From positions 7,936,001 to 8,000,000 of the forward strand of contig OZ287749.1 of the NCBI GenBank assembly GCA_965649765.1: DNA of 64,000 bases. The letters run 5' to 3'. Shown piece after piece: positions 1-64,000 of the stretch. A model generated the notes under the pieces. That model ran no database searches. It was not told the origin of the DNA and saw only the letters and a list, made by a program, of their open reading frames with translations. Position 1 is the stretch's first letter, and each line of letters begins with the position of its first letter. The translations under genes and the position numbers were made by a program. Source of the DNA: Bispira polyomma (lineage: Eukaryota).

Positions 1-368
1 CTTGTTTTGGTGGGATGATCAGGGAAATAAGACAGTCCGCCGCATGGCACGCCACGTATTCGGTGTCATATGGTCAGCAGGTGCCGCAACTTATGCCCTG
101 AAAAGGATTGTGGAAACATGTAGGAAGCAGAGGCGGGGTGTGAGTGAAGTAATCGACAAGTATTTTTTTTTTAAATGACTGTGTACATTCTGCTGGCATG
201 CGATGTGAAGCAGGTGCTACACGATGGAGGGTTTCACCTTACGAAGTTTGTATCAAATGCATTAGAAGTGCTACAAGACATTGAAGCAGAAGATATTGTG
301 AAAAGTGACAGTCTGATTGATGGGATTTACAGTCATACTCTTGGAGTGAAGTGAAACCCTGTGGATGA
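1..368 (+). mobile_element. BEL/Pao LTR retrotransposon pol fragment (reverse transcriptase C-terminal part), decayed, interrupted by the Polinton
   Basis: Manual translation gives LFWWD...RRMARHVFGVIWSAGAATYALKR and GGFHLTKFVSN...HTLGVK*NPVDDMI, which match BEL/Pao RT motifs. The frame resumes at 22009. Confidence 0.85.
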
Positions 369-374
369 CATGAT

Positions 375-488
375 AATAGTAATAGGTGTAAGTCCACAAT
401 CGGTTTATATCTCATCCAAAATTATCTCATCCATATTGCGGCTAAAAACAAAATGGCGGATTCAAAATGGCCGACAAAATCAATTTTT
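375..488 (+). repeat. Polinton left terminal inverted repeat (~114 bp)
   Basis: Reverse complement of 21889-22002 with 4 mismatches by my count. Confidence 0.97.
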
Positions 489-761
489 ATAATTTTTTAA
501 AAATTTTTTTGAACACGAAGCACAAGAAACAAATACGAAGAAACAAACTTTTATTTACACAGAGAAGTAGCACTATCAACTACAAATTGAAAAGAGCATA
601 TCACAAAAAATATAAAAGAATAAAACTTAAGAACTAAAAACAATCTTTGCTAAAATACATCACAAAATAAAGAAGATCTACAAAAAAAAAACAACAAAAA
701 AAGAGATTTATAATTACATATAATATACTTTAATTTTAAGATTAGTGTCATTAATATAATC

Positions 762-1660
762 TTAGATGTCTATAACAGGTACAACAGCAAGACCGAGTAT
801 GGTGTCATCACTGGGTAGACATTCACCACATACCAATTTTTCTAGCAGATCTAAATGACATTTACTCTGCAAACAGGAAATCTGATTTGTTGCTGTTGGC
901 AAGGCATCACAAATACGACTGTAGGCTATACCCAGAGCACAGAGATTTCTATACTTTAAGGTCAAGCCTCTTTTGGTTGGTCGAAACACATCTGTATCTT
1001 CTCTCTGGTACCAAAATCTCACACTCACCACCTGATACAGACTGCACACAGTCACAAAGATCTTATTGCCCAAATGTTGTCGGTAGTTAACCTCACAATT
1101 ATTGTACATATGATGCAGCTGCTGTTTGATTATTTCTAAATTATGAATCAAAACATTGAAAGCTCTCATACTTAGATTGATAAAATTTTCAATCAAACCA
1201 TTGGAGTCTTTTGTATAAATCTGAATCCACACATTAGACTTTAATTGATGCACACATAGGAATCTTGACTGATCTAAACAAAATTCTTCATTGAAGACAG
1301 CCTGCAGTTTGCTGTTAACAAATTTGTTATCTAAAGTGGCATCTGCACTCGCATCAACACCATTACAACTGACAGCCTTTTCTGTAGGACAACTGTTAGT
1401 CTTCTCTGCAGGATGACTCTCACTGACCACAGTCTCAAAAACTGAACTAGCATGTGAAGTGATAGGTTTTTTAACCGGGAACATCTGAGAAATTTTTCTA
1501 CTTTTCTTTTTACTAACACCAGAATCATCTGAAGCTGTAGTTGCTCCACCAGGTTTACCTAATTTAACTTTAACTTTAGGTAACCTAGGTCGTTTACCCT
1601 TTTTTTGTCAGAATTAACAACAACCATTTGCTCGGTGTTATTATTACAAGCAGACATCAT
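762..1660 (-). pseudogene. Polinton accessory gene with tandem PC4/p15-like ssDNA-binding domains
   Basis: ORF 762-1484 contains HLGNKIFVTV...VSVRFWY...RPTKRGLTL (PC4 signature), preceded by a second degenerate PC4-like repeat. One extra base in the T7 run at 1600-1606 would extend the frame to an ATG at 1660 through a K/R-rich stretch. Confidence 0.7.
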
Positions 1661-3361
1661 GAAGACTGATACATGTAATCACCAACTAACAGCAATATAT
1701 GTACCATTTGATCAATCTAAAAAAGGAATCATTACCTAATTTTTATGTATTTGTAACCCCTAAAAATAAATCTGTGGTAATTATTTATTTATAAATATGA
1801 CTTATAAACCTGTAATGTATACAACAATTAAAGAATCTTGAATATTTGTTAATGAGTCATCTAATCAACCAATAATCATATTACAAAACATCTACAGTAA
1901 AAAATAAGATCCATAATAATAATATTAATAACAAAACATCTGATAGATCCCCGACGCCTGGACAAGTGAAAGGAATGCTAAACTTCAAAGAGAACTGAAT
2001 ACCAGAATATAATGTAAGGAGCAAATAACCAACATCAAAGCAATCCAACCTTTAGAATTATTGGATATTAACTCATTGCATATATTCTCTTAACAAAGCA
2101 GTCTGTCCTTGAACATGCTGGATAAAAGTTCAGTTAATAATTAGTCATTCACCAAACAATCCAAGCACCGACATGTATTCAGACAGTACACTCACTCATA
2201 GAAAATATCATCCATTATTCTAATCTACACTTAAACTGAAAACAAACCAATTAACAACAATCTACAATAGGAAGAAGCTAAATAATAAAATGTTATCACT
2301 ACCCAATCTAACTACTAACTTTAAACCAAGAAACAAAACCACACACAACCTATAAAATCAAGAAATCACCTTTTACTTATTTTAAAACACCAGAATACCT
2401 AAACAGAGGAATATAGACAGAAACACAGGAGAAACTTGTTAGACAGAAATGACGTGCAGAACCAGACAATTTTTAACTAAGAAAAAGTAACCCTAATCTT
2501 GCAAACACCAAACAAAAAAAAACCCATATAAACTATCATTTTTATTTAAGTCTAACCTAAAACCGAAATTTCATAACTTACATCAACCTAGAAACATGTT
2601 TGAACACTATTATTCTTTGTTAACTAAAAAAATCTCACCTCTAATTAAGTTAACCTAAAACACAAAACTAAAATAGAGAAATACATCTTAACTGTACTAT
2701 TGAATTAAGTTTAACCTCAACCTAAAATCTAATACCTTATAAAAACATTGTCGTTCTGAAGAAAGTGGGGAATGTTTTGATAAGCACAAAGAAGTGGAGC
2801 ACACTATATAATTTTCAAGTCCAAACCAACCCACACACCTGATATCAAGAATCTTCATGAAATACCACAAAGGTATTTATTAAAATTCACGCATCTGTAA
2901 TATCTATCAGTGAAAATATTTAATCAACACACATATACAGGTGTAATAATTAATAAAGAAAATACAAACCATAAGAAAACTCTCTTTCTCTATAACTGAT
3001 AATTACAGTTATCCACCAAATTTTTTAATTTGCAGACGTTTAACACTAATAAAAAAAACAACTACTAATCTGCAAGTTATTACGGTAACTGTCTAATCAA
3101 TCTAGATCTAGAGTCTCGAATTATATACTGACTCAATCTGTCAACATAATTATATTGATATTGAGCTTTTTTCTTAACCAAAGTAATCAAGTTTTTAATA
3201 TGATATATGATAAAATGTCTGTCAAGTCACATCAAAGATACGTTAAAAGTCCGTTTGAGAACACAATACAGGGCTTATACATGTTATAACAGCACACCAC
3301 ACTATATAAACCACCGAGTTTGATAGTTAAAGAACCACTGATCTACAGATAATAAGCAATC

Positions 3362-3724
3362 ATGGATGTGTATGCAATCGAGCCTAAGAAATCAACTTAT
3401 GTTTATTGTGGTTTAACTGATCCACATATATGTCAGTCGGTAGTGAGAGCAGACCCAATTGCTCACTGTGAAACTTGTTATGGACTGAAACCTATTGCTG
3501 CCAAATACAACAACAAGAATTCCATATTCACATGTTTATGGTGTGAGAATGATTTCAAGTTCACCACACAAGCGGTCACACTACACATGCTCCTCTGTCG
3601 GAACACCCCTATTGCCAATTTAGGGGAATACAATGAATTAGCATGTGTATGTCAACCGAGAATTTTACTATCAAAGCTTTCTACAGAGGATCCCTTATGG
3701 ATTATCCCCACACCTGGAGAATAG
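3362..3724 (+). CDS. Polinton accessory Cys/His-rich small protein, putative zinc-binding
   Basis: 120-aa ORF with CETC, CLWC and HxxxC motifs. TATATAAA at ~3303 upstream and AATAAA at ~3987 downstream. Confidence 0.5.
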   Translation: MDVYAIEPKKSTYVYCGLTDPHICQSVVRADPIAHCETCYGLKPIAAKYNNKNSIFTCLWCENDFKFTTQAVTLHMLLCRNTPIANLGEYNELACVCQPRILLSKLSTEDPLWIIPTPGE

Positions 3725-4351
3725 TAGCTGAGGGTATGTACCCTGATGACAAGACCAAGGCAGAAGTGGTAGTTACTAAGTTGCTGTTAAAAAAAGAGAA
3801 CAGATCGAGGCAGTCAGAGACAACCCTGTGACCATTCCCACCAAGAGATGTTCAACCGAGACAGACTCGCCCAACCGGAAAAGAGGTAAAGTACACAAAG
3901 GTGTACAAGTTAAAGAACCGGTCGGCTACTTGTCAATGTATGCATAAACTGATTTATATCTATAAGTTTAAATTGTATATATATTATATAAACACTTTTA
4001 GTCTGCTAGAATTTTGTTTTATTTAAAATAATGAATTAATTAGCTACTTATCTAATCTCGCCTATAAGTGAACATATTTAAAAAAAATTTCATATCAAAT
4101 ATACATGTATTATATATGTTAAGGTGAACACAGTTGTATAATATGAATGGTAAATATAAGAATCCAGGGTGTAGCATTTCTATACGTGAATGGGCAAGTT
4201 TTTAAATATTAACCATCTGAAACCAGACTGTACACGAACTGTATTTAAATGAATTGTTATACAAAACTTTCACCCCCTGAAGTGTATAAATACCCAGGTT
4301 TTTTTAATTTGCGGTATCATTTGCTCTTTTTTTATCAAACATAAAATAACC

Positions 4352-4622
4352 ATGAATTGCACATTCTGTTCTTCGTTTAGTGAGGTGTATCTTGTTCTTT
4401 CATGTGGCCATGAAATATGCATTTCATGCTATCTAGAGTCAGATCTGTGTTTGAATTTGGATATTTAACGTCCACTCTAGTACCTTTTAGTAGGTTATAT
4501 TGGGATGGGTAGTTGGAAACACTGAGGAAACACTGCATACAGTTGGTCAGTCAGATCTGTGTATATGGTGTGGGATAACATCTACACATTCTATCATGTA
4601 CTACCAGGTAAGACAAGAGTAA
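4352..4622 (+). pseudogene. Polinton C3HC4 RING finger gene interrupted by a SINE fragment
   Basis: Removing 4451-4562 restores MNCTFCSSFSEVYLVLSCGHEICISCYLESDLCIWCGITSTHSIMYYQVRQE*. TATAAATA at ~4285. Confidence 0.8.
4451..4548 (-). mobile_element. 5'-truncated SINE (3' 98 bp) with 14-bp TSD
   Basis: Reverse complement matches the 3' end of the SINE at 40708-40966. Flanked by AGTCAGATCTGTGT at 4437-4450 and 4549-4562. Confidence 0.93.
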
Positions 4623-5059
4623 TATGCAAAGAAAATGTTTTTAATAATTTAAGCTCTTTATAAGTGCACAAGTTAAATGTTAAAAATAATCAAGAAACAG
4701 CCAACAGTGCTTTGATTGGTAGTTTAACAGTGAAAGAAAAACAATTGGTTTTTAATCAAATCTATGGTTTATTAATGTTTTTATATCAGATAAATGGTTT
4801 TAATTATTATCATTCTGTATATCAACTTCTTTTATGGTAAATTTTAATTACTTTACCAACTGTACTGTATTAATTACATGTAAAAGGTAAACTATAATTT
4901 GAAAAGAACAGTAACCTTAATCTCTGCAGCTCAAGCACTATATATTTAAATAGAATGCTGTAATCACCAACTATATAATATGTATACAAAAATGTTTTTT
5001 AAGTTACATGTAATATTAATTACGAATCGTATTGACCAATGCAGTGTAATAGTTATATT

Positions 5060-5238
5060 CAGTAGAACCTCCATTATCCAAGCATATTGTGAGACTGTGA
5101 ATTTGTTTGGATAATAGAAGGACTGTAAAATAGAAGCATTTTAGTATAAAACAATAGTAATAAATAAGTTTGGGAGAATGAAAATGACTGTAAAATCAAA
5201 GTTGGATAGTAGAGAGTTGGATAATAGAGGTTCTACTG
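5060..5238. mobile_element. Tc1/mariner-type MITE inside the Polinton
   Basis: TIRs CAGTAGAACCTC(C/T)ATTATCC ... GGATAATAGAGGTTCTACTG followed by TA. Same family occurs at 24524-25142. Confidence 0.75.
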
Positions 5239-5970
5239 TATGTTGTATATATTATAAGCTCAATGAAATTGTAGTGTTACACAACTTATGTGTATATTCG
5301 TGTAATTAGAACACAATAACTATATAGATATGTACACACTCTGTTCGGTTAATTTACATATTTTAAATTACATATAGACACCCATGACTTGGGGAATTTA
5401 AAATGTCTGTGTAGAATCTCGAATGAACTGTAGTATCACTAACCGCTACATAAACTGTATATATATATATATATATGAAATTAAAACTGGCTAAATATAA
5501 GTAAATTACTGTAATCTCTACAAACAATGGTAAAAAATAAAACGTCTGTAAAATCCTTTGCTTATTGGTTATAACTATCTATACACAACTAGTGATAAAA
5601 TATAATTTTTACACAAATGGAAGACATAAGTATAAACAGAAAGGTTAAAGAATTACAGAAAAGAAACCAATTATCAGACAGGTTATTAATAGAAACAACC
5701 TCTCCAAAAGTCAGCTGCTACCAGTAAAATGTTAAATGATTACAAGAAGTCATAGAAAAGAAACACATTATCAGTCAGGTTAATTATAGAAAGATCCTCT
5801 CCAAAAGTCAGCATCAAAAAAAAAAAGAATCACTTACTACTGGTAGTTTTATATCTAGTATTCATCCCACTCTTATTTTTATCTGCAACATTTTTACTCT
5901 TTTTACTTTTATCAGTTTCTCCAGTCGGCTTTTTCTTTGATTCACTCATCTTTGTTTTAACCTCTGTATT

Positions 5971-6425
5971 TTAAGAATCAGTAATCTGTGAATCAGTTAA
6001 AATCTCAACAGAATCACCACTAGCATCATCATCGACTATATTAATTAATGGAAGAACCTCATAATTTACAGATTCTAAATCAACACGTGGTCTAGCTCTG
6101 ACACCTCTACGACATTTACAAACACAACACCTCAATAATATAAAAATTATTGTTGGTGTTGCTGTACTAATCAAACCTACTGGAATAGTAACCTCAAGCA
6201 ACAATGCATTTTTGTTAGCCTTTATGTTATATTAAACTCTAGCATTAGATGTGTCATCTTTAACCACAATCTGTTCTGTATCCAAATGATCTTTATCAAG
6301 CACAGGAATATTAACAATCTGGTCGATATCCAAATGTTCTTTGTCAAGCACAGGAATATTATCAATCTGGTCGTTTTCCGAATGTTCTTTTTCCAGCTTG
6401 GGAATGTCAATCTTCTCAGCAACAT
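5971..6425 (-). pseudogene. Exon encoding an acidic repeat stalk, transmembrane helix and cytoplasmic tail of a type I membrane protein
   Basis: ORFs 6232-6444 and 5971-6204 share one frame, split by a single TAA. Acceptor ttttctttttAG at 6426-6427. Three ~16-aa repeats (IxNIPVLDKEHLDxDQ), a hydrophobic helix, RCCVCKCRR and VNYEVL. Confidence 0.6.
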
Positions 6426-6849
6426 CTAAAAAGAAAAGTAACAATGAATATTAGCTTTTAATAGAGCTGGTATCTAACAAAACCTTATTATAATTTTTTA
6501 GCAAGTGGACTAGCACAATTGGAGTATGGAAGCGCAGGTTGACACAGAAGATGAAACAGAAGATGAAGAAGAAGTAGAATACTGTCTAAACACTTCATCA
6601 GAGAGTCAATACTCAAGCATCACCGACGAAGAACTTTATTGATATGTGAAAAATCAGTCAGATAATTCAAACTATTGTTAATTTGAATATGCTCGTAAAA
6701 AAAGAGAGTAGAATTCAATTGTTGAAAATAATATATTGTCAATAAATATAATTTATATATAAAATGCTAGTTCTTATTGTTTTAAATCTTATCACTATGT
6801 TAATCAGTGTCATATTGCAAGTGGCTGGGAGATTTATGATCTCAGCATA

Positions 6850-7500
6850 CCAATTGGTATGTCTAACCTAGAATGACATACCAACACCACTGAACCAACC
6901 TTAGCAAGTCTTCTGTCAAATAGAAGCAAACAGAAGTTACAATCAGATTTGTAAGTGATTTGCAATCTCTACGTATCAATTGGTATGTGTAACCTGAAAT
7001 GACATATCTCATACCAATTGTTATGTCTAAACTAGAATGGTATACCAACACAAATTGACCAATCTTAGCAAGTCTTCTACCAATAGAAGCTACTGTGATT
7101 GGTATCTGTAACCTGAAACGTCATATTTCATACCAATTGTTGTAACTAAACTAGAATGGTATACCGTCACAGATTGACCAACCTTAGCAAGTCTTCTACC
7201 AATAGAAGCTACTGAGAGATTTGTAATCACTGAACCAACCTTAGCAAGTCTTCTACCAATAGAAGCTACTGTGATTGGTATGTGTAACCTGAAATGTCAT
7301 ATCACATACCAATTGTTATGACTAAACTAGAATGGTATACCGACACAAATTGACCAACGTTAGCAAGTCTTCTACCAATAGAAGCTATTGAGAGATTTGT
7401 AATCACTGAACCAACCTTAGCAAGTCTTCTACCAACGGAAGTAGCTGAGAGATTTGTGATTTCTGTACCAAACTTAACTAGTTTTTTACCAATGGAAGTC
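6850..7500. repeat. Compound tandem repeat (57-bp and ~118-bp units) in the Polinton left arm
   Basis: Recurrent TTAGCAAGTCTTCT(ACCAATAGAAGCTA) about six times and CATACCAATTGTT...AAACTAGAATGGTATACC three times. Confidence 0.85.
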
Positions 7501-7879
7501 AATAGCACTAGTTCCAATTAAGAGGTAATCGTGCTGTCACGACCTCAAGAGATTTGTGATCTCTGTATACCACCAAATATCAGTCCTTTCTCATCACTAT
7601 ATATCAGTAACTATAGGGTTGGTATTTCGATATCTATATATCATACACCGAGTTCAACTAGCACTGGAAACAACAACACTAGTTCTACTTAAGCAAATTA
7701 TTGAATAAACAGGGTAACTAGGAGAAACTGATTTTATATTCTTCCAACCAGAACACCATTTCTGAGTACCACAAGGTTAAATAACTAAAAACATCATTTT
7801 AATAAACCAACATGAATGAAACAGTGTTAAATCAACAGCAAGAAACCATATAAACTATATGTTATCACTTCTCTATGAT

Positions 7880-8206
7880 TTAACTATGCTTTATACCAGA
7901 TTGAATTAAATCACACTCCTTCACGTCTACACTGTTAAGTGGAATATACCTGCAAGGAACTCTGGTTTGTATAATTAATCTCTGCAAGAGTGTTGCACTT
8001 TGAGCTAGTTCAAAAACGTTTACAAAACTGACCTCGCTGTCGTATATTAATAGATACTGTACACTGGCACTTTTAAAATCCTTGATATCTGCATTAGTCA
8101 TCCCTGTACAGTACAACTTAGAGTTATGTAAAACACGACAGTTGTAGTTTGCTTGTCCAGGAGTTACAAAAACAAACAATATGAATATAATCACTAACAC
8201 AGACAT
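7880..8206 (-). CDS. Polinton secreted or ectodomain protein with signal peptide and degenerate LRR-like fold; probably a first exon
   Basis: MSVLVIIFILFVFVTPGQA signal peptide, 4 Cys, and LRR-like strands (VQYLLIYDS, LQRLII). Candidate phase-1 donor G|GTATAA at 7897/7896. Confidence 0.55.
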   Translation of the reverse strand: MSVLVIIFILFVFVTPGQANYNCRVLHNSKLYCTGMTNADIKDFKSASVQYLLIYDSEVSFVNVFELAQSATLLQRLIIQTRVPCRYIPLNSVDVKECDLIQSGIKHS

Positions 8207-8377
8207 ATCTATAATCCGTCGAAAGTATATGGTATCCGATAATCCTCTCGATTAATAACCACAGAAGATGCTCAACTGTCGTGATGACTTTACTAGCTAA
8301 ATGTTGTAAATGTAAATAAAGTACAGTGTATTTTAACTGGCAATACAGGTATACAACACACACTTTAGACATTTTAC

Positions 8378-8700
8378 AGGTAAACATCCGGAAATACTAA
8401 GTACTGAAAACAGGAGAAAGCACACGTTTTAGTTATGGTTCACTTCATAGATGATCACGCACCCGTCAATTTGATGTATTGTGGGTAAAAACGGAACATT
8501 GTTTACCTCAGAGATTACCCACAATTCATCAAATTGACGGCTGCGTGACCATCTACGAAGTCAACCATTTATACAGGTAAACAACCGGAAATACTAAGTA
8601 CTGAAAACGGGAGGTTTCTAAATCACACGTTTTAGATATTTATACGAGTAAACATCCGGAAATACTAAGTACTGAAAACAGGAGGTTTCTAAAACACAAA
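8378..8700. repeat. ~71-bp tandem repeat (3 copies) interrupted by a 134-bp palindrome
   Basis: GTAAACA(T/A)CCGGAAATACTAAGTACTGAAAAC three times. Inverted repeat with 54-bp arms at 8435-8488 and 8515-8568. Confidence 0.9.
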
Positions 8701-8902
8701 TTTCTCTACAAAACCAAAACTTAATTACAAATATATTATAGTAAATAATAAAACATACCTAATCAATTTTCATCTTAAGTACTCTCAAACGATCCAAAAG
8801 TTGTGTCTAAATCAGTATCCTTGATTGTGTTGTTATTTATAAATTCTACACTTTGATAAGTACAATCAATCAAAGGTGTACTAGCTCTACTCTCTTCACA
8901 AG

Positions 8903-9229
8903 TTAAATGTTGACAATGTGGTTTTTCATAAAATCTAATATAGAAAAAAAAAATGTAACACTTAATTTGTTAGAAAAAAAAGTAGATATATTACAATTAA
9001 CAGAACCTAATATAGAAGGAAAATTAATAAATACAAGTGATATGTTCAGGTTAGTCACTGACTCAAAGTACAATCTTTCAACCAAGAAATCTACTCCTGT
9101 AAATCTAGGATTTGTCACACCAATACAGCTCACAAAAAAGGTGGTACAGTCACATCTTTTGTCGCATAATTCTCCTGAAATATAACTAAGACAGCAAACA
9201 ATCAAGAAATTCACAAATAACTTTCCCAT
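8903..9229 (-). CDS. Polinton secreted protein with signal peptide and LRR N-terminal cap-like motif; 3' end uncertain, probably spliced
   Basis: MGKLFVNFLIVCCLSYISG followed by CDKRCDCTTFFVSC (C-x3-C-x-C-x6-C) and an LRR-like strand VERLYFES. The ORF tail runs through an intron-like T-rich tract. Confidence 0.55.
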   Translation of the reverse strand: MGKLFVNFLIVCCLSYISGELCDKRCDCTTFFVSCIGVTNPRFTGVDFLVERLYFESVTNLNISLVFINFPSILGSVNCNISTFFSNKLSVTFFFSILDFMKNHIVNI

Positions 9230-10049
9230 AATTTAACAGTTTATAATTACAATAAAACAACAACCTCAAAGTACTGAATGAAACAAAAGAACAACTAACT
9301 CTCAGTCGTGTATTTCAACTAGATGCTGCTCTACTATTCTATATATGAAACATTCAGCTGCAGACTGTTTAACCGTTAACACCTACACAAACCGTTAAGT
9401 ACAATAAATGTCACATAAAGAAGATTAATTATATTTACATTGGATCCCTACAACCGTCTCGCATATTTGGCGCACTAACAAACAAGTTTGATTATATTTA
9501 CATTGGATCCCTAACTAGATGGGTGCAATCTCTAACATATGTAGATTTATATCAAGCGATATATTACCATGTCATAAATAAAAACACTGTTAGCTTTAGA
9601 GTACATTCAAGTGCTGTATATATTTCTTTTATAATTATCAGAGTCCCTATATATATTTATGTAAATAGTATATATACCATCAATACACATGCGTTCATAA
9701 CTCGTAACAAAAAAAATTATTATTTGAACATATGTTACTTCATCCTTATGTGTACTTTATTTTATCTTAAAGAAATCTACGTTTAACTATTGAAATGTGT
9801 GTTGAACGGTATTGTAACCTGGCTGGTATTATCAACGTTTGTGAATTAAATATATGGCAACACAATGGACACATGTAATATTTGTAGAGCGTGTTATGTA
9901 ACTATAATATATATAAATACATATATCTGCAGTTTGTAGAATGGCCTTGTTAGTATTAATTGTATTATACTATTTTGTACTAAAGGTTGTAGAATGGTGT
10001 TCTTAGTAGTATATGTCTTGATACAGGTATTTTGTCAAAATTTAGATAT

Positions 10050-10632
10050 AGTGTAGTATGTTTCAGTGACATACGTTAACAATCTTTAAGGATTTTACTT
10101 CCTTGTTCGATACTTGGTAAAAGAAACTGTGCAGTATATAACTCGATATACTGTAGTGCATTTTAGTCGCATACGATAACAATCTTTAAGAATTTTACTT
10201 CCTTGTTCGATACTCGTTAAAAGTATGCGGTATACATCTGTTTATATAAGAATGTACTGTATGACTTGTTACGGTTATTTTACCACGTACAAGTGTCTAG
10301 TAGAACATTGGTTTTGTCCTACCCACGGCCTCGACCAGTTCGATGTTTACATTTACATTGATTTTACCGGGTGACTGAGACCAAGGATAGGACAAAGTCA
10401 GCCACCGTGTACACATACACAATACAGAGTTAGGTTCTGTAATCGTCGCACTCTCTAAAGACGTCAAGTCAAATTCTATACAGTATCAGTCATGTTATTA
10501 TTTGTATTTCTTCTTTAGTCTACAAGTCAAATTCTATACAGTATGAGCCATGGTATTATTTGTCATGGTATTAAGACGACAAGTCAAATTCTTTACAGTA
10601 TGAGTCATGATAGTATTTGTATTTCTTCTTTG
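10050..10632. repeat. Short direct repeats upstream of pPolB
   Basis: Two copies of a ~90-bp unit (AACAATCTTTAAG..TTTTACTTCCTTGTTCGATACT) at 10050-10223, and three copies of AAGTCAAATTCT(A/T)TACAGTAT..GTCATG at 10466-10632. Confidence 0.75.
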
Positions 10633-10838
10633 GAATACTGTAAATATAATAGTGTATATAATACCCTACACAAATAATGTATATTATTGTTGACATCATT
10701 TAATAACTCATCGAGCTATATATAAGGCATTACACTATATTTTGACGTAGATTATACAAATAATGCAGAGTATATAAGAGAGGAAAATTAGCACTATTAT
10801 GACATAGTAAATAACTAGCTCTACCAAGTGGTTAAATC

Positions 10839-13800
10839 ATGCTTTGTCCCTACTGTAGCATGTTTTTGAAATGGGAAAGAAGTCTGTTGAAACATTTGAA
10901 TGCTTGTAAGAAACTGCAAGTATTGAATTGTTAACGGTGTAAAACCAACTTTGTAGATATAAAATCGCTGTATAGACATATCAGAAAATGTTACAGTTCA
11001 TGCTCTAACAATATTAGCAGTTGTAAACATTGTCAAAAAAACTTTAAAAGACATGACGATAAAACAGATCATGAAAGATTATGTGTTGTGTGCTATAGAT
11101 GTCATATTGTATTTAAAGATTGTGAGACTAAAAGAGCTCATCTGAAAACTTGTACAAAGCTTAAACCAAGCTCTGAACAGTCTGGTGCTACACCCTCAAA
11201 AATAGGTAAATTTTGTTGCAAACAATGTTCAATCGTATTTACAAACATATCACACTTGCTAAGTCACAATTATGACAAACAAGCACCTTCCTGTAGCACT
11301 GTAACTAGCACTAATACACTGCATGATAAAATTAGTAGTACTAAGGGTGAAGAAGATGACACACTAGTGAAAAATGGAGCAAATAAAATTAATAGTACTA
11401 AGAGTGAAGTCGACACACTGGTAAGAAATAGTGCAACATCACACTGTAGTGAAAACAACAGTTTCATATCCGAACAACTGGAAAACTCTAAGAGAGAGAG
11501 TAAATGTGTTAAATGTGATTCAGTATTTACATCAAAATGGGAATTATATTTACATAATATATCAAATTATTCACAAACTGGGGGACAAAGAGGTTTACAG
11601 AGAAGGGTAGTACCTCAGGATTATCAATTTGAGTCGGATGCAATGGCTGATACATATGAAGAAAATATTAACCATATACTGGTACGTGACATAAGAGGTA
11701 GAATAAGGTCAACTTATAACTTTCCTACTTTTGACCTAGAAGGAGGAATGGGAAAAATATTGGAACATCTAGACACAATTTACCAAACACAAACAACTTC
11801 CTTTAAATTGAATGTTTCATTTGGTCTCATTTTAAGAAACATAGATGACGATTCATATAGATATTTTGTACCATTTTATAATAAACAATTATTTTCTGTT
11901 CCTGTTACTATATCTAAGAGAGCACATCTGAGACATTTATATCATAGAATTAGAGGGATGGATATTCCTGAATTTATTCGAAATTTAAAACCAAGTAGCA
12001 AATGGGTACCAGCTATGATAACCAATTTACACTATAACGCGATACAGACCTCGTATCCTCTAGGCAACACTGTTGATGTGCTACCAGATAATATTATAAA
12101 TTCAAAATCAATAATAAGTCTAGAAAAAAACCAAAACAATGAACTGCATAATGACAGGTTATGTGCATTTAGAGCTATGGCTTTACATTATAATAACTCA
12201 GAGAAGAACCACCTAGACTATTACTATCAATGGGTTGAATTTACCAAATCAAAGGTGCACTACAAAGACTTCACTGGATTGGAGTTAGAAGATTTACCTA
12301 TGTTTGAAAATTGTTTCAAACTAAATGTAAACATTTTTAATCTACAAGCGCAGGGAACAGTCATGACAGTGTACAATTCTATGATGACTTATGATGACAC
12401 CTTACATCTGAATCTATACAAAAATCATCTCAGCTATATTAGAGATATCTCTTGCTACAGTTGAAAAGATCAATGCAGGCAATGCGAAAATTTTTTAAAA
12501 TTGTATCAGAACTCAAAAGGCATTCGTCACATTGTTATAATCGTACAAGATATGTACTACCAGGTGGATTTTACCAACCACCTAGAAATATATTTCAGAA
12601 ACTAGAAAACTATAACATAATCATCCCTACAGAAAAAAGATATTTTCCATATTTTGCTGTATATGATTTTAAAGCAATGTTAAAGCAATCAACAGATTCA
12701 GAAAGCACAAGACTTCAGTTTACGACTGAACATGTTCCTATTAGTGTCTCAATTTGTTGTAACGTAGAGGGTTTTCAAGAACCAGGGTGTTTTATTGAGG
12801 ATAATTTAGAAAATCTGTTATGTTCCATGGTTGAGTATTTAGAAAAAATCGCCATAAAATGTTGTTAAATTGCTAGAATAAGATGGAGCGATGTGTATGG
12901 TGCGATTGAAGCTCTTCGTGAAAGCTTTGGTGATGATAAAAATGAACAATTCATTCAGTTGGAGAAAGATTTTGATAAACATATTGGTTAATTACCCATT
13001 TTAGGTTTTAACAGTGGAAAATATGATCTAAATTTGATTAAAGGTTAATTAGTATCACATCTGTTTCAAACTGAGGACAAGAGTGGATACACCATCAAGA
13101 GAAACAATAACTATCTCTCATTAAATTCAACCTCCTTTAAATTTTTAGACATCAGCAATTTTATTGCTCCTGGAGTTAGTTATTCTAATTTTTTGAAATG
13201 TTACGAGGTTGAGGAATGTAAGGGATATTTTCCATACGAGTGGTTTGACAGTCTTGATAAGTTAGATTATCCTGAACTACCACCATTTGCATTGTTTTAT
13301 TCAAATCTAAAGAAATTTACAACATGTTGCAGCGAGTATGGAATAAAGAAGAAATTACCTCATTCAGAGATTTTCTTATATGGTATAACAACCTAGATGT
13401 GAAATCTTTTTGTACTGCAATAAAGAACATGCAAAAATTTTACTTTGAAAAAGAAATTGACATCTTTAAAAATTTTATTTCAGTATCAAGTATTGCAAGA
13501 AAGATGTTATTTGATTCTACCAACTGTAGATTTTCATTATTCAATGAGTCTAACAGAGACATTTATCACATTATGAAAAATGGAATAGTAGGTGGTCCAT
13601 CTATAGTATTCAGGAGATACCATGAGGTTGATACAACTTATATCAGAGAAGATTCAAGCAAAGTGTAGAATTTAGAGATGCCAATGCGCTTTATTTATGG
13701 CCTATAGGACAAAATCAACCCACCGGGTTATATGTGAGAAGAAGAAAGGAGGCAAATTTTAAAGGTGAGGTACCAGTCAGATAATTTGAACAATACATTT

Positions 13801-15717
13801 GGCTCGATTACGTCTCTGAAAAAGAAAATTTACGGATTCAGCATGGACTGAACAGTGGTAAAGAGTATTGTATTGGACCCTATAGAGTGGACGGGTATGA
13901 CTCAGAACATAATAAAGTGTACAAGTACAATGGGTGTTGGGTACACCACCACGACTGTCGTCTAACTGAACATATAAAATCAAAAAAATGGCATCAGGCA
14001 ACTGAAAGTTGTTTAAGACGAGAAAAGCAACAAATTTATTTAGTCACTCTGTTATGAAATAATTGTAATGAGAGAATGTCATTACCAAAAATACATTAAA
14101 CAACACACTGAACATATCAATTTGCGTTATCTTCCTAGATATTACACCAAACATAAAGGTGAGTTGTCAACCGAGCAGCTGATCAAAGCTGTTAAAGAGG
14201 AAATTTTTTTTGAAGCTATGCAAGTTGATTTAGAGGTACAAGACAGATGGAAGACAACACCGTCCTTTACTAAACTGTCTCCACAAGAGTACTTTGGTGA
14301 AATGAGTCCTATATTTGCTAAAACAGAGATACCTTTTGATGTCATTGGTGCGCATATGCAAGAATTTGTAGAAAAATTTCAATGGTCTAAAAAAACTGAG
14401 AGAACTTTTAGTAGGCGGAATGAAAGCAGAAAAGATTTTATTAGCTACACCACTATTGAAGTGGTATCTAGATCATGGAATGGAAATAACACAGATATAT
14501 CAGGTTATTGAATATGTACGAAAACGTTGTTTCGAAGATTTTTCTCTTGAGATTTGTGAAAGGAGAAGAGAAGGAGATAAAGTAGCTCGTAAAGCGATGC
14601 TGGCTGAGTTGTCGAAACTCATCAGGAATTCGAGCTTTGGATCGACTTACAGAATTAAATAACGATATGTATGAGATAGAGAGATTTAAAAACAAAATCA
14701 CTTTAGATGTACCAATACAAATAGGTTACTTTATATTACAGTACGCAAAGTTAAAATTGCTGTCTTTTTATTGTTTAGACAAATATGTAGACAGATCCAA
14801 TTTTGAAACGTTAGAGACTGATACTGACAGTGCCTATTATGCATTGAGTCAGTCTAGACTTGAAAACAGTGTTAAACCTTCACTAGTCTCTGAATTTCAA
14901 AAGATGTATATCATTCATGTAGTGATAAATTTATCCCGCCCTGGTTTCCTAGATTGTGCTGTCAAAAACACGCTGCATTTGATTGACGTACTTTATCATT
15001 ATTCAAGGTGGAATGTAGAGCTACTAAAGCTATATGTCTGTCATCAAAAACCTACATCATGCGACAAGAGGATGGTAAAAATAAGATCTCTTGTAAAGGT
15101 GTTTCAAAGAGAGCATTAAAAAATCCCATAGATATATTTGAAAAAGTTCTGAAAACTAAATGTAGTCTATCAGCTAGCAATATCGGTTCCAGAGCTAGAA
15201 TTAATACCATATTCACATATTTACAAGGTAGGAGAGGGTTTACATATCACTATATCAAAGAGAGGTACTAGAAGATGGAATAAGAACTCGCCCACTAGAT
15301 CTAGTGCTCCGTCCTTGTCAAAGTGATATTGTAATTGTTGATAAAAAACAAGACCCACTGTCTAATGAATACCCAAGTGTCATACAGTGCAATCAAGCGG
15401 TATACAAAAACATACATGACTATATTCAAAAAAAGAGTGAAAAAATAGACGAAGATGTTGTTTTGAACCAGAGATGGATTGAAGAATGAGATTCTACAAT
15501 AGAGAAGATTTTAAAACTAAAATTAACACATTACCCAGAATTTGCAGACTCATTGAGGAAAACTCGAATATCCTACATCTGTTATAATGTTTCAAAAGAT
15601 CTATATTGGAATGTTGGTTTGGCTAGTAGATTGCTAGATCTTATAAATAGCGAGTCATACCCAGGAAACAATCAAATGGGATTATTGCTGATGAAAATTA
15701 GAAACAAGCTAAAGTAG
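10839..15717 (+). pseudogene. Protein-primed family B DNA polymerase (pPolB) polyprotein: Zn fingers - terminal protein/vOTU-like - exonuclease - polymerase with VSR-like insertion - NADAR
   Basis: ATG at 10839 is in frame with ORF 11088. ExoI YDFKAM, ExoII FNSGKYD, ExoIII YNNLDV, GGPSIVF, motif A DANALY (13678), motif B KLIRNSSFG, motif C TDTDS, C-terminal VLEDGIRTRPLDL. Many stops and frameshifts. Confidence 0.95.
15340..15717 (+). pseudogene. NADAR/YbiA-like domain in frame with the pPolB C-terminus
   Basis: DPLSNEYP...W IEE*DSTIEKILKLKLTHYPEFADSLRKT...KDLYWNVG...YPGNNQMGLLLMKIRNKL*. One internal TGA at 15487. Confidence 0.8.
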
Positions 15718-15718
15718 A

Positions 15719-16351
15719 ATGGCTTTGAAATTTTGTGATCCAGCTAGCATTCTTATCAGTAGTTGCAGCTACTCAGGAAAAACTACTTTTCTCTATAAAT
15801 TTTTAGAACACAAAAATGAGATGTTTATAAAAGCACCTGGAAAAACATTATACTGTTATTCGGTTTGGCAACCTATCTACGAAAAACTACAAGAAAAAGG
15901 AGAAATAGTCTTTAACAAAGGTTTACCTGATCTAAAACAGATAGAAAGCTTAAACAACGGAGCACACAATTTATGTGTATTAGATGATCTGCAAGAAGAG
16001 GTTGCTGACAGTAAATTTATCGAGAGGTTATATACAGTATACTGTCATCACTATCACCTGAGTGTGATTACTATTCTGCAAAATTTATATTACCGTGGAA
16101 AGTCTCTCCGCACGATTAATCTTAACAGTCATTATTTGTTGCTGTTTAAAAATCCTCGTGATATTAATCAGATAAAATATCTAGGACAACAGGTTGGGTT
16201 GGAAAAAACACTAGAGGAAGCTTATTGCGATGCAACCAATGAAAATTACAATTATCTGTTGATTGATCTGTCACCTCACTCTACCACACCTTATAAATTG
16301 AGAAGTCATATATTACCGGGGGAGGATACTGTAGTGCATACAAAGAAGTAG
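15719..16351 (+). CDS. A32/FtsK-like DNA packaging ATPase
   Basis: Degenerate Walker A SCSYSGKT, Walker B LCVLDD, HHYHLSVITILQN and RTINLNSHY. Confidence 0.93.
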   Translation: MALKFCDPASILISSCSYSGKTTFLYKFLEHKNEMFIKAPGKTLYCYSVWQPIYEKLQEKGEIVFNKGLPDLKQIESLNNGAHNLCVLDDLQEEVADSKFIERLYTVYCHHYHLSVITILQNLYYRGKSLRTINLNSHYLLLFKNPRDINQIKYLGQQVGLEKTLEEAYCDATNENYNYLLIDLSPHSTTPYKLRSHILPGEDTVVHTKK

Positions 16352-16402
16352 ATAGACTTATTAAAATAAAAGTTTCTACAAAAGATAAAAAAAAATATAA
16401 AT

Positions 16403-16672
16403 ATGAGCGCATTATTAAAAAAGCATTCAAATTTTATAAAACTGTTGATTTAATCTCACACAGAACAAGCACTTGTATTGATAGATACCTTAAATGAAAA
16501 ACAAGCACAAGTATTGATAGAGACACTTATAAATATATTAAAAGTATCACATTTAAAAAAATATAAAACTGATGTAAAGAAGTTTGTAAGATTGATGAAG
16601 AGACTTACCACTAGAAAACTGAAATGGACAGAAATCTATAAAAAAATTGTTAACCTGTTAGTTATTCGGTGA
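16403..16672 (+). pseudogene. Small conserved Polinton protein downstream of the ATPase
   Basis: MSALLKKHSNFIKLLI*SHTEQALVLIDTLNEKQAQVLIETLINIL. Position and helical pattern typical of Polintons. Confidence 0.5.
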
Positions 16673-16693
16673 TGATTTGTTAAAATTGTTAAC

Positions 16694-17017
16694 ATGAATA
16701 AGTTTGTGTTGTTACCGTATGATCGTTACAAAGAACATACAAACAATCCCACAAACAGCAAATCTATTGCCACCGACGAGGCTGTTCATGTTGAAAAAAG
16801 TGAAGCAAGCAAAGAGCAAAATTCTATAAATAAGGTGGACGATGGTTTAATTAGCACTGGAGACACTGAAGAGGGTAATACTACAACAAGCTTGTTCGAA
16901 TCTAATCAGGTTGGAGGAAACCAAAAAAGAGCAAAAAAGAGTTGTCTATTCCTCCACCAGGAATCCCAGAAAAAAAGTTTTAAACCTCTCTCAAAAAAAA
17001 CAAAAAAAACCTACTAA
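16694..17017 (+). CDS. Small Polinton protein, putative virion core
   Basis: MNKFVLLPYDRY start, QVGG motif and basic tail. A frameshifted IPPPGIP suggests a damaged 3' end. Confidence 0.5.
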   Translation: MNKFVLLPYDRYKEHTNNPTNSKSIATDEAVHVEKSEASKEQNSINKVDDGLISTGDTEEGNTTTSLFESNQVGGNQKRAKKSCLFLHQESQKKSFKPLSKKTKKTY

Positions 17018-17068
17018 AGCCTATGATATTTGGAAAGAAGGTTGACAAAGATATTGATATTAATTAGG

Positions 17069-18078
17069 ATGGAACAAGAAAAAACAAATTACCTACACAA
17101 TGTTTATTGCAACAGTAAAAATCCAACATCCTTTGGTGGATTCAATAAATTTTATAAATTTGTAAAAGGTGAAAATAGATATCCTTTTTCCAAACGTGAG
17201 GTTAGAGAATGGATGGGTAAACAGGATGCGTTTATTTTGCATCGACCGGTACAAAAAAATTGAAAAGACTGGTTACTATTGCTGTAAAGAAAGATCAACA
17301 ATGGAATTATGATACAGCTAACATGATAAAATATAATAAGAGAAACGGTCATTTTTGTGTTCTTATAGGTACTTTAACTCGTTTTTTGTGGTCATTTCCA
17401 TTACGTAATTTGACTGGTGAAGAAATGAAAAAGGAACTTAAAAAGATTTTTGTTAAAGAAAAACCTACTTTTTTATTTACAGACAGAGGTAGCAAAAACA
17501 AAAATAAAACTATTCAAAGTTATCTAAAAACTGAAGGTATAGTACACTTTATGAGCAATAATGAGACCAAGGTAGCGATGGCTGAGAGAGTGATCAAAAC
17601 TGTTAAATTAAAACTGATTAGAATGATGACGGGTAAAAATAATTTCAATTGGGTTGAGGATTTAAAGGATATTACTGAGTCGTATAATAAAAGTTTCCAT
17701 AGAACATTGCAAAGTACTCCTACAGAGGTGACAAAGAAGATTACGATTTGTGGAGAGAGCAGTATCTCCCAAAAGAATATATAAAAGATGAGATTAAATA
17801 CGATAAAAAAAAGTGACCTAAATCTAAATCAGTTTATAAATTCAAGGTGGGAGATCTAGTAAAAGTTGCTCATCTATCTAAGTCTTTCCAAAGAGAATAC
17901 GACGAGAGGTATTCAAATGAAAATTTTGTTGTTGCGCAGAGAAAGGGGAACCAGAGTAAGGCACAGTACAAATTGAAGGATTTGAACAATGAGCTTATAG
18001 GTGGTTTCTTTTATAACCCAGAACTGCAAAGAGTTTACTCCGACAACAATACCACACATCGAATTGAAAAGATACTCA
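17069..18078 (+). pseudogene. Retroviral-like (rve) integrase, frameshifted, chromodomain truncated
   Basis: NPTSFGG, LHRP, QWNYD, TDRG, AERVIKT, FKVGDLV, GFFYNPELQ and RIEKIL across three frames. Confidence 0.92.
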
Positions 18079-18260
18079 TATCGTTGATGGTAGTATTGTT
18101 GAAGATCATTATAGACCTTTACTCAGAATAGTTGGAAATGTAGGAGAGTTTCACAATGTTTACTATTAAAATATTACCAGACAAACTATCTCACGGATCA
18201 AAGTGTATATAAAGGGTAAAAATTTGAGTCGTCAATTTCTACGAGAGTTGTTTTAATCCC
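18071..18260 (+). pseudogene. C-terminal remnant of the minor capsid (penton) protein
   Basis: Frame not in the ORF track: HIVDGSIVEDHYRPLLRIVGNVGEFHNVYY*NITRQTISRIKVYIKG. The PLLR and IxVYI pattern is typical of Polinton pentons. Confidence 0.65.
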
Positions 18261-18285
18261 AGAAGAGTTTAAAAAGAAAATAAAA

Positions 18286-18583
18286 ATGGTAAATTGGGTT
18301 GAGGTGTGTTAGGACATGCGTGGAGGCAAATTGACCAGAGATAAAAACCTATATATATATTAGGTGAACAGAGAGGTGGTGAAGATAATATAAAGGGACT
18401 CGTTACTGTTGTTTCACCTACAGAACAGCAAGTAGACATGGCACGTTCTGAATTAAAAAAAAATTTAAAAAAGACCTGTTGGTGAAAAAATGATAAAGAG
18501 TAAAAAAAGAGAAAGTTATTAAAAGACTTAAAAATAAAAGCGTTAAAACGCAAAAAAAAACACAAAAGAAAAAGTAGGTGTAA
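18286..18583 (+). pseudogene. Basic core (DNA-condensing) protein
   Basis: MVNW...MRGGKL...EQRGG...VTVVSPTEQQVDMARSELKK followed by a K/R-rich tail. Contains stops and frameshifts. Confidence 0.6.
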
Positions 18584-18687
18584 TTGATTATAAATAGGCT
18601 GCCACATATTCTATTCACCTGTTGTTAAGGTGATAAGGATAAAGAACATATGTTCCAGAAGCCGCTGATAGATCCTTCTGTTCCTTC

Positions 18688-19904
18688 GATTGGGTAGAAT
18701 ACAGACCTACTGGACAGGTTAAAGATGGTAATGTTATCTAGATAAATATACCGGGAGATGGTGCAGATTACATAGTTTAAAAAATTCTAGATTATGTGTA
18801 AGATTTAAAATAGTTAAACTAGATGGAACTAATATTCCTACTACTGCGAAGGTGGGACCAGTTAATTTAGCACTGCATTCCTTGTTTAGACAAGTAGATG
18901 TTTCATTACAGATTAATATTTCTCCCAGCGTACGAATCAACTATCCGTACAAAAGTATTTTAGATGTGTGGTTGCATAATACATTTAAGGGTGAGGTTTA
19001 ACAATTGCAGAATGAATTGTTACCGCTGATAAACACGACGACACTTGTGATGCTAAAATAGGATTTGGAATTAGAAAGGATAGGTGTGCAGTTAACAACG
19101 AGGTTGATTTGATCTCTCCACTGCATGTAGATCTGGCTCAACAGGAAAGATTAATTCTAAATGGTGTACAGATCAATTTCAAGTTTTACCCGAGTTCTAA
19201 TGTTTTTCAACTAATGAGCGGAGACGATGCTATTGATTATAAAGTTGAGATAACCAGCGCTTCTATGGAAATATGTCAGGTTAAGTTAAATCCTTAACTC
19301 GCTCTGGCACATGCTACAGCACTAAAATCTTCTCCAGCTTTGTATCCCTACTGGCAAAGCGAGTTCAAGACGTTCACTATAGCTGCTGGTAGTTTTAATT
19401 GGACAGATGATGGTATGTTCCATGGAAATGTACCTAGTAAACTTATAGTCGGTTTCGTCCCTGGAGAGGCTTATAGTGGTAGTTATAAAAAAAAACCCGT
19501 TTAAATTTCATCATTATTATTTAAATTTTCTCAAATTCAGTGTAGACGGTGTACTCATACCCTCTTGTCCATTTCGTCCTGTTTATAAAGACGGACATAT
19601 ATCAGCTCAACCAACTTATATAACTGGACAATATGCTGAAAGTTTCAATAGTTTCTTTTATGAAAAATACCGAAAAGAAGAAGGTGCGTTGATAGAGTAC
19701 ACAGATTATCCAAATGGTTATTGTCTGTATGTCTTTAATATCGACAGCAATGTATCCGGTTCATTAAAGTCAACTATAAAAAAGGGTCATACAAGAATAA
19801 CAGCAAACTTTACCAAAGGTTTGGCAGAGAGTGTTACTGTTTTACTATATGCACGTTTCCCTGCGATGTTAAGCATCGATGAATCCAGAGCTATAGAAAT
19901 ATGA
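18688..19904 (+). pseudogene. Double jelly-roll major capsid protein (PY); extreme N-terminus not recognisable
   Basis: WVEYRP, GPVNLALHSLFRQVDV, YPYKS, LHVDLAQQERLILNGV, GNVPSKLIVGFV, KNPFKFHHY, GYCLYVFNI. Confidence 0.93.
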
Positions 19905-20289
19905 ATACCCATCAACTTCGTCGAGCGATGTTAAAAGATGAAAAAATTAAAAAGTATTTTTGAGGGGTTTATGCGTCTAATGAATTACCTATGATATTAT
20001 GTGGGTAAACAGTGTAAGAGAATATTTTGATTCTTTATGTTATTTACCTAAAAAAAATTTTGAAAATTTCTTATTCATTCATGGAAATAAATATATAAGA
20101 AATAGTGTGGATTTGCAAAGTTCTGTCAGCTTATTATGCGGACAATACTGTATATATTATGCCTACCATCAGAGTAGAGGTGGAACTTATCAAAATATTT
20201 TAAAAGATTTTGACAATAGTTTGCTGGGTAATGATTTGATGGTTAAAAATTTTTATGATAGCAATTTTGGTGAGATAAATATTATATAA
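19901..20289 (+). pseudogene. Adenain-like cysteine protease with internal deletion
   Basis: MNTHQL...F*GVYASNELP, EYFDS and LQSSVSLLCGQYC. The catalytic His (GxHW) segment is missing. ATG overlaps the capsid gene TGA (ATGA). Confidence 0.88.
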
Positions 20290-20331
20290 GGAGGTCTTTC
20301 GTGGAGTTGTAGAACAGTTGAACTTTCCAAC

Positions 20332-20986
20332 ATGGCAGAGGTAGAGGTTTCCGACAGCATGGTTGATAACATTGATCAATTTAGTGATCTTGAAGATACG
20401 ACTGATTGTCTGGTGGCTGCTTCAGCTAGCAGTTTTAGAAAAAGAAAACCTGTGGTTAGTTGTACAGATGAATTGAGAAAAAAATTTGCAGATCTAATGG
20501 ATGCAGATAATTCATTGGATATGTGTCGTGACTGGTTAGACTATGAACTTTGTGAAAACAGAAAAAAAAGTTTTGTAGGTTGGCCTAAAAACCTTTCAGT
20601 TCTACCAAGAGATTTAGCAAGAGCTGGATTCAGATATACTAGAAAGGGTGATAGGTGTGTGTGTCACAAATGTTGTTTAGTATTGCACAGCTGGAGTTAG
20701 TTTGACGAGCCACTGCAATTACACGCTAAGTCAAATCCTGAATGCGAATACATACAGATGCTACTTCCTGTTGCAGAAAAGTATCTGTACTGTACCAAAA
20801 TCGGTTAGACAGTTTCAGCAGAGGGTGGAAGAGGAGTCATATAGTACGACCTGAACAGCTGGCTAGAGCTGAATTTATGTACACGGTCTTGAGGATCCTT
20901 GTCACTGTGTGTGGTGCTCTGTAACAATGCACTCCTGGGACTATTCAAAAAATTGTAGTTTTCTTAAAATGGTTCATGGTAATTAG
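20332..20986 (+). pseudogene. Inhibitor-of-apoptosis (IAP)-like gene with two BIR domains
   Basis: BIR1: RKKSFVGWP..LARAGFRY..DRCVCHKC..W..H....PEC. BIR2: RLDSFSRGW..LARAEFMY..CHCVWC..W..C. Contains a stop, frameshifts and a deletion. Confidence 0.9.
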
Positions 20987-21125
20987 TGTTATGTAAATAT
21001 GTATATGTTGTGTGTTATATAAAAAAAAACGTGTGTAGTTTGATTTAAATAAAATTTAATATATATATATATATATATATCTTGTTTCATTTTTCCCCAC
21101 TGATATTATATTTTATGTATGTTTG

Positions 21126-21365
21126 ATGATGGCTTTAGGTTTAATTATATACAATCCTGATTTTGATCAACAATGTGTGGTTAACTGAACATTGCTGAAT
21201 GATACCGATGATCTATGGTTGCTTTGTAATAGTGAATTAAATTATCATTGTGTATTCATCTTGGACTACAATGCTTTCTTTATAAGAGATTTTCAAAGAG
21301 ATCTAGCTTACGAAGAGAGCAGTTATGAGTTTACATTAAAAAAGATGAAAAATTTTTTTGTTTGA
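21126..21365 (+). pseudogene. Small unknown Polinton ORF with one internal stop
   Basis: 80-codon frame MMALGLIIYNPDFDQQCVVN*TLLND...KNFFV* between the two IAP genes. Confidence 0.35.
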
Positions 21366-21477
21366 TTGCTAATTATCGAGAATGTAACTGGTTTGCATCA
21401 GAGGTATATAAATAGAGGTGTATGATTTATAAACATTACATTCTTCCTCATACAGTGATAAAATCACATACTGCACA

Positions 21478-21828
21478 ATGGCAGTTCAAGATGGTTTGTC
21501 GGGATTATAAGCCACGAGTTTAAAAGAAAATTTTACAGAAAAAGAGAATGGTAAAAGTTTTGGTTTTGTCTTAAGCATAGATTACACCCTGTATGATGAC
21601 AGACTAAACAGCTTTAGACTTTGGCTTAGTAGCTATCCGGTGTGTGCTGAGAGATTATCTGCTGCTGGTTTTCGATATTTAGGACCTGGTGATAAGGTTG
21701 AGTGTGTTTGGTGTAAACTAATTCTCCAACAATGGACATCAACCTGTTGTCCGATGCATCAATACTTACTTCATTCTAAAGGAAATTGTAAATTTTTAAA
21801 AATGCTGTATCCCAGTTTTAAAATGTAA
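21478..21828 (+). pseudogene. Single-BIR IAP-like gene
   Basis: ATG 21478 with one early TAA. RLNSFRLW..LSAAGFRYLGPGDKVECVWC..W..NCKFL. TATATAAA at ~21405. Confidence 0.9.
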
Positions 21829-21888
21829 CTTCACGAGCATGTAACTAGAAGATATTACATTTTAAAAACAATTAAAAAAACAATTTAA

Positions 21889-22002
21889 AAAAATTGATTT
21901 TGTCGGCCATTTTGAATCCGCCATTTTGTTTTTAGCCGCAATATGGATGAGATAATTTCGGATGAGATACAAACCGATTGTGGACTAACACCTATTACTA
22001 CT
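21889..22002 (-). repeat. Polinton right terminal inverted repeat
   Basis: Matches 375-488, ends ...CCTATTACTACT, and is followed by TSD CATGAT. Confidence 0.97.
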
Positions 22003-22008
22003 CATGAT

Positions 22009-22808
22009 CTGCTTTAGCGCTGGTGATTGGGAACTTGGAAATGGTACAGTTAACAAGAGAAAAATGCTCAGTACAGTGGCATCTATCTTCGACCCCCTCG
22101 GACTATTGAAAAAGAACTAGACACCCGCAGTTTCATGCAGCATGTGGTGCCACATCTTCCCGGGTACATACAAAACAAGTGGCGGGTCAAAGCAGTAGAA
22201 TATCGGGAAGAGAGAAGGAGCTACCCAGGGATCAAGGGACTCATGAAATTTGTATCTCCCAGGCAGAACTCGCCAACAAGCCTGTGTGGGGCGAGAAAAG
22301 GTTGGGGACCAAACCAGCATCCCAACACAAGAATAGCCACACAGTGAAGAGGACAGTTGACATCAATCAGGCCTCGCGGCCCACAAGCCAGGAAAAGAAG
22401 AAGTGGCCGTGCCCAATCTGCCAAAGTGAACACAAGGTATGGGACTGCATGGAATTCAAAGTGAAGACACTCAAAGAGAGACTGACCTTTACAGAGCAGA
22501 GGAAGCTCTGCCACAACTGCCTATATGACAACCACACGACAGCAGAGTGTATGCGCAGTTCCCGCTGTGGCGTCCCGGGTTGTAGTGGAAAGCATACAAA
22601 GTTTCTTTATGTTGACAATGAGTCACCACAGGAATCTTCTCCAATTCTGAACGCTTCACAGCAGGGAGTGACATTTGCTGCTGACAGTGTAAGGAGGCTT
22701 GGCAATGGAGCAGCGAGCGCTGAAATCAACGATTGTGCAGACTACACGCCAGTGCTGGCCGTGGAGTTTGAAGGAGGGACAAGTACGTATGCGTTACTGG
22801 ACACTGGC
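22009..22808 (+). mobile_element. BEL/Pao remnant: continuation of pol (22009-22108) joined to a gag/protease fragment (22109-22808)
   Basis: KRKMLSTVASIFDPLGLL, then LPGYIQNKWR, three Cys/His knuckles (CPIC..H...C, CHNC...H...C, CGVPGC..H) and ALLDTG. Confidence 0.88.
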
Positions 22809-24523
22809 AAAGTCTGTACTGTATAATAAACATTTATGATCATGTAATATACAATTTCCTATCATGGTGTTTAAGTACAATATACATTGTGCATTATCCT
22901 TTAAGATCCCTTTATAAGATAAGAACCTATCTGCACTGCAGGCTATTTGTTTAATAGCTTATATTGGACCATGTAATAAATTAACACTATTTGTTTGGCT
23001 CAATTACATAAATGAATTTCACCTAAAAAAAATATAAACATTAAGTACGCTTTGGTGTGATACAGTACAACAGCTTTTAAAGATGTATAATGCTCTTTAT
23101 AGCTGTCCATGCTGGTTGCAGTGCCAATAACTGTAGGCCAGAATTACGGAATACAATAGTTGGTCATGGTAATTTAACAGTTGCACTAATAAATTCTGAA
23201 GTAAATATTAAAATGTGACTATAAATGCAGTTCATGCTCACTGTAAGACCTGGTGTATTTGCAACATACATAATAAATTCATCATATGTAAATTTGTTTT
23301 AGAGAGACATTATGACCCCAACCATGATTGTTTTTACTGTTTAAGTGGACAGTGTTTTTGCCAAAGAAGAAGTGGCCGTGAAGGCTATGAAGTGGTGCCA
23401 TGTCCATGATATGGATACATACAGAAACATAATATATAATATATTGTAAGTAGTATTGTAAATATATCTGGTCAGAAACCAAGCTTCTTCATTGATTCTT
23501 AGTGTAACGTAGAATCACTAAATTTAAAGTTAACGATCTTAAGTTGGTCACAGATTTGCATGAATGTAAATGATTTAAGGTATAATTGGCACGTTTAAAT
23601 TAATTGAAAACTGATGAGCTTTTGAATTGTTTATTTGGTATGTTGTTGATATAAACTAGTTAATTATGAAGTCACTTTTTTCCAACTCTATTTACTGTTT
23701 TTAATATTTACTGATATGCAAGCCTGAACAAAAGTGAACTATGTTGAGGTCAATAGTGTGTGAACAAATTTTCTTTGCTCAAATAATATGATATGTTATA
23801 ATGAATGCACTTACATGTATCAACTGTTACTCCAATAAAGTTGAATGTTTTGTTGCAATTTGTCAAGTTATTGTTGTGATGTGTTGCATAAAACCGAGCT
23901 ATAATAAGAAGAACGTTAATGCTGAACACTCAGTAAGAACTGGTGTTGATGAGAAAGGAGAAATCACTTACTGTATGATGTACCTGAATAGTAACCCGTG
24001 CTAGGTGAAACACTGGTGACGACATATATTTTCAGTATTGGACTACCTATGTTAAACAGGTGATCAGCTGTGATGTGATATTATAAATTATAAATATAAT
24101 TGGTCTTTTTTATATTCGGCAAAAATATTTTATCCGGAGTTGACTGGTCATTTATAGTGTCCTCATAATTTTGTAATTATCAATAGTATAATAATAATAT
24201 GCTTTATTTAGGACCCAAATAATATTAAAATACATTTCCATATAGTAAGAGAAATAATAATATACATCTTAATATATAAAATTATAATACACTGTAAATG
24301 TATGTGGCCCCACTCACTTCTCAAACTTGTATATGGAGACAAGACCTGCTAGCATGCATCTCCATCCTGCTCAGAAGTGGGTGACGTGATGCAGCACAGC
24401 TAAGAGCATCTGTCATAGAAGATGAATTTCAATAAACCATGACCATGCTGGAGACAGAAGCACTTGGAGATGTGATGTCAATAACTGTCAATAGACTGGT
24501 GTTCTTATAGTTCTAGAACAGTA

Positions 24524-25142
24524 CAGTAGAACTTCTAAAACCTAGACATATGCGTAAAATAATACAGTAGAACCTCTATTACCTGGACATGTTAGTAAAA
24601 TAATAATTAGAACTTCTATTATCCGAACATGTTTATAAAATAATACAGTAGAACCTCTATTATCCGCATATGTTCCATAAAATAGTACAATGTAACCATT
24701 ATTCTAACATGACACGGCTGTGTCAGCAATTCTGATTGGCCGACAGCCTCGGTAAAAATAACCATACACCCATAGACGGAAATCAACTAATTTCCTCCGT
24801 AACTTACTGTATGCCCAGTGAATATATTTTCTATTATTCCTATATTATCTCAACATGTTAGTATAATTTCTGTTATCAGATCATGTTAATAAAATTGTAC
24901 AGTATAACTTCTGTTGTACAAACATGTTCATAAAATAGTAAAGTATAACTTCTGTTATACAAACATGTTCATAAAAGAGTATAGTATAACTTCTATTATT
25001 CGAACATGTTATTGAAATAGAAGAGACATTTTAGTAAATACAAAAATACAAACAAATACAAAAATTCGGAGAGAGGATAAATAATGAGTTCTTACAATTA
25101 AGTAATCCGATAACAGAAGTCCAGATAATAGAGGTTCTACTG
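24524..25142. mobile_element. Tc1/mariner-type MITE with a tandemly amplified left end
   Basis: About nine ~41-bp units starting CAGTA(G/T)AAC(C/T)TCT(A/G)TTATCC, and a single right TIR GATAATAGAGGTTCTACTG-TA. Confidence 0.7.
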
Positions 25143-26542
25143 TAATAATAGATGAGAGTCTGACCACGTTGAAGTTGTGACAGGATCAACCAATTTCGAC
25201 TTTGAAGGACTAAAGAAGGCCTCTTGAAGCAAGTTCCAGATTCGGGCTGCTAGCAGAGGTTGCCACTTAGTTAATACATGTATGCTATAATTTATGTCCT
25301 TTTGTAAAGTAGAAAAGAATATAAAAACAGATTAAAATATTTCTACTTCCATTTAATATTACATCATTGAAACAAAATTGAAATGTCAGTGAGTATTATT
25401 ATCGAGGAAAGGAATTTTTAGAAAGTAAACACAGCAACCCAAAAGCTCTACAGAACGAAAGGCTTCACAATTATTACTTTACAGTGCTATGTTTTACCTT
25501 AATTTAAAGAAATCTCACAAACCCTTCGCAAAATCAGATGATGTTTTCTCGTATAGATGATGCCAGGATGCTATATTTAGACAATTAATAGTTGTTAGCA
25601 TCTGCGATTTCCCCAGCTGAATGCAAATTTTTTCTCTCTGTGAGCGAAGAAACCCTGCATTTAGTCAGACGTTGCACATTGGATGTCAGAAATTGCAGTA
25701 GCACACATAGGAACACAAGATAACTGATAAAGAGAGAAAACATTGCAATAGCAACTCGTGAGTCGTTTGCCGCGAATCGCGTACATGAAAATGTATGCTT
25801 AGTCATATGACAATAGAATAATGAGATCACATGTTATGGCGCATTCACACTGCACCGAATGCTGACATACAGTTTTGTTGGTCATTATAAGTTGATGTAG
25901 GCATTCTTCACACTGTACCAAATTGGGATATTGATTCAGAAATTCAGTTGGATCAAAAGTTGCACGAATCTCTTTTGCTATTTTGCACATGAATGTCAAT
26001 CCACCAAAATTTTCCTGTAAATATGATGACAACTTGACAGAGGTTCGCATGATTCAGAAAATATTTTGACTTTGTGTGTATCATAATCATCTAGATCAGT
26101 TTTTTAATTAATGTTTATCCATAGAGTCAAACTAGTGGCTGATTTTATCTCAGAAATGACAGGGTATAGAAGTTTAAGTTTTGTGTATTTGTGTAACTGC
26201 TACCTTAACTTAATTAGTAGTGACGAATAAGCTCATTACAGCTGAGTATTGATCCGCTGTTATTTTTTAATTTACATGTGTACTGCGTCACTTTGATAAA
26301 TAACTAAATAAAACCGATTGCAAGTTTATAAAATTTGGAATGTGAGAATAAGGCATTAGTTTTGAAATGCATGTTAAAGAGAGTGTGGTCCTGTTTGTCT
26401 GATGATTGTACATATTCCTTGAACAGACAGCTCCGCGATCATTTCTAAAGACACTTTGCTGAAATGTTCACAAACATTTAGACCACGTGGTGATTACCAT
26501 ATCTAGTTCAATACTAGATTTAAGGTTTATGATGTTGTGTAC

Positions 26543-26834
26543 TGTTTCAATAGTCAATAGTTATACATAAGCCCCTATGTATAACTGTATTAAAATATGT
26601 GGTTCTGAGTTATCACTACTTTTATTTATCATTTGGTAAATATACATATATGTAGCACACAGTTACAGTTCAACTCCCGGGTGAAGACTGTCTTCTTATA
26701 TCTTATTTTGTCTGTACACACACAGTTTGCAAGGTCTTTCCCATCTCACACATCTGGTATTATTTTAGATGTAGAAAGCAATGTTAGCCTTTCTTTAACG
26801 TTAACTTAATATATATGTAATACATCCTATAACA
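26543..26834 (-). repeat. 3' LTR of Gypsy element
   Basis: About 96% identical to 31166-31457. Polypurine tract on the minus strand at 26835-26857. Confidence 0.97.
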
Positions 26835-27099
26835 CATCTCCGCCTTTTTTCTTTTTTACAGAAAAAAAGATTCTAATAACTAAATAAATGGCAACAAAAG
26901 TCCTTCGAATAACAAACAGTAAGATTTAAAATGTTAACAGATAAACTAGAAACTAAGACTATAACTGACTAAATGTCAGTACATTCATATAAATCTATGT
27001 AGAATGAGAGTAGACTAACTCATTCTACAGACTAAAGTACCACTAGGATTATTCTACCCTGGTATTTGTCAACTAAACTATGGAATATGTACATATGGA

Positions 27100-30000
27100 T
27101 GTCTCTGACTCCTGATTTAGACATTTCTTCTCACAGGGGGATTCTCTGAAATATCAGAAATATTGATTCCTGTAGAGGTAGTCCCAATTTTTGCCTGGAC
27201 TTTGGTTTCTTCTATATCATCTGCTGGTGGAGTGACTTTCTCCCTTGGCTTCAAATAATTTGATTCTTACGATAGTGATGCCCATCCCTTTCTACTACAT
27301 ATGATCGGTCTGATAACACCTCCTTGCAGTGTCCTGACTGCCACGGTAGACCTTTGGTGAAAGGTAGTGGTTTCATAAATATGGGTTGGCCCTCTGTCAA
27401 CGGTGAAAGGGGTTTGGCATGTTTATCTTGTGTCAGTTTGGTCAGTTGATGTTTTCTCTTTATTTTGTCAGGAACACCAAGACAAATTTCTGGCTGTAAC
27501 AGCTTTTCTGTCGTCAGAATTAGTGTTCGAGTCCTTCTTGACATTAATCTTTGCACCAGACTCAAGTCCATGTTGGCGGTTGGAGTGTTTATCCAGTCCA
27601 ACAAAGCCTGATACACATCTGTTTGACTCGTATTGGCTTTCTTTACGAGTTTCTTAGCAACTTTGACTGCTGCCTCCACTTTGCCATTTCCAGAACTATG
27701 ATATGGGGATGATGTAGAATGGCTGAACTTCCACTCTGTGGCAAGTTGCGTAAACTCACCACTAACTAAGTTGGGAGCATTGTCCGTTATAACTTGGTTG
27801 GGGATGCCATACCTTGTAAAATGTGCTTTGAGAAGCCCTCGCTATTTCTTTACTTGTGGCACAGTATAGTCTGTCCACTTAAAAAAGTCACTGTAGTAGT
27901 CCACGGTTAAGAGATATTGTTTATTGTGTAAACAAAACTGGTCAATGGCATGTACACTCCAGGGTCTCTGTGGAATAGCTGGTGTTTGGAGAGGTTCTTT
28001 CTGTTGATCTCCACTGAACACAGCACAGGTGTGACATTTTTGGGCTAAGTTCTCGATCTCCCTATTTATCCCCGGCCAGAAGACTAAATCCCGGGCCTTT
28101 CTAACACAAGCCTCTACCCCAAGGTGGCTGCTATGAATATTATTGAGGACTGTCTTTCTCATTGTAAGGGGGACAATTACTTTTTGTCCTTTGTACAGAA
28201 CCCCTTTTGGAAGGCCTACTTCATCTCTAAAATTGAAGTATTCTTGAATTGCTGCAGGTACTTTGGATGCGTCTTCAGGCCATCCTGCCAAAACTCTACT
28301 CTTGAGTAACTGTAAACTCTTATTATCTTCAGTTTCTTGCTGGATTTCATTCAGCTTTGCAGGTGTTACTTTCAAGTAGTCTGTAAAGTTCATGCCTTCC
28401 ACTTCCCCGTAAAACACATCATATGAATCTGTCTGTGCTCTACTGTTCATTGGCAACTTGATTCTGGACAGAAAATCCGCAATATACGTTTTTGAACCCT
28501 GCTTGTGCTCCACCTGAAGCTGGTATCGCTGTAAGCGCAATAGCATCCTGTGTAATCGTTTTGGAGCACATAGCAGCGATTTCTTGAATATAGTCTCCAA
28601 AGGTTTGTGGTCACTTTCGACATGGATGTTGTCTTTGCATCTAATATATTGGTGAAATTTGTCGCATCCAAAGCAGATGGCAAGGCACTCTTCTTTGATG
28701 CCAGCATAACTCTGCTCTGTTTTGGTCAATGCCCTTGCAGCAAAACATACTGGTTGCCCCTCTTGGAGAAGTACTGCTCCAATTCCTTTGTCAGATGCAT
28801 CATATTGTATGGTGATTGAAGGCTTCACATCATAGTAACCAATACTGGGCTATTTATGACTAACTTTTTGCAGAGCTGAAAAGCCTCTTCTTGGCTGCTC
28901 TCCAACACCAAGCACTGTCTTTCATTGTCAGTATTCGAAGTGGCTCACATACTTCCGATAATCTTGGTAGAAATTTGGATAGGTAGTTCACAAAACCCAC
29001 AAATCTTTAAACCTCTTTGACTGATGTTGGTCTTGGCATATTGTCAACTACTGAGACCTTTTCCGGGTCGGGTTTCACCCCTTTGTTAGTCAGCAGATGT
29101 CCAATATATTTTATTTCTGTGCGACGAAACTTGGCTTTGCTCTTTTTCAGCTTTAAGTTTACCTCTCTGCAACGTTGTAATAGTTTTTGAGGTTTTTATC
29201 ATGATCTTGGTAAGCCTCAATCATTGTATCACCAAATCCACACACCAATATATCATCTGCCACCACTTCTATGCCTTCAAGCCCATCTAAAGCCTCTGAC
29301 GTTTATGATATTCCTCTGGTGCTGGCTTTATTCCGAAAGGCATTCGTAGCCATCGATATCGGCCAAATGGGGTCCAAAACGTAAGATAACTACTTTCGTT
29401 ATCTAGGTCAATTTGGTTGAATCCATCCTTTGCATCTAATACAGAAAACACGTCAAATTTGCCAGGATTTGCTCAATAATTGGTAATATGTGATGGTTTC
29501 TCCTTAATGCTTTGTTGAGGTCTTTCGGATCAATACATATCCTCAGCTTTCCAGGCTTTTTGACAGCTACCATTGACGATATTCATGGAGTGGGACTTTC
29601 TACTTTCTTCAGAATTCCTTGTTCTGTCATGCTGTCAATTTTCTTTTTAAGTTCATCCTTGGCAGCTATCGGAAACTTGCGTGGAGCATGTTGGACTGAG
29701 GTAATGCTGCTGTCAACCTCTAAATGAAGTTTCCCAGGCAGGCAACCTAGACCCTTGAACACATTGTGATATTGTTTTAACAAAGCTTCTAATGGACCAT
29801 TGCCAGAAACAAAGTTGGAACAGTTACTTTCCAGTTCTTGATTTCCTGGATCTCTAGAATTTGTCACTGTCTTGGGGTGAATTACCAGAATATTGAGCTT
29901 AATGATCCCCAATTTTCACAGGTATTGGCACTGAGAAGAGGATATCTTGTGACCTGTGTAGTGACAATTTGAAATCTTAGTTTTAACACTGCAGTCCCAC

Positions 30001-31080
30001 ACTTTGCATACATGCTGAAAACACCCAGCGGTGTCCTAAACGATCCATCATGAAGGTGCAACCGTGCTTCACTCCTACATAATGTTGCATTTGGAAACAA
30101 CTTGTTCAGATTGGTAACCGACATGATGTTGCAGGTAGTACCAGTATCGACCAAACACTTCATAGCTTTGTGATTGCGGAATTCTTTGTCTTTATCGAAC
30201 ATCAATTCCACCTATGGTTGAGAGCCGCGTGATTTGATGTTTGTAACACTGTGTATAATGGAAAAGCATGAATCCTCCCCCGACGATATCTCATCTACAA
30301 AGTTGGTATTTCTGGAATATCGTGCTTTTGGGGTTTTCTTTTTCTTGTTTTTACATAGCACACTACCTGCCCAGTGGTTATATCTTTTGCAATCATTGCA
30401 CTCACTCCCAAATGCTGGGCAAAAATCCTTATCCAAGTTATGTTTGCGTGAGCAAAATTTGCAATCTATAGTTTATTCAACATTTTGTTACGTCCACGTC
30501 CTTGGGCAGAATAGTTTACAGTATTCTCCTGAGGGTTGCAATCCATCTCTTTCAACTGAAATGATGCTGCTTCACTTGCTCGTAGCTGTGATATGGATTC
30601 ACTTAGGGTTACTGCCTTTTCACGAAACATTCATGCCCTCGCAGCCTTGTCTCTCGCACTGAGAACGACACGATCTCTCAGAAGACTGTCAGTTGCAGTG
30701 CCAAAGTTGCATGATCTGCAAGATGTCGGAGTCTAGTCACCCACTGGTCGATGGTTTCCTCATGTCCCTGATCACAAGAGTAAAACACAAATCTTTCAAA
30801 CATTTCATTTCGGGATGGTTTGAAATAGGCACCAAGAGCATCTAATGCCTTCTTTGGATCAGTACGATCTGCATCCGAAATATCCAGATTTTGGAATATC
30901 CTAGGACAATCTCAGCCCATCACAGATCGAAAGGAGGCCATTCTCACTGTAGCACCTTTACTCTTTAAATCAGTTGCTACTTCATAGTCCTCCCACTGAT
31001 CTCTAAAAATGACTAATTGCAGGGTCAAATCACCTTTGACTTCCATCTTGTCTGGAACAGGGAAATTTGCAGCAGCCATG
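27100..31080 (-). pseudogene. Gypsy gag-pol, fragmented
   Basis: ORF pieces 30912-31109, 30212-30436, 29882-30211, 29583-29912, 27842-28828 and 27251-27679. 3' end approximate. Confidence 0.9.
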
Positions 31081-31149
31081 ATTGAACTTTTTAACCAGTA
31101 TAACTTCAATGTTCACTGTTATCTAATATGAGCCTCACTCTATAATAGG

Positions 31150-31165
31150 ACCACATCTGACACCA
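31150..31165 (-). other. Primer binding site (tRNA-Leu type)
   Basis: TGGTGTCAGATGTGGT immediately after the 5' LTR. Confidence 0.8.
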
Positions 31166-31457
31166 TGTTTCAATAGTCAATAGTTATATATAAGTCCCTA
31201 TGTATAACTGTATTAAAATATGTGGTTTTGAGATATCACTACTTTTATTTATCATTTGGTAAATATACATATATGTAGCACACAGTTACAGTTCAACTCC
31301 CGGGTGAAGACTGTCTTCTTGTATCTTATTTTGTCCGTACACACACAGTTTGCAAGGTCTTTCCCATCTCACACATCTGGTATTAATATAGATGTAGAAA
31401 GCAATGTTAGCCTTTCTTTACCATTAACTTAATATATATGTAATCCATCCTGTAACA
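31166..31457 (-). repeat. 5' LTR of Gypsy element
   Basis: TG...CA, 292 bp, followed by TSD TGTAC. Confidence 0.97.
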
Positions 31458-32589
31458 TGTACATGGGACACGAGCCCAACACCATGTACTCTTTCAACAA
31501 CACAATTAGGACATTGTAGGAATATCTCGCTCATTAGAAAACATAGCAAGCTTCTAAATGGACTTAGGTTACGAACAATAATAGACTCACCATATCTTAT
31601 GGACATCTCAAAGTCAAAGTTCTAGCCAAATAGTTTGTTAAACTATTGTTGGCTAGGTAGAAATGTTTTTTGTATGTTGGGCATTTCTTTTCATTTATTG
31701 AACTACATTTTCAGTTCAGCTTAATTCGTCAGTTTACATAGCATATGCACTTTCTGGGTGGGTGTTAACTTTTTAAAAATTCAGTCGTGTATTTATATAT
31801 GAACAAGTTGACTAAATAGATATTTTGTGCTTTTCACATGTCATATTTGTTGCAAAAATAAAAATAATTGGCACATGTTTTCACTGTCTGTTTATCAACA
31901 AATACCCACACTTTGCCATATGCCTCTGTAGAAGAATTCCCAATGCATTTCATCAAAATAGCGGGACGTACAGATACATACACCATGATTATAGTGAGGT
32001 GAAAAAATAGACAAAAACATAAAAAAGTTTGGATTATAAAAGAGTGGCACAGCAAAATGACCCTTCATTTATAATTAAGCTGTCATGGGGTAACATTATT
32101 TAGAAATCACTTTCATGGTAAATATAATATACTGGTGTGCCTATTGAATCGTTGTTTTTAAAAAGTTTTTGCATGATTAATTAGTGATAACTCCTGTGAA
32201 TTCATTAGCCTATTTAGTGCTCAGTTTAACATTGCTGTTTCAGATAATGTCTTTATAATGTCCTTATTATCAGATAGGTTACAAAGAATTTTCGGAAAAC
32301 ACAGCTTGCAAAGTATGCAACCATATGGACTTTTCCCATGCTTTTAAGAGCTATATAGCCGATGTTTTAATTCAATAGAACATACTACAGTGAATAGCTG
32401 GACAAAAATATGAGGCAGTTGTGTTCAAGGTTTATATCTATCACAGGTAGAGTGGATTTTATTTTTAGTAAAATGGTTTTTATATTCCATTTTATTTTTA
32501 TATTTTTATGATCTGACAATGTGGCCTAGGGGAGGTAACACACTTCCCTAAAATGAAGAGGACCTGGCTTTGATCCCAGCATCGGATTC

Positions 32590-32810
32590 GCCGCAGTGGC
32601 TTACTGGTAAGAAGTGCCTGCTTCACAATTACTGACGTCTCACCAATGTGGGTTTGAACTGTGTCCATTCTTTCAAGTGGGAAAGTTGGTCGGGTACTTG
32701 CCGTAGGTCAGTGGTTTACAGTGCTTCAGCACGGGTTCCTTCCACCATTATGATATGACCATCGTGATATGACCCAAACTGTTGAAAGTAACGTAAATCC
32801 CAACTAAATA
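32590..32810 (+). mobile_element. Old tRNA-derived SINE (Meta-like core)
   Basis: Degenerate A and B boxes, TGGGAAAG..ACTTGCCGTAGGTC.GTGGTTT core and GTTGAAAG..ACGTAAA tail. Related relics at ~34200, 40200, 41500, 43900 and 48180. Confidence 0.65.
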
Positions 32811-33654
32811 TTTTCAAATTCAATCTCAGTTTGGGACTCTTTACATTTGGATGTTGACCTAAAAATCATTCTCATCCTGTCCCAAGTGGCAAGCTAAAAA
32901 CAATTAGTGACATGACAATTACTGGTGTTAGTTGGCCCTGTAAAGGTATCTAAATGCACAGAATGTAAATGTGAATACACATACACTGTTAAATGTGACA
33001 CTGTTCCAATGACCTGCCATATTTTTGGACAGACAAGATTTATTTTAATGAATGGATTTCTTTTTGGTTGGCTCAATTAATAACCTTTTTTTACTGCAAA
33101 TTACAACCACTGAGAATCAGTAACTGTTGTTTCCGCAACTTCTTTGGACTTTGAATTTATTTGGGTATTCGTTTACTTTTAACATCTTTGGTCATATTGT
33201 GAGGGCCCAGATATTACTCATATTACGCATATTCTTTCCATTCATCGTCATATTTTGTTGAACTTCATGTAACTACTTTCAAAGCTGTTATCTTTCAACA
33301 GCCCTCCTACCTTGCTGCTCGCCTTTTCCTGACCATAATAGGGGAAAGAAACTTTCTATCTCTTCTGTAAAACCTACCAAGAGAACAGGATCTAGAGCTT
33401 TATCTATTGGTGCCCCTGCGGTGTAGAACCCTGTTGAGATTAGATCTGAAAAGCTTAAAACCTATCTCTTCAAAATTAGTTTCCTCCTTGTACACCCCCA
33501 CATCCTCCTTTCCCTAAAAATCTACAATATAATATTAAAGCAAATGCTAGGCCACTAAGCCGGCACAGTTCTTCCCACGACACTGGAGAAAGGAACTTGT
33601 GAAATAATTCTTATCAATGTTATTATCAATGTCTTTGGAGCCAACAGCAAAGGT

Positions 33655-33904
33655 TGATTTGGGTTTAACATCAACATGCTTGTGTTATATCACAACAGGC
33701 AGTTTACTGATAGAATAAATCAGAATAGGGTAGTTGGTCAAGGTTTTCTGCTTTGCAAACCTGCACTGAAACCAGCGGCCCACAGTAAGGAACTACCACC
33801 TTTCCCACATAGGCATCGATGGGATTCAAACTCACGCCACCCAGAGGTGAGATACCAGTGATTGTGAAGTGCAATGCTTGCTAACCACTAGGCCACTGCG
33901 GCCC
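33655..33904 (-). mobile_element. tRNA-derived SINE
   Basis: 5' ~140 bp nearly identical to the head of the SINE at 40708; the 3' tail differs. Confidence 0.8.
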
Positions 33905-34733
33905 TCCAAAATTGTAGCACTGCTATTTTAAGTGGTCGTTGTAATGACTCAAAATATAACTTACATGTTATACATGTATTTATATGCTTCGGTAATAATT
34001 TAAATGCAAATAATTTTAAATGCAAATCATTTCTAGTAATTGATTTATACTGTATGTATCATGTATATTATAATAATAAACAGCAGTATTTCTAAGTTCT
34101 GTTGATTAAGTAAAAATAATACAAGTACACTATCTATTCAGGACATGTGTATGCAATGTGAATGGAGCATACGTTGTTGTTATCACATTGAGCTGTTACA
34201 TTTGGCTGAGTGGTTTCAATGATATACAGGAATGTTACTTGCAGTTTCCCAAGGTTTACAGTGCAGAATCTTGACCAACTAGTATGCACTTCTTTCCCCC
34301 GTCAGTAAAACTGCCAGTCGTGATATGACCTGTACCATGTGTAGAAAGCGATGTTTACCCTCCAGCAATTAAATAATATATTCAGATATATATGTTATAA
34401 AATATGTATTTAGTACTATGATATGAACTGATTCAACTTTGTATGTAGGAGTAATGACCTAGCTTCCAAGAACTATAGGAAGCAAATCATGTTTTTGAAA
34501 AACATTTTTTTTACCATAATTGTAGTATAAAACATGTATTGTTGTATCTCTGAGACAAGCGTCTTACAAAAATGGTAAAATCCTTCATATTTACCTGCTT
34601 GTTCACTTAATTTGTATCCCCATGTACACCAAAGGCAAGTGTTAAAACATATATTAAGCCAATACACAAGCCTGACAAAATGTTCAGCACAGGATTATAA
34701 TAGGGTTTTTTTACAGATATTTACAGATTCCAG

Positions 34734-36143
34734 ATGAGGCTTCTGATGCCCTTACTTGTGGCAATGGGTGTATTTCACCTGGCCTGTGGACAGGACTGCC
34801 CAGTGAGCGACAATGTGTGCTCTTGTATCCTGGCAGATGAGGACTATGGTGACCTGATCAACTGTTCCTCCAGGGCTTTGGTGAAAGTGCCAACCTTCAA
34901 TGCAACAGGCGATACTTGGGAGACCCTGCTGCTCAGCCAGAATAACCTAGGCGTGCTCGGCGAGTCTTCATTCACTGGCCTTAACGTAAGAAGGATAATT
35001 GTGGATGACAGTAAAATTACCAGCATCGAAGAGGGTGCTTTTGATGGTTTGGCAGATGTTCTGGTAGAGCTAGACTTGCGAAATAATGCCTTGACAGAAA
35101 ATACCATCTTAGCTATCAGGGACCTGCCTCTTCTCACAGATCTTATATTAGATTATAATGAGATAACCACATTAGACGAAACCCATTTCATCAACCTTCC
35201 TAGCTTAGCCCATCTCTCCATGCAATTCAATGAGTTCATGGCCCTTTACCCTGAGTATGTTGCCAATGTCCCCACATTGCTTGAATATGATATCTATGGT
35301 AACCGTATTACCTTCATTCACAATGATAGCTTTTCCAGCCTTACCCAGTTGTTGTATCTTAATCTTGGAATCAACTTGCTGGGGACAGTTCCTACGTATT
35401 CGTTTAGAGATTTGACTGTCTTGGAACTTTTGAGTTTATGGGCTAATGACTTCACTGAAATATCAGAAGATGCACTGTCTACTGTCCCAGAAACACTGGA
35501 CACCCTATGGCTTGGTTACAATGATGTATATTCCTTACCTGAAGGCCTTCTCACTCGTTTCCCTAACCTCCGAGTTCTCTTTCTTGAAAGCATGCTATTG
35601 GACTCTCTTCCTGATGACATTTTTGCAAGCCAGTCCACGATGATTCAGCTGGCCCTGTCTGACAATAGCTTTGACTACATACCTACAAGAGCTTTAGAGA
35701 ACTTGCCCGGTCTTCTGAGTTTCTATGAAAAAGGAAATCTCCTGACATCCATTAACGGGGACGAGTTCTTGAGCAATCCAGCCCTTTCACTTGTGGACTT
35801 CTCGGAGAATGCCATCACATTCGTGAACCAGTCGTTTTTCTGCCATAATCCTGAACTTTACTGGGTAGATTTGGACTCTAATAATATTGAGCTGTTTGAG
35901 TCCTGTGCTGCTATCACCAACAGCGGTCAGTTCCCTACCAGCATACACCTTTCTGACAACCCTCTCTTCTGTGGCTGTGACATACTGTGGCTGCATGAAC
36001 GAGAGATAATAGCCAACCCAGACATCACTATCTGTGCCAATCCAGAGGTCTTAGCCGGCAGAGCACTCACTGAGATCACACCAGAGGAGTTTCAGTGTGA
36101 CCTGGACATTGATGAAGTTTGTGCCGGTGTCTGTTCTGGTTAA
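34734..36143 (+). CDS. Secreted leucine-rich repeat protein (signal peptide, LRRNT, ~13 LRRs, LRRCT), no transmembrane helix
   Basis: Intact 469-aa ORF with CPxxxxxCxC cap, LxxLxLxxN repeats and NPLFCGC..C..P...G....C. Upstream acceptor-like ttttttacAG; AATAAA at 36180. Confidence 0.95.
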   Translation: MRLLMPLLVAMGVFHLACGQDCPVSDNVCSCILADEDYGDLINCSSRALVKVPTFNATGDTWETLLLSQNNLGVLGESSFTGLNVRRIIVDDSKITSIEEGAFDGLADVLVELDLRNNALTENTILAIRDLPLLTDLILDYNEITTLDETHFINLPSLAHLSMQFNEFMALYPEYVANVPTLLEYDIYGNRITFIHNDSFSSLTQLLYLNLGINLLGTVPTYSFRDLTVLELLSLWANDFTEISEDALSTVPETLDTLWLGYNDVYSLPEGLLTRFPNLRVLFLESMLLDSLPDDIFASQSTMIQLALSDNSFDYIPTRALENLPGLLSFYEKGNLLTSINGDEFLSNPALSLVDFSENAITFVNQSFFCHNPELYWVDLDSNNIELFESCAAITNSGQFPTSIHLSDNPLFCGCDILWLHEREIIANPDITICANPEVLAGRALTEITPEEFQCDLDIDEVCAGVCSG

Positions 36144-37062
36144 TTATTGTATCTGCTGTGAAAATATCCATGTGTGTACAATAAAAACAATAATACTCAC
36201 CAAAATTTTTAAAATTTCAAACTGAAATATCTGGTTTTTACCCTGTAAGTTTATACATGTATTAAAAATATTGAATTTCAAAAGTTTTAAAGAATTTGAA
36301 GTTAAATTTTACCAACCAAGGAGCACCGAAACACCTTCATTCGGTCAGCCGAAATCTGCATAAAATGTTGATTAATTAATGTAACAGAAAATGCACAAAA
36401 TATAATTTGACACAATGACTATCCTCCTTGTCCTGTAATAATTGTTTTCCATTCTAATTGCTGCAGTTTCATACCTTTAAGTTAATATCTTCTTTAACTA
36501 TATTCGGAAACAAGCCAATAAAATATTCACTAAATATATTCATTTAATGTCTCTTTTCATTGTGTTCACAACAGCATCAAACAATTAATTGTTATTTATT
36601 GCTATTACAGCATATACCAGACTACAACATAAAAAATGCATGCTTATCAAGAGTTGTGCAGTTACATATTTTTATGTGGTAAATACTACATCTTGAAATG
36701 CTACATAATATTTGAGTATGTTCCATGTAACTCAGTTTGAGCAGTTTTGAAATATACAATTACAACTGGTTAAGTTTACTCTCCAGACTGAGCCATTTGC
36801 TAATTATAGCACCCAGGTGTTGTGTATCAGTTAGGTTCTGGAAAAGAAAGCATTTTTATTTTTTGAAGTGAAATTGTGTATAGGTTAGGATACATGATGG
36901 TGTTGTCTCTTTGAAGATAAATTATAGTGAGGAATGTTATGAAGGATACATTGGAAAATTTAGAACATAAAACATTTTGAACATCGAAATGGTAATATAT
37001 AACATTATATTCTCTGAAATAGAAATTTTGCTATGGACATGTGGAGATTGGTCTTGTCTGGC

Positions 37063-37408
37063 GTCACAAAATTTGTGCCATAAAAATAAGAGAAACTATG
37101 GTACTTGCACAACAATTTCTATGCGAGTATTCATTTGGGGTCCATTGAAGAAAATGGGTGATAGTTGTACATAGCTTAATGGATGAGATATAACTTAATG
37201 AATGAGATATATTTGATTTTGTATTTCTAGTATAAACATAATGTAAACTGGTGTCACACAATTTGTGCTACGAAAATAAGGATAACTATGGTACTTACAA
37301 AACTCATAATTTCTGTGAGTATTGATTTGGGGGTACGTTAGACCCTCGAAGAAAATGGGCTAATAATTGTATGTAACTTAATGAGATATATTTGATTATG
37401 TATTTCTG
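37063..37408. repeat. Diverged ~190-bp tandem duplication
   Basis: GTCACA.AATTTGTGC...AACTATGGTACTT...GAAGAAAATGGG...GAGATATATTTGATT twice. Confidence 0.7.
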
Positions 37409-37962
37409 CTATACACTTTCTGAGGCTATATTTAGAACATTCAAATTATGCCGACACCAAAGCAGAACACCCAGTACCTGTAGTGTATATATAGCCGTGA
37501 CAAAGTCTCAAATAATACCCAAACAGGTAATATGTCTACATATTAGTGTCTGGTGTGCTTGCATAAGTGAGACATGGTAAAATGAGGAGCAGCATTTATA
37601 TTTGTTTATTTATTGTAATGTGTTACAAAATATGTACAGATATATACATTTTTATTATTTGGTAATCAGTTATACCTTCAGATACACTTTAAAAATTACA
37701 CAGACAGGCGTAATTTTTCTAGTTGTATTATGTTATGCATTAAAAACTATTCACAACATTTCAACAAAAGTTGTGGCGGGATTTAGAACAATTAGATTAT
37801 TACTAAAGTATTAGAGTACTGGGCAATAAAATGGTACATATTTATCTACATTTATTTGATATTTAAAGTGCTAATTAAGTACAGTACAGCCAACCAGCAC
37901 CAGAAATTGTCATTCACCTAATTAAAACGGCCAAGGGATGATCACTTATCAATGCCCCAAAA

Positions 37963-38708
37963 GACTGAAACCACTCAATTCTTTAGCTACTATGCTCTCT
38001 CTTTTTGAAAGTCTGTACCATTACATATTAGGACTGGAACCACTCAATTCTCTGGCTACTATGGTCCCTCTCTTGGGGAATTCTTTACCATTACCTATTA
38101 GGACTGAAACCACTCAATTCTCTGGCTACTATGGTCCCTCTCTTGGGGAATTCTTTACCATTACATATTAGGACTGAAACCATTCAATTCTTTGGCTACT
38201 ATGCTCCCACTTTTGGGAATTCTTTACCATTACATATTAGGACTGGAACCACTTAATTCTTTAGCTACTATGCTTCCTCAGTCTTCGGAATTCTGTACCA
38301 TTACATATTAGAACTGGAACCACTTAATTCTTTAGCCACTGTGCACCCTCAGTCTTTGGAATTCTTTACCATTACATATTAGAACTGGAACCACTTAATT
38401 CTTTAGCCACTGTGCACCCTCAGTCTTTGAAATTCTTTACCATTACATATTAGAACTGGAACCACTTAATTCTTTAGCCACTGTGCACCCTCAGTCTTTG
38501 GAATTCTTTACCATTACATATTAGAACTGGAACCACTTAATTCTTTAGCCACTGTGCACCCTCAGTCTTTGGAATTCTTTACCATTACATATTAGAACTG
38601 GAACCACTTAATTCTTTAGCCACTGTGCACCCTCAGTCTCTGGAACTCTTTCCCTTTACATATTAGGACTGGAACCACATAATTCTTTAGCTACTATGCT
38701 CCCTCTTT
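37963..38708. repeat. Minisatellite, 69-71-bp unit, ~10.5 copies
   Basis: ACTGGAACCACTTAATTCTTTAGC...TTACCATTACATATTAG repeated head to tail with no unique spacers. Confidence 0.97.
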
Positions 38709-40707
38709 TTGTAGTGCTTATTGTTACTTCTTTCAGAAAGCACCTTAAACAGTCACATATTTACAAGAGCCTATCCCACCAAACATTTCCCTCATCTACG
38801 GTCACATCTCCCTCGGTTGTTGTTGACATTTCATGTAACCCAATTTTCAATTTGTGCCAAGTTGAGTTATATTATATCTTTTTGAAAGAAATAGTGCACC
38901 TTCAAAGATTTACAATTACACTTAAACCACACGTTACATAATATAAAATATACCCTCAACCAACACCATCCGTGTATAAATTATGATAATGAGTATCACA
39001 CAGAGTATTCAGCTTAGACTACATATCACTAAACCACGCAGTACAATACCACAGTGAGTACAATCAACACAGTGGTCACTATACCAGAAATACTTAGAGT
39101 CAGAGATAGACATCTACAAGATCTGGCTTTGCCCTCATTACCAGCAACAATGGCCACTTCTGCTTGTTCTGGAGACAGAAAAATAAAGGATGGTTAACAA
39201 ACATAGTACATCTTAAGGTTTATGGTCTCATTAATAAATTAAGCATATAATAAAAAGGCCAAAAATTCAAGAGTTTATCTCAAATCTTGTACCAGAATAA
39301 ACAGGGGCGATATTCATAGAAACGCTTACCATGTAATTCTGAGAATTGACTTAATCTTGGCCAATAACGATTTTACCAGACATCAATGTCGTTGAGTTGA
39401 GCTTAAGATTTTTTTGAGGAGAAAACAGCCACACATTTAACAGCAGGTTTTGGCATAATTTGGGAATAGTTCAACAGGTTTATTTGTTTGAGAATTGGAT
39501 TAGTCACAGGTTTAAACCTAGGCTGGACTTTAGATCACGACCCATATATATTAATGGTCTAAAACTGAAACCAACAATAATCTTGAATATTGTGTATTCC
39601 TATGCACAAGAAATGTGTTATATTCGAATGGTGAATGCTCTAGCAACAATTTTATTCAAAAAATATATGTATGGTATATGACAGGTTGTTTTGGTAGGGT
39701 TTTTGGGAAGGTGTCGTACTTGGGCTTATTCACACACCTCAGTACAAATAAGACAGACAGGACATTTCTGACCTATACTGTAAGGCGCCTGTTTAGTAGT
39801 AGAAAGCAAGTATACAACTAACAATTGAAGAATACATGGAATAATCTTCCCGGTGAAATGTAAAACCTCTTATCGAAGAGAAGTGACAAAGGTTAGTAGT
39901 TGTGGATATTGTTTGACAGTTTTCTCACAGTCTCTAGTAGTCTAGCCTAGTACAAGACTTACTTTTACTACTTCTCACACATCACTGGTGCAACTGTGGG
40001 AACAGGGCCTTCAACTTAGTAGAGTACATACCTCTGCCAAGATGCTACAGGATAAAAGCATCCTCCACCACCAACCTAGCAGCATCAGCCTGAGTTGGAC
40101 TAGGGACCTTTCAATGACAAGACCAACTTCTCCAACCAGCATTGAACTAGGGACCTTCAGATCATCAGATCAAGTCTCTAATTACAAGGCTGCAGGGATG
40201 CCAGGTGGGGTAGATAGTGTAGATGGATACGCCGACACAATCGCTGGCATCTCCTCAATGTGAGTTTGAATCCTATTATTTCATGTGAGAAAGTTTGTCA
40301 GGTATTTACCGTAGGTCGGTAATTTTCTTCTGCCATTAAATTTGACTGCTGTGATGAGACCTAAGCTGTTGAAAGCGACGGCAAAACCCAACTAAATTCC
40401 AAATACAAGGCAAGTTGTGTACACTTACTGGCGAACAGATAGGCAAGAAATCCAAAGACCATGTTACAACACCACAGCACACAGCAGGCCAGTATGACTG
40501 TATGCCTGGTGTTTGTAGGTTTATGTTGAGCCTGCAAACAGAGAGGGTAACATAAAAATATTAAAGAATTACAAGGACACTCAATAGATACCATACCTCT
40601 GCATAGGCACGACTTTGCTAAAATGTTGGGAGTTTTGAATCCTGGATCAATCCTTCTACTAGAATTCACTCCAGCATTTTATAGATTCTTCTTTGACCCT
40701 TTCATGG

Positions 40708-40966
40708 GGTGCCGCGGTGGCCTAGTGGTTAGCAAGCATTGCACTTCACAGTCACTGGTCACTCACCTCTGGGCGGCGTGAGTTCGAATCCCGTCGATGC
40801 CTATGTGGGAAAGGTGGTAGTTTCTTACTGTGGGCCGCTGGTTTCTCTGCAGAACCTTGACCGACTGTATGCAGTGTTTCCTCCAGTGTTTCTAACTACC
40901 CGTCTCAATATAACCTACTAAAAGATACTAGAGTGGACGTTAAATATCCAAATTCAAAAATTCAAA
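40708..40966 (+). mobile_element. Full-length young tRNA-derived SINE with 15-bp TSD
   Basis: A box TGGCCTAGTGG, B box GTTCGAATCCC, (AAATTC)n tail. TSD TTGACCCTTTCATGG at 40693-40707 and 40967-40981. Confidence 0.92.
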
Positions 40967-43035
40967 TTGACCCTTTCATGGATCAGATTTGATATTGTGA
41001 ATAACGTCAACAACAAATATTTTTAGTAAAAATAAAATAGATTTAAATTTGAATTTTGTCAACACAGAAAAGGCCAATTGCTGTGAAATATTGAAAATGA
41101 TGTCAGAGACAGTGAAACAACTAGAAATATAACTTTAAAAGAACGCATATGCAACTATAAATAAATATACTACCTTGTCATTTGTATCCTAGATATATTT
41201 ACAAGTAATGGATAGTAATATAAACTAGGCAAATTCCACCTTGATATAAAATTTAACAACTAAGTAGTCTTCAATAGTAGTAAATAGCATACTAAAAGAA
41301 AATATCCCTTTGCAGATCGCGTTTAACTGGTTCTTCCATCATTCAATCTGACCATTGTAATATCAGCTAAGCTGTTAAAAGCAACAGAAAATCCAACAAA
41401 ATTGAAATTCTTTAAAACTCAACAGGTCCAACAGAAAATCCATCATATTTAATGAGCCATTAATTTGTGGCATACTATTGTCAACGTTTTTGGTCTAGAT
41501 TCTTGCACTGTAAACCACTGGCCTTCAGGAATTCCACTACCCAGTTTCCCACATTTATGGTATGTTTGAGACCCCTGGTGAGGTTGGGAAACACCACTGG
41601 TGAGCTCATAAACACGTAAGTGTTCTTTGGTTTGTAAACACAGGAGGCGTGAATTTCTCTATATCCATGTGGTGTTAATATTTATGAAGTAAAAATATAG
41701 TATATATGAATAAAAAGTTCAACCTGCTGTATTTAAATAAATTATTAGCGAGATTTATCTTCACAATATTTGATAAAAATCCCAGAAATAAAATGCCAAG
41801 TAAATGTCTTTAACCATATTTACTGGCAGCCATTTTCCCAGTGTTCTCGGTCAAGGCCACAGATTAGGAGTACTCTGGGAGCTCTCTACTCATGAGCCGT
41901 GTTTACCAGCTGTGTTGCTGTTTTTGGCGCTATTCACACTTGGTGAGTTGGTATTTACGCCTCGTAAGAGACTGAAGAATGGGCATTAGACCTACGAATA
42001 TTCAAAACCTTTATTGTTGGTTTTGAATTGTTGGCATGCACAGATAACAATTCCAAGTAGACAAGCCAAACTACTTGGAACAATGAAGTAGACAGATGAA
42101 AATATGCCAGATGAATTTAACAAGAAAAATAAGAAAATATGATTCACAAAGATTAACAAATATTATTTACACAATGTTTCCAATTTAATAAATGTCTTTC
42201 ACTATAAGATTCAATCGCCACCATCTTGGATCTGAATACACATGTTTTGGGGGGATTATGTGGCATGCCTAAATTTCATGTTCCGAAGAGCATATCTGAG
42301 TCATTGAGACTTAAATTTCTCATGGACATATTCCGCATAGCACTTTTCTGTCCATGTCTGTTAAATCCACCAAGAGCGCTGGATCTGGAGCATTTTTAAT
42401 GGCTTCGGATCTGGAGCATTTTTAATGGCTCATATTTTTAATGGCTCATATGTAATACTCTCCCAGTTGAGCTTAGATCACCAGAACCACTTTATGAGTT
42501 TAGGCGAAAACTTATCTCTTTGAACTTACCCCCGTTGTTTCTTTCGTGTACATGCACACATCTTTCCTTACGACCTGGCTCTACTGTTTGGATTTTTGAT
42601 TGGTCAATTGATCTTATGGTTGCGCTTAAGAAGATGCCTCGTATAAGTTAGGTGCATTAAAAATTCAAAATAGAGAACAATTTAATGTCTATCATTGGCT
42701 TAGACTACCATACCTGTGACGTCATTTTGCACTGAATGCTCCCTGTATCAACCCGTTCTGTTTCATCAGTTTTCCAGGTTCCAAGCGGACTAGGAACTGG
42801 GTGGCTGCCCTTTAGCTGTTTGGGTTGATATTCCAAGAAATTCATCCGAATGCTATCATTTCTGAGCTATTGTATATAACACAGTAGACCCTCTGTTATC
42901 CGAACATGTTGCACATCGGGAGACAGAAAAGGTTAGAAAAGGTTTATACACGGAAACAGTACAATAAAGTAATCAATGACTGCATAAAAATTATGAACTT
43001 AGCAATGGCATGATAAATCTGTTAATGTTGTCTTG

Positions 43036-43145
43036 GGGTGGTATTCACAAAAGGGCTAAGCTGAAACGATGTCTTTGATCTAGTATATATTTCTGCCTAG
43101 ATTTAGGACAGTGTCTAGACTTAGCCCTTTTGTGAATACAGCCCC
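43036..43145. mobile_element. Short PIF/Harbinger-like MITE
   Basis: GTATTCACAAAAGGGCTAAG ... CTTAGCCCTTTTGTGAATAC inverted repeats. Confidence 0.7.
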
Positions 43146-44119
43146 AGGATCGCTTTTCTGATTTGTGAGATTGAAGTATTGTTCTGCACCTTCCTTTTTC
43201 CTACATTTTGCATTATGTAAAAGGAAAGATAACTTAAGGTACACTTAAACTAGGTTATGGTCACTTTCAAGTGAAACTTTAACAAATTCTAGGTGAGGGG
43301 TGTATCAGTCCCAGTTTTGGTAAACAAAATGAATTCAAAGGACTAGGACACACAACTTTCTGTAGCCTCGCCTTGTCTCATATAAAACATCTGGAGATTT
43401 TCTTTAATTGTAAAAGAACAAGAAGCTACAGTAGTTAGTTTTCGGATTAGGTCTAAACAAGAAACATCAACAAAATTAAACTTGATTACCAAATTTATGC
43501 ACATATTAATGAAACTTAAATTGTTGTGTTTTCAAATTTGTTGTCAAAGACCTGCGTGGCAGAAGTAATAAAGTTTTATTTAAAAGACATGAAAATTACA
43601 AGCAGAGGAAGATTAATTACTTTTACCATAGCTTGTTATAGGAATAACCAGGGATGTACAGCATTTTACCACCACTGAATCCTGGTTTGAGTAGGTTGAC
43701 ACAATTCAAATCACTATGAACAGATATTTTCAATGTCTGTGTTACAGTCAAACTGCAAAACCAATTGTTATGCGTAATGACTAAAATTTTCACTCATTTT
43801 GTGTTATAACTGAAATGAGTGTCTAGTCATTACACATAATAACTGAAGTCAATAGACGCTTTAAAGACATTGAAAAGGTCAGTTTTAGTGCGGGGGGGAA
43901 CCAGTGTATATTAGTTGGTCAAGATTTTACACTGTAAACCATAGACCATTGCCAAGTAACTGCCAATTTTCCACTTAAAGCCCTGGCCGAGATTCGCACT
44001 AGGACAAAGTGATTCAAAATCAATAGACAATATTTACATGTGTTGTCTAAATGTATTATAGTATGATAGAATTGAATGAATGAAAATTAAGTATTACATT
44101 AATACTAAAAGAATTAAAT

Positions 44120-44990
44120 CATACAATTATGAAATACAAATGTAGCGAAATGTCAACATCATTTCAACAACGTATTATTAACTGTTTACCAAAACGTAAT
44201 AAACTAAGACAATTCTTCAAGAATTGGCGACCTATTTACAAAATTGGTTCTAGTGCCATCGCTAATAAAATTAAAAAATACCTTTGGAAAATTATTTCTA
44301 TAAATCAGTCTAGTTTTTTTGTAAGTGCCGATTTATTGGAAATACCACTCTCTCAATATACAATTTAATGTATTATACAGGGCAAAATAATATGCCTCGA
44401 CCTTTAGTGCTCATAGACTTTGCTAAAGCTTGTGATTCTGTTTCCTTGGAATTGTTATATTCTGTTCTGGACTTTCTTGCTTTTGGTCCAAGTATGCTGC
44501 GATGGATACAAATGTTTAACAAAAATATTAAGGCAGTTGTTATGCAATGCAGTGTTCTGTAAGACTTCATAACAATTGAAAAGGTTTGCTACAAGGTGAC
44601 CCAATTGCACCTTATTTATTTATTATATGTGCACAAATATTGCTTCTCATGGTCAAAAATAATAGTTCTATTATAGGAATAATTATAGGCGACACTGCGT
44701 ATAAGATAACACATTTTGCTGATGACACCACCATAATACTAAATGGTGCATCTGCTTCTCTGTTGGCAGCATTAAATACTTTGGAAATATATGGATTCTC
44801 TGGACTAAAGGTTATCAATGGCAAAACAAAATCCTAATTTGGATTGGATAAGGAAGATTTTCAAAGGACAAATTAGAAGTGATGAAGAATTTGGGTCATT
44901 AGGCATATTGTCTGGTTTCATAGATTGACTGTAAAAACTGTGTTTCACTGAAAATTTTGACCAATCAGAATTGCAGACACTGCCATGTCC
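44120..44990 (+). mobile_element. L1/Tx1-type LINE reverse transcriptase fragment
   Basis: CLPK..KNWRPI, LIDFAKACDSV, QGDPIAPYLF, FADDTT and SGLKV in broken frames. Confidence 0.85.
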
Positions 44991-46523
44991 CGTTAAAAAT
45001 ATATATAATTGGGGAGATTTATAAAACCAATTCTGGTAGGGCAATATTAATTTTTTTATATGTTTACAAATTACCTTTCTCTTTAATTGATTAACATATT
45101 CATCTAAACATTTTGTAAATATGCCAAATTGTGTTTATCTTATATCTGAAATAAAGTTATGACTGGTTGTACTTGGTGGGACATTTTGTATTATAACAAT
45201 AGAGTATTATAATGACCATAAAAGATGTGTAATGATTGCCTGTCTAATAGAACAAATTAGCTTTTCTTTATAAAACCAACTTTGGACCAAGTAAGAGCCA
45301 CTGAATTCCCTTTCACAAGTGACAAAAGTTGCTAACCCCATGTTTTTAAGTAAATGACGCACACACACAGACATTATCTGTATGGTGATCTCGAGCCTTG
45401 TTCGTGTAATAAGCTAACCAAATACAGCAATTATAGTGTTGTATTTGATATACTACAATACAAGTTTTATATATTTTCACGTTTATAAGCCAAATAGGTT
45501 GGCTTTTGTTTATCTAGTAATAATATAATTATGTTCTGATTTAAAAGTTCATTGGAACAACACACTATTTATATATATAAATATAATAGTAAAACTACCC
45601 CAGTGGTGTATATTATAAAATATATGACGAAAGTAGATAATCAGTACAATACAAGCCTGGTGCGTTTTATCTTCTTGAGGTAATATATTTTTAATATACA
45701 CCACAAGGTATGTTTTACATTTATTATCCACGTATATAATGTAATTATTATTATATAGGTCAAAATGTAACACTAAACAGTCGGAAAGAGCCCCAAAATA
45801 TTAAAAATTCACGATAAATTACATAGTACAAACTAAAAGTACTGAGTTCTGACCTTAAAGAATTAGCTGTTAATACAAACTTGTACCACTTTATATATCG
45901 GATTTTGTGCAAAATAACATTGCATATTGCTTATATTTTATATATCCTGAAAGTTGTAAACAATTGATGGGTTAATTTGTTTACTATGACAATATTAAAA
46001 CCGCCAAAAACATACAAAAGTTTGCTACTTTTGAAACCGTCTGTATTACGTCACACACAGACGCGTTGTAGCAATAGTTACACAAAGAAGTACAGACTTG
46101 ATACCTGACAGAATTAAATCGAAAATCATATTTAGAAAGGTGTAAAAAATCTAGTTTTATGCATCAAAGTATAATTTAAGGTTTATATTTGATAGTAACC
46201 ACACTTTTTGACAACTTTTTGTCTGATATATTATGTACAGTTATAGGTAACATAAAAAAATTCATGTAACTACTACAGTTTCCATATACACATTCACGGG
46301 CGCCGGGTGATACAGTTCATTGTATCACCCGGTCCCGTATCAGCCACGAAAACGTCATAATTACGTCACAGTGGATAATAAAGATGTATATATAAATACA
46401 TGATGATTTGATATAGTTTGGGTTTAACGTTGCTTTCAACTTTCACATCACAACAGACAGTTGACTGGCGGAGGAGCTCATACCAGGGTAGTTGAACAAG
46501 GTTTTCTACTCTGCAAACCACTG

Positions 46524-47224
46524 GGCCCGTATTCACAAAAGGGCTTAAGTCAATATTTTCTCTCAAGTCTGAGACTTTTGTCTCAAATCTGAGACAAGAA
46601 ATTGTCTCACATTGAGTGGTATTCACAAAATGGCTCAGCCATTTTTTTGTCTCAGATTTGGTCTCAAAGTTAAAACTTGTTGGGAGGTGTCTCCAGTATT
46701 TAACAAAAAGTCTCTAGCATTACTATGTATAAATAGAGGGCAAAACTTATTGTTTTTATGATTTAAAATAAATTTGAGATATTCCATTATTTGTGACTGC
46801 ACATATCATTCAAATATATGTTATATAACAACTAAAACATTTGCCTCAAAAGTACCCTACTTTGAGAAACTTTTCTAACACTTTTTGACTTCATAGCAAC
46901 CACTTAAGTAGATCATGTGATGGTAAATATCAATAAATTAATATAGTATATGGTTATCTTTTCGCTAAAATGTATATTACAAATCTTATTTGGAATTATA
47001 GTACACAAATACTAACAATTTCATTGAAATATTGCCTAATATTAAAACAATGTGTTTGTTTACATTATATAGATTTGAGATTTGGTCTTAGTTTTGTCCC
47101 AGCTGAGACCTTTTCTGTGAATAGCAACTTGAGACTTTGTCTCAACTAAGACAAAGTCGATACTTTAAGACTGTTTTTTGTCTGAGACTTTTTTGTGAAT
47201 ACGACCTCTTTGTGAATACGGCCC
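46524..47224. mobile_element. PIF/Harbinger-like MITE (701 bp) inserted in a SINE
   Basis: GGCCCGTATTCACAAA ... TTTGTGAATACGGCCC with 3-bp TSD CTG. Confidence 0.85.
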
Positions 47225-47267
47225 CTGGCCATCTGTAAATCTACTGGCAACTTTGGTAGATGCCCAG

Positions 47268-48001
47268 GGCCTGTATTCCCTAAAGTTCCTATACTTAGAA
47301 TAAGAATTTTTGGTATTCACTAAAGTTCTTATACTTAGAATTTTTGCTTATTCTTAGAAAAATTTTTAAGAATGAGCTTTAATTCTAAGAATGATCAAGA
47401 CCTTACTTAAGTTAAGGAAAAGACATAGGGCTGTATGCACTAAAGTTGTTATACTTAGAATCATTCTTATACTTAGAATAAGAGTCATTCTTATACTTAG
47501 AATAAGAATCATTCTTATACTTAGAAAATATTCTGTTCTAAGAATTTTTTATTCTTATACTTAGAATAAGACTTTTCTTAGCTTTTCTTGCACAAAGAAT
47601 GCCATGTTTTTTCTTAACTTAAGTAAGGTCTTGACCATTCTTAGAATCAAAGCTCATTCTTAGAAAACTTTCTAAGAATAAGCAAAAATTCTAAGTATAA
47701 GAATTTTTCTAAGAATAATTCTAAGTATAAGAATTTTTCTAGGTATGAGAACTTTAGTGAACACCAAAAAATTCTTATTCTAAGTATAAAAACTTTAGTG
47801 AATATGGCCCCTGGCATTCTTATGTATTGCTTTTCACAATTCTTAGTTAAGAAAATTGTTATTCTAAGAATATGAATAACAAAATTCTTAGAATAGAAAA
47901 TTTTCTAAGTATAAGAATGATTCTTAATCTAAGTATAAGAAGGATTCTCATTCTAAGTGTAAGAATTATTCTAAGTATAAGAACTTTAGTGAATACGAGC
48001 A
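47268..48001. mobile_element. Nested PIF/Harbinger-like MITEs with (TTCTTATACTTAGAA)n arms
   Basis: Outer ends flanked by CAG/CAG. Inner termini at 47428 and 47810. Confidence 0.8.
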
Positions 48002-50520
48002 CAGAAGGGCTTGAGATTTGAACATAGAACTACAACCAGGAGGAGGCGGCGAATGTGTTACCACTATTTTACCTTAGCCCACAATTTGTTACCAGTAAGT
48101 CAGACTGCTATTTAAAGTCAATGTTTCTCTTTACTACATGTTAAAAGAGCCCGCAGTACTTAGAAACATTAGTTTTTAAGTAGGTTGGAATCCTGTTCAT
48201 TCCTTCATGTGGGAACATTTGTCAGGTATTTGACGTCGGTTGGTGGCTTATAGTTTCACCATGATTTGAACTAAGCTGTCTAAAACAACATAAAACTGAT
48301 TTCAAGTTTAAATTCAAATACTAGTTAAAAATAAAAAGATGTCATTAATTCTTTTAAGATTTAGTCATAATGTTATAGATACCTTATATTGTAACATATC
48401 CATCCCTATTATTGAAAGTCGTGGTAATAACAAGTAAAACTATTATTGTTAACATATAATATCCAACAGGTCCAACTCTGGTCAAGGCATTCATTTTCCA
48501 ATGCAGTACAATATTAGGTTTGCTTTTTAAGGTCAATAAAATTTAAAAAATTGTCCAGTATGTGATATACAAATCACACTTGTTCACCAGCGTTTTCTTT
48601 TTTAAAACAGAAAATCACACCTGTGCTTTGGTATGACTAATTTGTATCACTTCAACGGAGAAGCCTTTTAAAATACTTCTTGGCAAGAAGTGTACAGAAT
48701 TATGTTTTTTTTTTTTTAATATTTTATTCTCTTAGTTTTTGGTTTAGATGCCAACACATAACGCACAGTCCTTAGAAATGTTGTAAAACAACCACACAAA
48801 CTATGTGTGTTTAAACGTTAAAACACACATAAACACAAATGAATCAAATTTAAGATGTGTTTATTTATGTAAAAACTAATTAAAAATGGTTTTTGTACAC
48901 ATTGTACCCTAAGAAAAGAAATTACGCAATATAGGATATACTCATTTGATAGATAATGATCATTAATTTGATTTAAAAAAATTGCATTTTATACAATAAT
49001 ATACCAACTGTAAAATGTTTGAAGAAAAATGAATTTCTAGCAGTACACGTACCAATCTTTGAAATGTGGCTTAATTATTATAACATAACTGCTAAAAGCC
49101 CATGAGATTATTTTGATATATTAATAATTAGAAGTATATTTTTTTATTTTTCTTCACTAGGGCTGACCATGCACTCATCCCCTATCATTAACTTATGAAC
49201 AGATTATCTTATCTTGTTTACACACACTGCATGAGCTCTCAGATAATTAGATGATGTGGAGCATGGCTGGAGAGGGGTAGGCAAACAAATACCTGTCATT
49301 AGTTACATATCAAAGGTAAGAGCTTTTACAGCAATAACTGTTTGGCGACTATGAATTTTCTACACACACAATATTTATAAAAGTTTAAAATTCCAACTAC
49401 ATGTTTGATCACTCTTCTAGCCTTTTCAATTAAATAATATTATATTTTCATTTCAATGTTTTGTTTTATTAAATTGTTTTTTTGTTTTTTTTTAAAGTTT
49501 TAATTTTAAATAATACTCATTAAGCATTGCAGGTAAAACTATAAAACTTTCACATCACACAGATAATTAAAAAGTACCAAGGAAAAGCTGAAATCCCTGG
49601 CTTGAATGGTACAGTCAAGATCAGTTTGGTGTTAATCAAGGAGCCTTACGGTGATAGGTTTTATGGTACTAGTTGACAATATAAACCTAGATGTACTTGT
49701 GATGATTAACTCTGTATAATGGTGAATGTACTACATTGTGATGTCCATTAATGGGTCTTGTGGTCTTACATGTGCATGGGGAGAATTACTCCTCAGGCAA
49801 TGGTATAAGGTTAAATTGTATGTGCTCCTTTACATGGATAATGTTCAAGGGCTAATAGCTCCACAGTCTGGTTATAGCCATACAGCCAATCTCTTAACCA
49901 ACCTAACTGTTCAGTCTGTCAATTAACTCTGGTCTTATGACCAGGTATGGCTAGCCAGCTGGTCTCTATATAACCTGAGGTATTTGTTGTAAGCCCTCAG
50001 TTATAATATGATACCAGTGTGTATGTATGAATTTTCCACCCACCACACCCTGTTGGTTATTTTATTATTTTAATTAATTTTAGTTAATTTTGTGTATATG
50101 TGGGGGTCACCCCCTTTTATTCGTATCATAATTTGATTTGTTATGTAATATTACTAAAACACACTAACATATAAATGTGTAGTAATGGTATAAATAAATA
50201 TCCCAAACTTTTTTACGTTTATTATTGTGTTATACTTATTCGTATATCTTAACTTATATACCTGAGTATCTTGGAGTCTTGTTATACTTGATACTTGCTA
50301 GGTCTTCCTTGGTTTATAATTGCCTTGTTGACACCTGACATTTGATACTTGCTATACTGCACATGGTTTACAGTTTGACACTTGATACTTGCTATACCTT
50401 ACATGGGTTGCAATCGGCTTGTTACACACCTTGGTCTTACTGCAGGATTGTAACAGAAACTGAATAGGTTATGAGATAAGAGCACATATAGGATTAAAGT
50501 ATGATTAGTAAGCCACAGAA

Positions 50521-50624
50521 CCTTGACCAACTGTATGCAGTGTTTCTTCCAGCGTTCCAACTATCCGTCCCAATATAATTGAATTAAAGGTACTGGAGTG
50601 GACGTTAAATTTCCAAATTCAAAA
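50521..50624 (+). mobile_element. 5'-truncated SINE with 15-bp TSD
   Basis: Matches the 3' end of the 40708 SINE. TSD TAGTAAGCCACAGAA at 50506-50520 and 50625-50639. Confidence 0.88.
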
Positions 50625-51034
50625 TAGTAAGCCACAGAAAATCTACCTTGTCAGTCATAGCAAGCTGATTGACCCTTTATTCGCATTGTAACCCACTCTT
50701 TTCCCTCAAGAATTCATTCTTTAAGTTGATATTCACCAGCCAACCTATCCAAATTTCAATATGGCTGCAACAACGCTTTATCTTCTTAGTTCGTAGAAGG
50801 ATCCGCCATGGTAGAAACGTTGAACTGACCATTCCTCCCGATATAACGGATATGAGTAGTGTAGCACTTTCCACAAAAAGGAATAGCATTTGTGTGACTG
50901 ACTTCTAGGCCCTATAATGGTAGGCAATAAAGCCCCTTTAATTGTGCGTAACTGTTAACACAAGAATAAGTCTTTGAATACACCATGTGTTAACAAAGTC
51001 ACAGCTTTAGTTTGTTAGCACTCATTCCTCATCT

Positions 51035-51146
51035 AGTTGCACAATCACTGGTCTCTCACCTCTGGGCGGCGTGAGTTTGACTCCCGTCGATGCCTATGTG
51101 AGAAAGGTGGTAGTTCCTTACTGTGGGCCGCTGGTTTCAGTGCAGT
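51035..51146 (+). mobile_element. Internal fragment of the same SINE family
   Basis: CACAATCACTGGTCTCTCACCTCTGGGCGGCGTGAG...GGGCCGCTGGTTTC. Confidence 0.8.
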
Positions 51147-51320
51147 GCAAAGATTGTTGTAAGAAATACAAAAATATGTATGACAGAAGCAAATTCTTTA
51201 AATGTATGAATTATTCTGTTGCATTAACACAACCTTGTGACATCTTATAAGATATTAACAACATAAAAACTCAAATTTGCCTATAAAGAACCCTCATGTT
51301 TTTGAACTGCTGTTTGCCTT

Positions 51321-51770
51321 TTGTAACGCCATATTTTGCATCCCTGCCATATTTTACACTCTCCCTTTGATCTTTTAGGGGGTGCATTATATGGCTGCCA
51401 TATTTTACACCCCCGTCATTAAAGTGCACCCCTTATATGATGATCAAATCAGTGATATCTATTCTTTCTTGAGGAATTGCAATTAAGTTTAGGGCATTGT
51501 TTTTAGTAAAGTGACAGCCAAGAAGGCCAAATTATACTATAATAAAAGCTCCAATCAATCACAAATCTATTATCTAATTAACAACAGACTCAATGAATTC
51601 CTAATCACTTTTAAGTTAGATGTCTCAATGAATTTATTAAATATACCCTACTCATTGAGGGTGTAAGGGGGTGTAAAATATGTCAGGGGGTGCAAAATGT
51701 GGCAAATCCCTTGCCATATTTTACATCCCTGATGCATTTTATGGGGGATGCAATATATGGCACTACACCG
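51321..51770. mobile_element. Foldback/MITE-like element with repetitive inverted arms
   Basis: GCCATATTTT(G/A)CA(T/C)CC units on the left mirrored by GGGG.TG(C/T)AA.AT.TGGC on the right. Confidence 0.6.
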
Positions 51771-52185
51771 GTGGTTGTTTATGTACAATTAAAATACAGT
51801 GATGACGTCAAGAATTGACACTCCATGTTGTAAACTTTATTTACACTAAATATTGTGGCATAACAGTGGATACTGTTGCCTAAAATAGTGCACTTTAAAA
51901 TATGCATGACATTACACCAATACATGTCGACAAAAAACACCCAATACTTAAATATAAACACTCCCCAAACATTCTTGTCCTTGTGCATATCTGCTCTAAT
52001 AAAAGTCTTACTGTGTTTTTCAAATATACTAGATTGGTGGATGCCAATGTTATCAGGCCTTCAGTCCTTTATAAATACTCAATAATTAACATCACTAATA
52101 TTAAAAATGAGAACAGTGCAGCTGTATCATTGATAAGAATCAGGAAGCCACCTAGCTACTTTGTTTTAAGAATTATTAACTAAGG

Positions 52186-52392
52186 AATAAAGTCACCAAA
52201 TTAGTTTGAAATTACTTATTGAGACATACTGACCACCTTATGGTGCTTACCTTCATGTGAACTGCCCTATTGAGTACTAGAATATTTAAATAAAGTCACC
52301 AAATTAGTTTGAAATTATTTATTGAGACATACTGACCACCTTATGGTGCTTACCTTCATGTGAACTACCCTGTTGAGTACTAGAATATTTAA
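52186..52392. repeat. 103-bp tandem duplication
   Basis: AATAAAGTCACCAAATTAG...GTACTAGAATATTTA twice, with 3 mismatches. Confidence 0.9.
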
Positions 52393-53058
52393 ACAGCAGA
52401 TTATTATTAAATACACCTTTAGTTTAATATATGTACATAAGCTTTGTAAAACATAACTGTATTATTAGTGTATTATCTTAGTTCACAATGTTAACCAAAA
52501 ATAGTTTTTAATGTGACAATTTTTCTAGAACAAATATGTCATTAAGTCAATGCATTAACACACACAAGGAGTGAAATATTTAAAATATAGACCTTATCCA
52601 TCAAGGCTTAAAACTAAAAATTACATGAAATCAGTGGAGCTAAAACCCATGATATCACGTAATACACTGATTCACTGAAATTTCAGTGATTACACATGAT
52701 TACTGATTACACAGATTCGCCGTAACATAAAAATATCATCTGCATGTTCCAGAAGATAACAACATATTATTCTGCAATATTTAATCGTCATGTATATCAT
52801 ATATCTGATTGTAATTTATGGTTGGCTCACACAGACCACAGCATTTTCCAATGTTAACCAGTGGCATCATGTCATTATATCAATACTTACTTGTATAACT
52901 TGGCTTCCACAATAACTGTTCAAAGTTTTTATGTTTCTTGCATATGCATATAATGTGTATTACCATCATACTTTACACATTGATGATTGTCTATGAAACT
53001 CTGACATAATACATTAAAGTGAACTTTTAAGATTACAGTAAACTTGAATAAATGATAT

Positions 53059-55764
53059 TTAATCGTCATGTATATCATATATCTGATTGTAATTTATGGT
53101 TGGCTCACACAGACCACAGCATCCCATAGCATGACCTTCTCCGTACAGACATTGCACCAGTTTCTTCCAGAAGAACTTTACCGCCTTTGGATTGGCTTCA
53201 CTCCATTGAAGACAGACATGGGTCTGAAGTATGTAGCCAGCTGTTGGATTCTGATGGATCAGCTTGAGCTCACCTAATTGTATGGCAACGATTTTTTTGT
53301 TCAATTGGTTGGCTTGGTTCATTGCTTGCACCAGCTCAAACTGACACCATTCACTCCTCAGGGAGATGTCACTGATGACTACAATCAGGCACTTGCTGTT
53401 GTTCATTTTGTCAATGATGGCGTCAATAATGGAACCTCCCACAGGAAAGTCACGATAGTGTATGCAGAGTTTGAGGCCATATTCCTTCTCCAGAGTCTTC
53501 ATCAGGATGGGATGTACCCAGAATCTGTCATCAGCACAGTATGATACAAAGGCATCATATTGCCAGGTCATCTGTTCCTCAGGATTATGTCTGCGGCACC
53601 TTTTGAGTGACTGGCAACACTTAAACAACTTGTAACCTATAAGGTAGCGTTTTTTGTGACAACAAAACCCACAAACAGTAAACAAAACACTAAGTATAAC
53701 TGATGGCAGGATATACATTAGTATAGAGATAGCTGACGGGTGACACATAGATTGCCAATGCTTTATCATATTGTCTGTAATGGTGGTAATACCCCTGAGC
53801 CCTGTACTCCCAGCACATGTTATTTTGTCCAGATTTTTGAAGTGTACTTTGTTTCTGCTACTTATCATCCATTCCAGAAAACGTAAGCTTTCATTTCTAC
53901 AGTCACAGGCAAGCGGGTTTCCAGTTAGATCAATATTCAAACATTTTAATTTTATTTTGAAATCTAACTGATCACAAAAGGACTGTGGCAGATATTCTAT
54001 TTTATTATTACGGAGATCAAGTGCTGTCAGATTCTCAGTTCCAGTCAGGTCAATATTAGCTAAACTGTCTTGGCTCAAAGCATTACTAGGAAGTTTTAGA
54101 TATTTGAGGTTTTTACAGTTTCTAACAAAGTACTTAAGATTTGCTGTTTCACCCAAGTTATTTCCTTCTAAATTCATGTGTGTTATCAACATATTATCAG
54201 CACAAAAGCTATAGTGGGGATCAATCAGCAAAGAATTATTGCCTAAGTATAAATGCCGAAGATTTGGAAAGTTACCACGCTTGAAGAGAATAGATGCATT
54301 AATATCCAAAAAGTTTTGACTTAAAATCAACACTTCAACATTATCCAAGCCATTGATTGAGTTCAGGTGGTTTAATGTTTCATTAAGTTTTGACATGGGC
54401 ATCCAACCATGGTTTCTGGCCATATCTATCACTTTTAGGTTATTTGGCCCTTTAATACACAAGTTCCCTTTCAATGTGAAACCTTTGAATGTAGACTCCT
54501 CCAAGTGAATATCATTGAACCCAATACCTGTGATATTGGGACCAATTGAAAGTTCCATAAAAAACATACAGGTCTCATTATAAAGTTTTCCAAATGGTGG
54601 GAGAATATCAGCAAAATCATCTTCATGTTTAGAAAAGATACAAGAAAAGACTTTCTTTGTTAACAATTCACTGGTGAAAAAGTCAGATATATTTGGTGTA
54701 TCGTTCACAAGGGCTTGTTTGTTGATGCATTGGAATATAAAGATAATATTGCCTGTTATCAAACTTTGAACTTTTGCAATTTCAGAGAGTCTCTCTAAAT
54801 GTTCAGAAACTTTACTTACATGTGGGATGTCCTTATCATATGTAAATGAACCACCACCTACATAACCCTGGCGCTGGAAATTGACATCGACAACACTCTT
54901 GTGTCCTAATATCTCAAAGAAAGAAATAGCATTCCCAATATCAATCAGCAGATTGCCCGAGAGATCTATTCTTTGAATAGAAGGAAAGTGTTTTGGTAAA
55001 CCTGGATGTAGTCTTGCGAGAGAGTTACCTTTAAGGTACAATTCCTTGACACCTTGAAATGTTCTGTTTTTGAGGAAGTCTTTCACATTCAGTGTGCTAT
55101 TGTAGCCATCCATACCCACAAGTTGAAATGTGGATAAGTGCAGTGTCTCCAATGTCCATTCGGTATTTGGGTGGAGATTGGCAATTGATTCAGACATGTT
55201 TTTCATACTCATACAGCGCGGGGACAGATATAGGACCTGTAGTGACTCCAAGGGGGAAAGTAAATCCTTTAATGACTGGTCAGCCAGTGCAATGTTAATA
55301 ATAACTTCTTTCAGGTGAGACATCCCTCTAAAAGTCTGTGGTGTGAAGTGGAGTGGGAACAGCTGGATGAACTGATTGCTTCTATGATACAGATTGAATG
55401 AGACGAGTTGTTTCAGACGGGCCACTGGAGTGATATCAATAGGAGCGGCCTGCATGGGAAGATAACCATGCCAGACATTGTCTACATCCACTTGCAGATA
55501 CATAGTGTTTTTAGGTATTTTTCTCAGAAGGTTAGCCACAGTGATGTTCTCCCTAGTATAGCATACTGTCACATTGATTTGGTACTCAGACGATCCCTCA
55601 GTGACATTAGTTTCACAAAGGAAACAAACGTCTATGTACATTTTTATACAACTTTTTTTGTTAGCCAAACTGCCTGAAAAGCTAAGCTTGGGTCCTTCCC
55701 AGTCAGTGTATCCATATGAGAGAGTCATAAGACAACTACAGCAGAAAAAGAGTATTAAAGTCAT
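53059..55764 (-). CDS. Toll-like receptor, single cysteine-cluster type, intronless and intact
   Basis: Signal peptide MTLILFFCCSCLMTLSYG (ATG 55764), LRRs, LRRCT NPLACDC, transmembrane helix, and TIR with YDAFVSY, LCIHYRDFPVG, SEWCQFE and FFWKKL. Confidence 0.96.
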   Translation of the reverse strand: MTLILFFCCSCLMTLSYGYTDWEGPKLSFSGSLANKKSCIKMYIDVCFLCETNVTEGSSEYQINVTVCYTRENITVANLLRKIPKNTMYLQVDVDNVWHGYLPMQAAPIDITPVARLKQLVSFNLYHRSNQFIQLFPLHFTPQTFRGMSHLKEVIINIALADQSLKDLLSPLESLQVLYLSPRCMSMKNMSESIANLHPNTEWTLETLHLSTFQLVGMDGYNSTLNVKDFLKNRTFQGVKELYLKGNSLARLHPGLPKHFPSIQRIDLSGNLLIDIGNAISFFEILGHKSVVDVNFQRQGYVGGGSFTYDKDIPHVSKVSEHLERLSEIAKVQSLITGNIIFIFQCINKQALVNDTPNISDFFTSELLTKKVFSCIFSKHEDDFADILPPFGKLYNETCMFFMELSIGPNITGIGFNDIHLEESTFKGFTLKGNLCIKGPNNLKVIDMARNHGWMPMSKLNETLNHLNSINGLDNVEVLILSQNFLDINASILFKRGNFPNLRHLYLGNNSLLIDPHYSFCADNMLITHMNLEGNNLGETANLKYFVRNCKNLKYLKLPSNALSQDSLANIDLTGTENLTALDLRNNKIEYLPQSFCDQLDFKIKLKCLNIDLTGNPLACDCRNESLRFLEWMISSRNKVHFKNLDKITCAGSTGLRGITTITDNMIKHWQSMCHPSAISILMYILPSVILSVLFTVCGFCCHKKRYLIGYKLFKCCQSLKRCRRHNPEEQMTWQYDAFVSYCADDRFWVHPILMKTLEKEYGLKLCIHYRDFPVGGSIIDAIIDKMNNSKCLIVVISDISLRSEWCQFELVQAMNQANQLNKKIVAIQLGELKLIHQNPTAGYILQTHVCLQWSEANPKAVKFFWKKLVQCLYGEGHAMGCCGLCEPTINYNQIYDIHDD

Positions 55765-56869
55765 TGTGAAAGATGTTAAGTTTACACAACTATATCCAGC
55801 CTTGGTCCTTAAATGTAATGCATTCTGTGAAATATAACAGTATTCAGTTATACACATATCCAAAACAAAAATGTGTGGGTTGATCAAAGGTTAGCCTTGG
55901 TTAAGACTCTCAATTTTATTAGAAAGTCATGTCATTTAAGTTTTTTTCACTTAACAATTTATATTATCAAATGTATCATTTCACAATAATTTCAGCCAAA
56001 CCATATGTATGCGTATACCTTGGTTTGAAATATTTCTAATTTCCATGTTCAAGGGATTAAAGTGTAATACAAAAGTTAAACATTAACTGGATTAAGGTAA
56101 ATGAGGCAAAAGTTGGATGGGATGTTTCTTCATGGGTGGAACTGGCTTCAAATTTTACATAAATATGGACTGTCCACAAAGCTATGAATATTCCAAAAGA
56201 CACTTCTACATTATCCACAAGGATATAGCCATTTAGATATGGAGTGCTTTCAAATGTGCCTAATATTTCTTAATTACTGGTGTTCTCTGTGTTAGTGTGT
56301 CATTAATTCAGTATGTGTTAAAATAATTGATTGAACCAGCAAAGTCTTGGTAGTATACTCTCGGTAATAAACTGTAATCAAATTTGTTGAATTATTTGAT
56401 TCTTAAACCTATACAGCCTAGAAAGGTTACTGAGGAAAGTTGTATGTGGAAAAATTTAAACACTTTTTCGGTCTCTATGAATCAGTCATTATTATAAAAG
56501 GAACTTTGTTTGTGCAGAACCCACTACACTTTTGTTGTTTTTAGGATAAAAAATGAATAAGGGATTTCCCAAGTTGATAAAATTAGTTTATCAATGCCTT
56601 ATCGTGACTCTAAGTTTTTTTATTAAGCCAGTCAGATGTTGAGATTGACACTTATTTTTTTCATAAGTCACAAGCAAAGAGTGTTATCGCAACATAGTTT
56701 GTGACGTTAATATTAAAACTGACCCATGTTTAAATGTATCTCCACAAAAAGTATGAACTTCACATGAAAATTTCACTTAAACTATATAGATTTCTGCATA
56801 TGTTCCAGTAACTGTATTTAAATTAGGTTTTATAATACATCACAAAAATCGGTTATCACATCAGATCAG

Positions 56870-57075
56870 GAGATTTGCTTCCTAGGTTTTTTTTATTAAA
56901 CTCCCTTTCTATGACTGTCAAACTAACGCCTGAGAAAGTACAGCATATTATTGACATGTGTGGGTCACAGCTTAATATTCAAAGACCCAGCATCCAGTTT
57001 GTGGGTGAGTCGATTGGGCTGTTGATAAGTGCCTTGCCTGGTGTTGGCTTTGGCCAGCTTGACATAGAATTGTGA
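56870..57075 (+). mobile_element. Probable DIRS-like retrotransposon RT/RNase H linker fragment
   Basis: FLLNSLSMTVKLTPEKV...SIQFVGESIGLLISALPGV..GQL resembles the DIRS segment following the RT core. Confidence 0.55.
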
Positions 57076-58233
57076 ACTGTCAATGTTGCAAACTGCAAAT
57101 TGCCCCGAGTTGATATGTGCTAAAATAGCATCGGACTATGATAATAGGTAATGAGGTGTAGTCACAAGTTAAAACTGATATAAAACTGATATCTAGTGGG
57201 TATGTAATCTTTGTACAATTTCTGGCTAAAATGTGAATATTATGGCTGAATGAATTACATGACATAACCTGACCAGATGGACGCCTCCTGGGAAAAGCAA
57301 GAAAAAAACACCAAAAACCACCTAGCCAAAACAATCAGTGAAGAGAAATGGTTGGTTTACTGTTTAGCTATCGATAAAGGTAGTATCTATATATGTATAG
57401 CGAGCAGGTCAATTAACGGCATACATAACTTGATATACCATAAAGTATCATTGAAACAGTTTCATGGTTTTTTTCTGCTTCTTTATAATGTAAGGAAAAC
57501 ATTGTGATGAAAAGCTCAGCATCTTCTATATTTTAGGGGTTTTCTAATCAAAACCCCCCTTTTCATACATGTTTTTTTTCCTTCTTTGTTTTATTGTATG
57601 TAAATATAATATATATGTACAACAGGTGTTATGAGACATTGATCGAAATCCTGGCTGATAATATATACAAAGATTACACAGCCACCCAAATTTATTTACT
57701 TATAAATTCTTACAACACTAAATAAACAATTGCTTTGTTTTCCATTATTTACCAGTGGGATCTTGTCAGTATATCAATACTTAATTTTATAACTTGGCTT
57801 CCACAATAACCGTTCAAAGTTTTTTTTATGTTTCTTGCATATTCATATAATGTGTATTGCCATCATATTTTACACAGAAATATTGTTTATGATACTCTAA
57901 GATCATACATTTAAGTGAACTTTCAAAAATTACAATAAACTTGAATAAATGATATTTAATCGTCATGTATATCATATATCTGATTGTAATTTATGGTTGG
58001 CTCACACAGACCACAGCATTTTCCAATGTTAACCAGTGGCATCGTGTCATTATATCAATATTTACTTGTATAACTTGGCTTCCACAATAACTGTTCAAAG
58101 TTTTTATGTTTCTTGCATATGCATATAATGTGTATTACCATCATACTTTACACATTGATGATTGTCTATGAAACTCTGACATAATACATTAAAGTGAACT
58201 TTTAAGATTACAGTAAACTTGAATAAATGATAT

Positions 58234-60956
58234 TTAATCGTCATGTATATCATATATCTGATTGTAATTTATGGTTGGCTCACACAGACCATAGCATCCC
58301 ATAGCATGACCTTCTCCGTACAGACATTGCACCAGTTTCTTCCAGAAGAACTTTACCGCCTTTGGATTGGCTTCACTCTATTGAAGACAGACATGGGTCT
58401 GAAGTATGTAGCCAGCTGTTGGATTCTGATGGATCAGCTTGAGCTCACCTAATTGTATGGCAATGATTTTTTTGTTCAATTGGTTGGCTTGGTTCATTGC
58501 TTGCACCAGCTCAAACTGACACCATTCACTCCTCAGGGAGATGTCACTGATGACTACAATCAGGCACTTGCTGTTGTTCATTTTGTCAATGATGGCGTCA
58601 ATAATGGAACCTCCCACAGGAAAGTCACGATAGTGGATGCAGAGTTTGAGGCCATATTCCTTCTCCAGAATCTTCATCAGGATGGGATGTACCCAGAATC
58701 TGTCATCAGCACAGTATGAAACAAAGGCATCATATTGCCAGGTCATCTGTTCCTCAGGATTATGTCTGCGGCACCTTTTGAGTGACTGTCAACACTTAAA
58801 CAACTTGTAACCAATAAGGTAACGTTTTCTGTGACAACAAAACCCACAAACAGTAAACAAAACACTAAGTATAACTGATGGCAGGATATACATTAGTATG
58901 GAAATAGCTGACGGGTGACACGTAGATTGCCAATGCTTTATCATATTGTCTGTAATGGTGGTAATACCCCTGAGCCCTGCATTTCCAGCACATGTTATTT
59001 TGTCCAGATTTTTGAAGTGTACTTTGTCTCTGTTATTTGTCATCCATTCTAGAAAACTTAAGCTTTCATTTCTACAGTCACAGGCAAGTGGGTTTCCAGT
59101 TAGATCAATATTCAAACTTTGCAACTGTGATTTTTTTTTTAGATCTATTTGATCGCGAAAGGACTGTGGTAGATATTCTATTTTGTTATTACTGAGATCA
59201 AGTGTTGTCAAATTCTTAGTTCCAGTCAAGTCAATATTAACTAGCGTTTCTTGGCTCAAGCCATTACTTGCAAGTTTTAGATATTTGAGGTTTTCGCAAT
59301 TTCTAACAAAGTATTTAAGATCTGCTGTTTCACCCAAGTTATTTCCTTCTAAGTTCATGTGTGTTATCAACATATTATCAGCACAAAAGCTATAGTTGTG
59401 ATCGATCAGCAAAGAATTATTGCCCAAGTATAAACCACGAAGATTTGGAAAGTTACCACCCTTGAAGAGAATGGATGCATTAATATCCAAAAAGTTGTCA
59501 TTAAAAATCAGTCGTTCAATATTATCCAAGCCGTTGATCGATTTTAAGTTGTTTAATGTTTCATGAATTTTAGACATGGGCATCCAACCATGGTTATTGG
59601 ACATATCTATGACTTTGAGGTTATTAGGCCTTTTAATACAGATTTCTCCTTTCAATGTGAAACCTCTGAACGTACTCTCCTCTAAGTGAACATCATGAAC
59701 CCATTCCTGTGATATTGGGACCAATTGAAAGTTCCATAAAAAGCATACAGTTCACATTATAAATTTTTCCAAATGGTGGCAAAATATCAGCAAATTCATT
59801 TTCATTTTTAGAAAAGATACAAGCAAAAACTTTCTTTGTTAATAATTCACTGGTGAAAAAGTATGATATGTTTGGTGTTCTGTTCGAAAGCGAGTGTGTG
59901 TTGATGCATTGGAATATAAAGATAATATTGTCCTTGATCACATTGTGAGCTCCTGCGATATCCGATAATCTCTCTAAATGTTTGTCAGCTTCAACAATAT
60001 GTGGGATGTCCGTATCCGCTGTAAATGGACCACCACCTACATAACCCTGGCGCTGGAAATTGACATGGACAACACTCTTGTGTCCTAATATCTCAAAGAC
60101 AGAAATACCATTCCCAATATCAATCAGCAGATTGTTGGAGAGATCTATATATTCTTTGAATGGCAGGAAAGTGTTTTGGTAAACCTGGATGTAGCCTTCC
60201 CAGAGAGTTCCTCTTGATGTATAACTTCTTGACACTTTCAAATGTTCTGTTGTTGAGGAAGTCTGCCAGATTCAGTGTGCTATTGTAGCCATCCATACCC
60301 ATAAGTTGAAATGTGGATAAGTGCAGTGTCTCCAATGTCCATTTGGTATTTGGGTGGAGGTTTGCAATTGACTCAGACATATTTTTCATACTGATACAGC
60401 GCGGGGACAGATACAAGACTTGTAGGGATTCTAAGGGCGACAATAAATCCTTCAAGGATTGATCTCTGATGGCTAGGTTGATGATGACTTCTTTCAGACA
60501 TGACATCCCTCTAAAGGTCTACTTTGTAAAGTGGAGTGAGAAAGGCTGGATGAACTTGGTGCTGTGCTGATACAGATTGAAGGACACAAGTCGTGTCAGA
60601 TGAGCTGCTTGGGTCAGATCAATCGGAGGGGCGTCCATCGGGAAACTACCTTGCCACGTATTATCTATACCAAGTTTTAGATAAGTTGTGTTTTTAGGAA
60701 GCTGTCTCAAAATGTCAGCCACTGTGATGCCTCTTGATGTACTAGTATAACATACTGTCACATTGATGGTGTAATGAGATACCCCTTTATTAATCCGCTG
60801 CTGACATAGAAAGCACAGGTCCACCGGCATGTCTCGACAGCCGGTTTTGTTGATTAACAAACCCAAGGAAGTCGTTGTGGGTTCATCCCAGCCATCATAT
60901 CCAAGTGAGGGTTTGGTCAAAAGTCCAATAATCATAATAAAGAATAATAAATCCAT
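58234..60956 (-). pseudogene. Toll-like receptor pseudogene, tandem paralogue
   Basis: Collinear with the intact TLR from MDLLFFIMIIGLL. Stops at 60519, 58789 and 58378, a 4-bp insertion at ~60148, and a 1-bp deletion at ~59695. Confidence 0.93.
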
Positions 60957-63015
60957 TTTGTAACATGTAAGAATCCAAGTGTAGAGACAATTACCGTTTA
61001 CCACAAAAAGCCATACCATATGTGTAGATCATGTTTAACACTGTTTCTTCATGACTGGCTTACCTAATTGAATGTGTTGTCAAATTCCGTTGTATTAGCC
61101 ATGTTTAAGGCTCTAAGGTTTTACCAAATCACATATTGTTTAGAGGTTTACCTTTCTACTTGCTTCAATGAATCTATGAAAAAGTACCAAAGGCTCTTAT
61201 TCTTCAACAGAAAAAATATTGAACCAATTGTCCATCTATTTTTTTTTTTTTTTTTGCAATGTACTATTTCATCTACAATATATATGATCTCAGATGTGTA
61301 TTACAAATTTTATATAGCACAACATAACATTTAATATTTGAAATACTTCATCAATTTTATACATATAGTTGACCATGCAGTCCCGTGTCTCTCTGGAACA
61401 TTCACTATTTAGAAAATTTATATTTTGATTATCTTGTATATTTTTTTCTTTAAAAATAGCAATTAGATTTCATACCAACACGCTTTTCTCATTTTGTGAA
61501 ATATATACACTCCTACTTTTCCATAGTTGATAAAACAGATTTTCTTTATTTGCTAATTTGGCAAAATATTTCTCGTCTGTGAGCACTTGCTCTAAGGTAT
61601 AATTGAGGCTTCTAAGATTGAGTTCCTGACTATATTGATATGTATCAAATATAGATGCTTTTCGCAACTAGAATAAAAACATATTAATAGGAATTCTAAT
61701 ATGGTCTGTAAATTGATATCCAAATAAAATTATAAATGGAGTCAACTTTATTTCAAATTTTACTGAATCTTATTATCTTACTAGGTATATTAAAGAGCTA
61801 GAGTCATGAAAAGGCTAATATAAGTTTAGCAGGATATCCCAGAGACTTTTATATGTATTTCAGCACAAAAAAACCCAACTAAATATGTTCAACTGAGATG
61901 TTTTATTGTGCATTTGTGGGTGACTCATGGTAACCAAAAAACCCCTAAAGTTCTCCACACGCACACTGTTTTCCTCGGTAACCTTTTCCTAGGCTATATA
62001 TAGGTTTAAAATCAAGTGAGTCTAATACATTAGAATAAATATAGTTTATTTCCAAAGACGTTAATTGCTGTTTATGGATTAAATACCACCAGGAGTTTAC
62101 AAATAGTAACACTTAGTGAATACCATTTTTTGACAGATATTGGGAGAGTTTTAAAACTATTTTCGTGGAATTGTGTCCACAAGTGCATTTTACCACCTAT
62201 ATTTACAAAATATGTAAACTTTCAATGTTTGAATATTTTAAACTTATTTTTGTGAAGTGTTTGTATACAAATAGTGTCATTCTTCGAAAAGACGGAGTGT
62301 TGTGGCTCAGTCAAGCCAGTTGCACTCTCCAAGAAAAATCCCAGTACTTTGTCATCACTTACGTCAGTCTGGTTAATGTTATATATATTACACCTTTGCC
62401 CCTTTGAAATGTAAATAGAATTATTTTGAACAAAGCCTAACTGTATACACAAACATATAGGGTTGTTCATCCATTGGAAATGGCATGAAAAGTTAAATTA
62501 TTCTTTAGTTTACCAGTGGTTTTATTTGTTTGGTCAAAATCTATTCAATTTGGAACATTGGGGTTAAGATTGTAATCCAATTAATTTGACAAATTTTATT
62601 TCACCACACGGAGGCACAGAAACTGACAAAGCTAGAAGGTGGAACTAGGAGTCAACTGGGATATAGTCATCAACTGTGACGTGAGGAAGAATTTATAGTG
62701 TGAGTTTACATCTTTATGTGTTGTCTCGGGTTATATATGGGGTTGACATCCTTGTTAACACCTGCTTATTACTGCTGCTGTAACAGTTATAAGACCCACC
62801 AACGGTTTGACTGGAAATAAATCTTTAAAGACTGCTTTTGAATATGTTATCATTATACTGGCCCATTTAGTGTGTAATTTTAATACCACAATATTCAAGG
62901 AAAAAATATCAATGCTTCTCGGAGATATTAACCATTATATTAAGGATGGGCCTTAGCTAGTGCAGAATCTTATAGCTGTTAGAGCACCAGTTTGTCACAA
63001 GAGGAAGAATTTACG

Positions 63016-63668
63016 GGGGTGGTATATTCACCAAAAGGCTAAGATGGCTTAGCCCTTTATGAATACCACCCTGGGCATGTATTCACTAACATTCTTATAC
63101 TAAGAATAATTTTTATACTTAGAATTATAATTCTAAGAATCGGAATTTTGGTATTCACTAAATTTATAAGATTGTTTTCTTATTTAAGACCTTACGTAAC
63201 TTAAGAAAAAGATATGGCATTATATAGTATATATAATTATATATTTATTTGATGATTATTAATTTAATGAGCAATGAGGGTTTTCTTAAAGCTGGAGTTG
63301 GAAATTTTGTGTCACCTTCTGCAAGAAGATATGGGACCTATTTCACTAACATTCTTACTCTTAAAATTTCTGTTATTCTTAGATGTCCAAGAAAAATTCG
63401 AATTTTAGTTATTTACTAAAATCTTATTCTCCATATTTGAAGATGAGAGTATTGTAAGCAGCGGTCCCACGAATATCATAAAACATGTGTGCCTACATTT
63501 CTATTCACAATTCTCAGCTGAGAAAATTTGTATTCTGAGAATTAATTCTCAGCTAAGAATTGCTTTGTGAATACGATTTAATTCTAAGAATAAGTAAATT
63601 CTTAGATAAGTTTTTTAAGTTGAAGAATAATTCTAAGAATAAGAATGTTATAGTAAATACGGCTCCTG
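63016..63668. mobile_element. Cluster of PIF/Harbinger-like MITEs
   Basis: Short palindrome at 63016-63070, then CTG-GGCATGTATTCACTAA..., arms related to 47268-48001, and an end GTAAATACGGCTC-CTG. Confidence 0.7.
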
Positions 63669-64000
63669 GTGTATAGGAAATCTGTATGTTACACCACAGG
63701 GCATTCAACAGAGATTCGAAGCCACAACTGCATGATGTCATTATTATCTGCTAGGAATAAGGAGGCCTAAGTGAAGGACGAGATATCTAAACATTAATAT
63801 TTGCCGATTAAAGTTGCTTTACAAAAACCCAAGCAAATGTGACCATTTATTTTGTCAGCTTGCTGCTGTATCAAGTTTATTTGAATGATAGTTGTTTTCA
63901 ATCTGTTAAAAAAAGCAGGATATGAATCATGCACACTATTTGCTGATGATATTGAAAGTACAAACACATTATGTGCGTCAACTTTTATCTATTTTATTTC

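Follow-up and report, generated by a model that had tools for sequence, protein, structure and literature searches.

The closest described relatives of the domain reported here are the YbiA-subfamily NADAR hydrolases, for which the structures 8BAU and 2B3W are available. According to the accessible text of PMC11543638, E43, K50 and E125 are the mechanistic residues of guanine de-ADP-ribosylation by NADARs, the phosphates are contacted in 8BAU by K50, R79, W89, R93, D130 and W133 and the adenine by Y84 and G78, and substitutions at equivalent NADAR sites abolish activity or toxin rescue. NADARs of the T4 type are active with a His at the E125 site (PMC11125620, accessible text). Members of the family have also been found in mobile elements and viruses, namely in ORF1 of Tx1 LINEs of the Pacific oyster and in a Gypsy Pol of Ectocarpus (PMC12477816, accessible sections) as well as in phages, NCLDVs and RNA-virus polyproteins (PMC9503650, accessible text), and the accessible part of PMC11825919 describes phage NADARs including T4 AdfN/gp30.3 as counter-defence. 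For Polintons, a polymerase named pPolB2 with an inserted VSR nuclease has been described from molluscs and marine nematodes (bioRxiv 2023.08.22.554363 / PMC10748475, in the sections available).

Here we describe a NADAR domain at the C-terminus of a Polinton DNA polymerase in the window, which is the whole analysed stretch of 64,000 nucleotides (G000:C2:7936001-8000000) of a genome searched over 1.04 Gb. The domain resembles the YbiA-subfamily hydrolases in fold and sequence profile, and its sister copies have kept W89, R93 and W133, but it differs from them in being fused to a DNA polymerase, in having an aromatic residue at the E125 site, in rarely showing E43 and K50 together and, in the window's group, in missing 19–26 residues from its middle. 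Like the NADARs of Tx1 and Gypsy it is fused to the replication protein of a mobile element, although these two are retroelements; the Tx1 form is abundant in the same genome, where its NADARs have complete sites and stand outside the polymerase-fused clade. With the NADARs of RNA-virus polyproteins and of phages and NCLDVs it has in common that a viral NADAR is linked to a replication enzyme or to counter-defence, whereas T4 AdfN/gp30.3 is a stand-alone protein and proven active. The DarT1-NADAR antitoxin system differs as well, since an adjacent ADP-ribosyltransferase gene is absent and the neighbours are the polymerase, an ATPase, two small ORFs and an integrase. The likeness to pPolB2-VSR lies in the phi29-like polymerase, and one of the homologues is labelled at its source as a very-short-patch endonuclease; we presume a VSR-like insert in the polymerase from a motif match by eye, and Pfam gave no VSR match.

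The features of the locus in window coordinates are the following.

375..22002, plus strand: decayed Polinton/Maverick of about 21.6 kb, recognised by terminal inverted repeats and a target-site duplication
10947..15717, plus strand: broken gene for a zinc-finger / protein-primed DNA polymerase B / NADAR protein, located by tblastn with the unbroken 1,619-aa sister protein
15259..15303, plus strand: usual C-terminal motif of the pPolB thumb (REVLEDG...PLDL), which reads REVLEDGIRTRPLDL in frame 1
15304..15324, plus strand: short conserved linker (of the L-x-L-x-P-W type in homologues), from the homologue alignment
15325..15717, plus strand: shortened NADAR (YbiA-type) domain without the catalytic residues, from Pfam, the sister model and the residue table
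15719..16351, plus strand: open frame of a presumed packaging-type ATPase, starting 1 base past the NADAR stop, 70% to the sister ATPase
17069..18128, plus strand: integrase remains (Pfam rve, E 7e-6, below cut-off)
18635..19901, plus strand: remains of a probable major capsid protein in five frame segments, located by tblastn with a 433-aa sister ORF of L032

The element is bounded by inverted repeat arms at 377-498 and 21879-22000, which are 95% complementary, and flanked by the 6-bp target-site duplication CATGAT at 369-374 and 22003-22008, as is characteristic of Polintons/Mavericks. Also the gene set is that of this group, with protein-primed PolB, integrase, ATPase and capsid, the last two assigned by motif or position, and the genes are arranged in the order polymerase, ATPase, two small ORFs, integrase, probable capsid, probable protease and BIR frames. 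The frame at 15719..16351 gave only weak AAA matches in Pfam, and we take it to be the ATPase on account of a Walker A-like motif and the Polinton gene order. The 433-aa sister frame has no Pfam match, and its size and position led us to name it a probable capsid protein. Presumably the frame at 19984-20289 (plus strand), which shows a C-G-Q-Y-C motif resembling the Polinton cysteine protease and has no Pfam support, encodes the protease. BIR (inhibitor of apoptosis) domains are encoded by two ORF remnants of the plus strand, at 20290-20700 and 21511-21828 (Pfam E 3e-9 and 1e-12), and a 281-aa frame near the left end (762-1607, minus strand) has a weak PC4 match below cut-off (E 0.003). Outside the Polinton the window contains a single-exon Toll-like receptor gene with LRR and TIR (53059-55890, minus strand), its broken duplicate about 5.2 kb away (58378-61028, minus strand; repeat families D4 and D6-D8), an LRR-only frame at 34704-36143 and the remains of an LTR retrotransposon, whose 292-nt direct repeats (26543-26834 and 31166-31457, 96% identity) enclose ORFs with RT-RNase H and integrase zinc-finger matches (27251-28849, minus strand).

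By tblastn, the polymerase gene is broken into nine frame segments from 10947 to 15711 and contains several stops, and the window's own polymerase-NADAR copy is a dead pseudogene, with 92% DNA identity to the sister copy L034 across 7.1 kb. The upstream residues ...YHYIK are read in frame 2, which places a frameshift at about 15255-15268, where the preliminary description had assumed a one-base break near 15257. From the end motif onwards frame 1 runs open via the linker into DPLSNEYP..., is interrupted by one TGA at 15487-15489 and ends with the TAG at 15715-15717. Reading of the frames thus agrees with the earlier statement that the polymerase end continues without a stop into the NADAR, which itself stops at 15717, ahead of the ATPase ATG at 15719. 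In the linker of the fused homologues, P is found in 81, L in 71 and W in 60 of 86 proteins. The stretch translated with X at the TGA matches Pfam PF08719 with 40.2 bits (E 5.4e-10, cut-off 35.1), the match covering profile positions 82-163 only, which is the C-terminal half, and four sister copies score between 39.8 and 45.8 bits with the NADAR superfamily profile. A feature search of the ESM Atlas with the same stretch led to NADAR clusters (0.92, 29 of 30 matches), and a PDB search with the single window protein gave no significant match, but a sister profile did match.

In order to see the fold we used a 270-residue AlphaFold model of one sister's end (pLDDT 86.8), the NADAR part of which has the helical core and two small sheets of YbiA. 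It superimposes on the Phytophthora nicotianae NADAR 8BAU with a VIA Z of 14.0 (rmsd 3.2, 140 residues aligned; Foldseek E 1e-4) and on YbiA 2B3W with 11.8, followed by a Geobacter NADAR with 5.5 and the next unrelated structure with 4.0. Pfam, sister profile and predicted fold agree on the NADAR/YbiA identity that had been proposed from the letters of the sequence. The first part of the model corresponds to the thumb of phi29 polymerase (residues 488-575, Z 3.6), and a larger model of 1,151 residues (pLDDT 91.2, pTM 0.90) matches phi29 polymerase with E 6e-12; the high pTM of this model may indicate that the NADAR tail has a defined place on the polymerase.

A search of the genome gave 150 scored matches, and the best 30 loci, which include the duplicates L017/L018 and L021/L022, were examined. 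They fall into three subfamilies (A, B and C) with 43-52% identity across the NADAR domain. Of the 30 junctions between polymerase and NADAR, 22 are open in a single frame, three keep the frame but contain a stop, and five are frameshifted, at differing places. In L031 a single ORF of 1,619 aa reads from zinc fingers through the polymerase into the NADAR (Pfam NADAR at 1523-1612), and the ORFs of L033 (1,256 aa), L032 and L034 (511 aa) also span polymerase motifs into the NADAR, which provides the continuous frame expected for a true fusion. Neither a stop behind PLDL combined with a separate NADAR gene in an intact sister nor any separate NADAR gene was found in these 30 loci. We also chose 20 loci of more distant Polinton families from 151 palm-segment matches, long open frames being favoured, and a NADAR follows the end motif in 19 of them, in a single frame in 15. 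The in-frame fusion is not chance, because in the sister copies NADAR and polymerase motifs are read from a single open frame. That the polymerase and a separate NADAR gene were run together when a stop was lost by chance, as the frameshift at the junction of the window copy might suggest, has next to no probability: it is refuted by the sister copies, the other families of the genome and the fused database proteins described below, and the linker is conserved. A programmed frameshift shared by L005, L006 and L008 at the linker was considered and rejected, as the changes differ among the three. About 100 NADAR matches on contig C5 had been candidates for free genes; these turned out to be a tandem amplification within one Polinton (G000:C5:44912791-45031206, L035 and L036), in which each of the roughly 100 units of about 1.14 kb covers the larger share of the NADAR region together with the ATPase and the beginning of the ORF that follows.

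To cover the databases, a profile of the polymerase end plus NADAR was run in a full HMMER scan against 1.84 billion representatives (50% identity), resulting in 2,505 matches of which the best 150 were examined. The polymerase end motif is reached by 146 of them. A tail of at least 100 residues is present in 87, of which 86 are recognised as NADAR (67 by the own-genome profile and 19 more after one iteration); as the profile favours fused proteins, 86 of 150 is not a prevalence. The remaining 59 of the 146 have shorter tails, ten of them with a partial NADAR match, and 39 end within 1-23 residues past the motif, some possibly being truncated records. Pfam finds the NADAR in 14 of 14 fused database proteins (nine above cut-off) and in neither of two unfused controls, and some homologue records carry automatic labels such as ribA/ribD-fused or YbiA, so the domain is visible to databases. 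A word-index homologue search with the long protein returned 359 candidates with one match, which is unfused; no relative was found in the IMG/VR viral contigs, and among 50 listed BFVD matches, several of them unnamed, none is named as polymerase-NADAR fusion and each matches either the thumb or the NADAR. Taken together, the polymerase-NADAR fusion is real, old and widespread.

It is apparently also unreported in Polintons, as had been supposed before, while NADARs in Tx1, Gypsy and RNA viruses are already published. The literature searched for Polinton or Maverick together with NADAR or YbiA gave no report; NADAR and YbiA do not occur in PMC11161782, PMC8502044 (with supplement), PMC11131425 and PMC12721341, the text and supplement of PMC10748475 contain neither of these nor ADP-ribos-, and the text of PMC9503650 contains neither Polinton nor Maverick. 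This covers the sources named; papers behind a subscription, notes in Repbase, supplements made up of pictures and the 2012 paper naming NADAR lie outside them and could mention such a fusion.

To take a closer look at the active site, residue columns were anchored on 8BAU numbering. At the E125 site competent NADARs have Glu in the YbiA type, Asp in the DarT1-linked type and His in the T4 type, and here a Tyr replaces the Glu in the window, in four aligned sister rows and in all three subfamilies, and the complete set of catalytic residues looked for in the sister copies is not there. The E43 and K50 sites are His and Ser in subfamily A, Glu and Glu in B, and Asn or Ile and Lys in C, E43 and K50 never being joined. 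The window's subfamily has neither E43 nor K50, and its adenine-binding lid is shorter by about 26 residues; the E43-to-W89 spacing is 20 residues in it and 24-27 in its sisters against 46 in 8BAU, so the K75/G78/R79/Y84 segment that holds the adenine is not preserved in this range (20-27). The pyrophosphate contacts W89, R93, D130 and W133 are present as W, R, D and W in the unbroken sister L002; W89, R93 and W133 are kept in all three subfamilies, and D130 is Asn in B and C. The preliminary description had cautioned that a short middle and a lost Glu might indicate either decay or a non-catalytic domain, and of these the second is the better reading: both features are found in the unbroken L002 and are thus properties of the lineage and not of a decaying copy.

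The same picture is seen in the wider set. The other Polinton families of the genome (15 loci) have Phe in eight, Tyr in five and Trp in two at the E125 site, K50 in none, E43 in 13 and Leu at the R93 site in nine, and among the own-genome Polinton copies examined E125 never occurs and E43 is never combined with K50. Of the 86 homologues only P0003 and P0014 show Glu at the E125 site, which is Tyr in 31, Phe in ten and a gap in 13. E43 is present in 26, K50 in 29 and E43 together with K or R at position 50 in ten; W89 is found in 63, W133 in 51, D130 in 46, Arg or Lys at the R93 site in 29 and 12, and the three fixed residues of the final G-x-N-x-x-G in 78, 75 and 70. A near full-length middle is kept in 64 of the 86, and fewer than 30 residues separate E43 from W89 in 17. 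P0014 and P0003 keep E43, K50, W89, R/K93, E125, D130 and W133 and look catalytically complete. P0088 and P0149 were considered as further carriers of E125 in an offset check and rejected, both being shortened domains that lack the motif. Across the domain P0153 shares 68% identity with P0014 and carries Tyr where the latter has Glu, suggesting a recent switch at the E125 site in one direction or the other. As a control, 22 loci of Tx1 ORF1 NADARs in this genome were tried, and each of the 19 that could be parsed has every one of these sites intact. This Tx1/L1-type LINE family, whose ORF1 ends in the complete-site NADAR, shows 150 matches listed of 2,147 candidates, examples being L057:3241-4581 and 5486-9304 (G000:C7:2973000-2982999), L059, L060 and L037-L056.

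From these residues, the NADAR of the window's lineage and nearly all others is predicted to be catalytically dead, which has to be read as a prediction because T4-type NADARs work with a His at the E125 site. The active eraser that had been proposed earlier finds no support in the window's lineage, where the E125 site is Tyr, E43 being confined to B and K50 to C. The removal of ADP-ribosyl-guanine by a polymerase-tethered enzyme against a host that ADP-ribosylates DNA, with changed chemistry in the Tyr-type domains, would be quite improbable. In its favour are the complete sites of P0014 and P0003 and the complete NADARs of the Tx1 elements of this genome, and there are precedents in phage NADARs that counter DarT1 (PMC11825919, accessible part) and in CARP-1 homologues, reported in the accessible text of PMC12945103 mainly from bivalves and also from other invertebrates. 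It is opposed by the own-genome copies described above, by the loss of activity or toxin rescue upon substitution at equivalent sites (PMC11543638, accessible text) and by P0153, which is so close to P0014 and already has the Tyr. A search of the genome for a Scabin/pierisin-type transferase (PF22596) gave 0 matches, but the control also matched nowhere. For the ancestor and for the two complete-site homologues a role as eraser is plausible.

Regarding the evolutionary origin, the fused NADARs form one side of a branch against four Tx1 and five phage NADARs with support of 100/99 (36 chosen rows, mixture model) and with an SH-aLRT of 99 in a larger tree of 77 fused rows from which 14 shortened rows were excluded, these trees having only nine outgroups and long branches. 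The complete-site P0003 and P0014 sit on short branches within the fused group. Tx1 elements as direct donor of the NADAR are not supported, as their NADARs stand outside the fused clade. In the polymerase tree fused and unfused proteins are intermixed, with 13 changes among 97 scored rows; a tree of 35 long polymerases needs six changes and does not reject monophyly of the fused set (AU p 0.059). Such mixed trees fit one gain followed by losses and are no proof of it, and a single capture of the NADAR by a Polinton polymerase appears likely. Pairwise dN/dS of the NADAR between the subfamilies, from natural copies, is 0.33-0.44, indicating purifying selection, and that of the polymerase end is 0.12-0.23 where synonymous sites are unsaturated; all these values are rough and raised by decay after insertion.

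The fold, linker and core are kept, the catalytic residues are lost in varied combinations and an aromatic residue is favoured at the E125 site, which is the pattern of a pseudo-enzyme. Our preferred reading, to which we give somewhat less than an even chance, is that the fused NADAR is a hydrolase captured once and now a non-catalytic accessory that helps the polymerase to hold DNA. A working ADP-ribose-cutting enzyme would have been captured onto the C-terminus of the polymerase, and its activity would then have been lost in the window's lineage and nearly all others. By analogy with phi29 the tail may be located behind the thumb, where the product duplex leaves the polymerase, and the remaining phosphate-binding face (the W89, R93 and W133 sites) may be reused to contact the DNA backbone or a nucleotide, so that the NADAR would assist in holding DNA without being an enzyme. 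We favour this since DNA-binding additions to the C-terminus of phi29 polymerase are located at the product-duplex exit and improve DNA binding (PMC8313265, accessible text). The same analogy makes the earlier idea of an eraser clearing blocks ahead of the fork a poor fit. The DNA-holding reading is weakened as the domain is not basic (median net charge near neutral at +1, positive in 47 of 87) and R93 is variable, and an accessory role of any kind is weakened as the NADAR is dispensable, judged by the unfused ends and the mixing of fused and unfused proteins on the tree, and as its sequence changes far more quickly than that of the polymerase (62 homologues share a mean identity of 21% in the NADAR and 45% in the polymerase end). 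The conservation of W89, W133 and the G-N-G motif might have no other reason than folding.

The kept pyrophosphate-contacting residues (W89, R93, W133 and D/N130 in the three sister subfamilies), the strong preference for an aromatic residue at the E125 site and the near full-length middle of most homologues would also suit a non-cutting NADAR that binds ADP-ribosylated DNA or protein, e.g. PARP marks at DNA ends, and thereby shields or positions the polymerase. We regard this as unlikely, because the short spacing in the window's subfamily removes the K75/G78/R79/Y84 segment for holding adenine and phosphate (PMC11543638, accessible text) and K50 is absent in most. Similarly unlikely in our view is a domain without any ligand, kept for packing against the thumb or for signals of the next gene within its DNA and shed wherever an early stop is tolerated. 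Its repeated absence in relatives and its progressive shortening, with 17 of 86 below 30 residues, would be in line with such a relic, as would the ATPase start, which abuts or overlaps the NADAR stop in the sister copies. Between subfamilies B (L009, L012, L016) and C (L015, L017, L019, L021, L026, L027, L029) pS is also lower in the NADAR part (0.54) than in the polymerase part (0.83), for which recombination, codon composition or cis signals acting on the ATPase gene could be responsible. Against a relic stand the open frame and fold, which are kept across lineages at such a low mean identity, and the other own-genome families, which keep the NADAR and in which the ATPase frame was not seen directly behind it. 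More speculatively, and in our opinion doubtful, Polintons might have captured a DNA de-ADP-ribosylase against ADP-ribosylation by the host, with P0014 and P0003 still cutting and most others now sensing ADP-ribose or holding DNA.

In summary, an apparently unreported domain is present in many lineages on the best-studied protein of Polintons. P0014 and P0153 with their Glu and Tyr offer a natural pair for the transition from hydrolase to pseudo-enzyme. If the accessory does hold DNA, it would be a natural counterpart of the engineered C-terminal fusions of phi29 polymerase. As NADARs occur in two unrelated classes of mobile elements of one animal genome, ADP-ribosylation of parasite DNA or RNA in invertebrates becomes testable with published assays, and if the capture was a counter-defence, it would suggest, along with the complete Tx1 domains, that invertebrates have a so far undescribed defence in which nucleic acids of mobile elements are ADP-ribosylated.
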